Source: Escherichia phage vB_EcoM_SHAK9454. From it: DNA of 39,471 nucleotides. Of the stretch, positions 1 to 39,471 are shown one piece after another. The stretch lies in sequence record OR594184; one strand, written 5' to 3'. Positions within the stretch are counted from its first letter, which is position 1. Every line of letters begins with the position of its first letter. Both the position numbers and the translations under genes were made by a program. Under the pieces are notes generated by a model. That model saw only the letters and a program-made list of their open reading frames with translations, was not told where the DNA came from and ran no database searches.

Positions 1-1731
1 ATGACTGCACGTATGAAGGAAGACTTCGTGTTCTTCATCTTCGTTCTCTGGAAAGCTCTTAGCCTTCCGGTTCCAACCCGCTGCCAGATAGATATGTGTA
101 AGAAGCTGGCTGCTGGGGATAATCGCCGCTTCATCCTTCAGGCGTTCCGTGGTATTGGCAAGTCGTTTCTGACCTGTGGTTTCGTGGTCTGGAAACTATG
201 GAACAACCCAGACTTGAAGTTCATGATTGTGTCGGCCTCAAAGGAACGAGCCGATGCTAACTCCATATTCATCAAGCGAATCATCGACCTCATGCCTCAG
301 CTTCAGGAACTCAAACCTAAGCAGGGACAGCGAGATGCGGTTATCAGCTTCGACGTTGGGCCAGCCAAGCCAGACCACTCACCTTCGGTTAAGTCCGTTG
401 GTATCACTGGTCAGTTGACTGGTAGTCGTGCTGACATCCTGATTGCCGATGACGTGGAGGTTCCAAACAACTCTGCTACTCAGGCTGCGAGAGACCGTCT
501 GTCAGAGCTTGTAAAAGAGTTCGACGCTATCCTGAAGCCGGGAGGTACAATCATCTATCTGGGCACTCCTCAGAACGAGATGACCCTGTACCGTGAGCTG
601 GAAGGTCGTGGGTACACCACTACTATCTGGCCCGCTCGTTATCCACGCGACAGGAAGGACTGGCAGTCTTACGGTGACCGTCTGGCTCCTATGCTTCAGG
701 CAGAGCTGGAAGAGGACCCTGAGTCCTTCTACTGGCGTCCTACCGATGAAGTACGATTCGATGATACAGACCTGAAGGAACGTGAGTTGTCCTATGGTAA
801 AGCTGGCTTCGCTCTACAGTTCATGCTTAACCCTAACCTGAGTGATGCCGAGAAGTATCCTCTGAAGCTCCGTGACCTTATCGTAGCAGACTTGGACCCA
901 GAGTCAAGCCCAATGGTCTACCAATGGTTGCCGAACCCTCAGAACAAGCGTGAGGACGTTCCTAACGTTGGACTCATGGGTGATTCCTACCATACGTATC
1001 AGACTGTAGGCTCTGCCTTCAGCGCGTACACTCAGAAGATTCTGGTCATTGACCCTAGTGGTCGTGGTAAGGATGAGACTGGCTACGCTGTTCTGTACCA
1101 GCTCAACGGCTACATCTTCGTGATGGAAGCTGGTGGTATGCGCGGTGGGTATGAGGACTCAACGCTGGAAGCACTGGCTAAGATTGGTCGTAAGTGGAAG
1201 GTCAACGAATACGTCATTGAGGGTAACTTCGGCGATGGTATGTACCTTGAGCTATTCAAGCCTGTAGCGGCCCGTATCCATCCTGCTGCTGTAACTGAAG
1301 TGAAGAGTAAGGGCCAGAAAGAACTCCGCATCTGTGACGTTCTGGAGCCTATCATGGGGTCTCACCGACTTATCGTTAACGCTGCTGCTATCGTCCAAGA
1401 CTACCAGTCGGCCTCTGATAAGGATGGTGTTCGTAACCCTATCTACTCTCTCTTCTACCAGATGACACGTATATCTCGCGAACGTGGAGCCTTGGCACAC
1501 GATGACCGACTTGATGCGCTGGCTATCGGTGTACAGTTCTTCGTTGAGTCTATGGCTAAGGATGCCAACAAAGGCGAACGTGAAGTAACTGAGGAGTGGC
1601 TGGAGGAACAGATGGAGAACCCACGGAAAGGCTTCGAGTCCATCCACACTGAGTTCTGGGACAATGGGGTCCGGGTAACTCACGATACGGACGACGAGCT
1701 GGGACTAGGGTCATACGTTACGTTCCACTAG
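1..1731 (+). CDS. Terminase large subunit (T7 gene 19-like), 3' portion; its 5' end is at 39439..39471 because the window is a rotated genome
   Basis: 576-aa ORF from window start; recalled T7 gp19 blocks ([57 protein letters not shown]); reading frame is continuous with the last 33 nt of the window. Confidence 0.95.
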
Positions 1732-1825
1732 CTGAATGAATAACTATAGGCGAAAGCTGCATCAATACGCAGTTAGTAACCTATGGTTACTACCAGTCTA
1801 ACCTACTGTTTTACAAGGAGTTTGG

Positions 1826-1848
1826 ACTTAACTATCACTATAGGGAAG
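1826..1848 (+). promoter_or_regulatory. Phage RNAP promoter (phiOR-like, near right genome end)
   Basis: ACTTAACTATCACTATAGGGAAGA; matches the 11-member consensus TAAACTATCACTATAGG, +1 G at 1843. Confidence 0.8.
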
Positions 1849-2028
1849 ACCCCCGGTTACTTATAGTATTACTGTAGTGAATATACATATGCAGACTTTA
1901 TGCAAGACCTTAGGAGGAAGACTTCGAGTTCTTACCTAAGGCTTGCACCGATGGAAGGAGGGTGATATTAATCATAATCCCTCCAATACAGATAGTCACC
2001 GACCATAGATACAGGAGGTATGTAGCAT

Positions 2029-2187
2029 ATGGCAAAGACCAAAGCTGTACTTAAAGCTCTGGCGACCAATCGAGCTACATACAGGTTTCTTGCTGCTGTT
2101 CTACTTGCTGCTGGCGCTACTGCTGGAAGTCAGTGGGTCGGGTGGGTCGAGACTCTCGTATGTTCTCTGGTCTCTCAGTGTAATTAA
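2029..2187 (+). CDS. Small hypothetical protein (52 aa), positionally like T7 gene 19.5
   Basis: ATG 2029 with AGGAGG 2013-2018 upstream; MAKTKAVLKALATNRATYRFLAAVLLAAGATAGSQWVGWVETLVCSLVSQCN, hydrophobic core; below the 60-aa cutoff of the ORF track. Confidence 0.4.
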   Translation: MAKTKAVLKALATNRATYRFLAAVLLAAGATAGSQWVGWVETLVCSLVSQCN

Positions 2188-2220
2188 CGCCGTAATGGTA
2201 ACAATCAACGAAAGCAAGAC

Positions 2221-2261
2221 CTAAGGTCAGTTAATAGCTGACGCTACTCTACTGACCTTAG
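2221..2261. repeat. Perfect 10-bp inverted repeat (CTAAGGTCAG / CTGACCTTAG) forming a hairpin near the right genome end
   Basis: Inverted repeat read directly: 2221-2230 and 2252-2261 with a 21-nt spacer. Confidence 0.6.
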
Positions 2262-2339
2262 CTACTGTAGTCAAGGACTTTAGGTAACACCTTAATAGAA
2301 GCTCACTTAGGGTCATCCTACTTATTGGTCTATCCTAGT

Positions 2340-2395
2340 GTCGCCTGACCTACGGTCCTTGACCTACAGTGGCTGTGGCCTACAGTAGTGACGAT
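2340..2395. repeat. Short CCTACAG-type repeats flanking the right terminal repeat
   Basis: gacctacgg / gacctacagtgg / gcctacagtagtg in close succession. Confidence 0.5.
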
Positions 2396-2423
2396 GAGTT
2401 TTGGACCAAAAGTTTGAGACCAC

Positions 2424-2616
2424 ATCTCACACTTCAAGAACCTCAAGTCTCCCCATAGGCCCTCTTTCAGTCCAGACCAAAGGCCCTACCCCTACCCGTG
2501 CCAGTCTATCATAAGGTTGGACAGATGGTCAAGACTTAAGGTCAACGATAGGCTGAGGCTATGGCTTAGGGAAGGACGATAGGTTGGGACTATGGGTCTT
2601 CTTTGAGTCTCTATCT
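2424..2616. repeat. Direct terminal repeat, right-end copy (193 bp)
   Basis: Identical to 2617..2809 by direct comparison; begins ATCTCACAC, similar to the T7 genome end TCTCACAG. Confidence 0.9.
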
Positions 2617-2809
2617 ATCTCACACTTCAAGAACCTCAAGTCTCCCCATAGGCCCTCTTTCAGTCCAGACCAAAGGCCCTACCCCTACCCGTGCCAGTCT
2701 ATCATAAGGTTGGACAGATGGTCAAGACTTAAGGTCAACGATAGGCTGAGGCTATGGCTTAGGGAAGGACGATAGGTTGGGACTATGGGTCTTCTTTGAG
2801 TCTCTATCT
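2617..2809. repeat. Direct terminal repeat, left-end copy (193 bp); genome left end
   Basis: Second tandem copy, offset exactly 193 bp from the first. Confidence 0.9.
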
Positions 2810-2960
2810 GTATAACCATAAGTCACAACCATAGGTCACAGCCTACCTCTCACAACCATAAGCCATAACCTACAGTCTCACTAACCTACAGTCTCACTAA
2901 CCTACAGTCTCAACCATAAGACACCAACACCTAAAGTCATAGACCTACAGTTAATAGACA
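2810..2960. repeat. Array of short direct repeats after the left terminal repeat
   Basis: AACCTACAGTCTCACT repeated about 3 times at 2867-2912; AACCATAAG at 2813, 2853, 2911; analogous to the T7 short repeats flanking its terminal repeat. Confidence 0.7.
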
Positions 2961-3062
2961 CAAGGCTATAGACTTAAGGTCTAAGACATGTTAGTCAAAG
3001 ACTATATCCTCTTACACCATGGGGCCGACGATAGCTTAATCAATATTATTTCAAATTACCTA

Positions 3063-3092
3063 TTGACTATAGGTCCAGACTATGGCCTAATA
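3063..3092 (+). promoter_or_regulatory. Possible host sigma70 early promoter (weak -10)
   Basis: TTGACT at 3063-3068 preceded by an AT-rich stretch; only poor -10 candidates (CCTAAT/CTAATA) 17-18 bp downstream. Confidence 0.25.
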
Positions 3093-3202
3093 GCTTCCGT
3101 CAACACGACACGGCAACAACCGGATAGTGAAGACGCCGGTCCGGTCCGGTTAAGTAGTCAGCCTGTAAGACATACGAACAACAGGCAACCGACAGAAAGT
3201 AG

Positions 3203-3232
3203 TTGACAGGCAGTAACGACTTAAAGTAATAT
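3203..3232 (+). promoter_or_regulatory. Candidate host sigma70 early promoter (A-promoter-like)
   Basis: TTGACA (3203-3208), 18-bp spacer, TAATAT (3227-3232); lies between the left terminal repeat and the first early gene. Confidence 0.45.
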
Positions 3233-3343
3233 GTACCACATCGAAACAACGGTGATGACCAACACTGAATGGTCTACCTGAAGTCCTCTGACTGAAGGGA
3301 ATGCTCTTTAACAATCTGGATAAACTCTTAATGTGCGCCGATA

Positions 3344-3400
3344 GCGACTAACTACAGGGCCTTTGAGTCTACATCTGAAGGCCCTGACTGATAGTCACTA
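3344..3400 (+). promoter_or_regulatory. RNase III-like processing hairpin (early family, copy 1)
   Basis: Imperfect hairpin GACTAACTACAGGGCC ... GGCCCTGACTGATAGTC; conserved CCTGACTGATAGTCACTAAC motif about 20 nt before the start codon. Confidence 0.45.
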
Positions 3401-3418
3401 ACTTAAAGGATGGACACT

Positions 3419-3664
3419 ATGAAACACTTAAGCACAATCACTAATCGCAATGAAGTATTCGTGAACACTAAAGGTTATGCGTGGATTCAGCTTAAAGAGA
3501 TGACAGGAGCGCGTCACCGTGTGGTAGTGCGCAAGGTATCAAGCAAGCAGTTCAGCAACTACAGCGTCGATACTGTGCGTATAGACAACGAGACATACCT
3601 GATAGACTCGCAGATAACCGTGAGTCCTACAGTGGGCGTCTCAGCTCCTTATTTCACTAACTGA
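3419..3664 (+). CDS. Hypothetical early protein (81 aa)
   Basis: ORF with AAGGA 3406-3410 eight nt before ATG 3419; the ATG at 3410 overlaps the RBS and is less likely. Confidence 0.6.
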   Translation: MKHLSTITNRNEVFVNTKGYAWIQLKEMTGARHRVVVRKVSSKQFSNYSVDTVRIDNETYLIDSQITVSPTVGVSAPYFTN

Positions 3665-3666
3665 GA

Positions 3667-3719
3667 GTGATTAACTACAGGTCGTTAGACTGATAGCGGC
3701 CTGACTGATAGTCACTAAC
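3667..3719 (+). promoter_or_regulatory. RNase III-like processing hairpin (early family, copy 2)
   Basis: AACTACAGG ... CCTGACTGATAGTCACTAAC motif upstream of the Ocr-like gene. Confidence 0.45.
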
Positions 3720-3747
3720 ACATAATTAACTTTGAGAGGATATAACT

Positions 3748-4251
3748 ATGGAACGTAATGCTAACGCATACTATGAGCTGCTGGCTACAACCGTTGAGGC
3801 ATTTATCGAGCGTATTCAGTACGACCACCTGACTCAAGATGACGACTACAGCGCTGCGCTGCATGAGGTCGTAGACGGTCAGGTTCCACACTATTACCAC
3901 GAGATTTTTACGGTGATGGCTGCTGATGGTATAGACAACGAGTTCGAAGACTCTGGGATGATACCTGAAACCAAGGACGTAACGCGTATCCTACAAGCTC
4001 GCATCTATGAGGCACTTTATAACGACGTGTCTAATAGCTTGGATGTAGTCTGGTTTGAGGATGAAGAGGCAGACGAAGAGGATGAATATTGGGTAGTTGA
4101 CGCTAAAACAGGCGCAATAATTGTGCAAGCTGTAGCTCTTGAGGTCGCTACTGCATGTGCCAATGTTAACTATGCGGCAGGTCGCCACCTGAAGGTGGAA
4201 GACATCAATGATAACGTAGTGTTCGACCCTGCGGCTGAGGACTGCGAGTGA
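3748..4251 (+). CDS. ocr: Ocr-like DNA-mimic anti-restriction protein (T7 gene 0.3-like) with a ~50-aa C-terminal extension
   Basis: VPHYYHEIFTVMAADGIDNEFEDSGMIPETKDVTRILQARIYE matches the recalled T7 Ocr core; acidic tail EDEEADEEDEYW; ORF continues ~50 codons beyond; strong RBS GAGAGGA. Confidence 0.8.
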   Translation: MERNANAYYELLATTVEAFIERIQYDHLTQDDDYSAALHEVVDGQVPHYYHEIFTVMAADGIDNEFEDSGMIPETKDVTRILQARIYEALYNDVSNSLDVVWFEDEEADEEDEYWVVDAKTGAIIVQAVALEVATACANVNYAAGRHLKVEDINDNVVFDPAAEDCE

Positions 4252-4396
4252 TGGTAACTTATGGCCTCTGCCAGCACCACGTCACTAACGCCCGGCTTAT
4301 GGTCAAGACCGGGCAGTTAGACCACGATTGGGCTATGCGTCTCTTGAAAGTGGTCTACAGGAGACGCAAGCGTATACACGACAGTTTACACGCTAA

Positions 4397-4447
4397 GTGA
4401 CAGACTACAGGTCATCAATGCTGGTGGCCTGACTGATAGTCATTAAC
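4397..4447 (+). promoter_or_regulatory. RNase III-like processing hairpin (early family, copy 3)
   Basis: AGACTACAGG ... CCTGACTGATAGTCATTAAC motif upstream of the ORF at 4464. Confidence 0.4.
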
Positions 4448-4463
4448 AACTGAGAGGGAAGAT

Positions 4464-4691
4464 ATGAACACAATCACTGGTGCCATAACCAAAGGTTTTC
4501 GAGCAATTTTCGGTGAAACGCAAGAAGTATGCACCAATCATAAATTCGTACTTTCTTGCGTAGCAGGTGACGAGTTTGACGGGTTCGATAAACTGGTGGT
4601 TTGCGACCATTGCGGACAAGAGGCTATCCAACACTCAAACGGTAAATTTGAATTAATAGACGATAGCCTTACAGAAGGAGACGGCGAGTAA
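4464..4691 (+). CDS. Hypothetical early protein (75 aa) with Cys pairs, possible zinc ribbon
   Basis: RBS GAGAGGGAAG then ATG; C-x-N-H ... C-x-x-x-x-x-x-x-x-x-x-x-x-x-x-CDHC arrangement; acidic C-terminus. Confidence 0.6.
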   Translation: MNTITGAITKGFRAIFGETQEVCTNHKFVLSCVAGDEFDGFDKLVVCDHCGQEAIQHSNGKFELIDDSLTEGDGE

Positions 4692-4823
4692 CCTAAATAA
4701 ACAGGAGAGAACCAAATCATAGCTTGACCATAACACTGACGTGATGGTACTGAGTGGTAGACGAGAGGTCATCGACTGATAGGTGGCCTCAAAGATTACC
4801 ACTTACATTGATAGGAGTTAACT

Positions 4824-4928
4824 ATGAGCACCGCAATCATCTGGACTATCTCAGGCTTCGTAGCGTGGGGAATGTTTACTCTAGTCTGCAAACTACCGGT
4901 CCTTACTCAACTGTTATGGGGCTTATGA
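4824..4928 (+). CDS. Small hydrophobic peptide (34 aa)
   Basis: AGGAG 4813-4817 six nt before ATG 4824; MSTAIIWTISGFVAWGMFTLVCKLPVLTQLLWGL; stop overlaps the next start (ATGA). Confidence 0.4.
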   Translation: MSTAIIWTISGFVAWGMFTLVCKLPVLTQLLWGL

Positions 4929-5128
4929 CTATGAGTATCGCACTATTGATAGCCATAGGCTATGGAATTATCGCCTACGTGCTGGTGAGAGACATCAACA
5001 AAGCGCGTAAAGTCTACAAATTCAAATATGTACGTCTGGGTAGCTGGACTGTACGTCAACCTAACGGACGATTCATGCGCAACTTAGCGAACGTCTGGGA
5101 TATAGCAACTCTTGGGAGCAAACTGTAA
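4925..5128 (+). CDS. Hypothetical small membrane protein (67 aa)
   Basis: ATG 4925 in frame with track ORF 4754..5128; N-terminal hydrophobic segment MTMSIALLIAIGYGIIAYVLV then basic tail; translationally coupled to neighbours. Confidence 0.5.
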   Translation: MTMSIALLIAIGYGIIAYVLVRDINKARKVYKFKYVRLGSWTVRQPNGRFMRNLANVWDIATLGSKL

Positions 5129-5454
5129 TGAACAAGTCATACGGGATTAATCTGGTACACTCTATGGACGCAGAAATGAACATGTTAAGCCTACTGGCTA
5201 CCGGGTATCGTCACGGAACGTCAAGTCACACCGCACGTCAACAGCAGGAGCGGGACCGTGTACTTCAGGCACGACTTCGGGCCGAGGGCCATAAGTACGA
5301 GCTGATGGGTCTGATATGTGGTGGACGACCAATAACCGACGATGGTAAACTTCTGGTATCAGGCTGGAAGGCGATAGACCAACGGTCATCCATCAAGCAC
5401 ACGACACATGGTGACTTCAGCCATCTTCACGCTAACCCACTGATATGCAAGTAA
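5128..5454 (+). CDS. Hypothetical early protein (108 aa) at the position where T7 has gene 0.7
   Basis: ORF whose ATG overlaps the upstream stop (TAATG); no kinase motifs seen. Confidence 0.6.
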   Translation: MNKSYGINLVHSMDAEMNMLSLLATGYRHGTSSHTARQQQERDRVLQARLRAEGHKYELMGLICGGRPITDDGKLLVSGWKAIDQRSSIKHTTHGDFSHLHANPLICK

Positions 5455-5459
5455 TTATG

Positions 5460-5482
5460 ACTTAACTATCACTATAGGACTC
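5460..5482 (+). promoter_or_regulatory. Phage RNAP promoter immediately upstream of the RNA polymerase gene
   Basis: ACTTAACTATCACTATAGGACTC, +1 G at 5477; leader 5477-5551 contains direct repeats AAGTGAAAGAC x2 and GACTTTAAGT x2. Confidence 0.75.
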
Positions 5483-5551
5483 AAGGTCTAAGACTCAAAG
5501 TGAAAGACCAAAGAGACTTTAAGTGAAAGACTAATAACAAGGACTTTAAGT

Positions 5552-8233
5552 ATGAGCGTCATCTCTATTGACAAACACGACTTCTCTGATGTGTCGAACG
5601 CCATTGAGCCGTTTAACCTGCTGGCTGACCACTACGGGCAAGACCTTGCAGTCAAACAGCTTCAGCTTGAGCATGAGGCATACACTGAAGGCGAGCGACG
5701 TTTCATCAAGAACCTTGAGCGGCAGACTGAGCGCGGGGAACTGGCAGACAATCAGGTCGCCAAGCCTTTGATGCAGACTCTGGTCCCTAAGATTGCGCAA
5801 GCCGTCAGGGAGTGGCACGAAGGCCAAGACGGGAAGCTGTCAACCTCTCGTCCGAGTGTAGCGTTCACCATGTTGAGCACTGAAGAGAAGGCCGTAAAGG
5901 AACGATCTCTGCGCATCTCCTGTGAGTCTGCTGCGGTTATCGTACTGAAGGTCATACTCTCCAAGCTGGTCAAGCCTGAAGGGATCCCGATTACACCTAT
6001 GGCCTCAGCGATAGGTCGCACACTTGAGGACGAAATCCGCTTCGGTCGCATCCGTGACAAAGAGAAAGAGCACTTCAAGAAGGCGATAGCTGATAACCTG
6101 AATAAGCGGGCCGGGGCGTCATATAAGAAAGCCTACATGCAAGCGGTCGAGGCGTCCATGCTGGAGCAAGGCCAACTGGAAGATGCGTGGGGGACTTGGA
6201 GTCCTACAGAGGCCGTCCACGTTGGCATCAAGATGCTCGAGATTGTCATCCAGTCAACACAACTGGTCGAGCTTAAGCGGTACGGTGCTGGTAATGCAGC
6301 GGCTGACGTAGAGATGGTCCACCTGTCAGACTTCTGGGTCAAGAAGATGGCACAACGAGGATTCAGCCTTGCGGGTATCGCCCCAGTCTACCAGCCTTGC
6401 GTCGTCCCACCTAAGCCGTGGACTGGTGTCGTAGGTGGTGGGTACTGGGCCAAAGGTCGCAGACCGTTACCATTGATTCGCTTAGGGTCTAAGTCTGCGG
6501 TAGCACGTTATGAAGACGTATACATGCCTGAAGTCTATGACGCTGTGAATATCATCCAGAATACACCTTGGAAAGTGAACAAGAAGGTATTGGACGTGGT
6601 GAACATGGTCGAGAAGCTGAACAACACGCCTATTGATGACATCCCTCAGATGGAACCGCTGAAGCCTGAGGACTATGCTGGTGAAACCGAGGAGGAACTC
6701 AAGGCATGGAAGAAGGCTGCTGCTGGTATCTATCGCCGCGAGAAGGCCAGACAGTCACGCAGATTATCGCTGAACTTTATCGTTAACCAAGCAAACAAGT
6801 TCTCTCAGTTCAAGGCCATCTGGTTCCCGTACAACATGGATTGGCGAGGTCGTGTCTACGCTGTGCCGATGTTCAACCCTCAGGGTAACGACATGCAAAA
6901 GGGTCTTCTGACTCTGGCAGTCGGTAAGCCTATTGGTGCTGATGGTTTCAAATGGCTGAAGGTTCACGGTGCAAACTGCGCGGGTGTCGATAAAGTCACC
7001 TTCGAGGAGCGTATCAAGTGGGTGGAAGATAACCACGACAACATCATGGCTGCTGCCAAGGCACCGATGGATAGCATTGAGTGGTGGGGCAAGTTAGACT
7101 CTCCGTTCTGCTTCCTAGCGTTCTGCTTCGAGTATGCTGGCGTAATGCACCACGGCTTGTCTTACTCCTGCTCGCTGCCGATAGCGTTCGATGGGTCCTG
7201 CTCTGGGATTCAGCACTTCAGCGCTATGCTTCGTGACCACATCGGTGGACATGCAGTAAACCTGACGCCATCCGGTAAGGTCCAAGACATCTACCGCATT
7301 GTGTCTGACCGCATTGAGGAGCAGCTTAAAGTACTGCTGATTAACGGCACTGACAACGAGATGGTCACTCACGAGGATAAGAAAACTGGTGAGATTACCG
7401 AACGTATCAAGCTGGGGACACGAGAGCTGGCCCGTCAGTGGCTGACATACGGTATGTCACGCAAGGTCACTAAGCGTTCAGTCATGACTCTGGCATACGG
7501 GTCGAAAGAGTACGGCTTCGCAGACCAAGTTTACGAGGACATCGTGATGCCAGCGATTGACTCAGGGTCTGGCGCTATGTTCACTGAACCAAGCCAAGCG
7601 TCTCGCTTCATGGCAAAGATGATTTGGGAAGCTGTGAGTGTGACAGTAGTTGCTGCGGTTGACGCGATGAAGTGGCTTCAAGGTGCTGCCAAGCTGCTGG
7701 CTGCTGAAGTGAAGGACAAGAAGACTGGAGAAATCCTGAAGCCTTGCCTTCCGGTACACTGGGTCACACCTGATGGTTTCCCTGTCTGGCAGGAATACCG
7801 CAAGAAGGACACCACTCGTCTGAACCTGATGTTCTTAGGGTCATTCAACCTTCAGCCTACCGTCAACAAAGGCACGAAGAAAGAGCTGGACAAGCACAAG
7901 CAGGAGTCAGGCATTAGCCCGAACTTCGTCCACTCACAAGATGGTAGCCACCTCCGCAAGACTGTAGTCCACACTCACCGAAAGTATGGCGTGATGTCAT
8001 TCGCAGTGATTCACGATAGCTTCGGGACCATCCCGGCTGACGCTGAGTATCTGTTCCGTGGAGTCCGTGAGACGATGGTAGAGACTTACCGCGATAACGA
8101 TGTGCTGCTTGACTTCTACGAGCAGTTTGAATACCAGCTTCACGAGAGCCAGCGCGACAAGTTGCCTGAGCTTCCGAAGAAAGGTAAACTGAATATCGAA
8201 GACATCTTGTCTTCAGACTTTGCATTCGCTTAA
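5552..8233 (+). CDS. Single-subunit DNA-dependent RNA polymerase (T7 gene 1-like)
   Basis: 893 aa; DGSCSGIQHFSAMLRD (motif A), HDSFGT (motif C), C-terminal DFAFA, specificity-loop region TRLNLMFLGSFNLQP. Confidence 0.98.
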   Translation: MSVISIDKHDFSDVSNAIEPFNLLADHYGQDLAVKQLQLEHEAYTEGERRFIKNLERQTERGELADNQVAKPLMQTLVPKIAQAVREWHEGQDGKLSTSRPSVAFTMLSTEEKAVKERSLRISCESAAVIVLKVILSKLVKPEGIPITPMASAIGRTLEDEIRFGRIRDKEKEHFKKAIADNLNKRAGASYKKAYMQAVEASMLEQGQLEDAWGTWSPTEAVHVGIKMLEIVIQSTQLVELKRYGAGNAAADVEMVHLSDFWVKKMAQRGFSLAGIAPVYQPCVVPPKPWTGVVGGGYWAKGRRPLPLIRLGSKSAVARYEDVYMPEVYDAVNIIQNTPWKVNKKVLDVVNMVEKLNNTPIDDIPQMEPLKPEDYAGETEEELKAWKKAAAGIYRREKARQSRRLSLNFIVNQANKFSQFKAIWFPYNMDWRGRVYAVPMFNPQGNDMQKGLLTLAVGKPIGADGFKWLKVHGANCAGVDKVTFEERIKWVEDNHDNIMAAAKAPMDSIEWWGKLDSPFCFLAFCFEYAGVMHHGLSYSCSLPIAFDGSCSGIQHFSAMLRDHIGGHAVNLTPSGKVQDIYRIVSDRIEEQLKVLLINGTDNEMVTHEDKKTGEITERIKLGTRELARQWLTYGMSRKVTKRSVMTLAYGSKEYGFADQVYEDIVMPAIDSGSGAMFTEPSQASRFMAKMIWEAVSVTVVAAVDAMKWLQGAAKLLAAEVKDKKTGEILKPCLPVHWVTPDGFPVWQEYRKKDTTRLNLMFLGSFNLQPTVNKGTKKELDKHKQESGISPNFVHSQDGSHLRKTVVHTHRKYGVMSFAVIHDSFGTIPADAEYLFRGVRETMVETYRDNDVLLDFYEQFEYQLHESQRDKLPELPKKGKLNIEDILSSDFAFA

Positions 8234-8248
8234 CAGGAGAAGAAGTAT

Positions 8249-8479
8249 ATGTCAATGAAACTTGTAGTACACAACAGAGTATACAACGATGGGTCGGGAC
8301 GTTGCCATGTAGAGCTTACTTATAAGGATTTAGTCATTCTCCGAGACAGATTACAAGCAGGTGTGACTGGGTGGATTCAACCTAACGAGTACAGCCTTAT
8401 AGCTTCGATTGATGAAGTGCTTAACGCGTGGATGGAAGACGAGCGCACTCAGTATCCGTCATTCCCTATAATTAGATAA
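8249..8479 (+). CDS. Hypothetical protein (76 aa) immediately downstream of the RNAP gene
   Basis: AGGAG 8235-8239 then ATG 8249; no recognised motif. Confidence 0.55.
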   Translation: MSMKLVVHNRVYNDGSGRCHVELTYKDLVILRDRLQAGVTGWIQPNEYSLIASIDEVLNAWMEDERTQYPSFPIIR

Positions 8480-8489
8480 GGAGAGAGTT

Positions 8490-8705
8490 ATGAAATTTGC
8501 ACACAAGCATGCTGGAGTTAAGGGTGGGACTCAAATCGTGACCGTAACAGAACACAACGGCAATGGTCTGGTGAAGACCACGGTCATTCCTACCGAAATG
8601 TCAAAGCAGCTTAACGTCCCATTCAAGACCCTCGTCTATCTTGTGGAATCCAGCCACGAGAAATACCTGAAAGACGCAGTGACCAAGCTGGAGCAGACCA
8701 AATGA
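8490..8705 (+). CDS. Hypothetical protein (71 aa)
   Basis: TAAGGAGAGAG then ATG 8490; no recognised motif. Confidence 0.55.
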   Translation: MKFAHKHAGVKGGTQIVTVTEHNGNGLVKTTVIPTEMSKQLNVPFKTLVYLVESSHEKYLKDAVTKLEQTK

Positions 8706-8780
8706 CAGACCTACAGTTACTGGCCTTGTGGCTGGGAGCACTCGCAGTATTCACTTTAATCCCACGCAGAAGAGGTTAAC

Positions 8781-8803
8781 CCTAAACTATCACTATAGGA
8801 TTA
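8781..8803 (+). promoter_or_regulatory. Phage RNAP promoter (phi1.1-like)
   Basis: CCTAAACTATCACTATAGGATTAG, +1 G at 8798. Confidence 0.8.
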
Positions 8804-8846
8804 GACTCAAGGTCATGACTCAAAGTCGTGGCCTTCATGATTAACC
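8801..8846 (+). promoter_or_regulatory. RNase III-like hairpin (late family, R1.1-like position)
   Basis: TAGACTCAAGGTCAT ... GTGGCCTTCATGATTAAC; 8-bp stem AAGGTCAT/GTGGCCTT with G-U pairs; same motif at 16014 and 38895. Confidence 0.5.
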
Positions 8847-8873
8847 CTAACTCATTCAATCAGGAGCTACACC

Positions 8874-9053
8874 ATGTATCAGAACACTATCAACTTCGAG
8901 CGAATCCGTGAACGTCAGCAGACTGAAGATTATATTCCGAAGGGACGCAAGCTGAACAAGACCAAGCGTGGTGGAGGTGTCAAGGGTGCTTTCCGTAACG
9001 CTGAAGGTAAAGACTCTCTGGTCAACCAAGAGAAATACTTCGTAGGAGCATAA
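8874..9053 (+). CDS. T7 gene 1.1-like small basic protein (59 aa)
   Basis: CAGGAG then ATG 8874; KGRKLNKTKR matches the recalled T7 gp1.1 motif; below the track cutoff. Confidence 0.6.
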   Translation: MYQNTINFERIRERQQTEDYIPKGRKLNKTKRGGGVKGAFRNAEGKDSLVNQEKYFVGA

Positions 9054-9057
9054 CGCT

Positions 9058-9315
9058 ATGGGCCGACTTTATAGTGGCAACCTAAACGCTTTCAAAGCAG
9101 CGTGTAACAGACTCTATCAGTTAGACTTCTGCGTGATACAGCAGGACTGGTACGATGCGCATTTTCGTAAAGAGTGTATGAGACTTCAAGTCGAGGACCG
9201 AGCTGGTAACATCTTCGCTCTTAAGACCTTCGCACATCACGATGAAGACGTACTGTACAACACTGCAACAGGCTTCCTTAACTGTCTCGCTAACCAACTA
9301 GACACATGGAGATAA
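9058..9315 (+). CDS. T7 gene 1.2-like protein (dGTPase inhibitor family)
   Basis: MGRLYSGNLNAFKAA...HHDEDVLYN closely matches the recalled T7 gp1.2. Confidence 0.85.
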   Translation: MGRLYSGNLNAFKAACNRLYQLDFCVIQQDWYDAHFRKECMRLQVEDRAGNIFALKTFAHHDEDVLYNTATGFLNCLANQLDTWR

Positions 9316-9319
9316 CACA

Positions 9320-10363
9320 ATGACAACTATTAAAACCAACCCGCACCGCGCTGTAGATTACTCTGAGTCAGGCGTTAAGAAAGCACTGGAAGCAGCCGGG
9401 TCGCTGGAAGCTGAAGTGAAATATGACGGTGTGCGGTTGAATATTCCGGTCTTCCCTGATGGGCGAACTGAATGGTTAAGCCGTGAGTCAAAGACGCTTC
9501 CGGCCTTAGACCATTTGTCAACAGTTGGTCAGGACATCGGAGCGTGCCGTGCGTCCGACTGGCGATGGTTCCTGAAGCAAGCAGGACATGAGGTATCTGG
9601 CCTGATGATTGATGGCGAGGTAATGGTCAAGGGTGCAGACTTCAACACGTCCTCAGGTCTTATCCGAACGAAGTGGACCAAGAAGACCAACGTTGATTGG
9701 CACACAGACCCGATGGCCCCAGCTAAAGTACCATTCTGTCTGGACCAGAAGTTCATCCAAGTGGTCGTCTACGGGGTCATCGACCTCAACGTCATCCTTG
9801 ACCCGAAAGCCGAAGGTCCTATCCATAGCGTCACTCGCCTGAAGGCCGAAGCTATCGTACCTCTCCTCCAGAAATACTTCCCGGAAATCGACTGGGTTCT
9901 GTCTGAGTCACACACGGTCTATGACCTTGAGTCGCTCAACTCCCTGTACGAACAGAAGCGTCTGGAAGGACATGAGGGTCTGGTAGTAAAGGACCCACTG
10001 GGTAAATATAAGCGCGGCAAGAAGTCAGGCATGTGGAAGATGAAGCCTGAGGAGACCATCGACGGGACCGTGTGTGGCCTCGTGTGGGGGACTCCGGGTA
10101 AGGCCAACGAAGGTAAGGTGATTGGCTTCGAGGTGCTGCTTGAGGATGGCATGGTGGTTAACGCCTGTGGTCTGTCTGAAGAACAGAAGGACGAGTTTAC
10201 GGAAGCCTGTAACACTGATACATATATTCTCGGTGGAATCAATCCGTACGAAGGATGGCAGTGTGAAGTACTCTTCATGGAGCGGTTCCCAGATGGATCC
10301 CTTCGTCACCCTAGCTTCAAGTGCTGGCGTGGAACGGAAGATAACCCAACCGTTAAGAGTTAA
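9320..10363 (+). CDS. ATP-dependent DNA ligase (T7 gene 1.3-like)
   Basis: 347 aa; adenylation motif KYDGVR; position after gene 1.2. Confidence 0.92.
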   Translation: MTTIKTNPHRAVDYSESGVKKALEAAGSLEAEVKYDGVRLNIPVFPDGRTEWLSRESKTLPALDHLSTVGQDIGACRASDWRWFLKQAGHEVSGLMIDGEVMVKGADFNTSSGLIRTKWTKKTNVDWHTDPMAPAKVPFCLDQKFIQVVVYGVIDLNVILDPKAEGPIHSVTRLKAEAIVPLLQKYFPEIDWVLSESHTVYDLESLNSLYEQKRLEGHEGLVVKDPLGKYKRGKKSGMWKMKPEETIDGTVCGLVWGTPGKANEGKVIGFEVLLEDGMVVNACGLSEEQKDEFTEACNTDTYILGGINPYEGWQCEVLFMERFPDGSLRHPSFKCWRGTEDNPTVKS

Positions 10364-10373
10364 CTAAACGTCA

Positions 10374-10411
10374 ACCCAGTGGTCTTCGGACTGCTGGGTT
10401 TCTTTGCTTTG
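10374..10411 (+). terminator. Early transcription terminator (TE-like), intrinsic
   Basis: Hairpin ACCCAGTGG-tcttcgga-CTGCTGGGTT followed by TTTCTTTGCTTTG, directly after the ligase gene as in T7. Confidence 0.6.
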
Positions 10412-10446
10412 TGCTAGCAAGCTATCGTCTGGGCCACCAGTTAGAC

Positions 10447-10469
10447 CCTAAGCTATCACTATAGGACAA
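10447..10469 (+). promoter_or_regulatory. Phage RNAP promoter
   Basis: CCTAAGCTATCACTATAGGACAAC, +1 G at 10464. Confidence 0.75.
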
Positions 10470-10495
10470 CCATAACTCGACATAAGGAGGCCGAC

Positions 10496-10750
10496 ATGTT
10501 TAAGAACTTAATGTTCAATCGTTATACCAGTACATTCCACCTGTCTCACAACCCATTAGCTTGCATTAAGCGCAACGAGAAGATGGGATACTTCGGGAAG
10601 GCCGTTAAGCTGTCACCTACAGTCTATGCTCTGATTACTCCGGGAAAAGCTGAAGAGGCTCGAAAGAAGCAGGAAACAAGTGTGCCCGTGGTCTACACTA
10701 AGTGGCCTCGCTTTCGTCTGTTCGTTGAGTTCGTGAAGGAGGTGTTCTGA
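10496..10750 (+). CDS. Hypothetical protein (84 aa), class II region
   Basis: TAAGGAGG then ATG 10496; no recognised motif. Confidence 0.6.
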   Translation: MFKNLMFNRYTSTFHLSHNPLACIKRNEKMGYFGKAVKLSPTVYALITPGKAEEARKKQETSVPVVYTKWPRFRLFVEFVKEVF

Positions 10751-10820
10751 TGGGATGTATAGCTTGCTTAGAGAAGGATGACCGTTATCCACACACGCCT
10801 GTAATAAAGGAGTTAACAAT

Positions 10821-11294
10821 ATGAACGCACTTGAACAAGAGATTATCATTAAGTTGGTAGATAATAACGAAGGTCGCCCAGATGATTTGAATGGCTGCAG
10901 TATTTTCTGCCATACTGTCCCTTGCTTCCTCTGCCCTGTAAATATCAATGAAAAGATAACCTTAGGTGAAATCCGAGCGATGGACATACGTAAGCCTAAA
11001 CTGGAGAAACCAGAGGTAACTCCTACAGATGACCAACCTTCAACTGAGTCAATCGACGCTGTCCGCAAGCCGTCCCACTATCAGGTATTTGACGGAGTGG
11101 AGTCCATTGAGATTATCGCTCGGTCCATGACTGTCAGCGAGTTCCGTGGGTTCTGCATGGGTAACGTCCTGAAGTATCGACTCCGAGCTGGTAAGAAGTC
11201 AGAGCTGGCGACTATGGAGAAGGACCTGAACAAAGCAGCCTTCTATCAGGAGCTGTTCGACCTACATAAAGGTAAGTGCTATGCTTCCGAGTGA
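10821..11294 (+). CDS. T7 gene 1.7-like protein (nucleotide kinase family), apparently lacking the usual N-terminal segment
   Basis: EIIIKLVDNNEGRPDDLNGC...RAGKKSELA resembles recalled T7 gp1.7; AAGGAG RBS; frame is closed 5 codons upstream of the ATG. Confidence 0.6.
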   Translation: MNALEQEIIIKLVDNNEGRPDDLNGCSIFCHTVPCFLCPVNINEKITLGEIRAMDIRKPKLEKPEVTPTDDQPSTESIDAVRKPSHYQVFDGVESIEIIARSMTVSEFRGFCMGNVLKYRLRAGKKSELATMEKDLNKAAFYQELFDLHKGKCYASE

Positions 11295-11372
11295 GTGGTG
11301 CGAGCGTAAATTTGAGGAGACAGGTAACGTCGATTACCTTCAGCTCTACAACTTATGGAAGGAGCGTGGTCT

Positions 11373-11531
11373 ATGACTGACGTAGAGAAGAAATACATCG
11401 TGGAACTTGAGGGACGTACCCAGTCCTTCGAGGTTCCGTTGTACGCAAAGTCTCTTGAAGAGGCTACCCTGAAGTCCCAAGAGTATGAGGACGCTGGGTT
11501 TGTGGTCGGACGGATTCGCCCTGAGACCTAA
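11373..11531 (+). CDS. Host RNA polymerase inhibitor (T7 gene 2-like), 52 aa
   Basis: GGAAGGAG then ATG 11373; [14 protein letters not shown]...[10 protein letters not shown] matches recalled T7 Gp2 SFEVPIYAETLDEA...AGFEVTRVRP; below the track cutoff. Confidence 0.75.
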
Positions 11532-11549
11532 ACTATCACTGTAGGACAG
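11527..11549 (+). promoter_or_regulatory. Phage RNAP promoter variant (phi2.5-like), A to G at -3
   Basis: CCTAAACTATCACTGTAGGACAGA. Confidence 0.6.
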
Positions 11550-11589
11550 ACGTCCAGTTAGTAACTTTTAAATTAGGAGATTTACACCG

Positions 11590-12288
11590 ATGGCTAAAGA
11601 GCAACTGAAGACTTTCACCACTCCGGTAGCTGGTATCGTTGAGCCTTACGCATGGCTGAACAAAGCAGACACCAAGTTTAACGAGCGTGGTGAGCATAAG
11701 GTTAACCTGACATTCGACCTGAGCAACCATAAGGTCCGTAAGATGATTGATGTCTTACAGAAGATTCACGACGATGCGTATGCAAAAGCACTCGCAGACC
11801 ACGAGAAGAACCCACCTCAGGTTCAGCGTGGCAAGAAGCCTATTGAACCACGAGAAGGCGACATGCCGTGGATTGAGAATGGTGACGGTACTGTTACCCT
11901 TAAGTTTAAATGCTTTGCGTCTTACCTGAAAGACGGCAAGTCCGAGCCTATCGTATTACGGTTCTACGACACCGATGCTAAACTCATCCGTGACGTCCCG
12001 AATATCTGCGCTGGGTCTAAGCTGAAGGTCAAGTTTAAAGTCCTGCCGTTCAAGTGGAACGCTGCGACTGGTGCAAGCGTTAAGCTTCAGCTTGAGTCCT
12101 GCCTTCTGGTAGAACTGAAGGAGTGGAAAGGCGATGGTGCTGGTGGCGATGGTGGCTGGGGTGATGATGAAGACCTTGGTACTGGCTACAAAGCGTCAAC
12201 CGTTGGTGACTTCGGTGACGATGACTTCGGTGACGATGGTTCCGAAGGTGGTGACGACTCCAACTCTGGTGGCGATTACGACTTCTAA
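11590..12288 (+). CDS. Single-stranded DNA-binding protein (T7 gene 2.5-like)
   Basis: 232 aa, same length as T7 gp2.5; acidic C-terminal tail ending DYDF; GKKP..EGDMP and VKLQLES blocks. Confidence 0.92.
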   Translation: MAKEQLKTFTTPVAGIVEPYAWLNKADTKFNERGEHKVNLTFDLSNHKVRKMIDVLQKIHDDAYAKALADHEKNPPQVQRGKKPIEPREGDMPWIENGDGTVTLKFKCFASYLKDGKSEPIVLRFYDTDAKLIRDVPNICAGSKLKVKFKVLPFKWNAATGASVKLQLESCLLVELKEWKGDGAGGDGGWGDDEDLGTGYKASTVGDFGDDDFGDDGSEGGDDSNSGGDYDF

Positions 12289-12734
12289 TGAAACTTAAAG
12301 AGAAACTGGAGGCTTACTCTGAGGTTTCTCCTAGTGGATGCTGGGAGTGGCAACTCTCCCGGTTTCCTGCTGGATATGGTCGAATATCAATAGGACGTCA
12401 GAAACAGGACTACGCTCACCGAGTTTCATACAGGGAGTACAAAGGTCCAATACCTGATGGATTGGTTGTTAGACATAAATGTGATAATCCCTGCTGCTGT
12501 AACCCTGAGCACCTTGAACTAGGTACGCAGAAGGACAACATGAGGGACTGCATGGAGCGAGGACGAAAGTCTAATCCTCCCGTATTCAAAGGAGAAGCTA
12601 ATCACAAGACTAAGCTGACCAAGGAAAACGTAGAGTTCATCTTAGAGTCTATGCTACCAGCTATAGAACTAGCCAAGATGTTTGGAGTCACACCAGCGGC
12701 TATAAACTGGAGGAGACAACATGGCTGGACGTAG
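12288..12734 (+). CDS. HNH homing endonuclease
   Basis: CWEW...GYGR...HRVSY...HKCDNPCCCNPEHLELGTQKDN motif; codon usage richer in ATA/AGA/AGG than neighbours. Confidence 0.8.
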   Translation: MKLKEKLEAYSEVSPSGCWEWQLSRFPAGYGRISIGRQKQDYAHRVSYREYKGPIPDGLVVRHKCDNPCCCNPEHLELGTQKDNMRDCMERGRKSNPPVFKGEANHKTKLTKENVEFILESMLPAIELAKMFGVTPAAINWRRQHGWT

Positions 12735-13173
12735 CATAAGCAGAGGGCATCAAGTAGGAGCCTACCGCTCTGGACTTGAAGCAAAGAACCAGGAGTGGCT
12801 TGAGAAGAATGGAGTTAAGGCTGATTACGAGGCTTATAAGATAGGCTACGTAGTCCCATCTAGCGATCATTTTTACACGCCGGACTTCGTTTTACCTAAC
12901 GGTATCATCGTGGAGACCAAAGGTATCTTCGATAGTGATGACCGCAAGAAGCACCTTCTGGTACGAGAACAGCACCCAGAGTTAGACATCCGGTTCGTGT
13001 TCTCAAGTTCCCGCTCCAAGTTATACAAAGGGTCTCCGACCACGTATGGCGCATGGTGCGAAAAGAACGGCTATAAGTATGCCGATAAGTTCATCCCGGT
13101 TGAGTGGCTGAGAGAGGCGACTGTACGTCTGCCCTCAGGTATACTCATCCCCAAGAAGAAAGGAGTTAAGTGA
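12721..13173 (+). CDS. Endonuclease I, Holliday junction resolvase (T7 gene 3-like)
   Basis: YTPDF.LPNGI.VETKG...DDRKKHLL.REQHPELDIR.VFSSSR.KLYKGSPT.YG matches recalled T7 gp3. Confidence 0.92.
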   Translation: MAGRSISRGHQVGAYRSGLEAKNQEWLEKNGVKADYEAYKIGYVVPSSDHFYTPDFVLPNGIIVETKGIFDSDDRKKHLLVREQHPELDIRFVFSSSRSKLYKGSPTTYGAWCEKNGYKYADKFIPVEWLREATVRLPSGILIPKKKGVK

Positions 13174-13625
13174 TGACTCGTAAAGCAATCATCGTTGACC
13201 TGATGGATGGTGATGCACATTCAGACAACTACAAGGCAGGACAGGAGGTCTTCGTTAAGTTCTACCATAAGTCACTCAACCCTAGTGATGGAGACCTGTG
13301 GCAGGTGTCGCATGATGGTGTCAAGTGGCTGGCCTCAATGTATGGTCGCCGCCTGAAGTTTATAGATGCTGGTGATAAACCTCAAGTCCTGCCAGCCTCA
13401 AGCGTCCCTCCTGTCACCGTTAAACGTGAAGTCCTGACCATCAACAAGATTGGTGTAGGCCAGACGTTCATCGTCCATGGAAAGCCTGAAGAAGTTTACG
13501 TGAAGATTAGCAACTCACACGTCTTCAACCATAAGCATCTCCAGATGCACACCACGGACGCACAACGCTTCACCCAGCACCTGAATCTGGTGGTCGTAGA
13601 ATTGGTGGTGTACAATGGTAAGTAA
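13173..13625 (+). CDS. Hypothetical protein (150 aa) inserted between endonuclease I and lysozyme
   Basis: AGGAG 13161-13165 then ATG 13173 overlapping the endonuclease I stop (TGATG); no recognised motif. Confidence 0.65.
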   Translation: MTRKAIIVDLMDGDAHSDNYKAGQEVFVKFYHKSLNPSDGDLWQVSHDGVKWLASMYGRRLKFIDAGDKPQVLPASSVPPVTVKREVLTINKIGVGQTFIVHGKPEEVYVKISNSHVFNHKHLQMHTTDAQRFTQHLNLVVVELVVYNGK

Positions 13626-14073
13626 GGTACAGTTCAATCCACGGTCCCGGACCGACGCTATCTTCGTTCACTGTTCGGCTACCAAGCCAGAGATGGACAT
13701 CGGGGTAGAGACCATCCGTATGTGGCACAAGCAGCAAGGCTGGCTGGACGTAGGCTACCACTTTATCATCAAGCGCGATGGTACTGTGGAAGAGGGACGC
13801 CCGGTCAATGTCGTAGGGTCACACGTTAAGGACTGGAACTCACGGTCTGTAGGCGTCTGCCTTGTAGGTGGAATTGACGCTAAGGGCAAGTTTGAAGCTA
13901 ACTTCACTCCGGCCCAGATGAACTCCCTGCGCAACAAGCTGGCTGACCTGAAGGTCATGTATCCTCAGGCAGAAATCAAAGCACATCATGACGTAGCACC
14001 AAAGGCGTGTCCAAGTTTCGACTTGCAACGCTGGCTGTCTACCAATGAACTGGTCACTTCCGACCGAGGCTAA
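13615..14073 (+). CDS. Lysozyme, N-acetylmuramoyl-L-alanine amidase (T7 gene 3.5-like)
   Basis: TDAIFVHCSATKP...GWLDVGYHFIIKRDGTVE...HH.VAPKACPSFDL.RW...ELVTSDRG, near-identical blocks to recalled T7 lysozyme. Confidence 0.95.
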   Translation: MVSKVQFNPRSRTDAIFVHCSATKPEMDIGVETIRMWHKQQGWLDVGYHFIIKRDGTVEEGRPVNVVGSHVKDWNSRSVGVCLVGGIDAKGKFEANFTPAQMNSLRNKLADLKVMYPQAEIKAHHDVAPKACPSFDLQRWLSTNELVTSDRG

Positions 14074-14091
14074 ACTATCACCTTAGAGATG
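14069..14091 (+). promoter_or_regulatory. Divergent phage-promoter-like element followed by a small hairpin
   Basis: TAAACTATCACCTTAGAG shares -17 to -5 with the consensus but differs at -4 to +1; GGGACC-ttag-GGTCCC hairpin at 14091-14106. Confidence 0.35.
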
Positions 14092-14134
14092 GGACCTTAG
14101 GGTCCCTTTGTGCGCATTATTGATTAAGGAGTGA

Positions 14135-15838
<1,704 letters not shown>

Positions 15839-15849
15839 GGAGGGGTACA

Positions 15850-16014
15850 TTGCTAAGAAAACTTAAAGCTCGCTACCATCGGTTCATGTACAAATGGTGG
15901 AGCGATGAAGCAACCTTCCTGTCCAACATTCTGGGAGACCAGAGGTTCAACTCTAAGGCATGGAAGAAAGCTAACCGGAAGTTTATGTACCACTTCTTGC
16001 GTACAGACTTCTAG
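15850..16014 (+). CDS. Small basic hypothetical protein (54 aa, TTG start)
   Basis: AGGAGG 15838-15843 six nt before TTG 15850; the track's longer ORF from 15817 overlaps the helicase 3' end. Confidence 0.35.
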   Translation: MLRKLKARYHRFMYKWWSDEATFLSNILGDQRFNSKAWKKANRKFMYHFLRTDF

Positions 16015-16060
16015 GTCTAGACTCAAGGTCATTCACAGCGAGTGGCCTTTATGATTAGAC
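16014..16060 (+). promoter_or_regulatory. RNase III-like hairpin (late family, R4.7-like position)
   Basis: TAGACTCAAGGTCAT ... GTGGCCTTTATGATTAGAC. Confidence 0.5.
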
Positions 16061-16082
16061 TTATAACTAAAGGAGAAGCAAT

Positions 16083-16514
16083 ATGAGGACTTGCAGTAGA
16101 TGTGGCTCTACAAAGGAGTCCACTGAGTTCAGGAAGACAAATGGGTGGTGCATATCCTGTGTTCGTGAGGATAATAGGTCGCGATATCATCGAAACAAAG
16201 GTACAGAGGCCGGTGAGGCGCATCGCTTATCTGCCCGTAAGTCTTGGCTTAAGAAAGCCTATGGTCTCACACTTGAGGAATATGACACTATGTTCGATAG
16301 TCAAAAGGGCAGATGCGCTATATGCTCAGACATTATCTTCAAGCATGGGTCTATTGAGAGTAAGAATAATGTAGCCCACGTTGACCATTGCCATGACTCG
16401 GGTATTGTTAGGGGATTGCTATGTGGTACATGTAATAGCGCACTTGGTAAGTTCGGTGACAAGGTAGCCGTGCTTAGGGCTGCTATAACGTACTTGGAGA
16501 AATATAATGTTTAA
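16083..16514 (+). CDS. Endonuclease VII-family (T4 gp49-like) nuclease with N-terminal zinc ribbon; homing-endonuclease-like insert
   Basis: CAIC...HVDHCHDSGIVRGLLCGTCNSALG matches the recalled T4 endonuclease VII motif HLDHDH..G.VRGLLC..CN; N-terminal CSRCGS...CISC; AT-rich codon usage. Confidence 0.8.
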   Translation: MRTCSRCGSTKESTEFRKTNGWCISCVREDNRSRYHRNKGTEAGEAHRLSARKSWLKKAYGLTLEEYDTMFDSQKGRCAICSDIIFKHGSIESKNNVAHVDHCHDSGIVRGLLCGTCNSALGKFGDKVAVLRAAITYLEKYNV

Positions 16515-18678
16515 TCTCAACTCATTCTATGGCACAGATATAGAGACTGACGGTCTACTAGACACTGTGTCACAGTTCCATTGTGGTGTTATCATTAACG
16601 CTGGAACTCAGGCTACTGAGAAATATGGTGTTGCCCCTATGACTGGGCTGACAGGTGGATTCAAAGAGTACATAGACCGCATAGAATCTATTATGGCATC
16701 CACTTACGGTATGCTTGTTCTGCACAATGGTGTGAACTATGATATACCAGCCTTGAAAATACTGAAGAAGAAATACTTTGGTAAGAACCTAAATGTGAAT
16801 AAGGGTCGAATTATTGATACCTTGGTACTTGGTCGCTTGATGTATCCAAACATTAAGTTCTCAGACATGGGCGCAGTGAAAGCTGGTCGTCTGCCACCTA
16901 AGATGATGGGACGCCAGTCTCTTGAGGCTTGGGGCTATCGTCTCGGTGAGATGAAAGGTGAGTACAAACACGATTACGTTGCCAAGTGCAAGGCTGAAGG
17001 TATCGAATATAAGGCTGGGGACGAATGGTTGTTCCCATCTCAGGAGATGCTGGACTATAACGTTCAGGACGTTGTGGTCACACTGGCGTTGTTCAAGAAG
17101 TTCCTGACTGACAAGTATTACTTCCAGTCTGAACAGTTCGCTTTCGACCAGATTTATGCGTTGCGTCTGGAACATGATGCTGCGTGGACCTGTGCGAAGA
17201 TGGAACGTAACGGCTATCCGATGAACACCGAGATGGTCGAAGGCTTATATCGTGAACTAACCGTCAAACGTGCAGAGCTGCTGGACAAGCTGCGTTCGAC
17301 TTTCGGTAGCTGGTACGCACCAAAGGGAGGCAAGGAGTTCTTCAAGCACCCACGGACTGGCAAGGACCTTCCGAAGTATCCGCGAGTCGTGTATCCTAAG
17401 GTCGGTGGCATCTTTAAGAAGCCGAAGAACAAAGCTCAACGCTTAGGTCTTGAACCTTGTGAGCGTGATACGCGAGACACGATGGAAGGAGCGCCTTTCA
17501 CGCCAATCACTTACGTTGAGTTTAATCCGGGAAGCGGAGACCACTTAGCGAAAGTCCTGATGGAGCGTGGCTGGGAGCCTGTAGACTTCACTGACACAGG
17601 GAAACCTGTAGTCGATGACGAGACGTTAGAACACGTTAAGTTACCAGACGCAGAGGCTCAGGCTTGCGTAGAGCTGGTCCGTGAGTACCTGGTAGTCCAG
17701 AAGCGCATCGGTCAGGCTGCTGAAGGTAAGAACGCATGGTTGAAACTTGTAGGTCCAGACGGACGTATGCACGGCTCAATAAACCCATGCGGGGCAGTAA
17801 CCGGACGTGCGACCCATAGTTCACCAAACATGGCTCAGGTCCCGGCTAACGGTGCTCCATATGGTGAGACTTGCCGTGGTGCTTTCGGTGCAGCGTGGAA
17901 CAAGAAGGACGGTAAGCCAGACCCTTGGATTCAAGTTGGTGTGGATGCCTCAGGTCTTGAGCTTCGTTGTCTTGGGAACCGAGCAGCTCCGTTTGATGGT
18001 GGTGCCTATGCGAAGACTGTGGTAGAAGGTGACATCCACTGGGCCAACGCAGTCAACGCTGGGTTAGCACCTAACGTCAAACGCGATAAGTCGAACCACG
18101 ACCATGATGCTTTCCGTAACAACGCTAAGACGTTCATCTATGCGTTCCTGTATGGTGCAGGGGCCGCTAAGATTGGACTGATAGTCGGAGGTGGTAAGAA
18201 GGAAGGTTCGGCTCTCATGAAGAAATTCATTGAGGGTACACCAGCCATCAAGGACCTCAGGGAAGCTGTGAGTAATACGTTAATCTCAGACTCTAAGTGG
18301 GTAGATGGTGAGAACATCGTTAAGTGGAAACGCCGTTGGTTGCGTGGACTTGATGGTCGCCGTATCCACATCCGGTCTCCACACTCAGCACTGAACGCAC
18401 TACTTCAAGGCGATGGTGCGGTAGTCTGTAAGCACTGGATTGTCGAGACTGAACGTATGCTCGAAGAGGCCGGGTATGTCCACGGCTGGGAAGGAGACTT
18501 TGCGTACATGGCATGGGTCCATGATGAATTGCAGATTGCGTGTCGTACTCAGGAGATTGCCGAAGAAGTCGTCAAGATTGCTCAACTTGCTATGCGTAAG
18601 GTGGGTGAGTTCTATAATTTTAAATGTGTCCTTGATACCGAAGGTAAGATTGGACCAACGTGGAAGGAGTGTCACTAA
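16507..18678 (+). CDS. DNA polymerase (T7 gene 5-like) with thioredoxin-binding loop
   Basis: 723 aa; exonuclease motif DIETDGLL; FKKPKNKAQR and PKYPRVVYPKVGGIF loop region; C-terminal DTEGKIGPTWKECH. Confidence 0.97.
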   Translation: MFNLNSFYGTDIETDGLLDTVSQFHCGVIINAGTQATEKYGVAPMTGLTGGFKEYIDRIESIMASTYGMLVLHNGVNYDIPALKILKKKYFGKNLNVNKGRIIDTLVLGRLMYPNIKFSDMGAVKAGRLPPKMMGRQSLEAWGYRLGEMKGEYKHDYVAKCKAEGIEYKAGDEWLFPSQEMLDYNVQDVVVTLALFKKFLTDKYYFQSEQFAFDQIYALRLEHDAAWTCAKMERNGYPMNTEMVEGLYRELTVKRAELLDKLRSTFGSWYAPKGGKEFFKHPRTGKDLPKYPRVVYPKVGGIFKKPKNKAQRLGLEPCERDTRDTMEGAPFTPITYVEFNPGSGDHLAKVLMERGWEPVDFTDTGKPVVDDETLEHVKLPDAEAQACVELVREYLVVQKRIGQAAEGKNAWLKLVGPDGRMHGSINPCGAVTGRATHSSPNMAQVPANGAPYGETCRGAFGAAWNKKDGKPDPWIQVGVDASGLELRCLGNRAAPFDGGAYAKTVVEGDIHWANAVNAGLAPNVKRDKSNHDHDAFRNNAKTFIYAFLYGAGAAKIGLIVGGGKKEGSALMKKFIEGTPAIKDLREAVSNTLISDSKWVDGENIVKWKRRWLRGLDGRRIHIRSPHSALNALLQGDGAVVCKHWIVETERMLEEAGYVHGWEGDFAYMAWVHDELQIACRTQEIAEEVVKIAQLAMRKVGEFYNFKCVLDTEGKIGPTWKECH

Positions 18679-18962
18679 TGGCTATTACTAAACGTATTCG
18701 TGTGAGTTTTGACCTGAAGATGGTTGTTAACTCAAAGGAAGAAGATACCATGTGTCGCCAACTGGCTGAGATGACTAAAGCCTACGCTGAGGGTGAGAAG
18801 CTGGATGGTCTTCAGTTGGCTCTGGTCAAAACCGCAATCGAGTCAGGCCCTGAGTCTGCCCTTGAAATTGCCCTCAAGAAGACCATCAAGGAGGAGCTGG
18901 TAGACGACTTTGGTTATGACCAGTTCGGAGTATCTAACCTGCGATTCGAGGTCAAGCAATGA
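18678..18962 (+). CDS. T7 gene 5.5-like protein
   Basis: MAITKRIRVSFDL resembles recalled T7 gp5.5 MAMTKKFKVSFDV; AAGGAG RBS; ATG overlaps the DNAP stop (TAATG). Confidence 0.7.
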   Translation: MAITKRIRVSFDLKMVVNSKEEDTMCRQLAEMTKAYAEGEKLDGLQLALVKTAIESGPESALEIALKKTIKEELVDDFGYDQFGVSNLRFEVKQ

Positions 18963-19168
18963 GTGAATACTTACGGGTCCTAGCGGCCCTTAAGTCCTGC
19001 CCGAAGACCTTCCAGTCCAACTACGTGCGCAACAATGCAGCACTGGTGGCTGAGGCTGCGAGTCGTGGACATCTGAGCTGTCTGTCTATGGACGGGCGTA
19101 ACAACGGTGCGTGGGAGATTACCGCTGCTGGCACCAAGTTCCTGAACCAACATGGAGGATGCCTGTGA
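18959..19168 (+). CDS. T7 gene 5.7-like protein
   Basis: 69 aa; LKSCPKTFQSNYVRNNA.LVAEAASRGH.SCL...GAWEITA.GT.FL...GGC matches recalled T7 gp5.7. Confidence 0.85.
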   Translation: MSEYLRVLAALKSCPKTFQSNYVRNNAALVAEAASRGHLSCLSMDGRNNGAWEITAAGTKFLNQHGGCL

Positions 19169-20031
19169 GCGAAAAGAAAATAGCTCTTGTGTTAGATGGT
19201 GACTACTTAGTGTTTTCATCTATGGCTGCTGCCGAGGACGAGACTGACTGGGGCGATGACATCTGGACCCTTATCTGCGACCATGAGAAGGCTCGTCGCA
19301 TCCTTGAGAACACCATCGCTGAAATCGTTAAGAAGCGCAAGGCGTGGAAAGACGCTAAGATTGTGATGTGCTTCACTGACGATTACAACTGGCGTAAGGA
19401 CGTCCTGCCTACCTATAAGGCCAACCGTAAAGGTTCTCGCAAGCCTGTAGGTTACAAGAAGTTCGTAGCCGAAGTGATGGCTGACCCACGGTTCAACAGC
19501 TTCCTGCGTCCTACGCTTGAAGGCGATGATTGTATGGGTATCATCGGGACCAGACCTCAGATTGTAGGCTGTGACCATGCTGTTCTGGTGTCCTGTGATA
19601 AGGACTTCAAGACCATCCCGAACTGTGAGTTCTTCTGGTTAACCACTGGTGAAATCCTGAGTCATACGACTGCTGAGGCAGACTACTGGCACATGGAGCA
19701 AACCATCAAGGGTGACACCACAGATGGCTACGGTGGCATTCAGGGGATGGGTGAGGATACCACACGCGCGTTCCTTGACGAGCCGTACTACTTCGTACAG
19801 GAGAGCCGTGAGCTTAAGACTGGTAAGAACAAAGGCCAGATTAAGACTGAGTGGAAGAAGTATCCAAAGCGTGACGACATGACGCTGTGGGACTGCATGG
19901 TGACTCTGGCTGCTAAAGCTGGGATGACCGAGGAGGAACTTCTGGTCCAAGCTCAGGTCGCTCGTATTTGCCGAGCCTCCGACTACGACCCTAAGTCCAA
20001 GGAGGTCATCCTATGGACACCATCCATGTAA
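19165..20031 (+). CDS. 5'-3' exonuclease (T7 gene 6-like)
   Basis: LDGDYLVF, KANRK, PVGY, LEGDD.MG.I, SCDKDFKTIPNC, TIKGD.TDGY blocks; GTG 19165 with GGAGG six nt upstream (alternative ATG 19159 has no spacer). Confidence 0.92.
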   Translation: MSEKKIALVLDGDYLVFSSMAAAEDETDWGDDIWTLICDHEKARRILENTIAEIVKKRKAWKDAKIVMCFTDDYNWRKDVLPTYKANRKGSRKPVGYKKFVAEVMADPRFNSFLRPTLEGDDCMGIIGTRPQIVGCDHAVLVSCDKDFKTIPNCEFFWLTTGEILSHTTAEADYWHMEQTIKGDTTDGYGGIQGMGEDTTRAFLDEPYYFVQESRELKTGKNKGQIKTEWKKYPKRDDMTLWDCMVTLAAKAGMTEEELLVQAQVARICRASDYDPKSKEVILWTPSM

Positions 20032-20105
20032 TTTACTGGGTCGGACTTCTGGCCCTTTACTGCATGTACAAGTGGTTCGGGTCGAACAACCGTCCTAAAC
20101 ACTGA
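20013..20105 (+). CDS. Small hydrophobic peptide (30 aa)
   Basis: AGGAGG 20000-20005 then ATG 20013; MDTIHVIYWVGLLALYCMYKWFGSNNRPKH; overlaps the exonuclease 3' end. Confidence 0.3.
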   Translation: MDTIHVIYWVGLLALYCMYKWFGSNNRPKH

Positions 20106-20157
20106 GTCTAGCCGATAGTCATATCCTATCAATCCAACAGTCATCCATAGGTGAAAC

Positions 20158-20180
20158 ACTAAACTATCACTATAGGGACT
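20158..20180 (+). promoter_or_regulatory. Phage RNAP promoter (phi6.5-like)
   Basis: ACTAAACTATCACTATAGGGACTT, +1 G at 20175. Confidence 0.85.
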
Positions 20181-20241
20181 TTAGGACCTAAGATATGACT
20201 ATAAGATAGACTTTAGTCTTAACTTAAAGAGGAGATTCAAG

Positions 20242-20514
20242 ATGGCGCTTAATGCTATTGAAAACGTTGTTAAGCAATTACAGGAAGAAAGACTTGATGT
20301 ACCGAACATCTCACAGTCTGCCATCCAGTTCCTGCACGTATTGTTCAACGCAAGCTACGCTGAGAAGATGGGAGCTATCAGTCTCCTCAAGCAGCAAGGC
20401 TACAGCGATGCGTTCATTGCCGGGTTCATCAAGGGTCTCCAGTATTGTTCTGACACTCTCGACTCTGCGATTGCTATGCGTCGTGAGCTGAAAGATACCG
20501 TTCAGTTCGATTAA
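20242..20514 (+). CDS. T7 gene 6.5-like hypothetical protein
   Basis: 90-aa ORF with strong RBS AGAGGAG, after the phi6.5-like promoter. Confidence 0.7.
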   Translation: MALNAIENVVKQLQEERLDVPNISQSAIQFLHVLFNASYAEKMGAISLLKQQGYSDAFIAGFIKGLQYCSDTLDSAIAMRRELKDTVQFD

Positions 20515-20528
20515 CTGTAGGAGGGACT

Positions 20529-20753
20529 ATGTGTTTCAGTCCAAAGATTAGCACTCCGAAGCCTTCGGTCCAAGCACCTGAACCAGCACCTCTGAGTGAG
20601 GAAGTTGCGTCAGTTGACATCGGGGCTGAATCGGATGTGGACACCAACGAGACCAAAGGTATCAAAGACCTTAAGGTTAAGAAGGAGTCTGCACCTAAAG
20701 ATAAATCGTCAGTGAGCCGCGCTATGCGAGCCTCTGGCGTAAACATGGGGTAA
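20529..20753 (+). CDS. T7 gene 6.7-like virion protein
   Basis: MCFSPKISTPK...APEPAPLSEEV resembles recalled T7 gp6.7. Confidence 0.75.
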   Translation: MCFSPKISTPKPSVQAPEPAPLSEEVASVDIGAESDVDTNETKGIKDLKVKKESAPKDKSSVSRAMRASGVNMG

Positions 20754-20757
20754 GACA

Positions 20758-21180
20758 ATGCTACCATATCTCAACTCACGCGAAGGTCGCCACATGTGCG
20801 CCTGTCGCCTCTGGGAAGACGGGCAGTCTAACTTCAAGTCATTCGAGGACTTCAAGGCTCATACTTACCGTATTGCTGACGAGTTCGACGGTGAAGAGTA
20901 CACAATCTACGATGTCTCAGGTCAACCAGTAGCGTATCTCTACATGCTGGCTACCACATCTTGGCACCGACCGACTCCCGGTCTTGACCTTTCAATCGTC
21001 GCTATTCGTCGTGACTCGCAGTCCTCCCGCAAGGTTCTTGAGACTGTCAGGTACATCATAGACGAAGAGTGCAAGCGTTGGGGTCTTGGCTGGTATTCTC
21101 GTGTCAAGCATGTTTCCGGGTCGGTAGACATCGTAACAACCAAGTGCGTTAGCACGAACAAGGAGATTAACCGTGGGTAA
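20758..21180 (+). CDS. Hypothetical protein at the T7 gene 7 position
   Basis: 140-aa ORF; assignment is positional only. Confidence 0.6.
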   Translation: MLPYLNSREGRHMCACRLWEDGQSNFKSFEDFKAHTYRIADEFDGEEYTIYDVSGQPVAYLYMLATTSWHRPTPGLDLSIVAIRRDSQSSRKVLETVRYIIDEECKRWGLGWYSRVKHVSGSVDIVTTKCVSTNKEINRG

Positions 21181-21421
21181 ATCAATCAGTAAGGCCTTCA
21201 GTAAAGTAGTAAAAGGTGCTTTAGGGACCGTTGGTCTTGGTTCTAACGATGCACCTAAGGTTGTTGAGGCTCAGACCCCAGCAGCACCAGTGGAAGTACC
21301 GAACGATAAAGTGGAAGATGTGGATACCGAAGCAACCGCATCTGACGAGAAGAAAGTGAAGCGTTCAGGTAAGCGTAGCCTTCAGGTCTCTCGCACCTCT
21401 GGTGGTGGTATTTCTATTTAA
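21173..21421 (+). CDS. T7 gene 7.3-like tail-assembly/virion protein (GTG start)
   Basis: C-terminal SGKRSLQVSRTSGGGISI matches recalled T7 gp7.3 end GKKSLSVARSSGGGINI. Confidence 0.8.
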   Translation: MGKSISKAFSKVVKGALGTVGLGSNDAPKVVEAQTPAAPVEVPNDKVEDVDTEATASDEKKVKRSGKRSLQVSRTSGGGISI

Positions 21422-21432
21422 GGAGGTGACGA

Positions 21433-23001
21433 ATGGCTGAACGTGAAGGGTTCGCTGCTGAAGGAGCCAAAGCGGTCTATGACCGCCTGAAGAACGGTAG
21501 ACAGCCATATGAGACACGCGCTCAGAATTGTGCTGCTGTCACTATCCCGTCACTGTTTCCTAAGGAGTCCGACAACTCGTCTACTGAGTACACCACTCCG
21601 TGGCAAGCTGTAGGTGCTCGATGTTTGAACAACTTGGCTGCAAAGCTGATGTTGGCATTATTCCCCCAGTCACCGTGGATGCGACTTACAGTCTCCGAAT
21701 ATGAGGCTAAGACCTTGAGTCAGGACTCAGAGGCTGCTGCTCGTGTTGACGAGGGGCTTGCTATGGTCGAGCGTGTGTTGATGGCCTACATGGAGACAAA
21801 CAGTTTCCGTGTGCCATTGTTCGAAGCTCTGAAGCAGCTTATAGTCTCCGGTAACTGTCTGCTCTACATTCCAGAGCCTGAACAGGGAACCTACAGTCCC
21901 ATGCGAATGTACCGCTTAGTGTCTTACGTTGTTCAACGTGATGCGTTCGGTAACATCTTGCAGATTGTGACTCTCGACAAGGTAGCGTTTAGTGCTCTAC
22001 CGGAAGACGTGAAGTCTCAACTCAACGCAGACGACTATGAGCCTGACACCGAGCTGGAAGTGTATACGCACATTTACCGTCAGGACGACGAATATCTACG
22101 CTACGAGGAAGTGGAAGGCATTGAGGTAGCAGGGACCGATGGTTCTTACCCACTGACTGCCTGTCCATACATCCCGGTACGAATGGTTCGACTGGACGGT
22201 GAAGACTATGGTCGCTCTTATTGCGAGGAGTATCTGGGAGACCTGAACTCGCTGGAGACGATTACAGAAGCTATTACCAAAATGGCTAAGGTAGCCTCCA
22301 AGGTGGTGGGCCTCGTTAACCCGAACGGTATCACGCAACCTCGTCGTCTGAACAAGGCGGCTACAGGTGAGTTCGTGGCGGGTCGAGTTGAGGACATCAA
22401 CTTCCTGCAACTGACGAAAGGTCAGGACTTTACGATTGCCAAGTCGGTGGCTGATGCTATCGAGCAACGTTTAGGCTGGGCCTTCCTTCTTAATAGTGCT
22501 GTTCAGCGTAATGCCGAGCGAGTCACTGCTGAAGAGATTCGTTACGTTGCTGGTGAACTGGAGGCGACCTTAGGTGGCGTGTACTCTGTACAGTCACAAG
22601 AGCTTCAGTTACCTATCGTCCGTGTGCTGATGAACCAACTTCAGTCTGCTGGCATGATTCCTGACCTTCCGAAAGAAGCGGTTGAGCCTACGGTATCCAC
22701 TGGTCTGGAAGCGTTAGGTCGGGGTCAGGACTTGGAGAAGCTGACTCAGGCTGTTAACATGATGACAGGTCTTCAGCCGCTATCTCAGGACCCGGACATC
22801 AACTTGCCGACCCTTAAGCTGCGACTGCTGAATGCCTTAGGCATTGATACTGCTGGTCTTCTGCTGACTCAGGACGAGAAGATGCAACGTATTGCTGAAC
22901 AATCCGCTCAAGGAGCTGTGGTCAACGGTGCGTCTGCTGCTGGTGCTAATATGGGCGCTGCTGTAGGTCAGGGAGCTGGTGAGGACATGGCTCAAGCCTA
23001 A
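21433..23001 (+). CDS. Head-tail connector / portal protein (T7 gene 8-like)
   Basis: 522 aa; YETRAQNCA..TIPSLFPK, YRLVSYVVQRDAFGN, RMVRLDGEDYGRSY, AEEIRYVAGELE blocks. Confidence 0.97.
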   Translation: MAEREGFAAEGAKAVYDRLKNGRQPYETRAQNCAAVTIPSLFPKESDNSSTEYTTPWQAVGARCLNNLAAKLMLALFPQSPWMRLTVSEYEAKTLSQDSEAAARVDEGLAMVERVLMAYMETNSFRVPLFEALKQLIVSGNCLLYIPEPEQGTYSPMRMYRLVSYVVQRDAFGNILQIVTLDKVAFSALPEDVKSQLNADDYEPDTELEVYTHIYRQDDEYLRYEEVEGIEVAGTDGSYPLTACPYIPVRMVRLDGEDYGRSYCEEYLGDLNSLETITEAITKMAKVASKVVGLVNPNGITQPRRLNKAATGEFVAGRVEDINFLQLTKGQDFTIAKSVADAIEQRLGWAFLLNSAVQRNAERVTAEEIRYVAGELEATLGGVYSVQSQELQLPIVRVLMNQLQSAGMIPDLPKEAVEPTVSTGLEALGRGQDLEKLTQAVNMMTGLQPLSQDPDINLPTLKLRLLNALGIDTAGLLLTQDEKMQRIAEQSAQGAVVNGASAAGANMGAAVGQGAGEDMAQA

Positions 23002-23019
23002 ACTATCACTATAGGAACT
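22997..23019 (+). promoter_or_regulatory. Phage RNAP promoter (phi9-like)
   Basis: CCTAAACTATCACTATAGGAACTT. Confidence 0.85.
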
Positions 23020-23097
23020 TAGACAAGATTCACAAAGCATTAGGCCGGGTGAGACTCCCGGTCGGTTCCTATCATCAACTTAAAGGAGAATGACTCA

Positions 23098-23982
23098 ATG
23101 TCTCAATCAGTTTATGCCGAGTTCGGCGTTAGCTCTAATGCAATCACTGGTTCCGTTGAGGACCTGAACGAACACCAGAAGTCTATGCTTGAACAGGACG
23201 TAGCTGTTCGTGATGGCGATGACGCTATTACCTTCAAGCAACTGGAAGCTGAAAATGAAGAGGCGACCGAAGAAGACGAGAACGTCGAAGAGACTGAAGG
23301 TGAAGAAGACCACGAGTCAGATGACGAAGAGTCTGAGACAGATGGTGAGCAACCTGAGTTCGTAGAACTGGGTGATGCACCGAAAGAGCTGACCGAAAGT
23401 GTCACCGCTCTGGATGAAAACGAAGCTGCATTTGACGACATGGTGTCTTCTGCTGTAGAAGCTGGCAAGGTCACTGCTGATGAAATTACCGCTATCAAGG
23501 CTGAATACGCCAAGGACGGTAAGCTGTCTGACGCATCCTACGCTAAGTTGCAGGAAGCAGGTTACACCAAGCGCTTCGTAGATTCGTTTGTCCGTGGTCA
23601 GGAAGCTCTGGCTGAACAGTATGCTGCTGGTGTGGTTCGCTACGCTGGTGGAGCTGAACAGTTTAACCGCATCCTGTCACACCTTGAGTCCAACGACCCG
23701 TCAACTCGTGAAGCACTGGAAGCTGCCATCGTTCGTAAGGACATTGCGACTACCAAAGCTCTGCTGAATCTGGCTGGCAAGACTCTTGGTAAAGCTGTGG
23801 GTGTTAAACCTCAGCGTACCATCACCACTCAGGCTAAACCTGTGGTCGCACCTAAGGCTCCTCAGACCGAAGCATTCAGCTCCAAGGCTGACATGATTAA
23901 GGCTATGAGTGACCCGCGATACCTGCGTGACGCTAAGTACACGATGGAAGTCCGCGCTAAGGTAGCTGCCTCAAGCCTGTAG
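23098..23982 (+). CDS. Capsid assembly scaffold protein (T7 gene 9-like)
   Basis: 294 aa, highly acidic with E/D-rich N-terminal half; between portal and capsid genes. Confidence 0.9.
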   Translation: MSQSVYAEFGVSSNAITGSVEDLNEHQKSMLEQDVAVRDGDDAITFKQLEAENEEATEEDENVEETEGEEDHESDDEESETDGEQPEFVELGDAPKELTESVTALDENEAAFDDMVSSAVEAGKVTADEITAIKAEYAKDGKLSDASYAKLQEAGYTKRFVDSFVRGQEALAEQYAAGVVRYAGGAEQFNRILSHLESNDPSTREALEAAIVRKDIATTKALLNLAGKTLGKAVGVKPQRTITTQAKPVVAPKAPQTEAFSSKADMIKAMSDPRYLRDAKYTMEVRAKVAASSL

Positions 23983-23983
23983 G

Positions 23984-24006
23984 ACTAAACTATCACTATA
24001 GGGAGA
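23984..24006 (+). promoter_or_regulatory. Phage RNAP promoter (phi10-like), strongest consensus match
   Basis: ACTAAACTATCACTATAGGGAGACC; initiating GGGAGA as in T7 class III promoters. Confidence 0.9.
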
Positions 24007-24108
24007 CCAAGAGATAGACTAAAGGTTTCCCTATTACTTCAGTCCATACGGATTGGGCATACAGTAAGTAATAAACTTTATCTTTCAATTGAATAGGAGA
24101 ATTATCAT

Positions 24109-25158
24109 ATGGCAAACGTTCCGGGTCAGAAAATTGGTACAGACCAAGGTAAAGGCAAATCCAGTTCCGACGCTCTGGCGTTGTTCCTTAAGGTATTTGC
24201 TGGTGAAGTCCTGACCGCATTCACTCGCCGCTCTGTAACTGCTGACAAGCATATTGTCCGTACCATTCAGAACGGTAAGTCTGCTCAGTTCCCGGTCATG
24301 GGTCGCACCTCTGGTGTGTATCTGGCTCCGGGTGAGCGACTGTCCGATAAGCGTAAAGGTATTAAACATACCGAGAAAACTATTACCATTGATGGTCTGC
24401 TGACTGCCGATGTGATGATTTTCGACATTGAAGACGCGATGAACCACTATGACGTGGCTGGTGAGTATTCCAACCAGTTGGGTGAAGCTCTGGCTATCGC
24501 TGCTGATGGTGCGGTTCTGGCTGAAATGGCTATCCTGTGTAACCTCCCAGCTGCATCCAACGAGAACATCGCTGGTCTGGGTACTGCGTCCGTACTGGAA
24601 GTTGGTAAGAAAGCTGACCTCAACACCCCGGCTAAACTGGGCGAAGCAATCATCGGTCAGCTGACCATTGCTCGTGCGAAGCTGACCTCCAACTACGTTC
24701 CTGCTGGCGACCGTTACTTCTACACCACGCCTGACAACTACTCTGCAATCCTCGCGGCTCTGATGCCTAACGCTGCTAACTATGCTGCGCTGATTGACCC
24801 AGAGACTGGTAACATCCGTAACGTGATGGGCTTCGTTGTTGTTGAAGTTCCGCATCTGGTACAGGGTGGTGCTGGTGAGACCCGTGGTGCTGATGGTATC
24901 ACTATCGCTTCCGGCCAGAAACACGCATTCCCAGCAACTGCTACTGGAGACGTTAAAGTCGCTAGGGACAACGTTGTAGGTCTGTTCTCTCACCGTTCTG
25001 CTGTGGGTACTGTGAAGCTGCGTGACTTGGCGCTGGAACGTGACCGTGACGTCGATGCTCAGGCCGACCTGATTGTAGGTAAATACGCTATGGGTCACGG
25101 TGGTCTGCGTCCAGAAGCAGCAGGCGCACTGGTTTTCACAGCGGCGTCAGCGGGTTAA
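24109..25158 (+). CDS. Major capsid protein 10A
   Basis: 349 aa; strong RBS; T7 gp10A-like size and position; C-terminus AAGALVFTAASAG. Confidence 0.97.
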   Translation: MANVPGQKIGTDQGKGKSSSDALALFLKVFAGEVLTAFTRRSVTADKHIVRTIQNGKSAQFPVMGRTSGVYLAPGERLSDKRKGIKHTEKTITIDGLLTADVMIFDIEDAMNHYDVAGEYSNQLGEALAIAADGAVLAEMAILCNLPAASNENIAGLGTASVLEVGKKADLNTPAKLGEAIIGQLTIARAKLTSNYVPAGDRYFYTTPDNYSAILAALMPNAANYAALIDPETGNIRNVMGFVVVEVPHLVQGGAGETRGADGITIASGQKHAFPATATGDVKVARDNVVGLFSHRSAVGTVKLRDLALERDRDVDAQADLIVGKYAMGHGGLRPEAAGALVFTAASAG

Positions 25159-25421
25159 CGACCTTTAAGGCCCTCTCTACAGAGGGTCCTACCTTAGAGA
25201 CGTATAGTTCTACGGCGGGAACCAGCCTGAAGGTTGACTTCCCTGAGCTTTCAGATGTGACCGATTGGTCGCTGCTTGAGGTGACTACGCCTGATGGTGT
25301 TAGCTACTCCCGTAGAACCAACAGTCTCTACTTCAAGGCCACCTCTGGCGTGGAAGGTCTGGTGATTGTTGGGTATGACGGCACGCCTGTGCGTTCCTTC
25401 AACGTATCTTTCACAAACTAA
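24109..25421 (+). CDS. Minor capsid protein 10B, made by -1 ribosomal frameshift at G_GTT_TTC (25131-25137)
   Basis: Slippery heptamer in correct register 7 codons before the 10A stop; -1 frame stays open for 94 codons to TAA 25419-25421. Confidence 0.6.
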
Positions 25422-25427
25422 TTGAAA

Positions 25428-25465
25428 CCCCTTGGGTGCCTTCGGGTGCTTGAGGGGTTTTTTTT
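25428..25465 (+). terminator. T-phi-like intrinsic terminator
   Basis: CCCCTTGGGTGCC-TTCG-GGTGCTTGAGGGG followed by 8 T; close to recalled T7 T-phi AACCCCTTGGGGCCTCTAAACGGGTCTTGAGGGGTTTTTTG. Confidence 0.85.
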
Positions 25466-25480
25466 GCTTAAGGAGGGACT

Positions 25481-25570
25481 ATGGTCCTTATTTACACAGG
25501 GTTAGCACTATTCGTCTTATTCTGGGCGTACCTGCTGTCCAGCTCACCGTCTAGCGCCTATGACCGTTAA
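25481..25570 (+). CDS. Small hydrophobic peptide (29 aa) between T-phi and gene 11
   Basis: AGGAGGG then ATG 25481 (short spacer); MVLIYTGLALFVLFWAYLLSSSPSSAYDR. Confidence 0.3.
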   Translation: MVLIYTGLALFVLFWAYLLSSSPSSAYDR

Positions 25571-25581
25571 GGAGTAAACCT

Positions 25582-26148
25582 ATGGCTCAATACATTCCAC
25601 TGAATGCTAACGATGACTTAGATGCCATCAACGATATGTTAGCAGCTATCGGTGAACCAGCAGTCCTACAGCTTGACGAAGGTAACGCTGACGTCTCGAA
25701 CGCTCAACGTATCCTGCATCGTGTCAATCGTCAGGTCCAAGCTAAAGGCTGGAACTTTAACATCAACGAAGCTGCTGTCCTGACACCTGATGTCCAAGAC
25801 AATAGGATTCGATTCCTGCCGTCTTACCTTCGGGTCATGACTGCTGGTGCTACCAGTTACTACAGCAACATGGGGGGCTATCTCTATGACCTGTCCACTC
25901 AGTCCACGACCTTCACTGGACCAATTACAGTCGAACTGGTGGAGATGAAACCGTTCGCTGAGATGCCTGTAGTATTCCGTGACTACATCGTTACCAAGGC
26001 TAGCCGTGAGTTCAACGCTAAGTTCTTCGGTAGCCCAGAGTCTGAACTGTACCTTCGTGAGCAGGAAGCAGAACTCTACCAGCAGGTGATGGAGTACGAG
26101 ATGGACACTGGTCGCTACAACATGATGTCCGACATCGGGAGGGACTAA
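25582..26148 (+). CDS. Tail tubular protein A (T7 gene 11-like)
   Basis: 188-aa ORF with TAAGGAG RBS immediately upstream of the tail tube B gene; T7 gp11-like size and position. Confidence 0.9.
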   Translation: MAQYIPLNANDDLDAINDMLAAIGEPAVLQLDEGNADVSNAQRILHRVNRQVQAKGWNFNINEAAVLTPDVQDNRIRFLPSYLRVMTAGATSYYSNMGGYLYDLSTQSTTFTGPITVELVEMKPFAEMPVVFRDYIVTKASREFNAKFFGSPESELYLREQEAELYQQVMEYEMDTGRYNMMSDIGRD

Positions 26149-26375
26149 TGGCTAGTCACAACCTGAAGATTCACCGCCAGCACTTTGGTCCGGTACAACT
26201 GGGTCTAAAGACAGCAGAGCTGAGACTTAACGACCGGGACTTTAAGGTTGGCGACTGGCTTATCCTGAATGAGTGGGACAACGGGTATACTGGACAACAG
26301 GTAGCACGTAAGGTTGTCCACATTGCTGACGTTGGTGACATCGCTGAGGGATACGTCCTAATGAGTATGATTTAA
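26148..26375 (+). CDS. ASCH-like / DUF3850-family small protein inserted between tail tube genes
   Basis: HNLKI..QHF..V..G.KT.ELR.NDRDF.VGDWLILNEWD.GYTG pattern matches the recalled DUF3850 consensus; ATG overlaps the gene 11 stop. Confidence 0.65.
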   Translation: MASHNLKIHRQHFGPVQLGLKTAELRLNDRDFKVGDWLILNEWDNGYTGQQVARKVVHIADVGDIAEGYVLMSMI

Positions 26376-26384
26376 GGAGGGCCT

Positions 26385-28742
26385 ATGCCACTAATTACTC
26401 AATCAATCAAGAACCTTAAAGGTGGCATTAGCCAGCAGCCAGACATCCTGAGGTTCTCGGACCAAGGCGAGGAACAGGTAAACTGCTGGTCATCAGAGAG
26501 TGATGGCCTACAGAAGCGTCCACCTACAGTCTTCAAGAGACGTCTTAACATCGACGTTGGGAGCAACCCTAAGTTCCACCTGATTAACCGTGACGAGCAT
26601 GAGCAGTATTACATCGTGTTCAACGGGTCAAACATTCAGGTAGTTGACTTGAGTGGTAATCAATACTCAGTTTCCGGTGCGGTAGATTACGTTAAGTCGT
26701 CCAACCCGCGAGATGACATCCGTGTCGTTACTGTTGCAGACTATACGTTCATCGTGAACCGTAAGGGTGTCGTTAAAGGTGGAAGCGAGAAGTCACACTC
26801 TGGTTATAACCGCAAAGCACGAGCTTTAATTAACCTGCGTGGCGGACAGTATGGTCGAACCCTTAAGGTGGGAATCAACGGTGGCGTTAAGGTCTCGCAT
26901 AAGCTACCAGCAGGTAATGATGCCGAGAATGACCCACATAAGGTGGACGCTCAAACCATCGGTGCAGCTCTGAGAGACCTTCTTGTTGCTGCTTACCCTA
27001 CCTTCACGTTCGACCTTGGGTCTGGATTCCTGTTAATCACTGCCCCTTCAGGGACTGACATTAACTCAGTGGAGACGGAGGATGGCTATGCTAACCAGCT
27101 AATCAGCCCAGTACTCGACACGGTGCAAACAATCTCTAAGTTGCCTCTTGCAGCTCCAAATGGGTACATCATTAAGATTCAAGGTGAGACCAACAGTAGC
27201 GCCGATGAATATTACGTGATGTATGACTCCAACACTAAGACGTGGAAGGAGACAGTAGAGCCGGGAGTGGTCACTGGGTTCGATAACACCACAATGCCTC
27301 ATGCTCTGGTGAGACAATCTGACGGCTCCTTTGAGTTCAAGACTCTGGACTGGTCTAATCGTGGTGCTGGTAATGATGACACAAACCCTATGCCTAGCTT
27401 CGTGGATGCTACGATTAACGATGTGTTCTTCTACAGGAATAGGCTGGGGTTCTTGTCAGGCGAGAACGTAATCATGAGCCGTTCAGCCAGCTACTTTGCG
27501 TTCTTCCCTAAGAGTGTGGCTACACTGAGTGATGATGATCCTATTGACGTAGCTGTAAGTCATCCTAGAATCTCAATCCTTAAGTATGCCGTTCCGTTTA
27601 GCGAGCAGCTACTACTTTGGTCGGATGAGGTGCAGTTCGTGATGACAAGCTCTGGGGTCCTTACCTCGAAGTCTATCCAGCTTGATGTAGGCTCAGAGTT
27701 TGCTTTAGGAGATAATGCCAGACCGTTCGCTGTAGGACGCTCAGTCTTCTTCTCAGCTCCTCGTGGGTCATTCACCAGCATTAAGCGATACTTCGCTGTA
27801 GCTGATGTGTCTGATGTGAAGGATGCTGATGATACAACCGGTCACGTATTGTCCTACATCCCTAACGGGGTGTTTGACATTCAGGGGACAGGGACTGAGA
27901 ACTACATCTGCGTCAACTCTACAGGTGCATACAACCGAATCTACCTCTACAAGTTCTTGTTTAAGGACGGCGTACAGCTTCAAGCCTCTTGGTCGCACTG
28001 GGAGTTCCCTAAAGCTGATAAGATTCTGGCGTCTGCGTCGATTGGCTCTACCATGTTCATTGTTCGTCAGCACCAAGGCGGCGTGGACCTTGAGCACCTT
28101 AAGTTCATCAAGGAGGCAACTGACTTTCCGTTAGAGCCATATAGACTCCACGTTGACTCCAAGGTGTCTATGGTAATACCAATTGGCTCATACAACGCTG
28201 ACACCTATAAGACTACGGTTGACATTGGTTCTGCTTATGGTGGAAACGCTCCGTCTCCAGGTAGGTACTATCTGATTGACAGTCAGGGTGCCTACGTGGA
28301 CCTTGGTGAATTGACCGACATCTCAACTGTGGCTGTACTCAATGGTGATTGGTCAGGACGTACAGTGTTCATCGGACGGTCTTATCTGATGTCCTACAAG
28401 TTCTCACGGTTCCTGATTAAGATTGAAGACGAGAGTGGCACTCAGTCTGAAGACACTGGTCGTCTACAGCTTCGTCGTGCTTGGGTAAACTACAAGGACA
28501 CTGGCGCTCTTAGACTCATTGTCAGAAACGGTGAGCGGGAGTTCGTGAACACCTTTAATGGGTACACCCTTGGTCAGCAAACCATAGGGACTACCAACAT
28601 TGGGGATGGTCAGTATCGATTCGCTATGAATGGCAACGCATTAACCACGAGTCTAACCTTAGAGTCCGACTATCCTACCCCGGTGTCCATCGTTGGGTGT
28701 GGCTGGGAGGCGTCATACGCTAAGAAAGCTCGTTCCGTCTAA
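26385..28742 (+). CDS. Tail tubular protein B (T7 gene 12-like)
   Basis: 785-aa ORF (T7 gp12 is of similar size) following gene 11. Confidence 0.93.
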   Translation: MPLITQSIKNLKGGISQQPDILRFSDQGEEQVNCWSSESDGLQKRPPTVFKRRLNIDVGSNPKFHLINRDEHEQYYIVFNGSNIQVVDLSGNQYSVSGAVDYVKSSNPRDDIRVVTVADYTFIVNRKGVVKGGSEKSHSGYNRKARALINLRGGQYGRTLKVGINGGVKVSHKLPAGNDAENDPHKVDAQTIGAALRDLLVAAYPTFTFDLGSGFLLITAPSGTDINSVETEDGYANQLISPVLDTVQTISKLPLAAPNGYIIKIQGETNSSADEYYVMYDSNTKTWKETVEPGVVTGFDNTTMPHALVRQSDGSFEFKTLDWSNRGAGNDDTNPMPSFVDATINDVFFYRNRLGFLSGENVIMSRSASYFAFFPKSVATLSDDDPIDVAVSHPRISILKYAVPFSEQLLLWSDEVQFVMTSSGVLTSKSIQLDVGSEFALGDNARPFAVGRSVFFSAPRGSFTSIKRYFAVADVSDVKDADDTTGHVLSYIPNGVFDIQGTGTENYICVNSTGAYNRIYLYKFLFKDGVQLQASWSHWEFPKADKILASASIGSTMFIVRQHQGGVDLEHLKFIKEATDFPLEPYRLHVDSKVSMVIPIGSYNADTYKTTVDIGSAYGGNAPSPGRYYLIDSQGAYVDLGELTDISTVAVLNGDWSGRTVFIGRSYLMSYKFSRFLIKIEDESGTQSEDTGRLQLRRAWVNYKDTGALRLIVRNGEREFVNTFNGYTLGQQTIGTTNIGDGQYRFAMNGNALTTSLTLESDYPTPVSIVGCGWEASYAKKARSV

Positions 28743-28766
28743 CTTATTGAAGGGCCTATAGATTTA

Positions 28767-28789
28767 CCTTAACTATCACTATAGGGACT
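28767..28789 (+). promoter_or_regulatory. Phage RNAP promoter (phi13-like) embedded in a palindrome
   Basis: CCTTAACTATCACTATAGGGACTA flanked by GGGCCTATAG ... CTATAGGCCC. Confidence 0.85.
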
Positions 28790-28818
28790 ATAGGCCCTTA
28801 AGGTTATAAGGAGACTTT

Positions 28819-29295
28819 ATGTATATTCGCAAGGCTACGGAACAGGATGTCCACTACTTTCTGTGGCATCTTTCAGCAGATGATGTTAATGAGTGCAAAG
28901 CAAACTATGGGTCAACCGTTGGTCTCTCTGAAAGACTGCTTAAGCATCTATCTCCGTCATCTGTGGTTTTAACGAATGGTGTAGGCGAAGTGTTTGCCTA
29001 TGGTGGAAACCAAGGGGATAACGTATGGTTCTTGACTTCCGGTCTTGTCAATAAGCTGAGACCTAAAGAGAAGCGGGAGTTCATAAAGCGTATCTCTGAG
29101 TACAGGGACTTAATGTTAGACCAATACGGGACCATCTGGAACTACGTGTGGTCAGGCAATAAGTCTCACATTAAATTCTTGAAGTTGCTTGGCGCTAAAT
29201 TCCATGATGATTGGGCTGTAAGCCCGGTAACTGGTGAGCGTTTTCAATTATTCACTATCTCTAAGGAGGACGTATGTGCGAGCCAATTAGCATAG
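28819..29295 (+). CDS. Internal virion protein A (T7 gene 13-like)
   Basis: 158-aa ORF after the phi13-like promoter; positional. Confidence 0.75.
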   Translation: MYIRKATEQDVHYFLWHLSADDVNECKANYGSTVGLSERLLKHLSPSSVVLTNGVGEVFAYGGNQGDNVWFLTSGLVNKLRPKEKREFIKRISEYRDLMLDQYGTIWNYVWSGNKSHIKFLKLLGAKFHDDWAVSPVTGERFQLFTISKEDVCASQLA

Positions 29296-29861
29296 GCATG
29301 GGTGTACTGTCTGTAGCCGGGGCCACTATGTCCGCATCCCAACAGGCCAAGGCCGAAGGTGCAGCAATTGACGCTCAGAACCGACAGGCTCAGGAAATGG
29401 TTAAGCAGATGAACTACTCTGACGCCAACCTGAGGATGCAGGAGCGAGACCTGAAGGAGCAGCAGATGGCTGAACTGACAGAGACCACGCTCAACGGTAT
29501 CCGCAATCAGGGTATGGTCCGAGCTGCGGTGGCTGAGTCCGGTCTGGAAGGTAACTCTATGGACAGGATTGAACGTCAGGTCGCAGGAGATACAGTCAAG
29601 GAGCGAGCAGGGATTACCGAAAGTTACAACCGCGACTATGCGGCTATCTTCGGGAACCGTATCGCCAACATTGAGAACACAAAGTCTGCTATCCGTGGTC
29701 AAGGTAAAATCATCAAGACCAGCCCACTGGCTCATGCACTTAATGTTGCTACAGCAGGGATGCAAGGTTACGCCGCTGGTAAGTCAATCTCTGGAGCGTC
29801 AAGCTCTGGTGGTGCTGCACCAATTAGTGCTGCTAAAGGCACACCTACAGGTCATAGCTAA
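29274..29861 (+). CDS. Internal virion protein B (T7 gene 14-like)
   Basis: 195 aa (T7 gp14 is of similar size); starts MC...; SMDRI.R block. Confidence 0.88.
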   Translation: MCEPISIGMGVLSVAGATMSASQQAKAEGAAIDAQNRQAQEMVKQMNYSDANLRMQERDLKEQQMAELTETTLNGIRNQGMVRAAVAESGLEGNSMDRIERQVAGDTVKERAGITESYNRDYAAIFGNRIANIENTKSAIRGQGKIIKTSPLAHALNVATAGMQGYAAGKSISGASSSGGAAPISAAKGTPTGHS

Positions 29862-29872
29862 GAGGAGGACTA

Positions 29873-32155
29873 ATGGCTAGTAATATTGAATCAGCTCTGG
29901 CTAATCGGACTATGGGTCGCGGCAGAGCGCCGGGTAAAACTATCGCCGTCAACTATCAAGCAGCCAGCGTTCAGGCTCCGACTGGTGACTCCGGTCTGGC
30001 TCGTGCGTTAACCAACTTCGTTGAGTCTGGGACAGGATTGTACAAGCAGTTCAAGGACGATGAAAAGACACGGGCCGACGAGAGGTCTAACGAGATTATC
30101 CGTAAGCTGACACCTCAGCAAAGACGTGAGGCTATCCAGAACGGTACATTGCTGTATCAGGATGACCCTTACGCTATGGAAGCACTTCGAGTCAAGACTG
30201 GTCGTAATGCTGCCTTTGCTGTAGACGACGAGATTAACGTTAAGATTCAGAACGGTGAGTTCCGTACACGTCAGGACATGGAAGAGTATCGCCACCAGCG
30301 ACTTCAGGATGCCGCTAAGTCCTATGCTGAAGAGGCAGGTATTAACCCTACCGACGAGTTCTTCCAGCGTGGCTTCAACGATAACATCACGGACAGAAAC
30401 ATCGCTATCTATGGGTCTTTCAATAAGTATTTCAGCAAGCAGTCTGAAGAGACAGCAATGTTGAACACTCGTATTGAGATGAACTCATTCCTGAACGATG
30501 GCGACCTGATGCGTTCACCTGAGTCTGGCAAGACATTCATGGCCTACCTTCGGGATGGATTGACGACTGCTGCTATACCTTCGGACCAGAGAGCACGGGA
30601 GGTCATTACCCAGACGGTCCGTGACGCAATCCAGAAGTCCGGCGGCTCAAACTTCCTACAGCAAGTGCGAGGCGAGAGAATCACCCTTAACGGTGTGGAT
30701 GCTACCATCGAAGAGATTGTAGGCCCTGACGTCTTCAATGCTGCTGTGGTTGAGGCTCAAGGTACCGAGTACAAGTTGGTGGCTAAGTATCAGGAAGACT
30801 TATCGTTAGGCGTTCAGTCTGCGATTCTTCAGGACGACCCAACCATCGGTCTGGCCCAGATTCAGAAACTCAAGGAGCAGAACAACCTGCTTCAGCCGGG
30901 GGAAGAACTCACGCCCCAGCGTCAGATGCTTATTAATGCCGAAGCCAGCTTACTGGAAGCGGTCAAGCGTAAGTCTGCTGAACAGGCGAAGGAGAACACT
31001 AAGTTAATCCAGACTCAGAACAAGCAACTGGTCATCGACCAAGTGTATCAGCGACGTCTGGCTGGGGACAACGTGTCCACCAACTATGAGGACCTTCCGG
31101 TCTCTGAAGCTACAGGAGAGTTCAAGCGTTCAGACATGAACAACTATGCGTCTGCAAAGCTACAGCAGATTGACCAGATGGACATCCCTGAGGCTGCTAA
31201 GGACGCTCAGAAGGTGGCAATGTTAAGAGCTGACACTAACAACGGTCCGTTCCGTAATGCATTCCAGACGCTTACTCAGGACGCTGCTGGTGAGTGGCAA
31301 GCTGCGGTCATCCGTGGACAGTACGACCCAGACAAGATGCAACGCTTCGAGTCTCTTCGTCGTGCCTACACTCAGGACCCTTCAAGTTTTGCTGCTCTGT
31401 ATCCTGACCAAGCTCAGTTGTTCTCTACGTTCGACCAGATGGACAAGATGGGTCTGGACCCTCAGACGATGATTGAAGCTGATAAGCAAGCTGCAAGTCA
31501 AAGCCGTGAGATGCGCATGGAGTCAGACAAGGCGTGGCAGGAGCTGAAGAACGACTCCAAGAACACCCAGTTGTCTCGCCTCCCAACGTCTCTGGACTCA
31601 AGTGCTCGTAAGGTATGGGACTCATGGTACTACCGTACAGGTAACGCTGATGCTGCAACTCAGCAGACTCAACGATGGCTGAATGAAAATACCGTAACGT
31701 TCCAGTCTGAAGGTTCTGACGGTAAGTCCATCGGCATGGTGTCAAAGCACCAGCTTATGGTCGGGGATAACCCAGAGTCGTGGCAGGTTGGTCGAGACAT
31801 TATCGACACCGCTCGTAAGCAGCTCATTAAGGCCAACCCTTGGGTAGTGAACTCTCAGTTGTCCGTTGTTGAACAGAACGGCTCTATCTTCCTCCAAGAC
31901 GCTACAGGGACTATTCGTATTCGCTACGATAAAGAACTTGTAGGTAAACTCTACCGCGAACAACAGCAGAAGGCACAAGATGCTGCATACGCTCAGGCAG
32001 AACGTGACGCTAACAAGCGAGCGCGTATCGTCGGGACTAAAGCTGCTGGTGACAAACGTCGAGCTGACCGAGAGGCCAACATCGAGAAGCGCGGAGGGAT
32101 GTACAATGACGTCTCATTGGAGGGTATCGCAAACGTACTAATCGGTAAGGAGTAA
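29873..32155 (+). CDS. Internal virion protein C (T7 gene 15-like)
   Basis: 760 aa; size and position. Confidence 0.9.
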   Translation: MASNIESALANRTMGRGRAPGKTIAVNYQAASVQAPTGDSGLARALTNFVESGTGLYKQFKDDEKTRADERSNEIIRKLTPQQRREAIQNGTLLYQDDPYAMEALRVKTGRNAAFAVDDEINVKIQNGEFRTRQDMEEYRHQRLQDAAKSYAEEAGINPTDEFFQRGFNDNITDRNIAIYGSFNKYFSKQSEETAMLNTRIEMNSFLNDGDLMRSPESGKTFMAYLRDGLTTAAIPSDQRAREVITQTVRDAIQKSGGSNFLQQVRGERITLNGVDATIEEIVGPDVFNAAVVEAQGTEYKLVAKYQEDLSLGVQSAILQDDPTIGLAQIQKLKEQNNLLQPGEELTPQRQMLINAEASLLEAVKRKSAEQAKENTKLIQTQNKQLVIDQVYQRRLAGDNVSTNYEDLPVSEATGEFKRSDMNNYASAKLQQIDQMDIPEAAKDAQKVAMLRADTNNGPFRNAFQTLTQDAAGEWQAAVIRGQYDPDKMQRFESLRRAYTQDPSSFAALYPDQAQLFSTFDQMDKMGLDPQTMIEADKQAASQSREMRMESDKAWQELKNDSKNTQLSRLPTSLDSSARKVWDSWYYRTGNADAATQQTQRWLNENTVTFQSEGSDGKSIGMVSKHQLMVGDNPESWQVGRDIIDTARKQLIKANPWVVNSQLSVVEQNGSIFLQDATGTIRIRYDKELVGKLYREQQQKAQDAAYAQAERDANKRARIVGTKAAGDKRRADREANIEKRGGMYNDVSLEGIANVLIGKE

Positions 32156-32159
32156 CATA

Positions 32160-35100
32160 ATGGCGACTCGTGGTATTCGCAATAACAATCCGGGTAACAT
32201 CCGGGTAAGTAAGGACCAATGGGAAGGAATGACTGGAGATGATGGCGCATTCGTCACCTTCGATAGTCCAGAGTCTGGCGTCCGAGCTTTAGGTAAAAAC
32301 CTGCTGTCCTACGGTCGCCAAGGTTATGATTCCATCGAGAAGATTATCAACAGATGGGCACCTCCTAACGAGAACGACACTAAGGCTTATATTGACTCAG
32401 TGGTGGCTGCAACTGGTATTCCAGCTACACAGAGTCTCGACCTATCGGACCCTGACACCCTGTCTTCTCTGGCACAAGCTATCAGCTTCCATGAGACAGG
32501 CTCACGGTACGACCCTGAAGTCTATCAGAAGGGAGTCGCACGGGCACTCAACGGCATTAGCCCAAAGACTCCACCAGTAAGCGCTAACGTATTTGACGCA
32601 CTCACGGAAGGACTCAAGGCTAAACCTAAAGTAGCTCTGGGTGAGAACCTTCCGACCGCTGCTGGTCTGAACATTGAGGGTCAAGCACCTGAAGCTCCCA
32701 ACGAATCGTTCGGTGAGATGTTCTATAAGGCTACTGGAGAGACCATGCAGGAGCAAGAGGACCGCTCTACGTGGTTCGGTTTCGGTGCGGCTACAGAAGC
32801 TGAAGTGAAGAACTCTATGGTCGGCGTGGCTATACGAGCTGGTCAGACTGAGGACTCACTGGATGTCATTGGCGATGTGTTCAACCCAACCAGATGGAAC
32901 AACCATAAGTGGTCTCGTGAGGAGCTAGACCAGATTCGTAACGCTGGGGTTTTGCCTCAGTATTACGGAGTCATTACTGGTGGCTCTCCTCAGAACCTGA
33001 CCGAGCTTATTAACTTGGCGCTTGAGAACCAGAAGTTGGACCAAGAGAAGGCCAAGGCTGGGACTGGTGCTCAACTGGCGGCTGGTGTGATTGGTGCTGG
33101 CGTGGACCCTCTGACCTACGTTCCTATTGCTGGGCAGGTAGGTAAAGGTGGTAAGCTAGTCAACAAGATGTTCACTGTGGCTGCTCAGTCTGGTGCTCTG
33201 GCTGGGGCATCCGAGATTGCTCGAACCTCAGTTGCTGGTGGGGACGCTCATGTTGCTGAAGCTATCCTTGGTGGTGCTCTTTTCGGTGGTGGCATGACTG
33301 CTATCGCTGATGGACTAGGTAGAGCCTTAGGTCGCAACACTAATGAGTTTGCTGGTCCAGCTACACGTTTGGAAGCTCGTGAGACCGCTCGTAACGTTGA
33401 TGGTCAGGACCTGTCCCGTCTCCCTATTCAGGAAGGTGAGCAGACCTTTAGTCATCAAGGCGTTAAGTTCGCTGACGTTCCGAATGAGCCGGGAAGTGTA
33501 CGATTAGAAGACGGTTCAATCCTGATTGGTGAGAACCCTCTGAACCCTAAGACACGTAAAGTCTTTGACGAAGTGATTGAGCCTGAACGTGCCGCTGCTG
33601 GTGTGAACCTTGGTGGGCTGACTGAGATTGGCCTGAAGCTGCTTCGGTCCGAGAACCCTGAGATTCGTGGAGTAGCTGCTGACTTAGTACGTTCACCGAC
33701 TGGTATGCAGTCTGGGGCCTCAGGTAAAATAGGGACAACTGCGTCAGACGTATTCGAGAGACTTCGTGCTGTGGACCATCGGTTCTACAATGACATCGAC
33801 GATGCGGTTACTGAGGCACTAAAGGACCCGTACTTCCAGACAGCATTCTGGCGAGACTCTGGCGCATTCCGTCAAGACATCTATCAGCGCGTGTCTATGG
33901 CTATCGAAGATGGTAGCGGAAACCTGAAGGCTGAATTGACTCCGGGAGAACTGAAAGTCTATGACCTGCTGAAGAACCAGTTCGACGCCAAGCGTGAGAT
34001 GATGGAGAACCCAGCGATGTTTGGTCGTCCAGACGCTCAGTCTATCTTTCCGGGTAGCCGCTTCAAGGGAACCTACGTCCCTCATGTGTATAGCAAACAG
34101 ATGAAGGAGCTGTACATCAAGGAGCTTGGGAGTCCAGAGGCGTTGCAGGAGGCCATCAAGAAGTCATGGTTGACCAGCTATGCGTCTCGACCTGAAGTCA
34201 AGAAACGTGTGGACGAGGCACTCTTAGAGGCTGACCCTACGTTGACTCCAGAAGGACTTGCGGCTGCGGTCGATAAGTACGCCAACGATAAGGCTTATGG
34301 TATCTCTCACACCGAGCAGTTCGAGCGTTCATCCGTAATGGAAGAGAACATCAATGGTCTGGTGGGTCTGGAGAACAACAGCTTCCTTGAGGCTCGTAAC
34401 CTGTTCGATAGCGATATGTCAATCGTCCTACCTAACGGTCAGACCTTCAGTGTCAACAACCTGCGTGAGTGGGACATGGACAAGATTGTCCCGGCCTACA
34501 ACCGTCGAGTTAATGGCGATATTGCTATCATGGCTGGTACAGGCAAGACCACGAAGGACATGAAGGACTTGGTTGAGACCCTGATGAACAAGGCTGGGGA
34601 TGACGGTAAGTTGAAAGGTGAAGTATCTACCTTACGTGACACTTTGAAGATTCTAACTGGTCGTGCTCGACGTGATGGTGCTGATGATGCGGCCTTCGCT
34701 ACCGTGATGCGCACAATGACAGACCTATCGTTCTTCGCTAAGAATGCCTACATGGGTGTTCAGAACTTAACGGAGATTGGTGGTATGCTGGCTCGTGGCA
34801 ACGTTCGTGCAATGCTGCATGGAGTCCCGATTTTCCGTGACCTAGCCTTCCGTAACAAGAAGGTTGGGGCCTCAGAGATTAAGGACCTGCACAATGTTAT
34901 CTTCGGTAAGGAACTGGATTACTCAATCCGTCCGTCTAAACAGGATGTCATTGACCGTCTGCGATCTTACAGTGACCTCGGTCGTGGTACAGCTACAGCT
35001 CTGGGGACTGCCACGTATTACACTGGCGAACTTGCAGTACGCTCTCCGTTCACTAAAGTCCTCAACGGTACGACCAACTACCTGTTAGATGCTGGACGTC

Positions 35101-36047
35101 AGGGCTTCCTGTCTGACATCGTGGAGCATAGCCTGACTGGTAGTAAGCGTAAGTTCGATGACCGCTGGCTGAAGACCGCTGGTATCTCTGACGAGCAGTG
35201 GAAGGGCATTAAGTCCCTAATCCGTGAGTCAGTGACTCGTGGTCCAGACGGGAAGTACACCATCAAGGATAAGAAGGCGTTCAGTCAGGACCCAAGGGCT
35301 ATGGACCTGTGGCGTATGGGTGACACCATCGCTGACGAGACGTTACTCCGGCCTCATAAGCTGTCAAACATGGACGCCAAGGCTTATGGTCCTCTCGCTA
35401 AGACTGTCCTTCAGTTTAAGAACTTCGTCATCAAGTCTATCAATGGGAGAACCATGCGAACCTTCTATAACGCCACGAAGAACAACAGAGCGATTGACGC
35501 TGCACTGTCGACCGTGATGTCTATGGGTCTGGCTGGAATGTACTACATGGCTCAGGCGCACATAAAGGCTTACGCTATGCAGGACGGTCGTGACCGAGAG
35601 TATCTGAAGCAAGCCCTTAACCCAACAATGATTGGCTATGCGGCGCTGTCCCGTAGCTCCCACTTAGGTGGTCCTCTTGGGGTCGCCAACATTCTGGGAG
35701 GCATCGCTGGATATGAGGACACTAAGATGCTCCGCTCGTCAATCCTTCCGCGATCACCTACCGAGAAGACGGAGAAGCCAATCGCCTTTGGTGCTGCTTC
35801 CAGTGGTCCGGTAATGAATGTTGTCGGCAACTTCCTTGAGCAGGTCCCGGCTTTCGGCTATGCTGCTAACGTTGGTGCTACGGCTTACAACTTGGCGGGA
35901 TACCTCAAGGCTGATACCCGTGTCAACGAGCGAGACTACATGACCGGGATGTATAACACGTTCCGTGAACTTGTACCGAATGACCCGATTACCCAGAAGT
36001 TGCTGCTTGGAACGTTTGAGGAGCAGGGCATCCACATCAAGGACTAA
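32160..36047 (+). CDS. Internal virion protein D (T7 gene 16-like) with a non-canonical N-terminal domain
   Basis: 1295 aa; from about residue 200 matches recalled T7 gp16 (STWFGFGAATEAEVKNSM, GDIAIMAGTGKTTKD, RPHKLSNMDAKAYG); first ~150 aa lack the SLT motif. Confidence 0.93.
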   Translation: MATRGIRNNNPGNIRVSKDQWEGMTGDDGAFVTFDSPESGVRALGKNLLSYGRQGYDSIEKIINRWAPPNENDTKAYIDSVVAATGIPATQSLDLSDPDTLSSLAQAISFHETGSRYDPEVYQKGVARALNGISPKTPPVSANVFDALTEGLKAKPKVALGENLPTAAGLNIEGQAPEAPNESFGEMFYKATGETMQEQEDRSTWFGFGAATEAEVKNSMVGVAIRAGQTEDSLDVIGDVFNPTRWNNHKWSREELDQIRNAGVLPQYYGVITGGSPQNLTELINLALENQKLDQEKAKAGTGAQLAAGVIGAGVDPLTYVPIAGQVGKGGKLVNKMFTVAAQSGALAGASEIARTSVAGGDAHVAEAILGGALFGGGMTAIADGLGRALGRNTNEFAGPATRLEARETARNVDGQDLSRLPIQEGEQTFSHQGVKFADVPNEPGSVRLEDGSILIGENPLNPKTRKVFDEVIEPERAAAGVNLGGLTEIGLKLLRSENPEIRGVAADLVRSPTGMQSGASGKIGTTASDVFERLRAVDHRFYNDIDDAVTEALKDPYFQTAFWRDSGAFRQDIYQRVSMAIEDGSGNLKAELTPGELKVYDLLKNQFDAKREMMENPAMFGRPDAQSIFPGSRFKGTYVPHVYSKQMKELYIKELGSPEALQEAIKKSWLTSYASRPEVKKRVDEALLEADPTLTPEGLAAAVDKYANDKAYGISHTEQFERSSVMEENINGLVGLENNSFLEARNLFDSDMSIVLPNGQTFSVNNLREWDMDKIVPAYNRRVNGDIAIMAGTGKTTKDMKDLVETLMNKAGDDGKLKGEVSTLRDTLKILTGRARRDGADDAAFATVMRTMTDLSFFAKNAYMGVQNLTEIGGMLARGNVRAMLHGVPIFRDLAFRNKKVGASEIKDLHNVIFGKELDYSIRPSKQDVIDRLRSYSDLGRGTATALGTATYYTGELAVRSPFTKVLNGTTNYLLDAGRQGFLSDIVEHSLTGSKRKFDDRWLKTAGISDEQWKGIKSLIRESVTRGPDGKYTIKDKKAFSQDPRAMDLWRMGDTIADETLLRPHKLSNMDAKAYGPLAKTVLQFKNFVIKSINGRTMRTFYNATKNNRAIDAALSTVMSMGLAGMYYMAQAHIKAYAMQDGRDREYLKQALNPTMIGYAALSRSSHLGGPLGVANILGGIAGYEDTKMLRSSILPRSPTEKTEKPIAFGAASSGPVMNVVGNFLEQVPAFGYAANVGATAYNLAGYLKADTRVNERDYMTGMYNTFRELVPNDPITQKLLLGTFEEQGIHIKD

Positions 36048-36065
36048 ACTATCACTATAGGAAAC
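36043..36065 (+). promoter_or_regulatory. Phage RNAP promoter (phi17-like)
   Basis: ACTAAACTATCACTATAGGAAACT overlapping the gene 16 stop. Confidence 0.85.
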
Positions 36066-36111
36066 TGGAGGCGCTACCATAGGTCTCCGTTTAAATCACA
36101 AAGGAGGCATA

Positions 36112-38292
36112 ATGTCCACGATTACACAATTCCCTTCAGGAAACACTCAGTACAGGATAGAGTTCGACTACCTAGCCAGAACGTTTGTTGTTGTTACGCT
36201 GGTGAATAGCTCTAACCCTACCCTGAACCGTGTACTGGAAGTTGGTCGAGATTACCGATTCCTTAATCCAACGATGATTGAGATGTTGGCTGACCAATCA
36301 GGTTTCGACATCGTTCGTATTCACCGTCAGACTGGAACTGACTTAGTGGTAGACTTCAGGAATGGCTCAGTGTTGACAGCTAGTGACCTTACCAATTCAG
36401 AGCTTCAGGCTATCCATATTGCAGAAGAAGGTCGAGACCAAACGGTTGACTTAGCGAAGGAATATGCCGATGCTGCTGGTAGCTCTGCTGGCAACGCTAA
36501 GGATAGCGAGGACGAAGCACGCCGAATCGCTGCGAGTATCAAGGCAGCTGGTAAAATTGGCTATATTACCCGTAGCTCCTTCGAGAAAGGCTTCAACGTT
36601 ACAACATGGAACGAGGTCCTGCTATGGGAAGAGGATGGTGATTATTACCGCTGGGATGGTATGCTTCCAAAGAACGTTCCCGCTGGTTCAACTCCTGAAT
36701 CATCTGGTGGTATTGGGATGAGTGCGTGGGTTAGTGTTGGTGATGCGTCACTTAGAGCAAACCTGTCTGATAGCGATGGCGCTAAATACATAGGCAGTGG
36801 AGAAAGGACATTACTTGAGCACAACAATGATGTTTTGCACTCAAAAGACTTTCCAACACTGCAGGCAGCTATAGATGCATCTTTGCAAAAAAATGATCTA
36901 CTGGTGTCTCCTGGCAATTATACTGAAAAAGTTACTATTGGAAACGCGCAGTTAAAAGGTGTTGGCGGGGCCACGGTACTAAAAACTCCGGCAGACTTTA
37001 CAAACACTGTTCAGGTTAATTTAGCTACACCTCATTGGCAATTCCGCCATAGTGGTGGTTTTGCTATAGATGGTTCCGGGACAACCGGGGCCGTAGGTAT
37101 TAGTTTTGACCCGTCAGACCAATATTCCGGGCGTCATAATTTTAGTGATTTATACATCCACAACATCAACAAGGCCATTCAGAAGCCTTCCGGGAACATC
37201 GGCAATACGTGGAGAAGTATTGGGGTATCTACGTGTGATTGGGGGTATTACGCGATTAGTGGCTCGGAGATGCATTGCGGGGCCGATACCCTCTACAATA
37301 TCCACTTCGACGGCATCTCCACCTATGCCGTCTACCTAAACGGTACTGTCGATAACGGTGGGATAGGCGGATGGTGGCTTAAAGACTCCATTATTGAGGC
37401 TTCCGGAGGCGGCGGGATATACTTAAAAAGCAAATCGGGTGACTGTCCTACATCTCCATGCGGGGTATCCAATGTATGGATGGAAGCTATTGCAACATCA
37501 TCGGCTGTTCAGGTAGATGGCGTGGCGCAAAAACCGCGAGTTCTCAAGTTGGTAGACACCGCGATATTCTTTGCTGAGTATTCTTATCTCAACAACATCG
37601 AGCTATCCAACTCCAACTTAGTAACTTATGGTTGCCGTTTTGACAACGCTGATGGTAATCAGGATATTGTAGTGGATGCACAAAGCACCATTGTAGCCCA
37701 CGATGTGTATTTAAACGGCAGTTCTGGAAAGGACGTTATTGTAGAGTCTGTCGCGTCGCAATCCGCAACGATAGCCACTACAAACTTGTCTCTACGAGGA
37801 AATTTAACAAGGGGACGAGTGTTTAATACGCCGACGGGGAATAAGTTAAAAGCTATCACATTTGACTCAGGTAGCCATAATTTTTCTGGTAGCGGTACCG
37901 TTAACGGTTCGACTGTATCTGACGGACTTCACGCCGCTACATGTACCGAATTTTCATTCCCTGGGTCCGGTTTATATGAAATGGTAGCGTCAAGAACGAC
38001 ACTTACATCCGGTAGATGGTACGTGTGGGGCGTCAACTCTCGCCTCCAATCAGGAACAGCAGATGTGAGTATAACGTTAGGTATTACTATGGGTAGCGTT
38101 TATACTAAGTCTGGTGAGTGGATTAGCACTTTCGGTGTAGGAAAGGCATCTACCACTGGCACTGTAGCGCTATACGTTTCCACAGGAGGAGGTTCGGGAG
38201 CTACGGTCAGATTCAGTGACTTTTTCATCGCTGAGTTTACGACGCAAGCTCAGGCTTTATCTTTCGCCAATTCAAGGATGTCGTTATCATAA
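36112..38292 (+). CDS. Tail fiber / tailspike: T7 gp17-like N-terminal adaptor fused to a beta-helix (depolymerase-like) domain
   Basis: N-terminus YRIEFDYLARTFVVVTL...RDYRF...VDFRNGSVLTASDL...IHIAEEGRD is T7 gp17-like; remainder is G/N/S/T-rich with repetitive rungs; GC and codon usage drop from about 36780. Confidence 0.85.
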   Translation: MSTITQFPSGNTQYRIEFDYLARTFVVVTLVNSSNPTLNRVLEVGRDYRFLNPTMIEMLADQSGFDIVRIHRQTGTDLVVDFRNGSVLTASDLTNSELQAIHIAEEGRDQTVDLAKEYADAAGSSAGNAKDSEDEARRIAASIKAAGKIGYITRSSFEKGFNVTTWNEVLLWEEDGDYYRWDGMLPKNVPAGSTPESSGGIGMSAWVSVGDASLRANLSDSDGAKYIGSGERTLLEHNNDVLHSKDFPTLQAAIDASLQKNDLLVSPGNYTEKVTIGNAQLKGVGGATVLKTPADFTNTVQVNLATPHWQFRHSGGFAIDGSGTTGAVGISFDPSDQYSGRHNFSDLYIHNINKAIQKPSGNIGNTWRSIGVSTCDWGYYAISGSEMHCGADTLYNIHFDGISTYAVYLNGTVDNGGIGGWWLKDSIIEASGGGGIYLKSKSGDCPTSPCGVSNVWMEAIATSSAVQVDGVAQKPRVLKLVDTAIFFAEYSYLNNIELSNSNLVTYGCRFDNADGNQDIVVDAQSTIVAHDVYLNGSSGKDVIVESVASQSATIATTNLSLRGNLTRGRVFNTPTGNKLKAITFDSGSHNFSGSGTVNGSTVSDGLHAATCTEFSFPGSGLYEMVASRTTLTSGRWYVWGVNSRLQSGTADVSITLGITMGSVYTKSGEWISTFGVGKASTTGTVALYVSTGGGSGATVRFSDFFIAEFTTQAQALSFANSRMSLS

Positions 38293-38436
38293 AAACAACC
38301 TCAGCCGAAGCGGGTTATTTATCATCAGAACGGTATTGAATCATCGAAGGTTGTGGAGGTAGAGGCTAACTACACGTTGACCAACGTATGATAACAACTT
38401 TGGGTCACGGACGACCCGCTTTAAACTGGAGGTTTT

Positions 38437-38631
38437 ATGATTGAGTTAGACTTCAAGAATGAGGTCCTTAAAGCCTCTCCTATCGTCGGGACCGCTGCGG
38501 CTGATGGTGCCAGTCGGTTCTTCTTCGGACTTACACTGAACGAATGGTTCTACGTTGCAGCTATCGCGTACACCGTTGTCCAGATTGGTGTGCTAGTCTA
38601 TAAAACGATTAAAGGAGGTGGTAAAACATGA
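38437..38631 (+). CDS. Holin (T7 gene 17.5-like)
   Basis: ASPIVGTAAADGASRFFFGLTLNEWFYVAAIAYTVVQIG near-identical to recalled T7 gp17.5. Confidence 0.92.
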   Translation: MIELDFKNEVLKASPIVGTAAADGASRFFFGLTLNEWFYVAAIAYTVVQIGVLVYKTIKGGGKT

Positions 38632-38891
38632 CGCAGATGGACTTAGAGAAGTTCCTCTTGATGCTTGATACTGAGCGTGCTCGACTTATGCTGCAAGACT
38701 TGCGGGATGACACTAAGCGTTCACCTCAGCTCTACAACGCCATTGAGAAGCTGCTTGCTCGTCACAACTTTGTGATAAGCAAGGTGTCTGTTGACGAGAA
38801 GACGCTGGCTGATATGGAGGCCCTGAACGCAGAGTACGATAAGGTGCTTTCAGCGACTGAGGATAATGACACCGGGTATGGCGTTCAATAA
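38628..38891 (+). CDS. Terminase small subunit (T7 gene 18-like)
   Basis: 87 aa; ATG overlaps the holin stop; position before Rz and the terminase large subunit. Confidence 0.88.
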   Translation: MTQMDLEKFLLMLDTERARLMLQDLRDDTKRSPQLYNAIEKLLARHNFVISKVSVDEKTLADMEALNAEYDKVLSATEDNDTGYGVQ

Positions 38892-38894
38892 GTG

Positions 38895-38940
38895 TTAGAC
38901 TCAAGGTCATTACTGTATGTAGTGGCCTTTATGGTTAACA
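38895..38940 (+). promoter_or_regulatory. RNase III-like hairpin (late family, R18.5-like position)
   Basis: TAGACTCAAGGTCAT ... GTGGCCTTTATGGTTAAC. Confidence 0.5.
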
Positions 38941-38992
38941 CTAACTAGTGGAGGAGACTCTACGTGCAATCTGATAAACCGGGAGGGCAACT

Positions 38993-39442
38993 ATGCTCGA
39001 ATTTTTAAAGAGAGCGGCTCCGTGGTTACTTGCAGCAGTGATGTTTGCTGGTGGCTACCACACCGCTAACAATAAGTGGGAGGCTAAGGTAAATGAAGAA
39101 TACACCTCGAATCTTAAGGCATCGGAAGATACAAGGCTTGCTGTCCAAGCTGAAGTCAACAAAGTGTCCAAACGGTTTCAGGACGAAATGTCCTCGCTGG
39201 AAGGCAGCACTGATAGGATTATTGCTGATCTTCAGTCTGACAATAAGCGGCTGCGCATCCGAGTCAAGCCCACGAGTGGAACCACGCAAAGTGACGGTCG
39301 ATGCGTCATTGATGACTACGCCGAACTTGATGAACGAGATGCTAAACGTCTTATCGCCATCGGAGTGAAAGGAGACAAGTGGATTAAGGCCCTTCAGGAC
39401 ACTGTGAGAGCCTTACAGCAAGATAAGGAGGTGACGCATTGA
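38993..39442 (+). CDS. Rz-like i-spanin (T7 gene 18.5-like)
   Basis: 149 aa; N-terminal transmembrane segment APWLLAAVMFAGGY then charged coiled-coil-like region. Confidence 0.85.
   Translation: MLEFLKRAAPWLLAAVMFAGGYHTANNKWEAKVNEEYTSNLKASEDTRLAVQAEVNKVSKRFQDEMSSLEGSTDRIIADLQSDNKRLRIRVKPTSGTTQSDGRCVIDDYAELDERDAKRLIAIGVKGDKWIKALQDTVRALQQDKEVTH
39093..39368 (+). CDS. Rz1-like o-spanin lipoprotein nested in the +1 frame of Rz (T7 gene 18.7-like)
   Basis: Signal and lipobox ALIGLLLIFSLTISGC; the true start may be an internal codon of this frame. Confidence 0.6.
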   Translation: MKNTPRILRHRKIQGLLSKLKSTKCPNGFRTKCPRWKAALIGLLLIFSLTISGCASESSPRVEPRKVTVDASLMTTPNLMNEMLNVLSPSE

Positions 39443-39471
39443 GTAAAGACTTAGTGGCGCGTCAGGCGCTA
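39439..39471 (+). CDS. Terminase large subunit, 5' end (continues at 1..1731)
   Basis: AAGGAGG 39425-39431, then TTG 39439 (or GTG 39454) in a frame that runs off the window end in register with position 1. Confidence 0.7.
   Translation, partial: MSKDLVARQAL

Follow-up and report, generated by a model that had tools for sequence, protein, structure and literature searches.

A 193-nt tandem in the record of a K1F-like coliphage very probably joins the two terminal repeats of a linear genome

Introduction

The sequence record of Escherichia phage vB_EcoM_SHAK9454 (OR594184) contains two copies of a 193-nt sequence lying head to tail, which raises the question of whether such a tandem is a heritable feature of the phage, a junction taken from replicating DNA, or the two ends of a linear genome brought together in the record. 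Hereafter, the window refers to the whole 39,471-nt stretch that was analysed, and all coordinates are 1-based on it.

Results and discussion

Genome type and opening point of the record

A K1F-like phage related to T7 (genus Kayfunavirus, Autographiviridae) is represented in the window by its complete genome. Of this genome, a 24-kb piece was 94-95% identical to many Kayfunavirus records across 90-95% of its length, none of these records being identical to it, and the + strand carries all large ORFs in a T7-like gene order (terL, early genes with ocr, RNAP and, further on, tail fiber, small terminase and spanin). The ATG at position 1 is the automatically called terL start, as used in the K1F RefSeq record. 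However, gene 19 likely starts at the TTG at 39439, which, as in EcoDS1, follows AAGGAGGT (a strong Shine-Dalgarno sequence) and shares bases with the TGA stop of the spanin gene (39440-42), and rotation of the record at the called ATG thus left 11 gene 19 codons behind at the opposite end of the window. The initial annotation placed the opening inside gene 19; this holds in the narrow sense that the window starts 33 nt inside the gene as curated in EcoDS1, but the base at which it starts is the called terL ATG. When the last 400 nt of the window were followed by its first 400 nt, the sequence aligned unbroken to both EcoDS1 and K1F. Since tail and head are contiguous in these two phages, the window is a circular rotation. 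Its length equals 39,085 unique nucleotides plus 2 x 193.

An exact tandem in non-coding DNA

The copies at 2424-2616 and 2617-2809 are 100% identical across 193 nt, and Tandem Repeats Finder scored them as by far the strongest repeat in the window (score 772; period 193, 100% matches, 2.0 copies). Only one register is possible for the tandem (C at 2423 versus T at 2616; A at 2617 versus G at 2810), which together with the identity confirms the initial description of two copies abutting at 2616/2617. We found no third copy, as no 16-mer of the unit occurs elsewhere in the window on either strand, and chance cannot account for an exact tandem of this length. Only short ORFs without family hits overlap the repeat, which lies between gene 19.5 and the early promoters and gene 0.3, indicating that it is non-coding. 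One of these, a 63-aa ORF (2584-2775), crosses the join between the copies and is a product of the tandem arrangement alone, that is, a spurious gene call; the records of relatives already contain 'hypothetical protein' calls across the repeat. The features of the locus and of the opening point are listed in Table 1.

Table 1. Features at the tandem and at the opening point of the window, with the basis of each assignment
Feature	Coordinates	Strand	Basis or remark
Large terminase subunit (gene 19), from the first in-frame ATG on	1..1731	+	576 aa; phrog_38, E = 3.7e-131; point at which the record was re-opened
Phage-RNAP promoter phiOR	1826..1848	+	23/23 identical to the annotated phiOR of EcoDS1; predicted transcripts run rightward across the terminal repeat (TR)
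Homolog of gene 19.5 (52 aa), nearest gene to the right genome end	2029..2187	+	Maps exactly onto EcoDS1 gp19.5
Non-coding right-end flank with SRR-like heptamer array and nested inverted repeats	2218..2423	+	Heptamer density and folding
Repeat copy 1, predicted right-end TR of virion DNA	2424..2616	+	Alignment to TRs of relatives; TCTCAC from 2425
Probable artificial join of right and left ends (ATCT/ATC)	2613..2619	.	Pause octamer reads CTATCTAT here, not CTATCTGT
Repeat copy 2, predicted left-end TR of virion DNA	2617..2809	+	Alignment to TRs of relatives; A at 2617 is the extra base
Putative pause octamer CTATCTGT	2804..2811	+	8/8 identical to the 'concatemeric junction' feature of EcoDS1; unique on the + strand
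Non-coding left-end flank with SRL-like array, CCTACAG/CCATAAG-type short repeats	2810..2990	+	36.6 per kb
First host-RNAP early promoter, A1-like	3063..3099	+	Maps to EcoDS1 'host RNAP promoter' 469-505; TTGACT...TAATAG
Second host-RNAP early promoter	3203..3232	+	TTGACA, 18-nt spacer, TAATAT; 10/12 consensus; start maps to EcoDS1 609-647
Gene 0.3, ocr-like anti-restriction, early gene marking the left end of the genetic map	3748..4251	+	phrog_2568, E = 1.1e-51
First 11 codons of gene 19 (EcoDS1 curation)	39439..39471	+	TTG and Shine-Dalgarno context shared with EcoDS1 gp19

Relatives carry homologous terminal repeats

The 193-nt unit matched 226 Kayfunavirus-type phage records, in which the TR region is ~87-97% identical. 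In linear-deposited records with annotated or mapped ends, base 1 of the record corresponds to unit position 2 (TCTCAC), and the repeats align to positions 2-193. The exact TR lengths are 160 nt in T7, 178 in EcoDS1, 178 in K1F, 179 in Vec13, 179 in Penshu1 (PhageTerm) and 184 in SH3, those of T7, EcoDS1, K1F and Vec13 being computed exact prefix/suffix repeats, and on the window these repeats align to 2425-2612/2616. The records themselves label the sequence as 'terminal repeat' (EcoDS1), 'long terminal repeat' (Vec13) or 'direct terminal repeat predicted by PhageTerm' (Penshu1 and Peacock), and the two EcoDS1 annotations fall on 2425-2612 (right TR) and 2618-2805 (left TR) of the window. The TRs of T7, EcoDS1, K1F and Vec13 start with TCTCAC, have an A before the right copy, end in ...C(T/C)CT and are followed by ATCTGT after the left copy. 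The T7-like end sequence that had been noted at the start of the unit is thus present, but it begins at 2425 and not at the first base of the unit, since the A at 2424 precedes the right-hand repeat in all relatives. Judged by these alignments, the unit is a homolog of the T7-type short direct terminal repeat (Studiervirinae) and shares its mapped-end boundaries.

Multiple alignment showed that the unit is collinear with the TRs of relatives apart from a 10-nt insertion. This insertion, CCTACCCGTG, is present at 2491-2500 and 2684-2693, is seen relative to all aligned relatives, and partly repeats the preceding CCCTACC; the stretch homologous to the T7-type repeat (2425-2612) consequently measures 188 nt here versus 178 in EcoDS1 and K1F. 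The repeats of EcoDS1, K1F, Vec13 and Penshu1 share 88-91% identity with the unit and have matching flanks and landmarks, but are 178-179 nt long, end 4-5 nt earlier (CTCT/ATCT, the slash marking the boundary) and start with T rather than A; EcoDS1, K1F and Vec13 were deposited as linear records, and the right copy of Penshu1 was deliberately left unduplicated. Citrobacter phage SH3 (KU687349), of the same genus, has boundaries of the form TCTCAC...GAGTCTCTATCT followed by GTATAACC, so that its right edge equals 2616/2809, whereas its 184-nt TR lacks both the 10-nt insertion and the extra A and stands once at each end of a linear record. T7 itself (NC_001604) agrees in the TCTCAC start, in the A before the right end and in ...C(T/C)CT followed by ATCTGT, but its TR is 160 bp versus 193 (or 188-192) nt here and the interior has largely diverged.

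The surrounding landmarks follow the T7 layout

Similarity to T7 extends beyond the repeat, as both genomes have strand-specific CCTAAAG-type heptamer arrays on both sides, phiOR and gene 19.5 upstream, and host promoters and gene 0.3 downstream. Heptamers of the CCTACAG/CCTAAAG type reach a density of 17.9 per kb left of the tandem (2200-2423) and of 36.6 per kb right of it (2810-3000), compared with 1.0 per kb elsewhere, and they are strand-specific as in T7 (1/50 motifs in the region on the minus strand), which bears out the earlier remark that short repeat arrays flank the tandem as they do in T7. The left-end flank additionally contains tandem arrays (Tandem Repeats Finder) with a 27-nt period at 2823-2924 and a 16-nt unit repeated 2.9 times at 2866-2912. 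The right-end flank has a perfect inverted repeat (2221-2231/2251-2261) and an imperfect hairpin (~2260-2374), with a DNA fold of -30.1 kcal/mol (z = -3.0 versus shuffled controls). The perfect CTAAGGTCAGT inverted repeat also occurs in EcoDS1, and T7 has an inverted repeat ~190 nt to the left of its TR. Chung, Nardone and Hinkle reportedly described a 'hairpin intermediate' in T7 packaging in 1990, to which the inverted repeats of the right flank are possibly related.

A phage promoter scan of the window returned 10 matches, phiOR among them, all on the + strand, with 0.09 expected by chance. The putative class II RNAP pause/termination signal ATCTGTA occurs once, at 2806, and corresponds to ATCTGTT in T7; the seventh base that differs from T7 is the same in all aligned Kayfunavirus sequences. 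Judged by its motif, CTATCTGT is a member of the T7 RNAP class II pause/termination signal family. Among the early promoters, a simple sigma-70 scan recovered one host promoter only, and the remaining ones were positioned from their homologs in EcoDS1, whose third host promoter did not map onto the window. Unlike in T7, no phiOL-like phage promoter was detected in the window between the repeat and the first host promoter (3 mismatches allowed), and a phage promoter is found just upstream of gene 1 instead. This is a perfect phage-RNAP promoter (5456-5478) directly upstream of the RNAP gene, and 5432-5478 shares an extended similarity of 47 nt (83%) with the phiOR region (1798-1844). The curated EcoDS1 record also annotates a 'phi' promoter before the RNAP gene, making this arrangement normal for the genus; T7 has no phage promoter before gene 1.

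Copy number of the repeat at the junction

Related records in which the region is internal matched a 1,601-nt query over ~1,390-1,480 nt, in pieces, and this splitting and shortening indicates that they hold one TR copy there. A 100-nt query centred on the join was contiguous in OR594182.1 only; elsewhere its halves mapped to the two ends of a single TR. Scans of IMG/VR detected zero hits to the CTATCT-A-TCTCAC join as it stands in the window and zero hits to a blunt canonical CTCT-TCTCAC junction, while the native sequence from the right flank into the TR, used as a control, was found in 17 contigs, once in each. IMG/VR contig L019 is 39,278 nt long, which is exactly one repeat less than the window. 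We asked whether it was a separate assembly of this phage with a single copy, but its identity of 94% shows the agreement in length to be a coincidence.

OR594182.1 (vB_EcoM_SHAK7854; GenBank, UNVERIFIED, 'circular') is the only other record found with this join and is 93-95% identical overall. Like the window, it opens with the terL ATG; at 2424-2789 two TRs of 183 nt follow each other as an exact 183 x 2 tandem, bounded by A...ATCT as in the window. Its source paper, which covers vB_EcoM_SHAK9454 as a sibling Kayfunavirus, reports ONT rapid-kit reads, assembly with Flye --meta, polishing with Racon/Medaka/Pilon and annotation with Pharokka 1.4.1, without an analysis of termini. The feature table of this record is shifted by 2571 nt against its sequence: taken as listed, none of the features coincides with an ORF, every testable one is a clean ORF at +2571, and the same offset brings its terL back to position 1. 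The offset explains the UNVERIFIED status and implies at least two openings of one and the same circle, one of them within TR copy 1.

Origin of the tandem

Taken together, these results suggest that the tandem very probably consists of the left- and right-end TRs of a linear Kayfunavirus genome that was joined as a circle and re-opened at terL. The initial annotation had proposed such a re-joined, rotated linear genome with a terminal repeat at each end, and the proposal is upheld by the alignment of the unit to the TRs of relatives, by the contiguity of the window's end and start in EcoDS1 and K1F, and by the length of the record. The repeat itself is real, and its tandem arrangement is a bookkeeping artefact. 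We infer from the alignments that the physical ends of this phage's virion DNA lie at the repeat edges. In linear virion DNA, the left end would be formed by copy 2 followed by the sequence from 2810 on, and the right end by copy 1 with the sequence through 2423 ahead of it. Treating this linear TR-unique-TR molecule as a circle and cutting it at the terL ATG would place the right-end and left-end TRs head to tail.

In T7-type phages, concatemers are linked by one shared TR, which is duplicated at packaging (PMC5923468), and direct terminal repeats are produced by 3'-end extension at staggered nicks (PMC5557969); RNAP pausing at the concatemer junction (CJ) signal is also described in the literature. 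A native junction would thus hold one copy. The following steps are established for T7 and are transferred to this phage by homology. After replication, the TRs of successive genomes would pair, so that neighbouring genomes in a concatemer share one TR at each junction. Transcription from phiOR would cross gene 19.5, the right-end flank and the TR, and the phage RNAP would pause at the class II signal CTATCTGT at the right edge of the junction. Terminase (gp18/gp19) would then cut at the conserved A/TCTCAC and at or near CTCT/ATCT/GT, and 3'-end extension would duplicate the TR so that both daughter genomes receive a copy.

Several other origins of the tandem were weighed. A native junction assembled from replicative concatemeric DNA, which had been offered earlier as the alternative, would agree with the CJ octamer, the upstream phiOR and the flanking arrays, all of which mark the region as homologous to such a junction. 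However, T7-type concatemers share one TR, the second copy being made only in packaging (PMC5923468; PMC5557969), whereas two copies lie between the flanks here; the related records with an internal region have a single copy, none of the 17 IMG/VR contigs with the native flank-to-TR sequence has a TR-TR adjacency, and the conserved CTATCTGT is broken to CTATCTAT at the join. The concatemer reading is therefore barely tenable. A heritable tandem duplication, such as a terminal repeat of 386 bp or a duplicated internal segment beside the true end, could draw on the observation that short internal repeats make TR length vary among these phages (a 10-nt insertion in this phage; 10-12-bp repeats in Yersinia phages), but we consider it very improbable. 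A genuine duplication should have boundaries independent of the ends and recur in independently assembled relatives, which is not what was found: the boundaries are not arbitrary but lie 0-5 nt from where the genomes of relatives were mapped to end, the two copies do not differ at any base, the inner junction carries no intact right-cut/pause motif, and the only other such record comes from a pipeline that also rotated to terL.

Some facts nevertheless sit less well with the rotation account, namely the 5 nt by which the unit exceeds the T7/EcoDS1/Vec13/Penshu1-type repeat, the extra A at the join and the annotation origin of OR594182.1 inside TR copy 1, which implies that a TR-TR circle predates at least one rotation. 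The last two would be accommodated if the adjacency had already been present in the raw assembly, through end-to-end joining in vitro, chimeric long reads or circle closure by the assembler or a termini tool, given that the TR-TR circle of OR594182.1 existed before two different rotations and that the extra A resembles a terminal-A artefact (the SH3 authors discarded one, and KM02 starts with an extra T). Yet both the ONT rapid transposase kit and the Nextera libraries reported for OR594182.1 are ligation-free. A 193-bp overlap is also far below the long-read overlap thresholds of Flye, which counts against closure by the assembler. We regard an origin in the raw assembly as unlikely, and the adjacency would be non-biological in that case as well. 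It is quite improbable that the TR-TR adjacency exists in real DNA molecules, such as a packaging intermediate with the TR duplicated before the terminase cut and caught by long reads; such molecules would explain both the recurrence of the same CTCT-ATCT-A-TCTCAC in two independent SHAK-type assemblies and a sibling circle that predates its rotations.

Exact boundaries of the repeat

Compared with the T7/EcoDS1/Vec13/Penshu1-type repeat, the unit is longer by 5 nt (A on the left, ATCT on the right), and the candidate right boundaries are 2612 (the T7/EcoDS1 homolog) versus 2616 (SH3-type). For SH3, run-off Sanger sequencing of virion DNA located the ends, a polymerase-added terminal A being discarded (PMC4925675). 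Its TR ends in ...CTCTATCT, exactly like the unit, and among the relatives compared SH3 alone supports the +4 right boundary; the repeats of SH4, L029 and Vec13 end at CTCT or CCCT. The unit can thus be described as an SH3-type TR of 192 nt (TCTCAC...CTCTATCT, 2425-2616) to which the join adds a single A, and the natural A before the right-hand TR together with the extra A at the join gives the period of 193. The SH3 run-off data account for ATCT, leaving the single A alone over.

Kayfunavirus records differ by 0-5 nt in where their TRs end (KM02, PQ179042.1, with an extra 5' T; CR44b, +1; K1F, -1; SH3, +4), and this disagreement seems to combine terminal-A artefacts with possibly real cut-site differences. 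We also considered whether the 5 extra nt arose through microhomology (ATCT at both TR edges), but this did not deterministically reproduce CTCT-ATCT-A-TCTCAC in two phages; polishing of noisy contig ends failed in the same way, again for two phages. The right-end cut in this lineage might, as in SH3, lie 4 nt to the right of the T7/K1F cut and inside the RNAP pause motif.

Implications for phage biology and sequence databases

The repeat is a conventional T7-type terminal repeat and already known in kind. For biology, the analysis places the packaging ends of one more K1F-like coliphage and points to conservation of the full T7-type end architecture. For data quality, the record should be flagged as linear DNA shown as a circle, with a length that counts both repeats, and the join sequence is most probably present in no molecule. 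In phage databases, such artefacts bias statistics on genome length, ANI, DTR detection and repeats.

Other features of the window

The tail fiber gene (36112-38292, 726 aa) has an N-terminal part of 177 aa that is Kayfunavirus-type, while residues 178-726 (the C-terminal 76%) are 87% identical to fibers of Kagunavirus siphophages (e.g., Golestan), a relationship that the source paper of OR594182.1 describes for SHAK9454. The Kagunavirus-like part is also present in many LM33_P1-type Kayfunaviruses, and this mosaic structure indicates that a receptor-binding module was exchanged between phage families. Two further tandem repeats with a 15-nt period and ~2 copies each were detected at 12130-12159 and 12207-12238, near the 3' end of an ORF at 11590-12288.

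Follow-up and report, generated by a model that had tools for sequence, protein, structure and literature searches.

Candidate T7-type RNase III processing signals between the early genes of a K1F-like coliphage

Three copies of one imperfect hairpin in the early region of Escherichia phage vB_EcoM_SHAK9454 are very probably T7-type RNase III processing signals in the early transcript of this K1F-like coliphage, a reading to which we give a probability of about 86% on the strength of sequence comparison and folding. The initial annotation had likened the three hairpins to the early RNase III sites of T7 in position and bulged structure, and that likeness is supported by homology, structure, covariation, and experimentally defined proximal-box determinants. 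The window (the whole stretch of DNA analyzed, 39,471 nucleotides) comprises the whole genome, in circularly permuted form, of a Kayfunavirus (K1F-like; T7 subfamily Studiervirinae). Over positions 2800 to 5600 it is 97.8% identical to Escherichia phages LM33_P1 and LNA5. Window position 2800 corresponds to LM33_P1 position 189, and from this alignment the physical left end is expected at about 2612. The window opens (1-1731) inside a 576-aa ORF, which we take, from position alone, to be a gene 19-like terminase, and a phiOR-like phage promoter is present at 1831-1844.

Repeated hairpins in the early region

A pattern search of the window located the 20-mer CCTGACTGATAGTCAYTAAC on the + strand at 3383-3402, 3700-3719, and 4428-4447. 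No further copy was found in the window even when 3 mismatches were allowed, and 100 shuffles gave 0 matches, so that the chance expectation is 0 versus the 3 copies observed. The 5' arm ACTACAGG starts on the + strand at 3351, 3674, and 4404 only. Each ACTACAGG arm lies upstream of a CCTGACTGATAGTCAYTAAC arm and forms with it a bulged hairpin with an internal loop, 5' of an early gene in all three cases. The statement in the initial annotation that the same imperfect hairpin precedes the start codons at 3419, 3748, and 4464 was thus borne out (three arm pairs, none in shuffles), and the RNA folding of each element that it had proposed as a check was run: all three fold as internal-loop hairpins (z -2.0 to -5.3), with dG values of -25.6, -23.3, and -19.3 kcal/mol for hairpins 1, 2, and 3, respectively. 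Its spacing of 20 to 30 nt to the start codons needs correction, as the gaps between 3' arm and ATG are 16, 28, and 16 nt. Its family of three stands as far as the three copies are real, but these are only a subfamily of seven sites in the window, four of which are early. The seven sites are as follows (CM, covariance model score; the model is described below).

3341..3402, + strand: hairpin 1, RNase III-type (CM 51.1 bits; fold z -4.7); lower stem 3344-3350 with 3392-3398, upper stem 3355 to 3386, loop strands ACUA 3351-3354 (5') and ACUGA 3387-3391 (3')
3664..3719, + strand: hairpin 2, RNase III-type (CM 59.2 bits; fold z -5.3); 3667-3673 paired with 3709-3715 as the lower stem and 3678-3687 with 3694-3703 as the 10-bp upper stem, the loop being formed by 3674-3677 and 3704-3708
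4394..4447, + strand: hairpin 3, RNase III-type (CM 58.0 bits; fold z -2.0); 4397-4403 paired with 4437-4443 as the lower stem (one A.A mismatch) and 4408-4417 with 4422-4431 as the 10-bp upper stem, the loop being formed by 4404-4407 and 4432-4436
4751..4806, + strand: fourth early hairpin, loop ACGA/AAAGA (CM 55.7 bits; fold -27 kcal/mol, z -3.8)
8795..8851, + strand: T7-loop-type site, ACUC/CAUGA (CM 49.4 bits, outside the training set)
16011..16065, + strand: T7-loop-type site, ACUC/UAUGA (CM 54.4 bits, outside the training set)
38889..38945, + strand: T7-loop-type site, ACUC/UAUGG (CM 57.3 bits, outside the training set)

Hairpins 1 to 3 share a lower stem of 7 to 8 bp and an asymmetric internal loop whose 5' strand is ACUA (4 nt) and whose 3' strand is ACUGA (5 nt). 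The upper stem comprises 10 bp in hairpins 2 and 3 and 12 bp with a bulge in hairpin 1. The ORF before hairpin 3 ends within the lower stem of this hairpin (stop codon, 4398-4400), and the fourth early hairpin precedes an ATG at 4824. Stop codons are present in all three frames inside CCTGACTGATAGTCAYTAAC (TGA, TGA/TAG, and TAA), unlike in the T7-type arm CCTTTATGATTATCAC, so that a ribosome reading through from the upstream gene would be stopped there.

The three later sites resemble known T7-group sites in their surroundings. The site at 8795 is directly 3' of a phage promoter (8786-8799), an R1.1/R1.3-like arrangement; that at 16011 is upstream of an ORF at 16083 and of the DNA polymerase gene, an R4.7-like position; and that at 38889 is close to the right end of the genome map, an R18.5-like position.

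The early hairpins are interspersed with the following elements.

3203..3232, + strand: sigma-70-like early promoter, TTGACA-18-TAATAT (10/12 consensus matches)
3419..3664, + strand: early ORF of 81 aa, phrog_10124 (no assigned function), after hairpin 1
3748..4251, + strand: ocr-like anti-restriction gene, 167 aa (phrog_2568, E 1e-51), after hairpin 2
4464..4691, + strand: early ORF of 75 aa, phrog_32657, after hairpin 3
5552-8233: phage RNA polymerase gene

The promoter at 3203 would drive a polycistronic early transcript containing the four early hairpins. No phage promoter (ACTATCACTATAGG) was found between 2800 and 5465. Because the hairpins lie between the sigma-70-like promoter and the RNA polymerase gene in a region with no phage promoter, they are expected to be part of the transcript made by the host polymerase. 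The T7 gp0.7 protein kinase is reported to stimulate RNase III. No homologue of it was found in the whole window (best tblastn E value, 0.83), and the longest ORF between the early promoter and gene 1 encodes no more than 167 aa; with this homologue absent, kinase stimulation of RNase III would not apply here. In several GenBank records (e.g., LT594300, MZ398247, and MH400309), the ocr-like gene is labelled "protein kinase" and the T7-like RNA polymerase is labelled "N4-like RNA polymerase"; both labels look like annotation errors.

Family size, base pairing, and RNase III determinants

The covariance model was trained on the four early window sites, five T7 sites, and five T3 early sites. The R sites are absent from the T7 GenBank and RefSeq feature tables, and we therefore used the annotation of T3 (RefSeq NC_003298), in which R0.3, R0.5, R1, R1.1, R1.3, and five late sites are stem_loop features named "RNase III recognition site." The sequences of T7 R0.3, R0.5, R1, R1.1, and R1.3 were taken from the T7 genome at the coordinates of the sites. 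Searching the window with filters off returned the seven sites at 49 to 59 bits, with the next best match at 12 bits; all seven are on the + strand and between ORFs. As a positive control, the held-out T3 sites R4.7, R18.5, and R6.5 were recovered at 58, 39, and 37 bits, respectively. The model missed T3 R3.8 and R13, which are shorter hairpins, and the window may thus hold undetected sites of this shorter class.

Across 80 related loci, that is, loci encoding related RNA polymerases (58% to 99% identity), the model found 259 sites, all 259 on the transcribed strand. Two to four early sites precede gene 1 in these relatives, typically one to three with the ACUA/ACUGA loop followed by one with ACGA/AAAGA, and almost every Kayfunavirus-like relative keeps a counterpart of the fourth early hairpin as its final site ahead of gene 1. 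In some relatives, the upper stem of the R0.3 orthologue is enlarged to ~85 nt by an insertion (containing GAGTCTACCGCGAGACGGGCTTGACTTGAGCGAC) and the loop and lower stem are kept (L015 820-904, L024 787-870, L025 834-918, L026 715-799, L016 3443-3528, and others). The 20-mer CCTGACTGATAGTCAYTAAC was found only in 15 IMG/VR contigs of 39 to 40 kb. It had 0 matches in 185,579 bacterial and archaeal genomes, and a host interspersed repeat (REP/ERIC-like) is rejected on this ground. An Rfam scan of the whole window gave no family at or above the gathering threshold, and Rfam appears to be without a model for the T7-type RNase III hairpin class. The sites are likewise unmarked in the 30 closest GenBank records listed and in the K1F RefSeq record.

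Base pairing is maintained by compensatory change throughout this family. Covariation was scored in model-fitted alignments that include paralogous and related sequences, so that the following figures overstate independence: in the Kayfunavirus-like loci (74 distinct sites), 95.6% of stem cells pair, compensatory changes are seen in 10 of the 15 pairs, and the score for covariation is 0.548 versus 0.220 in shuffled alignments (0 of 500 shuffles reached 0.548), and in more distant relatives (65 distinct sites), the corresponding values are 94.7%, 11 of 15, and 0.542 versus 0.206. With slid partners as controls, 25% to 54% of cells pair. The signal is nevertheless large. The 4-nt/5-nt loop was present in 136 of the 139 sequences of these model-fitted alignments (74/74 and 62/65), its 3' strand nearly always ends in GA, and U-G pairs are frequent in the upper stems.

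The proximal box of RNase III substrates was defined experimentally by Pertzev and Nicholson as G-C at position 1; A-U or U-A at position 2, where G-C or C-G strongly inhibits binding; A-U at position 3, where substitutions weaken binding in a minimal substrate; and A-U or U-A at position 4, where G-C or C-G blocks catalysis and natural R1.1 has U.C (PMC1540722). The A-U pair at position 3 is an optimum in the minimal substrate and not a strict requirement. Position 1 is G-C in all window sites and in 138 of the 139 distinct sequences. All window sites have A-U at position 2, which is either A-U or U-A in 139/139 and in no case G-C or C-G. At position 3, hairpins 1 to 3 carry C-G, and the relatives are divided among C-G (27), A-U (26), and G-C (20). 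At position 4, hairpins 1 to 3 have an A.A mismatch and not the catalytic antideterminant G-C/C-G.

Proposed processing and alternative readings

In the scheme that we propose, transcription by the host RNA polymerase begins near 3200, at the sigma-70-like promoter(s), and would, as the promoter and terminator scans suggest, yield one long early transcript. Each intergenic element would then form a hairpin with a lower stem and a 10-bp upper stem separated by the 4-nt/5-nt loop, as supported by folding and covariation. Host RNase III would bind the quasi-continuous helix of ~20 bp, reading G-C and A-U at proximal-box positions 1 and 2, and by homology to T7 would cut only in the 3' loop strand, after U3389, U3706, and U4434; the restriction to a single strand is proposed to arise because the loop distorts the helix. 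The predicted scissile bonds are as follows.

3389..3390, + strand: predicted scissile bond of hairpin 1, CCUGACU^GAUAG, by alignment to T7 CCUUUAU^GAU
3706..3707, + strand: predicted scissile bond of hairpin 2, U3706^G3707, by alignment to T7
4434..4435, + strand: predicted scissile bond of hairpin 3, U4434^G4435, by alignment to T7

Dunn and Studier (1983) reportedly placed the T7 cuts after nucleotides 890, 1468, 3138, 5887, and 6448. In the T7 sequence, each of these nucleotides is the third of the 5-nt loop strand (CCUUUAU^GAU), which supports these positions. Judging from what is known of T7, the upstream message would end in a stable 3' hairpin protected from 3' exonucleases, and the downstream message would begin 29 to 41 nt before its start codon; the predicted cuts would leave leaders of 29 nt (ATG 3419), 41 nt (ATG 3748), and 29 nt (ATG 4464). 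The expected outcome is separate, stable messages for each early gene. The hairpin left on the upstream 3' end after a single-strand cut is a stability determinant (PMC3867540, PMC1540722). A literature search for K1F or Kayfunavirus together with RNase III or transcript mapping (the K1F genome paper lay outside its coverage) returned unrelated reviews only.

The early hairpins also delimit gene cassettes. Units consisting of a leader, an ORF, and a hairpin are present upstream of ocr in different numbers: none in L018, L009, L020, and L013, one in the window and in L008, and two in L007. Every unit terminates in the identical 20-nt arm, and the unit of the window (3403-3719, 317 bp, comprising the 81-aa ORF and hairpin 2) is missing exactly at the repeat in the four relatives that have none. 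The corresponding coordinates are 912-1577 in L007 and 1372-1475 in L018. In blastn comparisons with 22 relatives, 39% of the breakpoints, whose endpoints are nonindependent, fell within 25 nt of the four early hairpins versus 15% expected (~2.5-fold). This suggests that cassettes were gained or lost by recombination between hairpin sites. A tentative extension, which we regard as possible but rather doubtful, is that the hairpins, besides being processed, serve as portable end-pieces of early-gene cassettes, with recombination at the arms adding or deleting units and so generating the series of 0, 1, and 2. If this is true, each acquired early gene arrives ready for release as its own stable message.

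The same cassette series, the exact absence of the 317-bp unit, and the excess of breakpoints would also be expected if the repeats were chiefly homologous joints at the DNA level, used for gain, loss, or swapping of cassettes among co-infecting phages, with the RNA hairpin being secondary. We consider this unlikely, as DNA joints need no base pairing, yet the stems pair through compensatory changes and the loop geometry is fixed. The upper stems diverge between copies but stay paired, and the proximal-box pairs fit the RNase III determinants. Breakpoints, moreover, would cluster in intergenic DNA anyway. Recombination at the sites is probably a by-product and not what they are for. Two findings count against RNase III cleavage, namely, the C-G pair at position 3, with which binding of the minimal substrate falls short of its optimum (PMC1540722), and the lack of a gp0.7 kinase homologue to boost RNase III. 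Both would suit hairpins that act uncleaved, either as barriers to 3' exonucleases or to RNase E scanning or by binding RNase III in a way that regulates translation. However, T7 R1 and T3 R1 share the C-G pair and an arm of the CUUA/CUAC type, and T3 R1 is among the annotated processing sites; position 4 carries an A.A mismatch and not the pair that blocks catalysis; and a barrier hairpin would need neither the conserved 4/5 loop nor the conserved proximal-box pairs. An uncleaved role is thus very unlikely in our estimation. Weaker than the idea of portable end-pieces is the possibility that the ACUA/ACUGA loop and the position 3 C-G pair mark a tuned, lower-affinity class of site, specific to the host-polymerase transcript in phages that are without the gp0.7 kinase.

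The location of the hairpins, 16 to 28 nt upstream of start codons, would be compatible with translational operators or leader structures governing the downstream ribosome-binding sites. The Shine-Dalgarno sequences (AAGGA near 3406, GAGAGGA near 3733, and GAGAGGGA near 4450) are located downstream of the stems and are not part of them, which makes occlusion of the ribosome-binding sites unlikely; the same hairpin element, furthermore, is also found after phage promoters and before late genes, which makes an operator role highly improbable. Intrinsic transcription terminators or attenuators, which the G+C-containing intergenic hairpins might bring to mind, have next to no probability: there were 0 terminator-like sites in 2700-5600, versus 1.9 expected from shuffles, and none of the stems is followed by a U-run, so that the sequence contradicts this reading. 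A promoter scan led us to reject the hairpins as sigma-70 promoters. Cleavage by RNase III accordingly remains the preferred reading of hairpins 1 to 3.

The seven window sites are, in all likelihood, unannotated members of the long-known T7-type RNase III signal class, an assignment that is correct but ordinary, and they leave the understanding of RNase III processing itself unchanged. Their main value is in annotation, as the seven sites and three predicted cuts provide testable transcript boundaries for Kayfunavirus phages, which serve phage therapy and engineering. The sites also flag safe insertion points for engineered genes, and the cassette pattern suggests how T7-group phages shuffle small host-takeover genes.

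Comparison with T7, T3, and other RNase III substrates

T7 R0.3, R0.5, R1, R1.1, and R1.3 and the five T3 early sites align with the window hairpins, those of T3 column for column, with AGG...G.CCU being invariant. In the consensus fold of window, T7, and T3 sites, the lower stem has 7 bp, the loop is 4 nt/5 nt, and the upper stem has at least 8 bp; compensatory changes affect 9 of the 15 pairs. T7 R1.1 is the standard in vitro substrate of RNase III. Folded alone, it has the same dot-bracket topology as hairpin 2. R1.1 has been reported to contain an "asymmetric (4 nt/5 nt) internal loop" with a primary RNase III site used both in vivo and in vitro (PMC6121014), and the T7 early precursor of ~7,000 nt carries five processing signals (PMC3867540). 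A 17-nt upstream flank, GCTCTTTAACAATCTGG, is invariant between hairpin 1, T7 R0.3, and T3 R0.3, which identifies hairpin 1 as the positional orthologue of R0.3. The T7 early sites and hairpins 1 to 3 have in common G-C at proximal-box position 1, A-U at position 2, and a 3' loop strand ending in GA, and both groups are intergenic within the host-polymerase early transcript.

There are also differences. Hairpins 1 to 3 combine ACUA, a C-G pair at position 3, and ACUGA, whereas most T7 sites have ACUC, A-U, and UAUGA; among the T7 sites, only R1 shares the position 3 C-G pair, which is also found in T3 R1. In contrast to T7, four early sites precede gene 1 in this phage, and the stretch directly upstream of the gene has no detectable site. 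An R1-like candidate at 5474-5545 (containing ACTCAAGG) was rejected, as its structure was not significant (z -0.5) and there was no CM match. A perfect phage promoter (ACTATCACTATAGG) is present at 5465-5478, ~75 nt 5' of the RNA polymerase gene, unlike in the T7 annotation, which has no phage promoter between the A promoters and gene 1. T3 differs from hairpins 1 to 3 in the same ways as T7.

RNase III substrates more generally include the rRNA precursor stems, the rnc leader, and the lambda N leader. The E. coli enzyme recognizes about two helical turns together with proximal and distal boxes (PMC1540722, PMC3867540). Its cellular rRNA substrates form extended regular helices that are cut in both strands, whereas in the phage class, to which the hairpins described here would belong, the internal loop restricts cutting to one strand and a 3' hairpin is left.

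Follow-up and report, generated by a model that had tools for sequence, protein, structure and literature searches.

A predicted C-terminal domain extends the Ocr DNA-mimic protein of K1F-like Kayfunavirus phages

We analysed a stretch of 39,471 nucleotides from Escherichia phage vB_EcoM_SHAK9454 (sequence record OR594184; this whole stretch is referred to below as the window). The window is a complete T7-like genome in circularly permuted form, and every large ORF lies on the + strand. It contains two adjoining copies of a perfect 193-bp direct repeat, at 2424-2616 and 2617-2809. Most likely they are the terminal repeats of the left and right ends of a linear genome, placed head to tail, which would put its physical left end near 2617. 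Counted from there, the Ocr gene begins ~1.13 kb from the left end, as it does in phage K1F. Short imperfect tandem repeats with 27-nt and 16-nt units were also present at 2823-2924. Ocr is an early gene near the left genome end, located upstream of the phage RNA polymerase (5552..8233, + strand, from the ORF list), and the arrangement is syntenic with that of K1F. It is followed by a gp0.4-like gene, three small early ORFs and then the RNA polymerase; no gene of the size of gp0.7 (kinase) was found between Ocr and the RNA polymerase, either in the window or in K1F. The gp0.4-like gene (4251..4400, + strand) encodes a protein of 49-50 aa belonging to the T7 gp0.4 family (phrog_5058, E 4e-25), and its syntenic counterparts in three related contigs (L007, L008 and L009) were assigned to PF26807 (Phage_T7_GP04). 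Its ATG overlaps the TGA of Ocr as TGATG at 4251. Over the region 3400-5600, the window was 98.4% identical to LNA5 and 97.9% identical to LM33_P1, both of which are Kayfunavirus. An 84-aa ORF at 3410-3664 (phrog_10124, E 1e-39), annotated in Mt1B1_P3 and IMEP24, lies upstream, so Ocr is not the first early gene here.

The Ocr gene (gene 0.3) occupies 3748..4251 on the + strand in the ORF list and encodes 167 aa from an ATG start. A Shine-Dalgarno sequence, GAGAGGA, could be read at 3734..3740 (+ strand), 7 nt before the ATG at 3748. Residues 8-95 matched the Pfam ocr family (PF08684) with an E-value of 4.4e-28 and 98.2 bits against a cut-off of 25, and the PHROG match of the protein was phrog_2568, 'ocr-like anti-restriction' (E 1e-51). 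In a phmmer search, residues 11-113 aligned with residues 11-116 of the 117-aa T7 Ocr (PDB 1s7z/2y7c; E 1.2e-23 for 1s7z). As the alignment stops at residue 113, the canonical similarity ends within the acidic run EDEEADEEDE, and T7 Ocr has no counterpart of the remaining 54 residues (114-167). The DNA-mimic core, residues 1-95 (3748..4032, + strand), was delimited by Pfam, by the T7 Ocr alignment and by an AF2 model in which it is all-helical, with helices at 7-26, 35-59 and 75-95. The full protein contains 39 D/E residues against 8 K/R; the core has a net charge of -15 and the linker one of -10, and the extension domain and the C-terminal tail each carry -3. This ORF is gene 0.3 (Ocr) of a K1F-like Kayfunavirus and its Ocr core is bona fide.

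T7 Ocr, in which 34 of the 117 residues are Asp or Glu, is a dimeric DNA mimic. It blocks type I R-M and BREX methyltransferases, and it is sensed by PARIS, which it triggers. By homology only, the window protein would likewise form homodimers resembling bent B-DNA and inhibit type I R-M or BREX methyltransferases. The two proteins share a homologous core, in which the blocks VPHYY..IF.VMA..GID and TKDV.RILQARIYE are almost identical, as well as extreme acidity, helical structure of the core and the position of the gene, early and near the left end, upstream of the RNA polymerase. They differ in length (117 aa in T7, 167 aa here) and in what follows the core. The window protein has a conserved SNSxDVVWFE segment in place of the final part of the last core helix. 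What is the acidic tail in T7 is here an internal linker, and beyond it lies an alpha/beta domain of 48 residues that is absent from T7 Ocr.

The linker region, residues 96-113 (4033..4086, + strand), comprises the DVVWFE segment and the acidic stretch EDEEADEEDE. Alignment, conservation and the AF2 model mark it as the counterpart of the T7 Ocr acidic tail, with DVVWFE conserved. The full-length AF2 model predicted no secondary structure between residues 96 and 113. Among homologs the linker ranges from ~0 to 25 residues in length: it is nearly absent in CLB_P1, and the acidic block is duplicated in Mt1B1_P3, P0098 and P0109. This variable length, together with the lack of predicted structure, suggests a flexible tether.

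The extension domain itself (YWVVDAKTG...VVFDP) spans residues 114-161, i.e. 48 residues (4087..4230, + strand), as defined by AF2, dN/dS and homolog searches. It is followed by a C-terminal AAEDCE and the TGA stop, read directly from the sequence at 4231..4251 (+ strand). When the extension was modelled alone, AF2 returned a beta-beta-alpha-beta-beta fold with a pLDDT of 91.2 and a pTM of 0.73. The same topology was obtained in the full-length model, with strands at 114-118 and 124-129, a helix at 131-143 and strands at 148-151 and 157-159, at pLDDT 84-89.

We then compared homologous sequences of the domain. Seven extension residues (G145, H147, V150, V157, V158, D160 and P161) were invariant in an alignment of 46 sequences, and W115, T121, G122, E151, D152 and D155 were nearly so. 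With 119 aligned sequences, five extension residues remained invariant, and strands 1, 3 and 4 and the loop VEDINDNVVFDP were almost fixed. Most of the variation among the 119 was found in strand 2 and on the helix surface (residues 123-146), a pattern expected of an evolving interface. The median dN/dS (Nei-Gojobori, 8 phages) was 0.42 in the extension, compared with 0.23 in the core. A value below 1 points to purifying selection on the extension, yet at about twice the non-synonymous rate of the core. These figures bear on the view that the role of the extension is structural or that it is a passenger close to neutral, which might stabilise the protein, cap its acidic tail or alter its oligomeric state but would have no target of its own and be kept mainly by descent. 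The constraint looser than that of the core speaks for a passenger, but a dN/dS clearly below 1, the residues that stay invariant in both alignments and the good conservation of a surface loop all speak against it, and we consider this view unlikely. Taken together, the models and the substitution pattern indicate that the extension is a real, autonomously folding and constrained domain. The first-pass annotation had described an Ocr core with an acidic tail that continues in frame into an extra C-terminal domain. This description was borne out by the PF08684 and 1s7z matches, by the ~54 further residues, by the confident independent fold predicted by AF2 and by the conserved frame; the peptide that it had quoted corresponds exactly to residues 116-167.

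Allelic differences in the extension cluster on a single face of the domain. At residues 139-146 (4162-4185 in the window), the helix allele shared by the window and its closest relatives, ANVNYAAG, is a minority one. The consensus helix allele, AKDHYAIG, is found in ~90% of sequences, and K1F has a third allele, AKELYEEGFHMQ.

The distribution of the long form was examined next. Using the whole protein as a query, tblastn gave Ocr-like matches in 572 phage records, 93 of which covered at least 80% of the query. The extension alone produced 71 matches among 50,697 phage records, every one of them at an Ocr locus; at least 80% of the extension was covered in 70 of the 71, and the weakest match was IMEP24, a deletion fusion. 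In a large protein collection clustered at 90% identity, more than 115 clusters showed the long-Ocr architecture, with lengths of 162-179 aa. The hosts of the extension-bearing phages were mostly Escherichia, with Salmonella, Citrobacter, Hafnia, Providencia, Enterobacter and others also represented. All extension-bearing records whose classification was inspected, including that of the type phage K1F, belonged to Kayfunavirus. K1F gp0.3 itself (YP_338090; 169 aa, NC_007456 1114..1623) is of the extended form, and so public databases have contained a long Ocr since 2005, when the K1F genome was deposited.

The window protein shows the pattern by which we recognise these proteins, namely YWVVD...G.H..VED.ND.VVFDP after the acidic run and a total length of 162-179 aa. 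We refer to them as K1F-type long Ocr, which is an informal group with no formal family name. The two-domain architecture and the signature YWVVD..TG...G.H..VED.ND.VVFDP..EDCE are common to the window protein, K1F gp0.3 and the proteins of LM33_P1, CLB_P1, SH3 and Ro45lw. Full-length identity to the window Ocr was 99.4% for LNA5, 96.4% for SHAK7854 and 95.8% for Pipis; over the extension only, it was 93% for LM33_P1 and 66% for K1F. Allelic detail is the sole difference between the window protein and the long Ocr proteins of Kayfunavirus. These comparisons indicate that the long form is the normal Ocr of K1F-like Kayfunavirus and that the window gene is an ordinary member, 95-99% identical to deposited Ocr-like genes.

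The same data bear on whether the long frame is genuine. If a true stop near codon 117 had been lost by a sequencing or assembly error, the extension would be an artefact, and some metagenome assemblies do contain frameshifted variants in which Ocr stops at 117 or 123 aa. Against this, the long frame is conserved in more than 100 independent clusters and in 71 phage genomes, its substitutions are of the coding type and it encodes a confidently predicted fold, which together rule out chance and such an error and leave the artefact a negligible probability. Given how many independent sequences, well over 100, retain the extended frame, there is no error at the expected stop, a point that the first-pass annotation had marked for checking. 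The idea that the extension is unusual found no support: the 71 phage records, the clusters and K1F gp0.3 make extended Ocr proteins common and the extension an ordinary family feature, which is the result that the annotation itself had named as refuting its finding.

We searched for relatives of the extension outside Ocr. A profile built from 19 extension sequences and run against 1.84 billion representatives gave seven matches, none of which was a genuine relative: they are long repetitive proteins aligned in several short stretches and hence spurious. A word-indexed search for the extension returned only two leftover ORFs, both derived from frameshifted Ocr genes. Nothing significant was found in Pfam, PHROGs, NCBIfam or the PDB sequences. 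Two candidates were considered and rejected, HTH_64 (E 0.025; its 15 bits fall short of the cut-off of 27) and a botulinum toxin (E 0.12). A resemblance, noted by eye, to beta-beta-alpha proteins of the DUF2188/DUF1508 type was also set aside, as no profile match for the window extension supported it. An HMM of the extension did not match any other ORF of the window, so that no internal paralogue was detected, and no stand-alone relative was found in phage genomes or among the 1.84 billion representatives.

Structural searches gave a similar result. Foldseek comparisons of the extension with the PDB and BFVD gave nothing at E <0.001, and the best BFVD neighbours were uncharacterised phage proteins of 50-63 aa. 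The T4 antitoxin Dmd, AcrIF9, ClpS and the C-terminal-domain motif of L7-L12 partly share topology and size with the extension, at sequence identities of 9-21%. This is a resemblance and is no evidence of membership or of function. On these searches, which assign it no function, the extension is best described as an orphan domain of a common small alpha/beta packing, found solely in this phage group and there always fused to Ocr.

Fusion with a downstream early gene, here the gp0.4-like one, had been proposed in the first-pass annotation as a source of the long ORF. Deletion fusions do occur at this locus (P0100, P0120 and IMEP24, described below). However, the gp0.4-family gene is present intact and separately at 4251..4400 (phrog_5058), which shows that the extension is not the downstream gene; the extension is not homologous to it, has no match to a PHROG, Pfam or NCBIfam family or to another ORF of the window, and has no stand-alone ancestor in phage genomes or in the 1.84 billion representatives. 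This origin was not borne out and is very unlikely. The extension may derive from an ancient fusion of Ocr with a gene that has since been lost.

Short Ocr proteins closely related to the window protein were informative about how the extension is gained or lost. Those of Kayfunavirus CR44b (114 aa) and Przondovirus P510 (112 aa) have a core that is 81-88% identical to that of the window over residues 1-97. Like it, they contain the DVVWFE/IVWYE segment, terminate in ...EEDCE or ...EEDCDD and are encoded by genes that overlap the gp0.4-like one, but they do not have the 53 codons between two GAGGA repeats, that is, the whole extension. Comparison of the window with CR44b placed the left copy of this 5-bp direct repeat at 4078..4082 and the right copy at 4237..4241 (both + strand). 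The short Ocr gene of CR44b (locus L002, 1090-1180) is without exactly the 159 nt (53 codons) between the starts of the two repeats, and its flanks are collinear with those of the window. The right copy lies within the final codons of Ocr and is also the Shine-Dalgarno sequence of the gp0.4-like gene, which accounts for the ...EDCE end common to long and short Ocr. Judged from these sequences, the extension could have been acquired in a single gain in the Kayfunavirus lineage or been removed by an indel at the GAGGA microhomology; the short forms of the CR44b type could be either ancestral or secondary losses.

Several further variants were found in which the long frame is disrupted. An additional G in TATTGGG produces a 117-aa Ocr and a leftover ORF of 59 aa; this was present in three runs of one study (L006, at 3006-3016, L007 and L008). 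A separate frameshift after YWVVDAK, which yields an Ocr of 123 aa, was found in two other runs (L009, at 1070-1572, and L010). Both frameshifts are metagenome variants, and gene callers report their leftover ORFs as separate small proteins (P0128 and P0129). In-frame deletion fusions were of three kinds. In P0100, the extension is joined to the C-terminus of the gp0.4-like protein; in P0120, Ocr is joined to the 75-aa ORF found at 4464..4691 in the window; and in IMEP24 (L005, 1162-1722), the fusion is to the C-terminus of a downstream early gene, a homolog of SH3 gp4. We had considered the IMEP24 tail as a module swap, but this was rejected when tblastn traced it to the C-terminus of that separate downstream early gene. 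The Ocr of Salmonella phage PRF-SP2 (L004, 1055-1438) has 127 aa, with a T7-like C-terminal helix and the end ...DSVVFDHAAAEDCE. Of the K1F-type extension it retains just the last strand, ...SVVFDHAAAEDCE, and the tail, and from its sequence it looks like a recombinant or a partial deletion. Deletions in the early region seem to be frequent in these phages.

The independent frameshifts, the deletion fusions, the PRF-SP2 remnant and the CR44b indel indicate that the domain is dispensable for viability in at least some settings. According to PMC3439906, EcoKI restriction is still blocked by T7 Ocr from which the final 7 or 17 residues have been removed, indicating that the C-terminus tolerates change and is a permissive place for an addition. 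Repeated loss in natural isolates and metagenomes, with no evident loss of viability, would also suit a passenger, as would the coexistence of long and short forms with similar core identity in one genus. On the other side, the domain is kept in 71 of the ~572 Ocr-bearing phage records and across several host genera.

We favour the view, with a probability of about one half, that the extension is a tethered protein-binding module which acts together with Ocr, maybe by contacting a defence component or by masking Ocr from a sensor. Two observations lead us to infer a module that works with Ocr: the domain was never found alone or on another carrier, and its variation is greatest on one surface. 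In this model, the acidic tail would serve as a tether of variable length between the Ocr core and the extension domain. In the T7 structure, the C-termini are located at opposite, distal ends of the dimer. If they are placed likewise in the long form, one copy of the extension would sit at each end. There it could add a contact to a component of the host defence or to a sensor of Ocr, and this contact could tune the target range of Ocr or its visibility. Since the extension would not be needed for basic Ocr function, phages could lose it repeatedly.

A more specific, tentative idea is that the extension is a counter-counter-defence head that neutralises or evades a host system which senses or resists Ocr; in K1/ExPEC E. 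coli this could be a PARIS-like sensor or a particular R-M/BREX variant. Ocr of the K1F type would in that case combine two anti-defence functions, and the repeated loss of the domain would reflect hosts in which it is a liability. The first-pass annotation had raised a second anti-defence activity, and the extension could alternatively be a fully independent second inhibitor that happens to be fused to Ocr and blocks an unrelated defence such as a toxin or a nuclease, in the manner of Dmd or an Acr. We regard full independence as doubtful.

Ocr is the textbook DNA-mimic anti-restriction protein, and studies of BREX inhibition and PARIS sensing now centre on it, nearly all of them carried out with the 117-aa T7 protein. 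A genus of therapeutic-type coliphages, which includes K1F, LM33_P1, CLB_P1 and others, carries a longer Ocr with a conserved orphan domain, a two-domain form of this well-known anti-defence protein that is so far uncharacterised. The gene was already known as an annotated Ocr-like gene. As for the extra domain, the searchable full-text literature that we covered, which did not include the K1F genome paper, contained no description of it or of its function. If the domain changes which defences are blocked or triggered, it would affect the prediction of host range for these phages and supply a small inhibitor fold not known before; should it have no measurable effect, it is a lineage-specific decoration.

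Finally, we observed that Ocr, whether long or short, is mis-annotated as 'protein kinase' or as 'similar to N4-like RNA polymerase' in several genomes. GenBank records with such annotations include those of ZH4, CY1, IME177, LM33_P1 (LT594300), P510, Vec13 and SHAK7854.

Follow-up and report, generated by a model that had tools for sequence, protein, structure and literature searches.

A kinase-less early gene block of K1F type in Escherichia phage vB_EcoM_SHAK9454 and its accessory four-cysteine gene

The stretch of 39,471 nucleotides analysed here, hereafter called the window, is the complete genome of the Kayfunavirus Escherichia phage vB_EcoM_SHAK9454 (OR594184). Its early region is very probably the class I gene block that is standard among K1F-like Kayfunavirus coliphages. 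The gene 0.7 kinase is genuinely absent from it, but this absence is ordinary because the K1F-like group has long been known to include kinase-less members. Most of the small early genes are conserved early genes and not substitutes for the kinase. Based on sequence comparisons, only one of them, which codes for a 75-residue protein with four Cys, looks like a swapped cassette.

Conserved and accessory genes of the early region

The early gene order of the window is that of K1F gp0.1 to gp0.38, followed by gene 1, which codes for a T7-type RNA polymerase of 893 residues and forms the right edge of the region (5552..8233; + strand, like all the genes and promoters described below). K1F (AM084414, with genes 0.1, 0.2, 0.3, 0.35, 0.36, 0.37, 0.38 and 1) and LM33_P1 belong to the same genus and have the same gene order. 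Both share with the window ocr, a gp0.35/0.4-like gene, a 0.6-like gene (gp0.37), gp0.38 and a phage promoter 5' of gene 1, and gene 0.7 is missing from all three. The LM33_P1 sequence is ~98% identical to the window at the DNA level over positions 3300-5600, and its genes map one by one onto the whole window genome. K1F differs from the window by harbouring gp0.36 (55 residues, phrog_7319) in the place of the 75-residue cassette and the following 34-residue ORF.

Five ORFs, which code for 49, 75, 34, 67 and 108 residues, lie between the ocr and RNA polymerase genes. An earlier, sequence-only reading of this DNA had counted only four. The ORFs that it listed are present at 4464-4691 (75 residues), 4824-4928 (34 residues), 4925-5128 (67 residues) and 5128-5454 (108 residues), but it overlooked the fifth, of 49 residues, at 4251-4400. 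The block appears to mix conserved genes (the gp0.4 homolog, the T3-type gp0.6 and gp0.38) with accessory ones (those of the 75- and 34-residue proteins).

The ocr gene (gp0.3; 3748..4251) codes for a protein of 167 residues that matches Pfam ocr at 4.4e-28 and phrog_2568 at 1e-51. In close relatives of the phage, the 'protein kinase' labels that we considered as candidates proved to be carried by misannotated ocr homologs. This is a recurring database error, with ocr homologs so named in LM33_P1, IME177 and Vec13.

As judged from profile cross-matches and synteny, the overlooked 49-residue ORF (4251..4400) is a homolog of T7 gp0.4 (K1F gp0.35). It matches phrog_5058 (4e-25), phrog_7202 (4.9e-4) and phrog_25044 (1.4e-3), and T7 gp0.4 in turn matches phrog_7202, its own family (4.6e-33), phrog_25044 (9e-7) and phrog_5058 (9e-5). 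The two proteins share 39% identity, with a weak pairwise similarity (E ~0.2-0.3 within the window). A TGATG sequence joins the ocr stop to the start of the 49-residue ORF, and the T7 0.3/0.4 junction at 1278 is identical. Furthermore, the homolog of this ORF is named '0.4' in the CR44b annotation. T7 gp0.4 is an FtsZ inhibitor, and its homolog in the window is probably an FtsZ/cell-division inhibitor as well. Consistent with the presence of a gp0.4 homolog, FtsZ was found to be mislocalised and division blocked in K1F infection (PMC9372555).

The 34- and 67-residue products were described by the sequence-only reading as two small hydrophobic proteins, and each of them indeed contains one hydrophobic stretch of 19 residues (Kyte-Doolittle maxima of 1.82 and 2.39, respectively). 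In the 67-residue protein (4925..5128), this stretch corresponds to a predicted N-terminal hydrophobic helix (residues 3-21) and is combined with a basic tail (pI 10.8), which suggests a membrane-anchored basic protein. Based on profile and pairwise matches, this protein is a homolog of T3 gp0.6 (K1F gp0.37/'0.6'). It matches phrog_2385 at 2e-32, T3 gp0.6 falls in the same family at 9.1e-30, and BLASTP aligns the two proteins at 9e-10 with 40% identity. The gene is found in 214 phage records. T7 gp0.6 is an MreB inhibitor, but this target cannot be transferred to the 67-residue protein because homology between the T3-type gp0.6 and T7 gp0.6A could not be demonstrated. BLASTP between T3 gp0.6 and T7 gp0.6A yields only a 13-residue, C-terminal match (E 0.003), and T3-type gp0.6 and T7 gp0.6 (phrog_8393) belong to different PHROGs, with 22% identity in the alignment.

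The gene of the 34-residue hydrophobic protein (4824..4928) is an accessory gene present in 33 phage records, with an invariable product length of 34 residues. Its start is preceded by TAGGAG, a feature conserved in comparison with vB_CtuP_B1. Like T7 0.5, which overlaps 0.6, this small hydrophobic ORF overlaps the next gene by ATGA. We nevertheless rejected it as a gp0.5 homolog, as BLASTP gave no alignment to T7 gp0.5, and only position and hydrophobicity are alike.

Since the 67-residue protein belongs to the T3 gp0.6 family and the 49-residue protein to the T7 gp0.4 family, the 0.4-0.6 set of T7 and T3 is partly retained in the window and not replaced. The class I genes of T7 and T3 (0.3, 0.4, 0.5, 0.6, 0.65 and 0.7, with the sites R0.3, R0.5 and R1) also resemble those of the window by the presence of ocr and by the overlap of gp0.4 with the ocr stop. 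T3 shares with the window its type of gp0.6. The 67- and 108-residue genes are core Kayfunavirus early genes, and they adjoin the polymerase gene in the kinase-carrying phages GW1 and Dev2 too. Thus, the proposal that four ORFs have replaced the kinase is mostly wrong, and only the 75-residue cassette resembles a swap.

ORF size alone is no evidence for a gene, as the first 9.5 kb of the window contain 105 ORFs of at least 25 residues. With short ORFs so plentiful by chance, one might argue that some or all of the small early ORFs are chance open frames within a non-coding leader. The 34-residue ORF has no PHROG family and is unannotated in several relatives, and an in-frame 5' extension of the 67-residue ORF (4754-5128) is likewise open. 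However, conservation is of the coding type in all four ORFs of 75, 34, 67 and 108 residues, with third-position bias and an excess of synonymous changes. Relative to the Kagunavirus copy, the codon changes of the 75-residue ORF are synonymous in 19 cases and non-synonymous in 5. Comparisons with GW1 gave 19 synonymous and 13 non-synonymous changes for the 67-residue ORF, and 20 and 16, respectively, for the 108-residue ORF. The substitutions between the 34-residue ORF and that of vB_CtuP_B1 are distributed 4/1/13 over the codon positions, and an alternative frame shows the reversed pattern, 13/4/1. Shine-Dalgarno-like motifs are found 5' of the start codons of the 75-, 34- and 108-residue ORFs, and ORF lengths and Shine-Dalgarno motifs are kept among relatives. 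That these ORFs are chance frames is therefore extremely improbable. None of the four has a family in Pfam or NCBIfam. All these ORFs have already been deposited as hypothetical proteins in dozens of near-identical genomes.

RNase III-type hairpins, promoters and predicted expression

We identified four RNase III-type hairpins in the early region. They are located at 3340-3403, at 3663..3720 (5' of ocr and R0.3-like), at 4393..4448 (R0.5-like, at the left edge of the 75-residue cassette) and at 4750..4810 (at the right edge of the cassette and the start of a three-gene unit), the last three on the + strand. The four hairpins align with the annotated T3 sites R0.3, R0.5, R1 and R1.1. Their consensus consists of a lower stem, an internal loop and an upper stem, with compensatory changes in 13 of the 20 pairs. 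The fold z-scores range from -2.0 to -3.6, with -3.6 for the hairpin 5' of ocr and -3.4 for that at 4750..4810. Given their homology to the hairpins of T7 and T3, the four are T7/T3-type RNase III processing sites at which cleavage is predicted. An Rfam scan of positions 1700-9000 gave no match; Rfam has no family for T7/T3-type RNase III sites.

A candidate host sigma-70 early promoter (TTGACA, 18 nt, TAATAT) was detected at 3203..3232 by a consensus scan only, with 10 of 12 matches. The phage RNA polymerase promoter consensus (TTAACTATCACTATAGGA) occurs just 5' of gene 1 (5462..5479). This consensus occurs 10 times in the window, where chance would predict 0.03 copies. The copy before gene 1 has kept its position in K1F, JSS1, LM33_P1 and IME177, and the CR44b record annotates a predicted promoter before gene 1. 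In contrast, no phage promoter is annotated at this location in the T7 and T3 records.

We infer the early expression and processing of the region from homology to T7 and T3. By analogy with these phages, the host RNA polymerase would transcribe genes 0.1 to 1 rightwards after DNA entry, and RNase III would cut the transcript at the hairpins, to yield RNAs for 0.2, for ocr with the gp0.4-like gene, for the 75-residue protein, for the 34-residue protein with the gp0.6-like gene and gp0.38, and for gene 1. In the three-gene unit, overlapping stop and start codons, ATGA at 4925-4928 and TAATG at 5126-5130, may couple the translation of the 34-residue protein, the gp0.6-like protein and gp0.38. 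The sequence-only reading had correctly noted these overlaps but had described a coupled cluster of four ORFs. Coupling is limited to the last three, because 132 nt with an RNase III-type hairpin divide the 75-residue ORF, which is separate, from the 34-residue ORF.

The missing kinase and the gp0.38 family

The six-frame translation of the whole window contains no T7 gp0.7 homolog, as the sequence-only reading had proposed. The best E value was ~2 in tblastn and phmmer searches with T7 gp0.7, and 1.2 in a search of all six frames with an HMM of the T7, T3 and GW1 kinases. As a positive control, a model of the T7 and T3 kinases detected the GW1 locus at 6e-44. The four ORFs have no kinase match in Pfam, PHROGs or NCBIfam, and the searches of Pfam and PHROGs returned none when run with the early ORFs and with the other ORFs of the window that had no assignment. 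All ORFs of at least 200 residues correspond to known T7-like genes that do not code for kinases. The LM33_P1 annotation agrees with a missing T7-type kinase.

This kinase-less, K1F-type layout is already known from the K1F records, as both public records (2/2) of this type phage display it. These records have shown a T7-like phage devoid of gene 0.7 for years, and the early block as originally described thus matters little. Other members of the genus, namely Cronobacter phages Dev2 and GW1, Shigella phage SFPH2, Escherichia phage IMM-002, Citrobacter phage CR8 and others, code for a 244-residue, kinase-only homolog of the T7 kinase, which matches phrog_15752 at 4.5e-114 and phrog_2828 at 3e-53. 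In ~44 records, the kinase is at least 80% identical to that of GW1. Since so many related records carry this short kinase, we consider it an accessory gene in Kayfunavirus. In the carriers, it sits upstream of the same pair of 0.6-like and 108-residue genes that precedes gene 1 in the window, with the order kinase, 0.6-like gene, 108-residue gene and gene 1 in GW1. The hairpins are also the same, but these phages have no 75-residue gene. GW1 further differs by a SAMase in the place of ocr. Thus, the T7-type kinase is optional in the genus, and the K1F/LM33_P1 lineage simply does not carry it. Because it is optional inside a single genus, nature offers Kayfunavirus phages with and without the kinase for comparison. 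Escherichia phage JSS1, which is kinase-less, should be distinguished from Salmonella phage JSS1, another phage, whose kinase JSS1_004 was studied.

For T7 growth on laboratory strains, gp0.7 is dispensable. The claim that host takeover must differ in this phage therefore does not follow, given also that the kinase is accessory in the genus and that gp2, the inhibitor of host RNA polymerase, is kept (11373..11531; Pfam RNA_pol_inhib, 3.9e-20). Without gp0.7, host transcription shutoff would be expected to depend on gp2.

As a possible footprint of kinase presence, we compared the fraction of Ser, Thr and Tyr residues in the early proteins other than gp1, which is 0.166 for the window, 0.168 for K1F, 0.166 for GW1, 0.121 for T7 and 0.117 for T3, in what is a small sample. 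In this five-phage comparison GW1, though kinase-carrying, is not depleted in these residues.

T7 and T3 also differ from the window in that they have the gp0.7 kinase/shutoff protein where the window has gp0.38, and the two are not detectably related. The 108-residue basic protein (5128..5454) is, by its match to phrog_7066 (2e-41), a member of the K1F gp0.38 family (named '0.71' in CR8 and '0.42' in CR44b). This family is found in 221 phage records. Among 1.84 billion proteins, it has 14 representatives at 50% identity, and its 144 homolog clusters are mostly on contigs of ~40 kb. The conserved core encompasses approximately residues 25-108, with an invariant C-terminal motif, GDFSHL...NPLI.K. 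The gene is directly 5' of gene 1 in K1F, GW1, JSS1 and the Pifdecavirus Keeri (Pseudomonas).

This location could suggest that gp0.38 corresponds, as a separate protein, to the host shutoff (SO) domain at the C-terminus of T7 gp0.7. In both Kayfunavirus and Pifdecavirus, the gp0.38 gene closes the early block just before gene 1, at the position taken by the SO domain in T7, and its product is small and basic (pI 9.3). Furthermore, the 244-residue GW1 kinase is devoid of the SO part of gp0.7, as its match to the phrog_2828 gp0.7 profile is limited to positions 45-225 of 366. If correct, this hypothesis would explain both the kinase-only kinases of Kayfunavirus and the position of gp0.38 before gene 1. 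However, hhalign of the gp0.38 family against the SO-domain alignment gave a probability of 0.6%, in a test of limited power, as the two alignments are shallow; the SO-domain profile is shallow because a word-indexed search with this domain returned only fragments. In addition, gp0.38 has no phrog_2828 match, a profile search of 1.84 billion proteins yielded no protein of gp0.7 length, and Foldseek searches of viral models gave family members only. A detached gp0.7 shutoff domain is thus rejected by hhalign at this sensitivity, and we consider it very unlikely. The structure predictions suggested along with the sequence-only reading were performed for the 108- and 75-residue proteins, and the AlphaFold2 models have mean pLDDT values of 56.2 and 54.7, respectively, too low to interpret. 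With the low-confidence gp0.38 model, Foldseek retrieved no BFVD entries beyond the gp0.38 family and had no match in the PDB, and sequence-profile searches of the PDB were likewise without a match. As a family always encoded beside the polymerase gene, in two genera, gp0.38 is a cheap candidate for functional screens.

The 75-residue gene and its cassette

The 75-residue acidic protein (4464..4691; phrog_32657, 1.7e-53) is the Cys protein of the sequence-only reading, with Cys23, Cys32, Cys47 and Cys50. Its accessory gene is present in 56 phage records divided between Kayfunavirus and Kagunavirus, and LM33_P1 codes for an identical protein. The family comprises only six clusters among 5.8 billion proteins, across which the four Cys residues and His26 are invariant. 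This conservation makes a zinc-binding fold possible. The AlphaFold2 model shows four short strands at low confidence; Foldseek against the PDB returned only noise (E >= 0.8), and the protein has no significant match to the PDB by sequence.

In Kagunavirus (Guernseyvirinae), the homologs are hypothetical early genes, such as vB_EcoS_XY1 gp58, which are 90-93% identical to the 75-residue gene at the protein level and 87% identical at the DNA level. The DNA similarity to vB_EcoS_XY1 is confined to positions 4444-4717 of the window and thus stops ~20-26 nt past the gene on both sides. The Kagunavirus copy opens a rightward operon beside a DicA-like repressor. It differs from that of the window by its unrelated siphovirus backbone and by the lack of RNase III hairpins around the gene.

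In comparison with IME177, K1F and JSS1, the blastn junctions delimit an insertion of ~300 bp in the window (4449..4749), which comprises the 75-residue cassette and the spacer to the second hairpin. T7 and T3 are devoid of this cassette as well. IME177 and K1F have a single hairpin, which aligns to both copies of the window, at 4393-4448 and 4750-4810. The duplicate hairpins that flank the cassette would result from its insertion by recombination at an RNase III site, the cassette being common to Kagunavirus siphoviruses. RNase III-site repeats appear to be places where early-gene cassettes are exchanged.

The 75-residue cassette occupies the same RNase III-bounded slot as the GW1 kinase cassette and is the only one to do so. 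In GW1, the hairpin-bounded slot 5' of the 0.6-like gene contains a 115-residue ORF and the kinase, and in the window it contains the 75-residue gene. The 75-residue protein, alone or with the 34-residue peptide, might therefore represent an alternative payload for the kinase cassette and serve anti-defence or host takeover, a role that kinase-carrying relatives would fill by phosphorylation. Purifying selection acts on the gene, which has passed between two genera of glycan-dependent coliphages that are unrelated to each other, and a broad anti-defence role is now ascribed to the T7 kinase (PMC13645617). Nevertheless, the protein resembles none of the known anti-defence or takeover proteins, and a common position is no proof of a common function. 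In addition, K1F, JSS1 and IME177 have neither the kinase nor the 75-residue gene, and the slot is thus able to hold other small genes or nothing. We regard such an interchangeable payload as unlikely. The broader proposal, that the 75-residue gene is a mobile cassette that crosses between Kagunavirus and Kayfunavirus at RNase III-site repeats and codes for a new zinc-binding anti-defence or takeover factor, is tentative and rather unlikely. If true, the hairpin slot would be an exchangeable counter-defence locus, as the 75-residue gene shares it with the kinase of the sister phages. The 75-residue Cys protein, common to siphoviruses, is also a cheap candidate for functional screens.

A kinase-less early region on the K1F plan

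Based on the sequence-only reading, the gene 0.7 kinase was absent and replaced by a coupled cluster of four small ORFs, implying a different mode of host takeover. Its sequence observation is largely correct if incomplete, and its interpretation is mostly not supported. No kinase was found anywhere in the window. T7 gp0.7, the kinase/host shutoff protein, had no match (tblastn, phmmer), and an HMM of the T7, T3 and GW1 kinases gave a best E-value of 1.2 against the six-frame translation; as a positive control, a T7 and T3 model recovered the kinase from the locus of Cronobacter phage GW1 (6e-44). The early ORFs and those differing from the kinase-less relative LM33_P1 yielded no kinase in Pfam, PHROGs or NCBIfam, and all ORFs of at least 200 aa are known T7-like replication, structural or packaging genes. 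Phages with and without the kinase could not be told apart by the Ser/Thr/Tyr content of their early proteins. The ‘protein kinase’ labels in LM33_P1 (LT594300, 1121-1624) and IME177 (MZ398247, 1636-2139) lie on a 167-aa ocr homologue (Pfam ocr, 4.4e-28). They are annotation errors that could mislead automated gene 0.7 checks. Vec13 apparently carries the same label.

The early region is matched by 242 phage records, with 98% identity over 2.3 kb around the four ORFs in LM33_P1, vB_EcoP_LNA5 and vB_EcoP-101118UKE1, all of them Kayfunavirus (K1F-like Studiervirinae). The layout is the already known K1F-type early region: it follows the gene order of K1F (AM084414), namely 0.1, 0.2, 0.3 (ocr), 0.35, 0.36, 0.37, 0.38 and 1, and gene 0.7 is likewise absent from the K1F RefSeq record.

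The T7-type kinase is optional within Kayfunavirus. Kayfunavirus GW1 codes for a 244-aa kinase-only gp0.7 homologue (phrog_15752, 4.5e-114; phrog_2828 covered only at positions 45-225 of 366), with a 0.6-like gene, gp0.38 (108 aa) and gene 1 next in order. Approximately 44 records, including Dev2, SFPH2 and IMM-002, have at least 80% identity to this kinase, and that of CR8 is 54% identical to it. As the 67- and 108-aa genes thus coexist with the kinase in these relatives, they cannot be its replacements. In laboratory hosts, T7 can do without gp0.7. Host transcription shutoff could rest on gp2, present at 11373-11531, whose role is described in PMC3709561 and PMC5569994. A broad anti-defence role was recently assigned to gp0.7 (PMC13645617).

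Coding signal and identity of the early ORFs

The four ORFs were all found in the sequence: 75 aa (4464-4691; Cys residues at 23, 32, 47 and 50), 34 aa (4824-4928), 67 aa (4925-5128) and 108 aa (5128-5454), with ATGA and TAATG stop/start overlaps. The hydrophobic stretches of the 34- and 67-aa products are each consistent with a membrane helix. Nevertheless, these four are not the only ORFs between ocr and the polymerase gene, since a fifth of 49 aa (4251-4400) overlaps the ocr stop codon. Nor are all four coupled, as 132 nt with a strong hairpin separate the 75-aa ORF from the 34-aa ORF.

Because short ORFs are frequent by chance, we looked for a coding signal. Synonymous and non-synonymous codon differences numbered 19 and 5 for the 75-aa ORF relative to its Kagunavirus copy, 19 and 13 for the 67-aa ORF relative to GW1, and 20 and 16 for the 108-aa ORF, also relative to GW1. 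Between the 34-aa ORF and vB_CtuP_B1, 4, 1 and 13 differences were found at codon positions 1, 2 and 3, a pattern reversed in the alternative open frame. Based on these substitution patterns, all four ORFs behave as genes under purifying selection. A GTG-started, in-frame extension of the 67-aa ORF from 4754 (4754-4823; 124 aa in total) spans the RNase III hairpin. The first 25 residues of the extended frame match phrog_36394 (3.9e-15), and thus some deposited genomes annotate it. The codon-position pattern, however, favours the overlapping 34-aa frame.

By homology, the 67-aa ORF can be assigned to gp0.37, of the T3 gp0.6 family (phrog_2385; BLASTP 9e-10). T7 gp0.6A is an MreB inhibitor; a link between the two is not established. 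The 34-aa ORF, present in only 33 records, resembles T7 gp0.5 solely in position, hydrophobicity and ATGA overlap with the next gene. The 49-aa ORF is assignable to gp0.35, a homologue of T7 gp0.4: each matches the other's PHROG family, they are 39% identical, and in both phages the gene overlaps the stop codon of ocr. FtsZ is inhibited by T7 gp0.4 (Kiro et al. 2013, cited by PMC9372555) and mislocalised on K1F infection (PMC9372555). The ocr homologue itself (3748-4251) has 167 residues versus 117 in T7. Residues 8-95 fall within the Pfam ocr domain, and the C-terminal extension of ~70 residues contains two cysteines and has no family assigned.

A hairpin-bounded cassette in the kinase slot

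Four intergenic RNase III-type hairpins (3340-3403, 3663-3720, 4393-4448 and 4750-4810) are copies of one element and fold better than shuffled controls. They align with the annotated T3 RNase III sites R0.3, R0.5, R1 and R1.1, and 13 of the 20 pairs of the common two-stem structure show compensatory changes. Two of them flank the 75-aa gene. IME177, K1F and JSS1 are devoid of this gene, and their single hairpin aligns to both window copies, indicating an insertion of ~300 bp (4449-4749) bounded by a duplicated hairpin.

The 75-aa ORF (phrog_32657) is rare, with six clusters among 5.8 billion proteins and 56 phage records. Its 87% DNA identity to the Kagunavirus siphovirus vB_EcoS_XY1 is confined to the gene and its ribosome-binding site (4444-4717), and its counterpart there leads an operon beside a DicA-like repressor. 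Both genera consist of E. coli phages that depend on glycans (PMC11990801), which makes co-infection plausible. In GW1, a 115-aa ORF and the kinase lie between the hairpins. Replacement thus stands for the 75-aa cassette in the narrow sense of position only, and falls for the 67- and 108-aa genes. AlphaFold2 models of the 75- and 108-aa proteins were both of low confidence, and fold and PDB searches returned nothing usable. What remains of interest is this cassette, shared with siphoviruses, and the gp0.38 family.

gp0.38, candidate promoters and probable genome ends

The 108-aa ORF is gp0.38 (phrog_7066), found in 221 phage records, yet represented by only 14 sequences at 50% identity in a search of 1.84 billion proteins. 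In Pseudomonas Pifdecavirus phages, too, it immediately precedes the polymerase gene. The family combines a variable N-terminus with a very conserved C-terminal core. The last ~40 residues (TDDGKLLVSGWKAIDQRS.IKHT..GDFSHLHANPLICK) are almost invariant, while the N-terminal halves of the same clusters differ considerably. This near-invariance, which in the window concerns the C-terminal 37 codons (5344-5454), might reflect protein function or a DNA or RNA element that overlaps the run-up to the gene 1 promoter. We also considered gp0.38 as a detached gp0.7 shutoff domain, which was unsupported (hhalign probability 0.6%, both profiles being shallow).

The promoter consensus of the phage RNA polymerase (T[TA]AACTATCACTATAGG[AG]) is matched perfectly at 5462-5479, in the gap that separates the 108-aa gene from gene 1, with other copies at 1828, 8783, 10449, 11529, 20160, 22999, 23986, 28769 and 36045. 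From this predicted promoter, the polymerase could transcribe its own gene. The site is conserved in K1F, JSS1, LM33_P1 and IME177 and annotated as predicted in CR44b, in contrast with the T7 and T3 records, where no phage promoter is annotated just upstream of gene 1. Judging from its T7 and T3 homologues, the early region would be transcribed by host RNA polymerase, with a candidate consensus-like sigma-70 promoter at 3203-3232, and RNase III would then cut at the hairpins. The resulting units would be 0.2, ocr with the gp0.4-like gene, the 75-aa gene, the 34-aa gene with the 0.6-like gene and gp0.38, and gene 1; overlapping codons would couple translation within the 34-/67-/108-aa unit.

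Every LM33_P1 gene could be mapped onto the window, which is one complete, circularly permuted genome; the large terminase gene is cut by the start of the window. A perfect 193-nt tandem duplication (2424-2616 and 2617-2809) is most likely made up of both direct terminal repeats in head-to-tail arrangement, placing the physical ends at 2616/2617. A 16-nt unit (CCTACAGTCTCACTAA-like) occurs three times in tandem at 2868-2915, just within the left end and downstream of the terminal repeat. Two ORFs with homing-endonuclease domains, at 12288-12734 (HNH_3, 2.5e-17) and 16083-16514 (Endonuclease_7, 1.4e-24), are in segments without LM33_P1 counterpart, the first located between the genes for SSB and endonuclease, the second immediately upstream of that for DNA polymerase. 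Lastly, the gp0.37 homologue of vB_EcoP-101118UKE1 (MZ234021, 3126-3245) is split in two, with an annotated length of 39 aa, and two CDS are annotated for the LM33_P1 RNA polymerase (NC_031937, 2925-5606). In the window both genes are unbroken, and the splits may be due to frameshifts or to sequencing errors in these relatives.

Follow-up and report, generated by a model that had tools for sequence, protein, structure and literature searches.

In T7 the textbook rule is that the polymerase gene, gene 1, is read only by the host enzyme, and a phage promoter placed directly before a T7-type polymerase gene raises the question of whether such an enzyme may transcribe its own gene. A promoter of this kind is found in Escherichia phage vB_EcoM_SHAK9454 (sequence record OR594184), of which we analyzed one strand of 39,471 nucleotides, 5' to 3', referred to here as the window. 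The initial annotation of this sequence set the arrangement against T7, stating that T7 gene 1 is transcribed only by host RNA polymerase. This is too strong, as T7 has a phage promoter, phiOL, at 405, upstream of its whole early region, and T7 polymerase is therefore not strictly barred from reading gene 1.

The 3.6 kb around the gene 1 promoter are 96-98% identical to many Escherichia, Salmonella and Citrobacter phages of Kayfunavirus (K1F-like, Studiervirinae). The window contains a 193-bp terminal repeat in two tandem copies that are 100% identical (2424-2616 and 2617-2809), so that the record is a permuted, concatemer-junction form of a linear genome whose true left end lies near 2617. 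On this true genome map no other phage promoter lies to the left of the one before gene 1. Positions 2810-2960, immediately inside the left terminal repeat, hold short direct repeats (TCACAACCATARG and CTCACTAACCTACAGT units) like the left-end repeat arrays of T7-like genomes. The early region is of the K1F type and has no ORF of the size of the gene 0.7 kinase; a protein kinase is annotated in GW1. A strong terminator-like hairpin (10373-10400) lies after a ligase-sized ORF and corresponds to the early terminator that EcoDS1 has annotated as TE. The features that surround the start of gene 1 are:

5128-5454, + strand: upstream early ORF of 108 aa, in the slot of gp0.38 in K1F and EcoDS1, with its stop 6 nt before the promoter
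5460-5482, + strand: phage single-subunit RNA polymerase promoter ACTTAACTATCACTATAGGACTC, spanning -17 to +6
5477-5551, + strand: 75-nt leader of the gene 1 transcript from the phage promoter, A-rich with little structure, made up of six RGAC units of about 14 nt
5552-8233, + strand: gene 1, encoding a T7-type single-subunit RNA polymerase of 893 aa (PF00940, 1.5e-106; PF14700)

The promoter lies on the coding strand, in the intergenic gap after the TAA stop (5452-5454) of the upstream ORF, a protein for which no Pfam family was found, and it matches the 23-bp consensus that the genome itself carries in multiple copies. By T7 numbering the predicted start is G5477, which places +1 75 nt before the gene 1 ATG at 5552. 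The sequence TTAACTATCACTATAGGA (5462-5479) belongs to a set of 10 same-strand matches that have up to three mismatches, compared with 0.03 expected by chance, and the 14-nt core ACTATCACTATAGG is exact at this site, as it is in 7 of the 11 core matches of the window. Its leave-one-out log-odds score of 31.4 bits falls within the 29-35 bits spanned by the ten good sites. The near-consensus phage promoter 75 nt before the polymerase start, as initially described, is thus borne out. The GGA with which it starts is shared by the early and middle promoters (8798, 10464 and 11544), while the promoters before the head and tail genes start with GGG. No terminator-like site was found on the + strand between 5477 and 8233, that is, from the promoter through gene 1. 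A sigma-70-like match on the minus strand (5498-5471, 9/12) was rejected as being at chance level, with 11 such sites found and 10.7 expected. Elsewhere in the window, a weak promoter-like site, ACTATCACCTTAGAG at 14072-14094 (+1 near 14086), scores 15 bits against the 29-35 bits of the other sites; it precedes a primase/helicase-sized ORF (14138-15838), and its homologue in EcoDS1 is annotated as 'phi' (11107-11129).

Comparison with related phage genomes, proposed at the outset as a check on the promoter, shows it kept in all Kayfunavirus-type relatives examined and changing with polymerase specificity. The site is identical or cognate in K1F, EcoDS1, CR44b, GW1, EcpYZU01 and L070 (IMG/VR 2700988933; polymerase 79% identical), and in all Kayfunavirus-type sequences examined, including IMG/VR contigs, it lies about 90-97 nt before the gene 1 ATG. 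In both the window and K1F the promoters read ACTATCACTATAGG and the gene 1 product carries the specificity-loop motif RLNLMFLGSFNLQ. GW1 (a Cronobacter phage) and EcpYZU01 (an Enterobacter phage), which belong to the same genus, have a T3-like ACCCTCACTATAGG at all promoters, the gene 1 site included, and their polymerases have the T3-like specificity loop RLDLMFLGTFRLQ with D748 and R756 (T7 positions). Among the relatives positions -12 to -7 read ACTATC with N748/N756 and ACCCTC with D748/R756, again with the gene 1 sites included. L070 provides a third motif, AAGGAAGGTACACTATAGG, present once before gene 1 and in four other copies in the locus. Polymerase loops were compared for two of these three specificities, the ACTATCACTATAGG and ACCCTCACTATAGG groups, while L070 was assigned from its promoter motif. 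The site before gene 1 therefore tracks the promoter motif of its genome through three specificities, with the accompanying change in the polymerase loop seen for two, which indicates that it is under selection as a promoter. This co-variation with polymerase specificity is the strongest evidence for a working promoter. One clade with three promoter specificities (ACTATCACTATAGG, ACCCTCACTATAGG and AAGGAAGGTACACTATAGG) is also a compact natural series for the study of polymerase-promoter co-evolution.

The same data bear on whether the site could be a functionless match to the promoter consensus, arisen by chance or left as a fossil. Only 0.03 matches per genome are expected, and the site has been kept through two changes of promoter specificity and is present in all relatives examined; the co-variation effectively refutes this reading, and we give it almost no credence. 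We consider it likely that in the Kayfunavirus (K1F-like) group this element acts as the gene-1-proximal promoter, functional with and cognate to the T7-type RNA polymerase that the phage itself encodes.

We also carried out a motif-free survey of 80 IMG/VR loci, in which 16-mers within 170 nt upstream of gene 1 were sought that recur in the locus with up to two mismatches. The promoter was recovered in 19 of 19 loci with a polymerase identity of at least 79%. Among the 61 loci with 58-64% polymerase identity (T7-, T3-, Berlin- and K11-like), no 16-mer in the 170 nt upstream had over two other copies; the few 16-mers with one or two further copies were of ribosome-binding-site type or were isolated coding matches. 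In the curated records of T7, T3, K11 and BA14 phiOL is placed close to the left end and gene 1 has no phage promoter immediately before it, while no phiOL-type promoter was found between the left end and gene 1 in the window (2617-5460), K1F, EcoDS1, GW1 or EcpYZU01. In the sample examined the arrangement is thus confined to the Kayfunavirus clade and one related contig, and the Kayfunavirus genomes that were checked are without phiOL. Within the clade there is a subgroup (L016-L021, L033, L038 and L041) in which the gene 1 promoter alone reads CACTAAAGG, with A at -2; most of the other promoters listed for these contigs read CACTATAGG and a few CACTTTAGG or CACTGTAGG. In this subgroup the gene 1 promoter may be weaker, and perhaps deliberately weakened.

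The distribution of phiOL allows for another reason for keeping the promoter, namely a job at the level of DNA, either as a stand-in for phiOL, through which the phage polymerase would take over genome internalization early, or as a T7-style replication origin, in which a phage promoter precedes an A/T-rich region, with autoregulation of gene 1 as a by-product. The K1F-like genomes are without phiOL and have the gene 1 promoter as their leftmost phage promoter, and T7, T3, K11 and BA14 show the reverse, with phiOL present and the gene 1 promoter absent. The leader, at 44% A, is the most A-rich 75 nt of the genome, its A+T content of 64% lies at the 98th percentile, and it resembles the region from phi1.1B to the gene 1.1 leader of T7. 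That T7 region lies in the primary origin of T7, and the T3 record puts the primary origin just after phi1.05. The comparison is weakened by the single GTC, the core of the T7 primase site, on the + strand of the leader, and by other promoter leaders that are equally or more A+T-rich, for example 71% at 20154. The leader moreover ends in the conserved ribosome-binding site of gene 1, which means that it is at least also an mRNA leader. Taken together we think it improbable that the promoter is kept mainly for a role of this kind.

Returning to the reading as a promoter for the phage's own polymerase, a cognate promoter directly before gene 1 with no terminator between them makes self-amplification of polymerase transcription a natural inference, and the locus has the layout of an autogenous polymerase gene: a cognate upstream promoter, a 75-nt leader and no intervening terminator. 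Positive autoregulation would be a likely consequence of this layout. We infer that early in infection host RNA polymerase would start at left-end sigma-70 promoters, for which there are candidates near 3060-3232, and would read through gene 1 as far as the early terminator (10373-10400). The first molecules of phage polymerase would then initiate at G5477, and their transcripts would cover gene 1 together with the genes that follow it. Once the gp2 homologue (11355-11531; PF16857) had shut down host transcription, the production of gene 1 mRNA from G5477 would continue, closing a positive feedback loop in which initiation by the phage polymerase frees the polymerase mRNA from dependence on host transcription. 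By analogy with T7 the gp3.5 lysozyme homologue (13615-14073; Amidase_2) would damp the loop. T7 lysozyme preferentially inhibits the weaker, class-II-type promoters, and as the gene 1 promoter has the GGA start of the class-II group, it would be expected to be sensitive to lysozyme.

The conservation of the promoter shows selection for a promoter, and not that it was selected for a raised polymerase output. Maintaining synthetic T7 autogenes is difficult, and T7 variants in which T7 promoters precede gene 1 are reported not to have grown faster, so a benefit from feedback is not self-evident. The K1F specificity loop and the K1F consensus at -12 to -7 form an active orthogonal pair in E. coli in vivo (PMC3458549). 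A literature search for transcript mapping in K1F or Kayfunavirus found nothing relevant.

The transcript that would start at G5477 begins with a leader of unusual composition, within which the following direct repeats are found:

5498-5508, + strand: direct repeat AAGTGAAAGAC, copy 1, with only two copies in the window
5521-5531, + strand: direct repeat AAGTGAAAGAC, copy 2
5515-5524, + strand: direct repeat GACTTTAAGT, copy 1, nearly a palindrome, with complementarity to the RNase III-type 5' box of the leader
5542-5551, + strand: direct repeat GACTTTAAGT, copy 2, forming the spacer between the Shine-Dalgarno sequence AAGGA (5539-5543) and the ATG

Both of the repeat pairs recorded in the initial annotation exist, and they exceed chance: the seven repeated 8-mers of the leader were reached by 0 of 5000 dinucleotide shuffles and the 11-nt repeat by 31 of 5000, while GACTTTAAGT, like AAGTGAAAGAC, has just its two copies (5515 and 5542) in the whole window. 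The repeats are, however, better described as six units of about 14 nt than as two pairs. The units start at 5477, 5491, 5505, 5514, 5528 and 5541, each begins with RGAC and each resembles AGACTCAAGGTC; the leader is the sole place in the genome with six RGAC. The periodic AGAC/ACTYWAAG pattern is kept in five leader types that otherwise differ, and a six-fold RGAC periodicity of about 14 nt is also seen in the leaders of L017, L029 (GW1), L030 (EcpYZU01) and L070, across three promoter specificities. Within the clade examined no leader type was found without its cognate promoter, though the promoter specificity differs between types.

The last unit contains the conserved ribosome-binding site for gene 1, and GGACTTTAAGTATG at the gene 1 initiation region is identical to the start region of T7 gene 1.1. 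The leader also contains ACUUUA, which we take to recall the 'epsilon' translational enhancer of T7 gene 10. No structure or known binding motif was found to explain the periodicity of the array. An Rfam scan of 5300-5700 gave only sub-threshold snoRNA noise, and a reading as CsrA- or Hfq-type motifs was rejected, as the leader has just two GGA motifs and lacks regularly phased A-R-N.

The initial annotation had further proposed that promoter and leader are a duplicate of a promoter and processing-site module at 8781. This requires a comparison with the RNase III sites of the T7 group, which are defined here as hairpins whose conserved upper stem is AAGGUC...GGCCUU and whose lower stem is UAA/UUA, scored jointly for sequence and structure. 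The features concerned are:

5479-5488, + strand: ACTCAAGGTC, the 5' half-box of T7-group RNase III sites, with the matching 3' half absent
8781-8849, + strand: comparison element, consisting of a phi1.1-type promoter (8781-8803, +1 at 8798) and an RNase III hairpin (8796-8849)
3342-3400, 3665-3717, 4395-4445, 4752-4804, 8796-8849, 16012-16063 and 38890-38943, + strand: canonical RNase III-type hairpins found with the covariance model

The resemblance between the two leaders is real. The leader sequence CTCAAGGTCTAAGACTCAAAGT aligns to CTCAAGGTC-ATGACTCAAAGT of the 8798 leader with 20 of 22 positions identical, which is the best of 55 pairs of promoter-downstream sequences and was reached by 0 of 2000 shuffles. 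A second shared 10-mer, GACTCAAAGT, varies in the relatives, being ACTACAAGT in K1F and ACTCCAAGT in most, so that the conserved block common to the gene 1 and 8798 leaders is GACTCAAGGTC only. The half-box ACTCAAGGTC has four copies on the + strand, and the other three (8805, 16021 and 38899) all lie within canonical hairpins.

The hairpin was sought with a covariance model built from 28 aligned canonical T7-group sites, with compensatory changes in 11 of 16 pairs. With filters off it finds seven sites in the window at 29-66 bits, among them the hairpin at 8796-8849 (60.5 bits; fold z = -2.5), a canonical homologue of R1.1. Four of the seven hairpins lie in the early region, and that at 4752-4804 was outside the training set; it overlaps the GTG start of the ORF at 4754-5128, which suggests that this start may be miscalled. 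In the gene 1 leader the model gave no hit at E <= 10 with filters off, and the GGCCTTTATGATT (GGCCTT) 3' half of the site is absent. The leader folds no better than its shuffles (z = -0.05). RNAalifold of 12 leader variants gave a sole helix of 9 pairs, which joins the 5' box to the ribosome-binding region and shows no compensatory change, and the pairing of the 5' box with copy 1 of GACTTTAAGT, or of copy 1 with copy 2, gave pair counts no better than shuffles. A nested helix (unit 1 with unit 6 and unit 2 with unit 4) was rejected, as pairing is not kept at the positions of unit 2 that vary in K1F, EcoDS1 and GW1.

At 8781-8849 lies a true homologue of T7 phi1.1A and R1.1, with which the gene 1 leader shares the front half only. 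Of the proposed duplicated module the promoter and the 5' half-box ACTCAAGGTC are present, while the GGCCTTTATGATT half, the hairpin and the model hit are not. This weighs on the wider reading in which the locus is a duplicated promoter and RNase III module as at 8781-8849, and an RNase III cut or a non-canonical helix sets the 5' end of the gene 1 mRNA and its stability or translation. It has on its side the ACTCAAGGTC box and the 20 of 22 nt common to the leader and the 8798 leader, the RNase III site R1 that T7, T3 and BA14 carry at exactly this place before gene 1, and the pairing of ACUCAAGGUC in 9 of 10 positions with either copy of GACUUUAAGU. Set against these are the 28-site model, which places none of its seven window sites in the leader, the missing GGCCTT half, the fold z of the leader and candidate helices of only -3.7 to -4.8 kcal/mol, in which covariation is not beyond that of shuffles. 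A canonical RNase III site in the leader is excluded, a non-canonical site may exist, and the reading as a whole we hold to be rather unlikely.

We think it most likely that the leader has a part in translation initiation or in the handling of the mRNA, and not in canonical RNase III processing. The RGAC units resemble the RNase III 5' half-box repeated in tandem, and a more speculative reading, which we put forward with little confidence, is that the RGAC/ACUYWAAGU array of six units is a dedicated control element on the self-transcribed polymerase mRNA that sets the extent of feedback, be it as a factor-binding array, a set of weak helices or part of an origin. A phage or host factor might bind to the array; the array might form alternative weak helices, the first copy of GACUUUAAGU being a decoy that keeps the copy at the ribosome-binding site open; or it might provide the A-rich stretch of a replication origin primed from the promoter.

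As a discovery the promoter carries little weight, since public records from this genus already carry it as an annotation and the idea of autoregulation has been published for other T7-like phages. Its interest lies rather in that the textbook T7 rule is not valid across the whole subfamily, and in the use of the K1F-type polymerase and promoter as orthogonal parts, for which a natural autogene with its native leader is a design reference.

The closest counterparts are in the same genus, where the arrangement is already known from EcoDS1 and CR44b. In EcoDS1 (NC_011042) a 'promoter phi' is annotated at 2244-2266, before gene 1 at 2336, and in Citrobacter phage CR44b (HG818823) a 'predicted promoter' is annotated at 1814-1836, before gene 1. 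Both have the identical 14-nt core in the same position with 75 nt from +1 to the ATG, and the leader in the window is near-identical to that of EcoDS1 and apparently identical to that of CR44b. There is no substantive difference, and the window represents another isolate. More distant counterparts are found in other genera, with promoter sequences unrelated to those of the window. In Pseudomonas phage gh-1 (NC_004665, 939-961) a 'phi1' is annotated before the polymerase gene, but in this phage the promoter has an annotated RNase III site and minor terminator beside it. In Vibrio phage phiA318 a phage-specific promoter (phi-A8) lies upstream of the kinase and polymerase genes and suggests autoregulation (PMC4099482), the difference being that the kinase gene, too, lies behind the promoter. 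In Pseudomonas phage LUZ100 a phi1 upstream of the polymerase was found by ONT-cappable-seq and a positive feedback loop was drawn (PMC10134795), although there the promoter is tied to a proposed MarR-type lysogeny switch.

T7 and T3 provide two further points of comparison. In phi1.1A/phi1.1B with R1.1 of T7, and in phi1.1 with R1.1 of T3, a phage promoter is followed immediately by the ACTCAAGGTC box, as in the gene 1 leader of the window; that module, however, lies after gene 1 and has a canonical hairpin backed by covariation, whereas the leader has the 5' half-box only. The slot before gene 1, at the same genomic position, is occupied in T7 and T3 by the RNase III site R1 and the minor E. 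coli promoter C. T7 and T3 thus have a canonical hairpin and no phage promoter in this slot, and the window has the reverse.

The circuit topology at this locus is that of the synthetic T7 autogene, in which a T7 promoter drives T7 gene 1. The original bacterial construct of this kind is reportedly that of Dubendorff and Studier in 1991. The concept has been used in PMC1500874 and PMC6395690. In contrast to the synthetic autogene, the circuit proposed for the window is a natural one, which would be primed by host read-through and would operate within a lytic program that includes a lysozyme-type inhibitor.

Follow-up and report, generated by a model that had tools for sequence, protein, structure and literature searches.

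In T7 RNA polymerase (RNAP), contact of residue R756 with the G of the -9 base pair is documented (PMC8874028, PMC11880802). A direct coupling analysis of 470 RNAPs links residue 756 to promoter positions -10/-9, 748 to -11/-10 and 758 to -8 (Zhu et al. 2025, PMC11880802). A K1F cluster is present in the RNAP network of that study, where Table 2 gives the K1F variant as 754S, 756N and 761V with the promoter ACTAT. Temme et al. 2012 (PMC3458549) replaced T7 residues Q744-I761 with the K1F loop and T7 promoter positions -12 to -7 with the K1F bases. The grafted loop in T7 RNAP drives a promoter whose -12 to -8 bases are ACTAT; the pair is active, with 17-fold induction, and orthogonal to the T7, T3 and N4 pairs. 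Native K1F RNAP and PK1F serve as an orthogonal expression system, and the native enzyme discriminates against MmP1 and VP4 promoters (PMC12218169). The K1F-type pairing of loop and promoter is not new: it has already been described and tested, and it is in use as an orthogonal tool. K1F does not feature in a 2026 report of novel phage RNAPs (PMC13029058), and a search for a structure of a K1F-type RNAP-promoter complex found none; the PDB sequence search matched no chains other than those of T7 RNAP and mitochondrial RNAP.

The window analysed here is 39,471 nt and represents the entire genome of Escherichia phage vB_EcoM_SHAK9454. Numerous Kayfunavirus records match a 25-kb query from it at 93-94% nt identity over approximately 90% of the query length, and it is collinear with phage K1F (NC_007456) once circularly permuted, which places it in Kayfunavirus (Autographiviridae, Studiervirinae). 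Compared with K1F itself, HSPs show 73% to 96% identity. The C-terminal part of the tail fibre is unlike that of K1F, and the window lacks the HNH insertion carried by the K1F DNA polymerase gene.

Gene 1 is an 893-aa open reading frame (Table 1). A phmmer comparison with T7 RNAP PDB chains 1aro and 1cez covers residues 1-893 (E=0, 1280 bits), and Pfam domains RNA_pol (PF00940, E=1.5e-106) and RPOL_N (PF14700, E=1.4e-14) are present. On the basis of these domains, the full-length homology and the promoter set, the product is a T7-like single-subunit DNA-dependent RNA polymerase. It is 64% identical to T7 RNAP and 99% identical to K1F RNAP; the ten amino acid differences from K1F are all outside the specificity loop.

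Table 1. Coordinates of gene 1, its recognition elements and the phage promoters in the window
Feature	Position	Strand	Basis or remark
Gene 1, T7-like single-subunit RNA polymerase, K1F type	5552..8233	+	893-aa ORF; T7 RNAP homology; Pfam
AT-rich recognition loop equivalent, aa 93-102, DGKLSTSRPS (T7 KAKRGKRPT), plus 11-aa insertion	5828..5911	+	Alignments
Specificity loop (beta-hairpin), aa 749-780 = T7 739-770, YRKKDTTRLNLMFLGSFNLQPTVNKGTKKELD	7796..7891	+	Ungapped T7 alignment; identical to K1F
Peptide TTRLNLMFLGSFNLQP = T7 744-759	7811..7858	+	Translation and gap-free alignment
Codon R756	7817-7819	+	
Codon N758	7823-7825	+	
Codon S764	7841-7843	+	
Codon N766	7847-7849	+	
Codon Q768	7853-7855	+	
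Phage promoter (-17 to +6), TSS 1843	1826..1848	+	Consensus match; counterpart of K1F right-end promoter at 38869
Phage promoter, TSS 5477, RNAP start codon 75 nt downstream	5460..5482	+	Consensus match, K1F comparison, outside ORFs
Phage promoter, TSS 8798	8781..8803	+	Consensus match, K1F comparison, outside ORFs
Phage promoter, TSS 10464, G at -12	10447..10469	+	Consensus match, K1F comparison, outside ORFs
Phage promoter, TSS 11544, G at -3	11527..11549	+	Consensus match, K1F comparison, outside ORFs
Phage promoter variant, TSS 14086, upstream of primase/helicase gene	14069..14091	+	CACCTTAGAG where others have CACTATAGG
Phage promoter, TSS 20175	20158..20180	+	Consensus match, K1F comparison, outside ORFs
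Phage promoter, TSS 23014	22997..23019	+	Consensus match, K1F comparison, outside ORFs
Phage promoter, TSS 24001, upstream of major capsid gene	23984..24006	+	Consensus match, K1F comparison, outside ORFs
Phage promoter, TSS 28784	28767..28789	+	Consensus match, K1F comparison, outside ORFs
Phage promoter, TSS 36060, upstream of tail fibre gene	36043..36065	+	Consensus match, K1F comparison, outside ORFs

Alignment of the window RNAP with T7 RNAP is free of gaps beyond approximately T7 residue 505, where window numbering equals the T7 number plus 10. Because identity is 64% and the alignment to solved T7 structures is ungapped, residue mapping is unambiguous. The fold, the domain order and the hairpin with R746, N748 and Q758 are as in the T7 RNAP/promoter structures (PDB 1CEZ, 1QLN). 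These three residues are kept (window R756, N758 and Q768), while T7 Q754 is replaced by Ser (window S764, codon TCA) and T7 R756 by Asn (window N766, codon AAC). Further differences from T7 in the loop are Q744T and I761V. The pairwise alignment thus confirms the residue equivalences proposed in the initial annotation, and its premise that R756 contacts the -9 base pair in T7 agrees with both papers cited above for this contact. The loop, TTRLNLMFLGSFNLQPTV, is the same as that of K1F over T7 positions 739-770, which by sequence places the enzyme in the K1F promoter-specificity class. In its loop substitutions (754S/756N/761V) and ACTAT promoter it agrees exactly with the pair built by Temme et al. 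2012 and tabulated by Zhu et al. 2025; its closest known counterparts are K1F RNAP and the engineered T7(K1F)/K1FR variants. The T7 class, in which N748/R756/Q758 read CGACT, does not fit, with Asn at 756 and with C-11, T-10 and A-9 in all 11 promoters.

A search of both strands of the window with TAAACTATCAC, allowing at most one mismatch, gave 11 matches, all on the + strand (0.77 expected; maximum of 3 in 100 shuffles). All are outside long ORFs, with the next ORF 32-186 nt downstream; an 8-mer scan allowing one mismatch lacked the stringency to extend this set. The consensus of the 11 intergenic sites is (A/C)CT(A/T)AACTATCACTATAGG. When CAC is placed at -7 to -5, positions -17 to -5 read (A/C)CT(A/T)AACTATCAC, and the T7 counterpart is TAATACGACTCAC. 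The sites match those of K1F one to one, with equal consensus and positions. A-12 is found in 10 of 11, and C-11, T-10, A-9 and T-8 are invariant, which corresponds to the K1F-class ACTAT. The variant upstream of the primase/helicase gene has a comparable K1F variant (CACCTTAGGG) at 10883, and the promoter upstream of the major capsid gene initiates with GGGAGA, like T7 class III promoters.

T7 and window promoters have a common -8 to +2 core, TCACTATAGG. At -12 to -9 every position is different (ACTA in the window, CGAC in T7), as had been noted from the sequence initially, although the two strings then compared (11 nt and 13 nt) were out of register at their 5' ends. That comparison also overlooked differences at all of -17, -16, -15 and -14, where T7 has TAAT and the window (A/C)CT(A/T), as well as an altered AT-rich recognition loop. 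The equivalent of this loop lacks three basic residues compared with T7 (K93D, R96S, K98S), and an 11-aa insertion, TEEKAVKERSL (window aa 110-120), is found downstream of it. Other promoter-contacting positions are also unlike T7 (R215K, E207T, Q239A, S241V). In published molecular dynamics on T7, residues K98, T101, H211 and R215 contact -13 to -11; these positions are partly changed in the window RNAP.

Loop residues and promoter bases were compared in a survey of 94 related loci. The regular expression CAC[TC][ATG][TA]AG gave no coherent promoter set, or a wrong one, in the Kvp1-like (TATTGGG), Dickeya and L043 types, which have other initiation regions. The most-repeated 10- or 11-mer recovered the majority of the classes so missed, and in three loci (L030, L040, L080) it matched other repeats. 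Sites for Dev2, CR8, GW1 and Ro103C3lw come from the CAC-anchored expression or from record annotation. All ten R756 loop classes (T7, F755I, Q754E, L757I, T3, Vibrio N4, Pifdecavirus, two Ghunavirus types and the GW1 type) have C at -9. In the 20 K1F-type loci, T-10 and A-9 are present in 118/118 sites. Tested by class and ignoring phylogeny, residue 756 and base -9 are associated at P=0.038 (Fisher test).

RNAPs of the K11 and KP32 types from Klebsiella phages (Przondovirus) also have Asn at position 756, but combine it with K748 plus K758 or F758 and are only 59% identical to the window RNAP. Like K1F, the KP32 type has T-10/A-9, in the promoter GGTAG. K11-type enzymes (K748/N756/K758) have promoters GGGCA or GGACA, with C at -9 despite N756, so that the role of N756 is context dependent.

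Within Kayfunavirus, the RNAPs of Cronobacter phage GW1, Escherichia phage Ro103C3lw and Enterobacter phage EcpYZU01 are 85-89% identical to the window RNAP, with the loop TTRLDLMFLGTFRLQPTV and ACCCT promoters. The loop backbone TTRL.LMFLG.F.LQPTV is common to this GW1 type and the K1F type. The GW1 type has the T3-like key residues D748/T754/R756, compared with N748/S754/N756 in the window, and C-10/C-9 in place of T-10/A-9; A-12, C-11 and T-8 are shared. Since within the core the two types differ only at -10/-9, A-12/C-11 are not explained by R756N. By this comparison of sequences, -10/-9 are the only K1F-type-specific bases, A-12/C-11 being common to the sister type. The two types also differ in the AT-rich loop and at -16 (C in 117/118 K1F-type sites, T or A in the GW1 type). 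Over the C-terminal 379 codons, Dev2 (N-N-Q) and GW1 (D-R-Q) show 87 synonymous and 8 nonsynonymous differences, and 6 of the 8 nonsynonymous codons are in the specificity loop (P about 9e-6). This represents a clean natural comparison in one genus, with three loop residues and two promoter bases on a background of purifying selection, and it narrows the K1F-specific portion of the code down to -10/-9.

The alignment and promoter set, the covariation across the family and within the genus, and the published grafts of this exact loop argue strongly that the variant S754/N756/V761, in which R756N is critical together with residue 748, retargets the K1F-like RNAP to ACTAT at -12 to -8. Promoter reading by the K1F-type enzyme would rely, as in T7, on the beta-hairpin specificity loop, and the retained R746 and Q758 would correspond to the unchanged C-7 and T-8. 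In T7, R756 hydrogen-bonds the template G opposite C-9; the window enzyme has Asn at this position. Retargeting to ACTAT is proposed because R756 is replaced by Asn and all 11 promoters carry T-10/A-9, in contrast to A-10/C-9 in T7 and C-10/C-9 in the sister Kayfunaviruses; orthogonality to T7 and T3 promoters would therefore follow. In the native enzyme, we infer that N766 itself would contact the -9/-10 base pairs. N748 is retained though -11/-10 is CT in the window and GA in T7, which implies either that residue 748 reads differently in the N756 context or that other elements contribute. The proposal in the initial annotation that the loop substitution is a plausible determinant of a distinct promoter specificity finds support in the K1F-loop graft, which retargets T7 RNAP to ACTAT (PMC3458549).

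The contribution of other elements is a serious possibility, if somewhat short of an even one: several elements may jointly set specificity, with R756N by itself neither required nor enough in the native enzyme. This refines and overlaps the loop-variant explanation. In its favour, K11-type enzymes combine N756 with C-9, the K1F and GW1 types do not agree at residue 748, residue 756, base -10 or base -9, nor around the AT-rich loop or at -16, and the T7 contacts to -13 to -11 (K98, T101, H211, R215) are partly changed in the window. In addition, the K1F-loop graft as a split sigma fragment is weak and requires M750R (PMC4299498). However, on a T7 scaffold with T7 bases at -17 to -13 the loop graft alone (754S, 756N, 761V) suffices for the promoter switch (PMC3458549), and changes at 748/756/758 only are enough for at least one active pair in the K1F cluster; T7 RNAP altered in this way gave at least one in every cluster but K1E and SP6 (PMC11880802).

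That Q754S and not R756N alters specificity is very improbable. Ser is present at 754 in every K1F-type loop examined, in the hairpin and two residues from 756, but residue 754 varies while the promoter stays constant (Q or E with CGACT; Q, D or T with ACCCT; Q or H with GGTAG), and it is neither a base-contacting nor a strongly coupled position (PMC11880802). Q754S is therefore unlikely to be the main determinant and is rejected; of the two substitutions originally tied to the promoter, R756N stands, in that 756 tracks -9 in the survey in a context-dependent manner, and Q754S does not. Functionally unlinked, neutral drift of loop and promoters would be in keeping with the few independent lineages and with a class-level P value that ignores phylogeny, but is scarcely credible in view of the K1F-loop graft experiments and published orthogonality data (PMC3458549), the invariance of -10/-9 at all 118 sites, and the concentration of sister-type nonsynonymous changes in the loop against the 87 synonymous ones.

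The occurrence in another Kayfunavirus of the K1F loop/promoter pair, an established orthogonal synthetic-biology part, in itself adds nothing new. A broader reading, put forward tentatively and on balance doubtful, is that N-N-Q/ACTAT and D-R-Q/ACCCT specificities coexist in Kayfunavirus, with a third in the neighbouring Caroctavirus CR8, and that amino acid divergence of RNAPs that are otherwise almost identical is focused on two recognition modules, each tracking its own promoter sub-site: the specificity loop -10/-9, and the AT-rich loop and its insertion of 8-11 aa, -16. No paper making this case for Kayfunavirus was found, though the data are probably inside the Zhu 2025 dataset. If true, the two-module divergence would suggest that selection has repeatedly favoured transcriptional isolation of co-infecting relatives, or that modules have been exchanged by recombination, and it would point to base-specific recognition of C-16 by an AT-rich loop that has lost basic residues.

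The RNA polymerase (RNAP) ORF matches T7 RNAP with E = 0 and 1280 bits over the whole length and contains the Pfam domains RNA_pol and RPOL_N. This places it in the T7-like single-subunit RNAP family. MAFFT and HMMER alignments are gapless beyond approximately T7 residue 505 (window residue = T7 residue + 10; T7 numbering is used below), so the specificity-loop stretch is the counterpart of T7 744–759 (QTRLNLMFLGQFRLQP). R746, N748 and Q758 are the same as in T7, Q754 is replaced by Ser and R756 by Asn (N766 in the window protein). This is the residue mapping proposed in the initial annotation, and the alignment bears it out. Further changes from T7 are Q744T and I761V. The RefSeq product name for K1F-type gene 1, in the K1F record and several others, is 'N4-like RNA polymerase'. 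The name is misleading because the K1F-type enzyme is a T7-like single-subunit RNAP with full-length identity of 64% to T7 RNAP.

Features of the window, with related sites in K1F and in L040, a T7-like contig of the survey
Feature	Position	Strand	Remarks
RNAP ORF, 893 aa	5552–8233	+	full-length match to T7 RNAP chains 1aro, 1cez
AT-rich recognition loop and insertion	5828–5911		RNAP aa 93–120; DGKLSTSRPS vs T7 KAKRGKRPT
Specificity-loop stretch	7811–7858	+	translation TTRLNLMFLGSFNLQP
Ser codon TCA (T7 Q754)	7841–7843
Asn codon AAC (T7 R756)	7847–7849
Promoter before RNAP gene	5460–5482		TSS 5477; 75 nt upstream of RNAP start 5552
Variant promoter before primase/helicase gene	14069–14091		TSS 14086; upstream half perfect; CACCTTAGAG instead of CACTATAGG
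GTGACTATCAGTCAGG, three near-identical copies	3383, 3700, 4428	−	early region
Terminal-repeat junction	2424–2616 and 2617–2809		two perfect tandem 193-bp copies; match K1F left and right terminal repeats
Tail fibre/tailspike ORF, 726 aa	36112–38292		K1F gene 17 match at N-terminal part only, to ~36746
HNH endonuclease insertion in K1F DNA polymerase gene	K1F 14936–15535		absent from window (18522/18523)
AGGAACCACTGAGTATCATTR, 21-bp unit	L040 198–430		11 tandem copies near left end of contig

The RNAP gene DNA is 96–99% identical to many Kayfunavirus records, and a 25-kb piece of the window shows 93–94% identity to such records across roughly 90% of the piece. Phage K1F (NC_007456) has an RNAP protein 99% identical to the window's, and the two specificity loops are the same. 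These similarities identify the window as a complete K1F-like phage genome. It is circularly permuted relative to linear K1F: the terminase large subunit gene comes first, and the two direct terminal repeat copies adjoin at the junction. The K1F DNA polymerase gene is split by its HNH insertion, unlike that of the window. The remainder of the window tail fibre has no match to the K1F endosialidase, so the host receptor specificity is probably different from K1 capsule.

The motif TAAACTATCAC (≤1 mismatch) has 11 matches in the window, every one on the + strand, against 0.77 expected from shuffled sequences, which reach 3 at most. None of the 11 sites is inside a long ORF; the next ORF begins 32–186 nt downstream of each, and the sites correspond one to one with K1F sites of the same sequences. 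The initial annotation had described a difference from T7 at −12 to −9. The difference is real, but the strings compared there, of 11 and 13 nt, were not in register, and the limit to these positions was incomplete: the anchored matrix displays four more differences at −17 to −14.

Promoter matrices aligned on CAC at −7 to −5, common to the window and T7
Position	−17	−16	−15	−14	−13	−12	−11	−10	−9	−8	−7 to +2
Window	A/C	C (11/11)	T (11/11)	A/T	A	A (10/11)	C	T	A	T	CACTATAGG
T7	T	A	A	T	A	C	G	A	C	T	CACTATAGG

The promoter just 5' of the RNAP gene would imply positive autoregulation. In T7 itself the RNAP gene lacks a T7 promoter directly upstream, whereas a phage-type promoter is found there, as in the window, in K1F, GW1, Ro103C3lw, EcpYZU01, CR8, Pf-10 and phiIBB-PF7A. 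The sequence change in the primase/helicase promoter alters the unwinding and initiation region. K1F has a similar variant (CACCTTAGGG) and GW1-type phages (GW1, Ro103C3lw, EcpYZU01) a variant at the equivalent place, thus the deviation is conserved; this promoter may be weak or differently regulated. The GTGACTATCAGTCAGG copies surfaced in a loose promoter scan and are not phage promoters.

Covariation was surveyed in 80 IMG/VR loci and 14 GenBank phage records (K1F, T7 and 12 others); for each locus the loop was extracted and promoters were found de novo. The tandem repeat of L040 was seen among these loci. In K1F-type loci, 118/118 sites have both T-10 and A-9. C is found at −9 in 10/10 R756 classes and A in 2/3 N756 classes (class-level Fisher test, P = 0.038, phylogeny ignored).

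Loop classes (residues 748/756/758) and promoter bases
Class	Members	−12 to −8
N-R-Q	T7 and F755I, Q754E variants	CGACT
N-R-Q	L757I variant (survey locus L043)	AGACT
D-R-Q	T3, Serratia 2050H2, Pf-10, phiIBB-PF7A, gh-1-like	ACCCT
D-R-A	Vibrio N4	ACCCA
N-N-Q	20 K1F-type loci, 118 sites	ACTAT
K-N-K	K11 type	GGGCA or GGACA
K-N-F	KP32 type	GGTAG

In T7, the hairpin makes major-groove contacts R746:G-7, Q758:A-8, R756:G-9 and N748:−11/−10 (PMC8874028; PMC11880802). Temme et al. 2012 grafted the K1F loop into T7 RNAP in place of Q744–I761 and put K1F bases at −12 to −7 of the T7 promoter; the hybrid polymerase is active, with 17-fold induction, and orthogonal to T7, T3 and N4 pairs (PMC3458549). Enzymatic orthogonality is published for the K1F loop in a T7 scaffold. 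Zhu et al. 2025 list this variant as 754S, 756N, 761V with promoter ACTAT, exactly the window loop substitutions and bases, and define a K1F cluster (PMC11880802). Their direct coupling analysis of 470 RNAPs and 1067 promoters couples 748 with −11/−10, 756 with −10/−9 and 758 with −8, and T7 RNAP changed only at 748/756/758 gives active pairs for all clusters except K1E and SP6 (PMC11880802). The loop has also been used as sigma fragment K1FR, with M750R added (Segall-Shapiro et al. 2014, PMC4299498), and native K1F RNAP with PK1F is in use as an orthogonal expression and mutator system (PMC12218169). The experiment suggested in the initial annotation has, in essence, already been done.

The proposal that R756N determines the specificity is supported by the published graft and by covariation in the family and genus, but not for −12/−11. 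A-12 and C-11 are not attributable to R756N because a sister class with R756 has both; the K1F-type-specific bases within −12 to −9 are −10/−9 only. N756 is no one-to-one code for A-9, since K11-type enzymes pair N756 with C-9, and its reading is dependent on residues 748 and 758. Q754S is unlikely as a main determinant because residue 754 varies freely within promoter classes (Q, E, D, T, H). The window enzyme belongs to the K1F specificity class, where loop identity and promoter bases both agree, and is outside the T7 class because R756 and C-9 are both lacking. The observation is confirmed and its interpretation supported, with refinements on −10/−9, the context of N756, residue 754 and the upstream promoter half. 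The pairing itself is already known, as everything in it is covered by Temme 2012 and Zhu 2025.

In the upstream half, three basic residues of the T7 AT-rich loop are missing from the window RNAP and an 11-aa insertion follows. K1F-type sites have C-16 in 117/118 and an invariant T-15, where T7 is A/T-rich at −17 to −13. In the GW1 type the AT-rich loop is different, the insertion is shorter and −16 is T or A instead of C. Almost half of the amino-acid differences between the two types are in this N-terminal region. The AT-rich loop is remodelled in parallel with upstream promoter divergence, and by this covariation it may be a second recognition module.

Comparison within the genus provides the sharpest evidence for loop-promoter covariation. 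RNAPs of Cronobacter phage GW1, Escherichia phage Ro103C3lw and Enterobacter phage EcpYZU01 are 85–89% identical to that of the window. Their loop is TTRLDLMFLGTFRLQPTV (D748, T754, R756) and their promoters are T(T/A)AAACCCTCACTATAGGA; of the 17 sites, 13 have ACCCT and four ACACT, and all 17 have C-9. Between the K1F and GW1 types the loop differs in three residues and the promoter at −10, −9 and −16; A-12, C-11 and T-8 are common to both. Between Dev2 (N-N-Q) and GW1 (D-R-Q), the C-terminal 379 codons show 87 synonymous and 8 nonsynonymous differences, six of the latter in the loop (748, 750, 754, 756, 765, 766; binomial P ~9e-6). Replacement differences thus cluster in the recognition hairpin, against a background under purifying selection. 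No statement of the within-genus N-N-Q/D-R-Q switch or of the parallel AT-rich-loop/−16 change was found in the searchable literature; both are small extensions, probably implicit in the Zhu dataset. In Citrobacter phage CR8 the loop is TTRIKLMFMGV-QYRPT, shorter by one residue when aligned, and the promoter is AAGGAAGGTACACTATAGG. The GW1-type and CR8 loops, with their matching promoters, differ from those of the window, so promoter specificity has switched several times among its near neighbours.

Follow-up and report, generated by a model that had tools for sequence, protein, structure and literature searches.

What is encoded between the RNA polymerase gene and the next phage promoter in a K1F-like phage, and what might the products do? 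In T7, promoters and the replication origin directly follow gene 1; nothing is reportedly encoded between that gene and the phi1.1 promoters, and the T7 gene 1 mRNA, once processed by RNase III, is said to be monocistronic. The window analyzed here, a stretch of 39,471 nucleotides from Escherichia phage vB_EcoM_SHAK9454 (record OR594184), is a circularly permuted Kayfunavirus genome (K1F-like, T7 family). Its gene 1, identified from the ORF list and from the RNA polymerase label in all related records, encodes a single-subunit phage RNA polymerase of 893 aa and lies at 5552-8233 on the plus strand. It is followed on the same strand by ORF1 (76 aa, 8249-8479; ATG, 76 codons and TAA), ORF2 (71 aa, 8490-8705; ATG, 71 codons and TGA) and a micro-ORF (8702-8779; 25 codons and TAA) with the 25-aa product MTDLQLLALWLGALAVFTLIPRRRG. 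The first-pass annotation had described ORF1 and ORF2 as two uncharacterized small genes with good ribosome-binding sites, lying ahead of a promoter, and had mentioned a hydrophobic 25-codon micro-ORF at 8701-8778 as an aside. The coordinates of the two larger ORFs proved exact, while those of the micro-ORF were off by one. The contrast that had been drawn with T7 is valid, as the first promoter after gene 1 here comes only past all three ORFs, and the micro-ORF turns out to tell more than the two larger genes.

Open frames of these sizes are frequent by chance: 55 ORFs that reach 50 aa or more occur in the first 12 kb of the window, and many of these lie within the RNA polymerase gene or run antisense to it. 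Since length alone does not set the three ORFs beyond chance, they have been accepted as genes because of their conservation. Across relatives, the frame given above is in each case the sole one that is both open and low in pN/pS, with values of 0.33-0.36 for ORF1, 0.22 for ORF2 and 0.27 for the micro-ORF; these are drawn pairwise from kindred sequences and so are not independent observations. The alternative frames have pN/pS of at least 0.86 or carry stops in all of the compared sequences, except that the third frame of the micro-ORF is stopped in just 5 of 28, yet has a pN/pS of 1.10 (its other alternative frame gives 0.99). The order RNA polymerase-ORF1-ORF2-micro-ORF, or the same without ORF1, was seen in 37/37 relatives examined, and holds even where the alleles are only 38-51% (ORF1) and 40-53% (ORF2) identical to those of the window. 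The suggestion that these are real small genes is borne out by this purifying selection and by their constant position in many relatives, and by these measures ORF1 and ORF2 are judged to be real but ordinary genes. The paper library searched contained no ribosome-profiling or proteomic data for any Kayfunavirus, and no paper in which an accession or a PHROG number of these proteins is given.

ORF1 is preceded by a Shine-Dalgarno sequence, CAGGAG at 8234-8239, 9 nt ahead of its ATG, and encodes an acidic (pI 5.5), soluble protein. It belongs to a known family and is not new: it matches the phrog_28104 profile with an E-value of 6.4e-53, residues 1-76 aligning to profile positions 1-76 of 76, and is called a hypothetical protein in related annotations. 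Among these, EcoDS1 AS9_0007, listed as "unknown product", is 88% identical and occupies the same slot. The exact ORF1 protein of the window was absent from a collection of 15 billion proteins. Copies of ORF1 with 87-95% amino acid identity occur in 39 phage records, as against about 220 phages that carry ORF2; most relatives are without it, including most phages with a near-identical RNA polymerase. The slot itself, in which RNA polymerase is followed by ORF1 and then by a member of the ORF2 family, is seen in the window, ASO2B, EcoDS1, LM33_P1 and others, and the junctions of this optional cassette consist of AGGAG microhomology, gain or loss occurring precisely between two AGGAG ribosome-binding sites. 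More divergent alleles, of 38-51% identity, lie directly after the RNA polymerase gene in six metagenomic loci (L007, L034, L035 and L045-L047), in each case ahead of an ORF2-family gene except in L034, whose contig stops short of the ORF2 slot, and widen the phrog_28104 family. Four further IMG/VR loci (L024-L027) were rejected as relatives, the match being a chance one of 8 residues (GWIQPNEY, within ORF1 residues 32-50) to an unrelated, doubtful ORF. Among close relatives, ORF1 is under moderate purifying selection (pN/pS 0.18-0.53, from few substitutions), and in one of them, vB_Eco_1RS, it is frameshifted. The AF2 model is of low confidence (pLDDT 62) and consists of a beta-hairpin and two helices.

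ORF2, whose Shine-Dalgarno sequence AAGGAG (8478-8483) lies across the ORF1 stop and 6 nt ahead of the ATG, encodes a basic protein (pI 9.5). It too is already known, being annotated as a hypothetical protein in relatives: residues 1-66 match profile positions 1-66 of 66 of phrog_8082 (E 4.8e-41), and phage IME177 encodes a protein with 100% identity to it. The family includes K1F "gp1.1" (CKV1F_gp06, YP_338095), with orthologs in EcoDS1, Dev2, SH3-SH5 and others; its members share 66- and 71-aa forms and the same place in the genome, in K1F 12-15 nt past the RNA polymerase stop. The sole difference in the window is the ORF1 inserted between RNA polymerase and ORF2. A tblastn search detected homologs with identities as low as 42% in a total of 219 phage records, and essentially every Kayfunavirus examined has one. 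ORF2 is at the same time a variable island, with nucleotide identities of 0.49-0.56 as against 0.87-0.97 in its flanks, and of 0.49-0.51 where the 3' end of the RNA polymerase gene is 0.97 identical. As read from these alignments, several deeply divergent ORF2 alleles sit in an otherwise near-identical backbone. Codons 1-46 have a pN/pS of 0.11; positive selection on the variable C-terminal helix was considered and left no sign (pN/pS 0.07-0.34). The AF2 model (pLDDT 79) has a three-stranded sheet followed by a short and a long helix. ORF1 and ORF2 are not tandem paralogs, the hhalign probability being below 1%.

The micro-ORF is intact in all 37 relatives examined, with 25 codons in 36 of them and 26 in L035. 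The ATG and the ORF2 stop share bases (AAATGA), and all 37 have this start-stop overlap in the form (A/G)TGA; a GGAG at 8690-8693 lies 12 nt upstream of the start in the window, and an SD-like tetramer is found upstream in 34/37. This arrangement fits translational coupling of the micro-ORF to ORF2. Residues 6-20 of the peptide make up a hydrophobic core (mean Kyte-Doolittle 2.1-2.5) and its C-terminus is RRRG, the charge of its last five residues being +3, or +2 in L016, and it is predicted to be a single-pass, single-helix membrane peptide. It is of the same type as AcrZ, MgtS and the type I toxins of E. coli and the superinfection-exclusion peptides of phages, which are single-helix membrane peptides of about 20-50 aa; the likeness is one of size, of a single hydrophobic helix and of a positive cytoplasmic end, and is put forward as one of type only. 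In L016 and L035 the arginine codons vary synonymously and the RRR motif is retained, while the hydrophobic core swaps solely to other hydrophobic residues. The DNA is found by blastn in 221 phage records, in 150 of which it is 95-99% identical, even beside ORF2 alleles less than 60% identical in protein; its conservation is about equal to that of the neighboring coding backbone. In relatives, gene 1.05 is a separate gene lying 3' of the micro-ORF, and it is absent from the window; where it is present, the last micro-ORF codons AGA AGA GGT double as its ribosome-binding site. Because of this role, and because the conservation is no more than backbone-like, part of it could be at the nucleotide level.

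Judged on reading frame and substitution pattern, the micro-ORF is a real, conserved coding gene missed by most annotations. The only annotated copies found are Escherichia phage GA2A gp10 (YP_009324944), whose peptide MTDLKWLALWLAFLAVYTLIQRRRG is one allele type among relatives, and IMM-002 gp14 (YP_009812842), both being the same 25-codon gene following ORF2. The commonest peptide (…LGALAVFTLIQRRRG) and the version in the window were both absent from the 15-billion-protein collection. In the inspected records the gene is either left unannotated or replaced by a 38-aa ORF called in another frame. That ORF, which begins with GTG and lies at 8728-8844, appears in some GenBank records and is judged spurious: it has a pN/pS of 1.10 and stops in 5/28 sequences, and it crosses the promoter. 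The DUF2842 label given to the IMM-002 copy in RefSeq is also unsupported, hmmscan of the 25-aa peptide returning 0 Pfam families at E <=1.

The promoter that follows is an exact copy of the K1F-type consensus 18-mer, CTAAACTATCACTATAGG, at 8782-8799 on the plus strand; it is annotated as a promoter in ASO2B, is the analog of T7 phi1.1 and, as the downstream limit of the three-gene block, confirms that a phage promoter lies just past the ORFs. A second one, CTTAACTATCACTATAGG, with 1 mismatch to the consensus, lies on the plus strand at 5461-5478, about 75 nt upstream of gene 1, where it bounds the transcription unit on its upstream side, and the same element is found upstream of gene 1 in K1F (locus L041, 2478-2492). 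Allowing up to 3 mismatches, the 18-mer has 11 matches in the window, against 0.03 expected by chance. Downstream of the 8782 promoter, positions 8809-8835 (plus strand) form a 12-bp RNA hairpin (fold of 8798-8873: -20 kcal/mol, z-score -2.8), and a hairpin-forming sequence resembling it follows the 5461 promoter. The hairpin is annotated as a terminator in ASO2B, although it lacks a following T-run; by analogy with T7 R1.1, it is probably a site at which RNase III processes the transcript. Between gene 1 and 8782, there is no match to the phage promoter and the scan detected no terminator, so the three genes can be co-transcribed with gene 1, from 5461 or from further upstream. The presence of the 5461 promoter means that this transcription need not be by host RNA polymerase alone. 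A terminator-like site is found at 10373-10400, after the ligase gene.

The proteins themselves gave little to go on. None of the three had a match in Pfam or NCBIfam scans, and none matched any anti-phage defense model of PADLOC-DB at E <=1 (0 families). Pfam scans of all members of the ORF1 and ORF2 alignments gave at best DUF3117 (E 0.04-0.26) and DUF6296 (E 0.013), both under the cutoffs, and profile searches of solved structures in the PDB returned only matches with E >1. Fold searches with the models were not significant either: the best for ORF2 were Pur-alpha in the PDB (E 0.8) and uncharacterized proteins in BFVD (0.08), and the best for ORF1 in the PDB was Tad1 (E 0.34). No match at E <=1 was found to PF08200, the T7 gene 1.1 family, nor was there any to PF25755 (Phage_T3_1_05), the T3 gene 1.05 family, and no homolog of the three ORFs that would point to a host or plasmid origin was detected, either among 5,426 complete E. 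coli genomes or within PLSDB. The remote-homology search proposed with the first-pass annotation thus failed to link any of the three genes, by sequence or by fold, to a protein whose function is known. The description "uncharacterized" stands as far as function by sequence or fold is concerned, and fails where it would imply novelty, ORF1 and ORF2 being members of phrog_28104 and phrog_8082 and already listed as hypothetical proteins.

We consider it likely that the three are real coding genes forming the 3' end of the gene 1 early unit, and that they have a host-directed accessory role. Early in infection, host RNA polymerase would also transcribe the unit, as in T7, and RNase III would cut at the hairpins after each promoter, leaving one gene 1-ORF1-ORF2-micro-ORF mRNA; relative to T7, the gene 1 mRNA would carry three extra cistrons. 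Ribosomes would pass from ORF2 directly into the micro-ORF by way of the start-stop overlap and the SD-like sequence in the last ORF2 codons, and the resulting peptide would enter the inner membrane by its one helix, leaving the RRRG tail on the cytoplasmic side. The acidic ORF1 and basic ORF2 products may be small soluble proteins that bind or modulate host proteins, serving takeover, anti-defense or exclusion rather than core phage replication. T7 early proteins of known function act by stoichiometric binding to host proteins. The T7 class I small proteins (Ocr/gp0.3, gp0.4, gp0.6, gp1.1, gp1.2) are likewise expressed early, from before the post-ligase terminator, and like the products of the three ORFs are small, non-universal and devoid of enzymatic domains; they have no sequence or fold similarity to them. 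As the homology and fold searches were uninformative, the proposed host-binding role draws on this analogy only, and we infer from it that small host-directed accessory proteins are the most likely identity of all three. A narrower and rather doubtful version is that ORF2 and the membrane peptide make up an unrecognized two-part early module at the inner membrane, present in every Kayfunavirus examined. A basic cytoplasmic protein and a membrane anchor would then be produced at a constant ratio, for instance for superinfection exclusion or to block a membrane-associated host factor of defense or division; ORF1 would be an optional addition to the module, and the replacement of ORF2 alleles an adaptation to variable host targets.

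Other readings of the locus have been weighed against that of host-directed accessory genes. That the frames are open by chance alone, or were produced by gene callers from a spacer that codes for nothing, might be argued from the commonness of such sizes by chance in the window and from the ORFs being known from sequence alone; the selection, synteny and ribosome-binding sites described above, along with the remote homologs that profile searches place in the same slot, effectively refute it. It is somewhat less improbable, but still improbable, that the stretch is mainly cis-acting, with the ORFs, above all the micro-ORF, conserved for their DNA or RNA and not for the protein; it might be a replication origin, an element upstream of the promoter, a signal for RNA processing or the ribosome-binding site of the next gene. 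The primary origin of T7 does lie just after gene 1, the near-identity of the micro-ORF DNA in 150 of the 221 records persists despite the divergence of the adjoining ORF2, and AGAGG at the 3' end of the micro-ORF is the Shine-Dalgarno sequence of gene 1.05 in phages carrying that gene. Conservation for its nucleotides is nevertheless hard to reconcile with a pN/pS that is low in one frame and near 1 elsewhere, with a frame that is never broken among the 37 relatives, or with an RRR motif that L016 and L035 encode by other arginine codons and a core whose changes stay hydrophobic; the level of conservation, moreover, equals that of the flanking coding backbone, and positions 7800-9400 contain no Rfam match, no significant repeat and no AT-rich tract (minimum GC 0.37).

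An equally improbable reading is that ORF1, ORF2 or both modulate the phage RNA polymerase or its transcription, as T7 lysozyme (gp3.5) does with T7 RNA polymerase, and are encoded beside gene 1 so as to be made in proportion to it. Both invariably adjoin gene 1 and are in its transcription unit, even in remote lineages, and the high pI of ORF2 would suit such a role; in T7-like phages, however, adjacency is known to follow from the sequence in which genes enter the cell and are expressed, and not from what they do. ORF2 alleles are swapped independently of the adjoining 3' end of the RNA polymerase gene, ORF1 is missing from most phages in which that polymerase is near-identical, and neither resembles lysozyme or any known RNA polymerase-binding protein. 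The predicted secondary structures end in a strand and two helices (ORF1: strand 20-23, helices 25-37 and 45-67; ORF2: strand 28-34, helices 35-41 and 45-70), the arrangement of small ribbon-helix-helix DNA-binding regulators. We hold this to be quite improbable for either, as no family of that type was matched in Pfam at E <=1 no such chain emerged from the PDB profile search, and no such protein was among the matches listed by Foldseek; the first of the ORF2 helices has just 7 residues, and the loop between the ORF1 helices is much longer than in ribbon-helix-helix proteins. For ORF1 there is also the resemblance to Tad1, an anti-Thoeris sponge that sequesters gcADPR: the best Foldseek matches in the PDB are Tad1 chains from a Clostridium prophage (E 0.34-1.4, probability 0.35-0.60), and the patchy distribution of the cassette is typical of anti-defense genes. 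A relationship is very improbable, given that the match is not significant (E >0.3, rmsd 9 Å, TM 0.44/0.31, on a model of pLDDT 62), that ORF1 has 76 aa as against about 120, and that neither PDB profile search nor Pfam detects any similarity in sequence.

ORF1, through its presence or absence, and ORF2, through its swapped alleles, are natural candidates for determinants of host range or anti-defense in a genus whose phages serve in studies of phage therapy and of the K1 capsule. The finding is of limited direct significance, and the current understanding of T7-like phages is left unchallenged: in K1F-like phages, two or three small cistrons absent in T7, from families without an assigned function, belong to the gene 1 unit. 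There is practical value for annotation as well. A conserved gene for a putative membrane peptide of 25 codons is missing from nearly all Kayfunavirus genomes as annotated, several records carrying in its place the spurious ORF across the promoter. The name "gp1.1" given to ORF2 in K1F is also misleading, as this protein has no relationship to its T7 namesake. The genuine homolog of T7 gene 1.1 is the next gene, at 8874-9053 on the plus strand (59 aa; "gp1.15" in K1F), which matches PF08200 (Phage_1_1) with an E-value of 1e-10 and 42 bits against a cutoff of 21, so that the K1F name must be positional and not based on homology. This gene is the first one past the 8782 promoter and lies outside the block of three ORFs.

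The 1-kb stretch around the two small ORFs that follow the RNA polymerase (RNAP) gene of SHAK9454 shows 93-98% DNA identity to many Escherichia phages of the genus Kayfunavirus (K1F-like; Autographiviridae/Studiervirinae), including LI10P1, IME177, PH1061 and LM33_P1. The window begins within the large terminase gene (1-1731; PF22530, Terminase-T7 RNaseH-like, E 1e-37) and is therefore a whole genome, circularly permuted relative to the T7-type map; gene 1, encoding the single-subunit RNAP, lies at 5552-8233 (+). Beyond it, ORF1 (8249-8479 (+), 76 codons) and ORF2 (8490-8705 (+), 71 codons) are just where the first-pass annotation placed them, and the good ribosome-binding sites it reported are CAGGAG, 9 nt 5' of the ORF1 start, and AAGGAG, 6 nt 5' of the ORF2 start and overlapping the ORF1 stop. 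The possible micro-ORF that it put at 8701-8778 does have 25 codons, but lies one nucleotide further on, at 8702-8779 (+), with GGAG 12 nt upstream and an ATG overlapping the ORF2 stop (AAATGA). The promoter seen 3' of these ORFs is an exact match to the K1F promoter 18-mer, at 8782-8799; allowing up to 3 mismatches, this 18-mer has 11 matches in the window, versus 0.03 expected.

Since 55 ORFs of 50 aa or longer fall wholly or partly in the window's first 12 kb, ORF length alone says little and the test must be comparative. From IMG/VR, GenBank and Logan assemblies 47 loci were collected, some of them duplicates or chance matches, and 37 carry the block. The proposed frame of ORF1 and ORF2 is the sole one open in all aligned sequences; its pN/pS (summed pairwise Nei-Gojobori, ungapped alignments) is 0.33 for ORF1, or 0.36 once a 46%-identical allele is added, and 0.22 for ORF2. 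Other frames give 0.86 to 2.9, except for the antisense frame sharing wobble positions, which gives 0.22-0.39 but is interrupted by stop codons in every sequence. The micro-ORF is represented by 28 distinct nucleotide sequences, translating into 18 peptides, every one exactly 25 codons long; pN/pS is 0.27 in frame versus 0.99 and 1.10 in the two alternatives. Even L035, a phage contig further removed (its ORF2 has only about 40% identity), has a 26-codon version with a GTG start, a GTGA overlap with the ORF2 stop and the product VTDNQLWLTLWSAFLITFIVFQRRRG, its RRR motif being spelled with different arginine codons. Frame openness, in-frame pN/pS and the keeping of the micro-ORF across relatives argue that all three are coding by evolutionary criteria, as had been proposed for the two ORFs and more guardedly for the third, and they are very probably real, co-expressed genes.

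The whole of ORF1 aligns to phrog_28104 (E 6e-53). EcoDS1 was the first phage to have it annotated, as "unknown product"; GenBank has just 39 phage records with it, all at 87-95% identity, and a 5.8-billion-protein index just 9 clusters, each at least 86% identical. A profile including a 46%-identical IMG/VR allele led to four further alleles (44-51% identity), and an exhaustive HMM search of 1.84 billion representatives to two remote members at 38-43% identity, P0134 (E 4e-9) and P0135 (E 6e-9); three long repetitive proteins also returned are regarded as spurious. All divergent members lie 12-15 nt past the RNAP stop and, wherever the contig reaches far enough, directly 5' of an ORF2 homolog. 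Most Kayfunavirus genomes, K1F included, have no ORF1, and there it is the ORF2 start that lies 12-15 nt past the RNAP stop. The junction reads TAACAGGAG/AGAGTTATG without ORF1 and TAACAGGAG/AAG…ORF1…TAAGGAG/AGAGTTATG with it; ORF1 is thus a cassette bounded by two ribosome-binding sites sharing AGGAG microhomology. In vB_Eco_1RS (PV615263; collected locus L033, 701-930) a 1-nt frameshift breaks ORF1 into a pair of annotated 38-aa ORFs, through either an error in sequencing or natural loss of the gene; a natural pseudogene would support the dispensability of ORF1.

ORF2 matches phrog_8082 (E 5e-41), is 100% identical to an IME177 protein and is found in 219 phage records, at identities down to 42%. 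It is the gene named "gp1.1" in K1F, EcoDS1 and Dev2, but despite this name is unrelated to T7 gp1.1; PF08200 matches the next gene, 8874-9053 (K1F "gp1.15"), and not ORF2. That "gp1.1" in Kayfunavirus carries no homology claim is a useful result. The first 46 residues hardly vary (pN/pS 0.11), and the C-terminal helix comes in 66-aa and 71-aa classes, with pN/pS of 0.34 overall and 0.07-0.27 within classes, neither giving any sign of positive selection on it. In Salmonella phage ST21, E. coli phage phiHAO2-2 and Cronobacter phage GW1, nucleotide identity to the window is 0.49-0.56 for ORF2, while it is 0.87-0.97 for the RNAP 3' end and 0.79-0.96 for the micro-ORF; ORF2 is thus a variable island, whose alleles have been exchanged while the backbone around it stayed conserved. 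In some records and assemblies ORF2 is extended at its N-terminus so as to start inside ORF1, giving 97- or 89-aa forms (e.g., PH1061, OQ680138, locus L029, 864-1157; 89-aa protein-cluster members P0146 and P0148-P0150); the family alignment, and the conserved AGGAG with ATG where the 71-aa form begins, show this to be a start-codon miscall.

As DNA the micro-ORF is found in 221 phage records, essentially those with ORF2; annotations of it were found only in GA2A (YP_009324944) and IMM-002 (HOU26_gp14), where the label "DUF2842" has no Pfam support, and its commonest peptide is absent from a 15-billion-protein collection. The (A/G)TGA overlap with ORF2, found in all 37 loci, and the SD-like tetramer that 34 of them have 8-16 nt upstream, across all ORF2 allele classes, support a putative translational coupling of the micro-ORF to ORF2. 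The peptide starts acidic (MTD), has its hydrophobic core at residues 6-20 (mean Kyte-Doolittle 2.1-2.5) and ends in (Q/P)RRRG; from the core and the C-terminal charge, the positive-inside rule predicts a single membrane helix with its tail in the cytoplasm. The useful result here is a gene for a predicted membrane peptide that is conserved, very probably real and hardly ever annotated. At codon 21 (8762-8764) the window has Pro (IPRRRG), where Gln stands in each of the 37 relatives examined (IQRRRG and variants; position 22 in L035); the window's exact 78-nt sequence is shared only with phage pO2 (OR228483). Several GenBank relatives (vB_EcoP-101136BS1, vB_Aba_01KA, vB_Eco_1RS) have instead an annotated 38-aa GTG ORF, 8728-8844 (+), which lies in another frame, overlaps the micro-ORF and crosses the 8782 promoter and the hairpin that follows; it is probably a spurious call displacing the real micro-ORF, since its pN/pS is 1.10 and stop codons occur in 5 of 28 relatives.

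In this part of the genome, phage promoters are matched at 5461, 8782 and 10448; another lies at 1827. The one at 5461, CTTAACTATCACTATAGG, has 1 mismatch and lies about 75 nt 5' of gene 1, as in K1F (locus L041, 2478-2492); this would allow positive feedback, with the phage RNAP transcribing the gene that encodes it. T7 is not known to have such a promoter immediately 5' of gene 1. A 12-bp hairpin at 8809-8835 follows the 8782 promoter (76-nt fold, -20 kcal/mol, z -2.8), and a similar hairpin-forming sequence follows the 5461 promoter (5461-5510). By analogy with T7 R1 and R1.1 both may be RNase III sites, whose cleavage would leave one processed mRNA common to gene 1, ORF1, ORF2 and the micro-ORF; the T7 gene 1 mRNA, in contrast, is reportedly monocistronic. 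Early transcription of this unit would, as in T7, be by host RNAP; a sigma-70 consensus scan gave 10 sites versus 9.5 expected. A terminator-like hairpin with a T-run lies at 10373-10400, 3' of the ligase gene. A 10-nt direct repeat, TTAACCCTAA, at 8776 and 8841 flanks the promoter-hairpin unit. Many relatives have, after the micro-ORF stop and before the phi1.1-like promoter, an inserted gene of ~150-165 aa (T3 1.05-like, PF25755; "gp1.05"/"gp1.06"), with its ATG 2-6 nt past that stop and, as its SD, the AGAGG of the micro-ORF RRG codons; the window has no such gene, and in collected locus L003 (1790-2270) its reading frame contains an in-frame TAG.

ORF1 is acidic (pI 5.5), and its low-confidence AF2 model (pLDDT 62) has a beta-hairpin round an invariant DG(S)G turn, then two helices; ORF2 is basic (pI 9.5), with a moderately confident model (pLDDT 79) of a three-stranded meander, then a short helix and, at the C-terminus, a long one. 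Nothing informative for any of the three came from Pfam, NCBIfam, PADLOC or PDB sequence-profile searches, nor from Foldseek (best E 0.8 in PDB and 0.08 in BFVD for ORF2; 0.34, to Tad1, for ORF1). No ORF1/ORF2 paralogy was detectable, no homologs of the three were found in E. coli genomes or plasmids, and a literature search found no mention of the proteins. The searches assigned no function to any of the three, in keeping with "uncharacterised", but ORF1 and ORF2 are already known: each falls in an established family of hypothetical phage proteins, with annotated copies in dozens of relatives. The finding of the first-pass annotation is correct but ordinary.

Most likely the three products are small accessory proteins expressed early from the gene 1 transcription unit; ORF2 would form a conserved, translationally coupled pair with the membrane peptide, and ORF1 would be an optional add-on. 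The early position, small size without enzymatic domains, patchy presence of ORF1 and swapping of ORF2 alleles suggest this reading, and in them the products resemble the T7 class I proteins, whose mode of action is binding to proteins of the host; by that likeness a host-directed role (takeover, anti-defense or exclusion) is considered most likely, if still tentative. Chance ORFs are refuted by the comparative data, and an element acting mainly in cis, for example an origin or ribosome-binding site, is argued against by the frame-specific selection and by finding no AT-rich, repeat or RNA-family signals in the region. Modulation of the phage RNAP was considered, its sole basis being adjacency to gene 1, but the alleles swap independently of that gene. 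Ribbon-helix-helix DNA binding would fit the predicted secondary-structure pattern but has neither profile nor fold support, and for a Tad1-like sponge the fold match is not significant. As a cassette and a set of exchanged alleles, respectively, ORF1 and ORF2 are reasonable first candidates for host-range or anti-defense determinants in Kayfunavirus.

Two records matching this region, "Acinetobacter phage vB_Aba_01KA" (PV615262; search matches H2 and H68) and "Enterococcus phage EFA-1" (MT350292; H117), are labeled as infecting Acinetobacter baumannii and Enterococcus faecalis, respectively. The region is 95-97% identical in nucleotide sequence to that of E. coli phages in both; the host assignments look doubtful, and contamination or mislabeling seems possible.

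Follow-up and report, generated by a model that had tools for sequence, protein, structure and literature searches.

Three intergenic hairpins in the genome of Escherichia phage vB_EcoM_SHAK9454 (OR594184) are, as judged from their sequence, very probably processing signals for the host (E. coli) RNase III, orthologous to R1.1, R4.7, and R18.5 of the phages T7 and T3. The window analyzed here is the whole record of 39,471 nt, and the hairpins lie on its plus strand at 8796–8849 (site 1), 16012–16063 (site 2), and 38891–38942 (site 3). The assignment rests on the sequence and the fold of the elements, the covariation of their paired positions, their strand specificity, their synteny with known sites, their match to the determinants of RNase III recognition, and the identity of one of them to a validated substrate. 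That the hairpins are cleaved in this phage, where exactly the cut falls, and how it affects mRNA stability and translation are inferred from homology. The finding is textbook T7 biology in a K1F-like genome, and as such is already known.

Around site 1, the sequence shares 97% identity with Escherichia phage phiYIO1-1 and ~90% with K1F, and OR594184 can therefore be assigned, on this sequence identity, to Kayfunavirus as a K1F-like member of the T7 group. The large terminase gene (1–1731) is the first in the record. A perfect 193-nt tandem duplication (2424–2616 and 2617–2809) represents the two direct terminal repeats of the linear T7-like genome joined head to tail, so that the record is the linear genome rotated to the start of the large terminase gene, with the physical ends at 2616|2617. 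The genome contains 11 K1F-type phage promoters. The identities of the genes flanking the hairpins were taken from PHROG matches.

The 15-mer TAGACTCAAGGTCAT has exactly three zero-mismatch matches in the window, at 8802, 16018, and 38896, all on the plus strand, and 13 matches, as compared to 1.36 expected, when up to three mismatches are allowed. The 18-mer GTGGCCTTTATGATTAAC has three matches with one or two mismatches, at 8828, 16042, and 38922, as compared to 0.01 expected. The arrangement of TAGACTCAAGGTCAT followed, 12–14 nt on, by GTGGCCTT(T/C)ATG(A/G)TTA is seen at 8802–8845, 16018–16059, and 38896–38939, in each case on the plus strand and between genes. All three copies fold into hairpins in which an asymmetric internal loop separates the upper from the lower stem, with predicted energies of −20 to −26 kcal/mol. 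A preliminary description of this DNA, made from the letters alone, had placed three conserved hairpins at these loci and had proposed fold prediction as a check; both the loci and the folding were borne out.

Each site forms a hairpin of about two helical turns, with a lower stem of 7–9 bp, an internal loop of ACUC on the 5′ strand and (U/C)AUG(A/G) on the 3′ strand, and an upper stem of 10–11 bp. Site 1 has an ACUC/CAUGA loop, an 11-bp upper stem, and a UCAAA apical loop (58.4 bits in the covariance model described below), and does not differ from the K1F hairpin of that junction in any of the 50 aligned core columns. Site 2 has an ACUC/UAUGA internal loop (64.8 bits), and in site 3 (63.1 bits) the 3′ loop strand is of the UAUGG variant, which is common to the R18.5 sites of T7, T3, phiYeO3-12, K11, and Pila. 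The earlier characterization of the three as nearly identical holds for the arms, which agree at 15/15 and 16–17/18 positions, but not for the apical loops and lower stems, and the pairwise identity over 50 aligned columns that include these parts is 70–82%. The fold z-scores of sites 1–3 (−2.7 to −2.9, with 2 of 200 shuffled sequences folding equally well) are modest alone, and the covariation presented below is the stronger support for the hairpins. A scan of the whole genome against Rfam 15 at the gathering score gave zero matches; Rfam appears to have no model for the T7 RNase III sites.

All three hairpins occupy intercistronic positions on the transcribed strand, at junctions that are orthologous, by PHROG matches and synteny, to those in T7, T3, phiYeO3-12, K11, K1F, and EcoDS1. 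Site 1 follows the RNA polymerase gene (5552–8233) and two small ORFs, and precedes a gp1.1-like ORF and the gp1.2 dGTPase inhibitor gene; the ligase-sized ORF downstream of it (9320–10363) matches, in position, the gene 1.3 ligase of the K1F annotation. Upstream of site 2 are the primase/helicase gene (14138–15838) and a gp4.3-like ORF, and downstream of it come an endonuclease VII-like ORF and the DNA polymerase gene. Site 3 is flanked by the small terminase gene (38628–38891) and an Rz-like spanin gene (38993–39442). The gene context is thus as first described, with small ORFs in between. The designation of the family as late applies only to site 3, whereas site 1 is early or middle, being located upstream of the early terminator at 10373–10400, which was found in a terminator scan of 1700–17000, and site 2 is among the genes for DNA metabolism.

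The ORF that follows site 2 (16083–16514, 143 aa, endonuclease VII/HNH-like) separates the R4.7 hairpin from the DNA polymerase gene, the start of which it overlaps by 8 nt. In contrast, K1F and EcoDS1 lack this ORF, and their R4.7 hairpin abuts gene 5. The ORF probably arose by insertion of a homing-endonuclease gene immediately 3′ of the hairpin.

A K1F-type phage RNA polymerase promoter of the phi1.1 type (8782–8799, plus strand), which matches the consensus core CTAAACTATCACTATAGG exactly, overlaps the foot of hairpin 1; in MZ726794, a promoter is annotated at the homologous sequence. As judged from T7-type promoters, transcription from the promoter at 8782–8799 is predicted to start at G8798, within the foot of the hairpin. 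Of the 11 phage promoters of the genome, none separates site 2 from the DNA polymerase gene, and none separates site 3 from genes 18.5/19. As there is no promoter downstream of sites 2 and 3 before the next genes, these hairpins must let the polymerase pass.

The core ACUCAAGGUC...GUGGCCUUUAUGAU is present in T7 at the gene junctions equivalent to sites 1–3. A pattern search of T7 for ACTCAAGGTC...GTGGCCTTTATGAT found six motifs, at 866–893, 1441–1471, 5861–5890, 6421–6451, 13867–13895, and 36830–36859, which we take to be R0.3, R0.5, R1.1, R1.3, R4.7, and R18.5, respectively. Five of them (R0.3, R0.5, R1.1, R4.7, and R18.5) end exactly 3 nt past the cleavage coordinates reportedly given by Dunn and Studier 1983, namely 890, 1468, 5887, 13892, and 36856, respectively. 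The T7 sites have the core ACUCAAGGUC...GUGGCCUU(U/C)AUG(A/G)U, as do sites 1–3, and the two sets agree in the 4/5-nt asymmetric internal loop, the content of the proximal and distal boxes, the strand, and the gene junctions. In particular, the 10-bp upper stem AAGGUCAUUC/GAGUGGCCUU and both loop strands of site 2 are base-for-base identical to those of T7 R1.1, with a different apical loop. The lower stems and apical loops of sites 1–3 differ from those of T7, with compensatory changes. The surroundings also differ in part. The T7 promoter phi1.1A (start 5848) precedes R1.1, as the promoter at 8782–8799 precedes site 1; however, R1.1 of T7 is flanked by phi1.1A and phi1.1B, whereas here a single promoter is present, upstream of site 1. 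In addition, unlike in T7, two extra small ORFs lie between gene 1 and site 1, and phi4.7 of T7 has no counterpart after site 2.

The feature tables of T7 (NC_001604, V01146), EcoDS1, K1F, and K11 list no RNase III sites, and the evidence from annotation therefore comes from T3, phiYeO3-12, and gh-1. The T3 RefSeq record (NC_003298) contains 10 stem_loops labelled "RNase III recognition site", among which R1.1 (6003–6053), R4.7 (12970–13018), and R18.5 (35038–35088) contain the motif of sites 1–3. Likewise, phiYeO3-12 (NC_001271) has 10 annotated stem_loops, with the motif in R1.1, R4.7, and R18.5. The correspondence to R1.1, R4.7, and R18.5 that had been proposed from the letters alone is therefore upheld by motif and synteny in T7 and by annotated sites in T3 and phiYeO3-12. 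In the latter two phages, the foot of R1.1 lies partly within the phi1.1 promoter, an arrangement also seen for hairpin 1 and the promoter at 8782–8799. Both also possess the further class-A sites R0.3, R0.5, R1.3, and R6.5, whereas the class-A sites of the present genome are the three only.

The record of the Pseudomonas phage gh-1 (NC_004665) lists 13 putative RNase III sites, which, like sites 1–3, are intergenic hairpins on the transcribed strand, with R7 at an R4.7-like junction. A covariance-model search of gh-1 gave zero matches. Its R7 and R12 sites (e.g., 11746–11793 and 33530–33577) retain only ACUCAAGG...CCUUU, the portion comprising the loop and the proximal box, whereas the rest of the core is not conserved. 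This suggests that ACUCAAGG...CCUUU is the oldest portion of the RNase III signal. Since gh-1 has neither a model match nor the rest of the core, the full motif is specific to the T7-like phages of enterobacteria and Vibrio.

The covariance model was seeded with 17 sites, comprising five from this genome, six from T7, and six from T3, and it recovered R1 and R6.5 of both T7 and T3, all of which were outside the seed. A motif search in related phages, which had also been proposed as a check, gave a positive answer: the model search found 63 sites jointly in all nine genomes examined (this phage, T7, T3, phiYeO3-12, K11, K1F, EcoDS1, Serratia phage Pila, and Vibrio phage ICP3), all on the plus strand. 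In each of 100 IMG/VR loci, all model matches were on one strand. With the filters off, the model found seven forward sites in this genome and no more, and the reverse strands of site 3 and of an early member at 4749–4810 scored ~10 bits, as compared to 51–63 bits forward; no other hairpins were found on the minus strand of this genome. This strand asymmetry and the conserved U.G wobbles indicate that the element acts at the RNA level. A 61-nt query with site 2 matched 473 phage records, each of them belonging to a T7-like phage of enterobacteria or Vibrio, and the motif pattern was found in at least 120 stretches in IMG/VR, where, among the matches listed, most were on contigs of 37–47 kb and a few on fragments of 4.6–32 kb.

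The covariation is strong, above all in the lower stem. Standard pairs occupy 95.8–96.0% of the alignment cells, as compared to 26–47% when the partners are slid. Compensatory changes were seen at 11–12 of the 15 pairs, and the observed covariation score was reached by none of 500 shuffles. Every pair in the lower stem varies, whereas the upper-stem pairs adjoining the loop and the internal loop itself are almost invariant. The nine-genome covariation set is free of motif-selection bias. For the IMG/VR loci, which were retrieved by the motif pattern, the invariance of the core among the 122 distinct sequences is partly built in and therefore inflated, and with this reservation, position 1 of the proximal box is G-C in 122 of 122, position 2 is A-U in 121 of 122 and never G-C, and the U.G wobbles are conserved. 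Among the close Kayfunavirus relatives, the hairpins are more conserved (99% for site 1 and 92% for site 3) than their flanks (91% and 87%, respectively), and the variation among the hairpins is confined to the apical stem and loop, including changes in length that preserve pairing.

The determinants of E. coli RNase III have been mapped by Pertzev and Nicholson on a minimal form of T7 R1.1 (PMC1540722). In the 4-bp proximal box, a canonical A-U is found at position 2, where G-C or C-G blocks binding, and G-C or C-G at position 4 blocks catalysis, the natural R1.1 having U.C there; in the 2-bp distal box, "UA/UG", the U.G wobble is obligatory; and the minimal substrate uR1.1 needs only the R1.1 stem, the loop sequence not being critical (PMC1540722). 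The R1.1 RNA is 60 nt long and contains an asymmetric internal loop (4 nt/5 nt) (PMC6121014), which restricts cleavage to one strand (PMC1540722; PMC6121014).

The boxes were placed on the alignment columns by counting back from the cut, and this mapping was checked by length: the stretch that begins with the C in ACUC (C16) and ends with the U in UAU measures 28 nt, equal to the 28-nt product reported in PMC1540722, a match that is also the one support obtained here for the T7 cleavage coordinates. The proximal box of sites 1–3 reads G-C, A-U, A-U, with C.U in the last place at sites 2 and 3 and C.C in place of C.U at site 1, in agreement with the determinants. The distal box reads U.G and then U-A in sites 2 and 3, and U.G and then G-C in site 1, which agrees only in part; the CAUGA loop strand of site 1 is also found in T7 R4.7. 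Because the upper stem and the loop strands of site 2 are identical to those of R1.1 base for base, its sequence contains, the apical loop apart, an experimentally validated substrate, the T7 R1.1 stem and internal loop. Either the RNase III boxes or the geometry of the single-cut loop explains every strongly conserved position. The suggestion, made from the letters alone, that conservation beyond the needs of pairing reflects a sequence-specific factor therefore proved apt, the factor most simply being the host RNase III, whose proximal- and distal-box determinants match the invariant positions (PMC1540722).

On the model of the T7 sites, long polycistronic transcripts would read through each hairpin, those crossing site 1 coming from the host polymerase and from the phi1.1 promoter, and those crossing sites 2 and 3 from upstream phage promoters. 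The RNA would fold into a stem of ~20 bp broken by the asymmetric loop (5′ ACUC, 3′ (U/C)AUG(A/G)), and RNase III would bind it via the proximal box adjoining the loop (C.U or C.C, A-U, A-U, G-C) and also via the distal box (U.G, then U-A). A single phosphodiester would then be cut in the 3′ loop strand, after (U/C)AU, at the predicted positions U8838|G8839, U16052|G16053, and U38932|G38933. The upstream mRNA would keep a stable 3′-terminal hairpin shielding it from 3′ exonucleases, a pattern said to protect processed RNA from 3′-to-5′ exonucleases (PMC1540722), and the downstream mRNA would start 30–60 nt before the ribosome binding site or start codon. A literature search for RNase III sites or RNA-end data for K1F or Kayfunavirus found nothing relevant.

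Three other explanations were weighed against processing by RNase III. Intrinsic (rho-independent) terminators or attenuators are stable intergenic hairpins, as exemplified by TE and Tphi of T7, and each of the present elements is also a GC-containing intergenic hairpin; moreover, WebGeSTer labelled the homologue of site 1 in the ASO2B record (MZ726794.1, 1710–1746, equivalent to 8802–8838) as a rho-independent terminator. However, sites 1–3 differ from TE and Tphi in that no U-tract follows any of the stems (the following sequences are CAUGAUUAACCC, UAUGAUUAGACU, and UAUGGUUAACAC), in their conserved asymmetric internal loop, and in their need for read-through. The scan of 1700–17000 that detected 10373–10400 (TE) detected neither site 1 nor site 2. 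Furthermore, efficient termination at sites 2 and 3 would be lethal, since the DNA polymerase, Rz, and large terminase genes beyond them lack promoters of their own, and the conserved asymmetric loop and the U.G wobbles would serve nothing in termination. Lacking a U-tract and requiring read-through, the sites are hardly conceivable as terminators, and this explanation was rejected. The label in MZ726794 is probably a mis-annotation, since no U-tract is present and the element corresponds to the RNase III site R1.1; it would wrongly imply that the transcript ends upstream of genes 1.1 and 1.2.

The similarity of the three copies could alternatively reflect recent copying within the genome, as duplicates of a mobile or recombination module, rather than functional constraint. 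The module duplication raised in the preliminary description is very unlikely in this form, and was rejected on the pairwise identities: although the 15-nt 5′ arm is identical in three of three copies, the paralogues are only 70–82% identical, no more than orthologues from different genera (60–80%), and the lower stems and loops are site specific. The three junctions are already filled in Teseptimavirus, Teetrevirus, Przondovirus, and Kayfunavirus, the AUGG specific to R18.5 is present in eight of nine genomes from four genera, and the conserved bases coincide with the RNase III determinants. The apical stem-loop of K11 R4.7, with its 88–90% identity to the R18.5 hairpin of the K1F type, hints that sites have exchanged sequence on occasion, and the homing-endonuclease-like ORF directly 3′ of site 2 would also suit a mobile module. 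For the whole hairpin family, an old common origin is likely, whereas recent copying is not. A phage-encoded, sequence-specific RNA-binding protein, acting on a translational operator or as an antiterminator instead of or besides RNase III, would account for ~25 nt being nearly invariant across genera, a depth of conservation that is not fully explained given that T7 grows without RNase III (PMC6938266). However, no candidate protein was identified, the motif is common to phages with different early gene sets (T7, K1F-like phages, and Vibrio phage ICP3), the RNase III boxes and the single-cut loop geometry account for all strongly conserved positions, and purified RNase III alone cuts T7 R1.1 (PMC6121014). 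Nothing requires such a protein, and we consider its involvement extremely unlikely.

With processing by host RNase III as the preferred explanation, the ~25-nt core still seems to be conserved more deeply than RNase III recognition needs, as T7 tolerates the loss of the enzyme (PMC6938266). A second role for the core, either as a homology patch for recombination or site conversion, with the hairpins as module boundaries, or as the target of some further phage factor, is doubtful but conceivable. Three features hint at the homology patch, namely the likeness between the apical stem-loop of K11 R4.7 and the K1F-type R18.5 hairpin, the homing-endonuclease-like gene directly 3′ of site 2, and a break in Kayfunavirus homology at the 3′ foot of hairpin 1. 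At the last of these (8850–8873), the homology among the five relatives compared, including MZ726794 and K1F, breaks exactly at the foot, the gap between hairpin 1 and the start codon being filled by two unrelated leader variants of ~25 nt, after which the similarity resumes.

A comparison of K11 13462–13525 with K1F 36444–36506 and with 38887–38949 of the present genome gave 88–90% identity, including the apical stem-loop CATTACTATATGTAGTGG. K11 R4.7 is closer to the K1F-type R18.5 than to any orthologous R4.7, and this likeness in sequence may reflect exchange between the sites.

The family is not limited to the three loci, as had been supposed, but has seven members, the other four being diverged hairpins in the early region, all on the plus strand. 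The hairpin at 3339–3406 precedes the first early gene and belongs to a variant class, ACUACAGG...CCUGACUGAU (31.3 bits, E = 6e-5 with the filters off; fold z-score −3.7). Those at 3662–3723 (44.9 bits; fold z-score −5.4) and 4392–4451 (55.7 bits; included in the model seed, and also folded) are of the variant class as well, and that at 4749–4810 (51.6 bits; a seed sequence; fold z-score −4.4) has the variant core ACGAGAGG...CCUCAAAGAU. The internal loop and proximal box of these four early hairpins are variants resembling those of T7 and T3 R1, whereas the early sites R0.3 and R0.5 of T7 and T3 are of the ACUCAAGG type. The variant loop of the early hairpins explains why the three R1.1-class sites had been perceived as a separate late family. 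With the filters off, the model found no counterparts of R1.3, R3.8, R6.5, and R13 in the genome, and shuffled sequence folded just as well as the leaders downstream of the promoters at 14070, 20159, and 28768. The weak 5′-arm matches at 2531 and 2724 were discarded as one terminal-repeat sequence counted twice in the 193-nt repeat, and the matches at 2955, 2969, 5375, and minus-strand 9921 and 21709 had no support from the model with the filters off.

The main value of these assignments lies in annotation, as the K1F and EcoDS1 records leave their RNase III sites unannotated. The seven putative RNase III signals provide a first map of mRNA boundaries for Kayfunavirus, a genus in use for phage therapy and engineering. 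Biologically, nothing new emerges; the results restate the old point that purifying selection on these sites is strong across genera, despite the tolerance of T7 to the loss of RNase III.

Two further observations concern the region of the early genes and the genome end. A phage-type promoter with one mismatch to the K1F consensus core is present at 5461–5478, ~75 nt ahead of the gene for the phage RNA polymerase, and would let the phage RNA polymerase transcribe its own gene; a "phi" promoter is annotated at the equivalent place in EcoDS1, whereas T7 has none there. Just inside the left terminal repeat, at 2810–2931, lies an array of short imperfect direct repeats of the TCACAACCATAAG and CTAACCTACAGTCTCA types; T7-like genomes are known to have such arrays in a comparable place.
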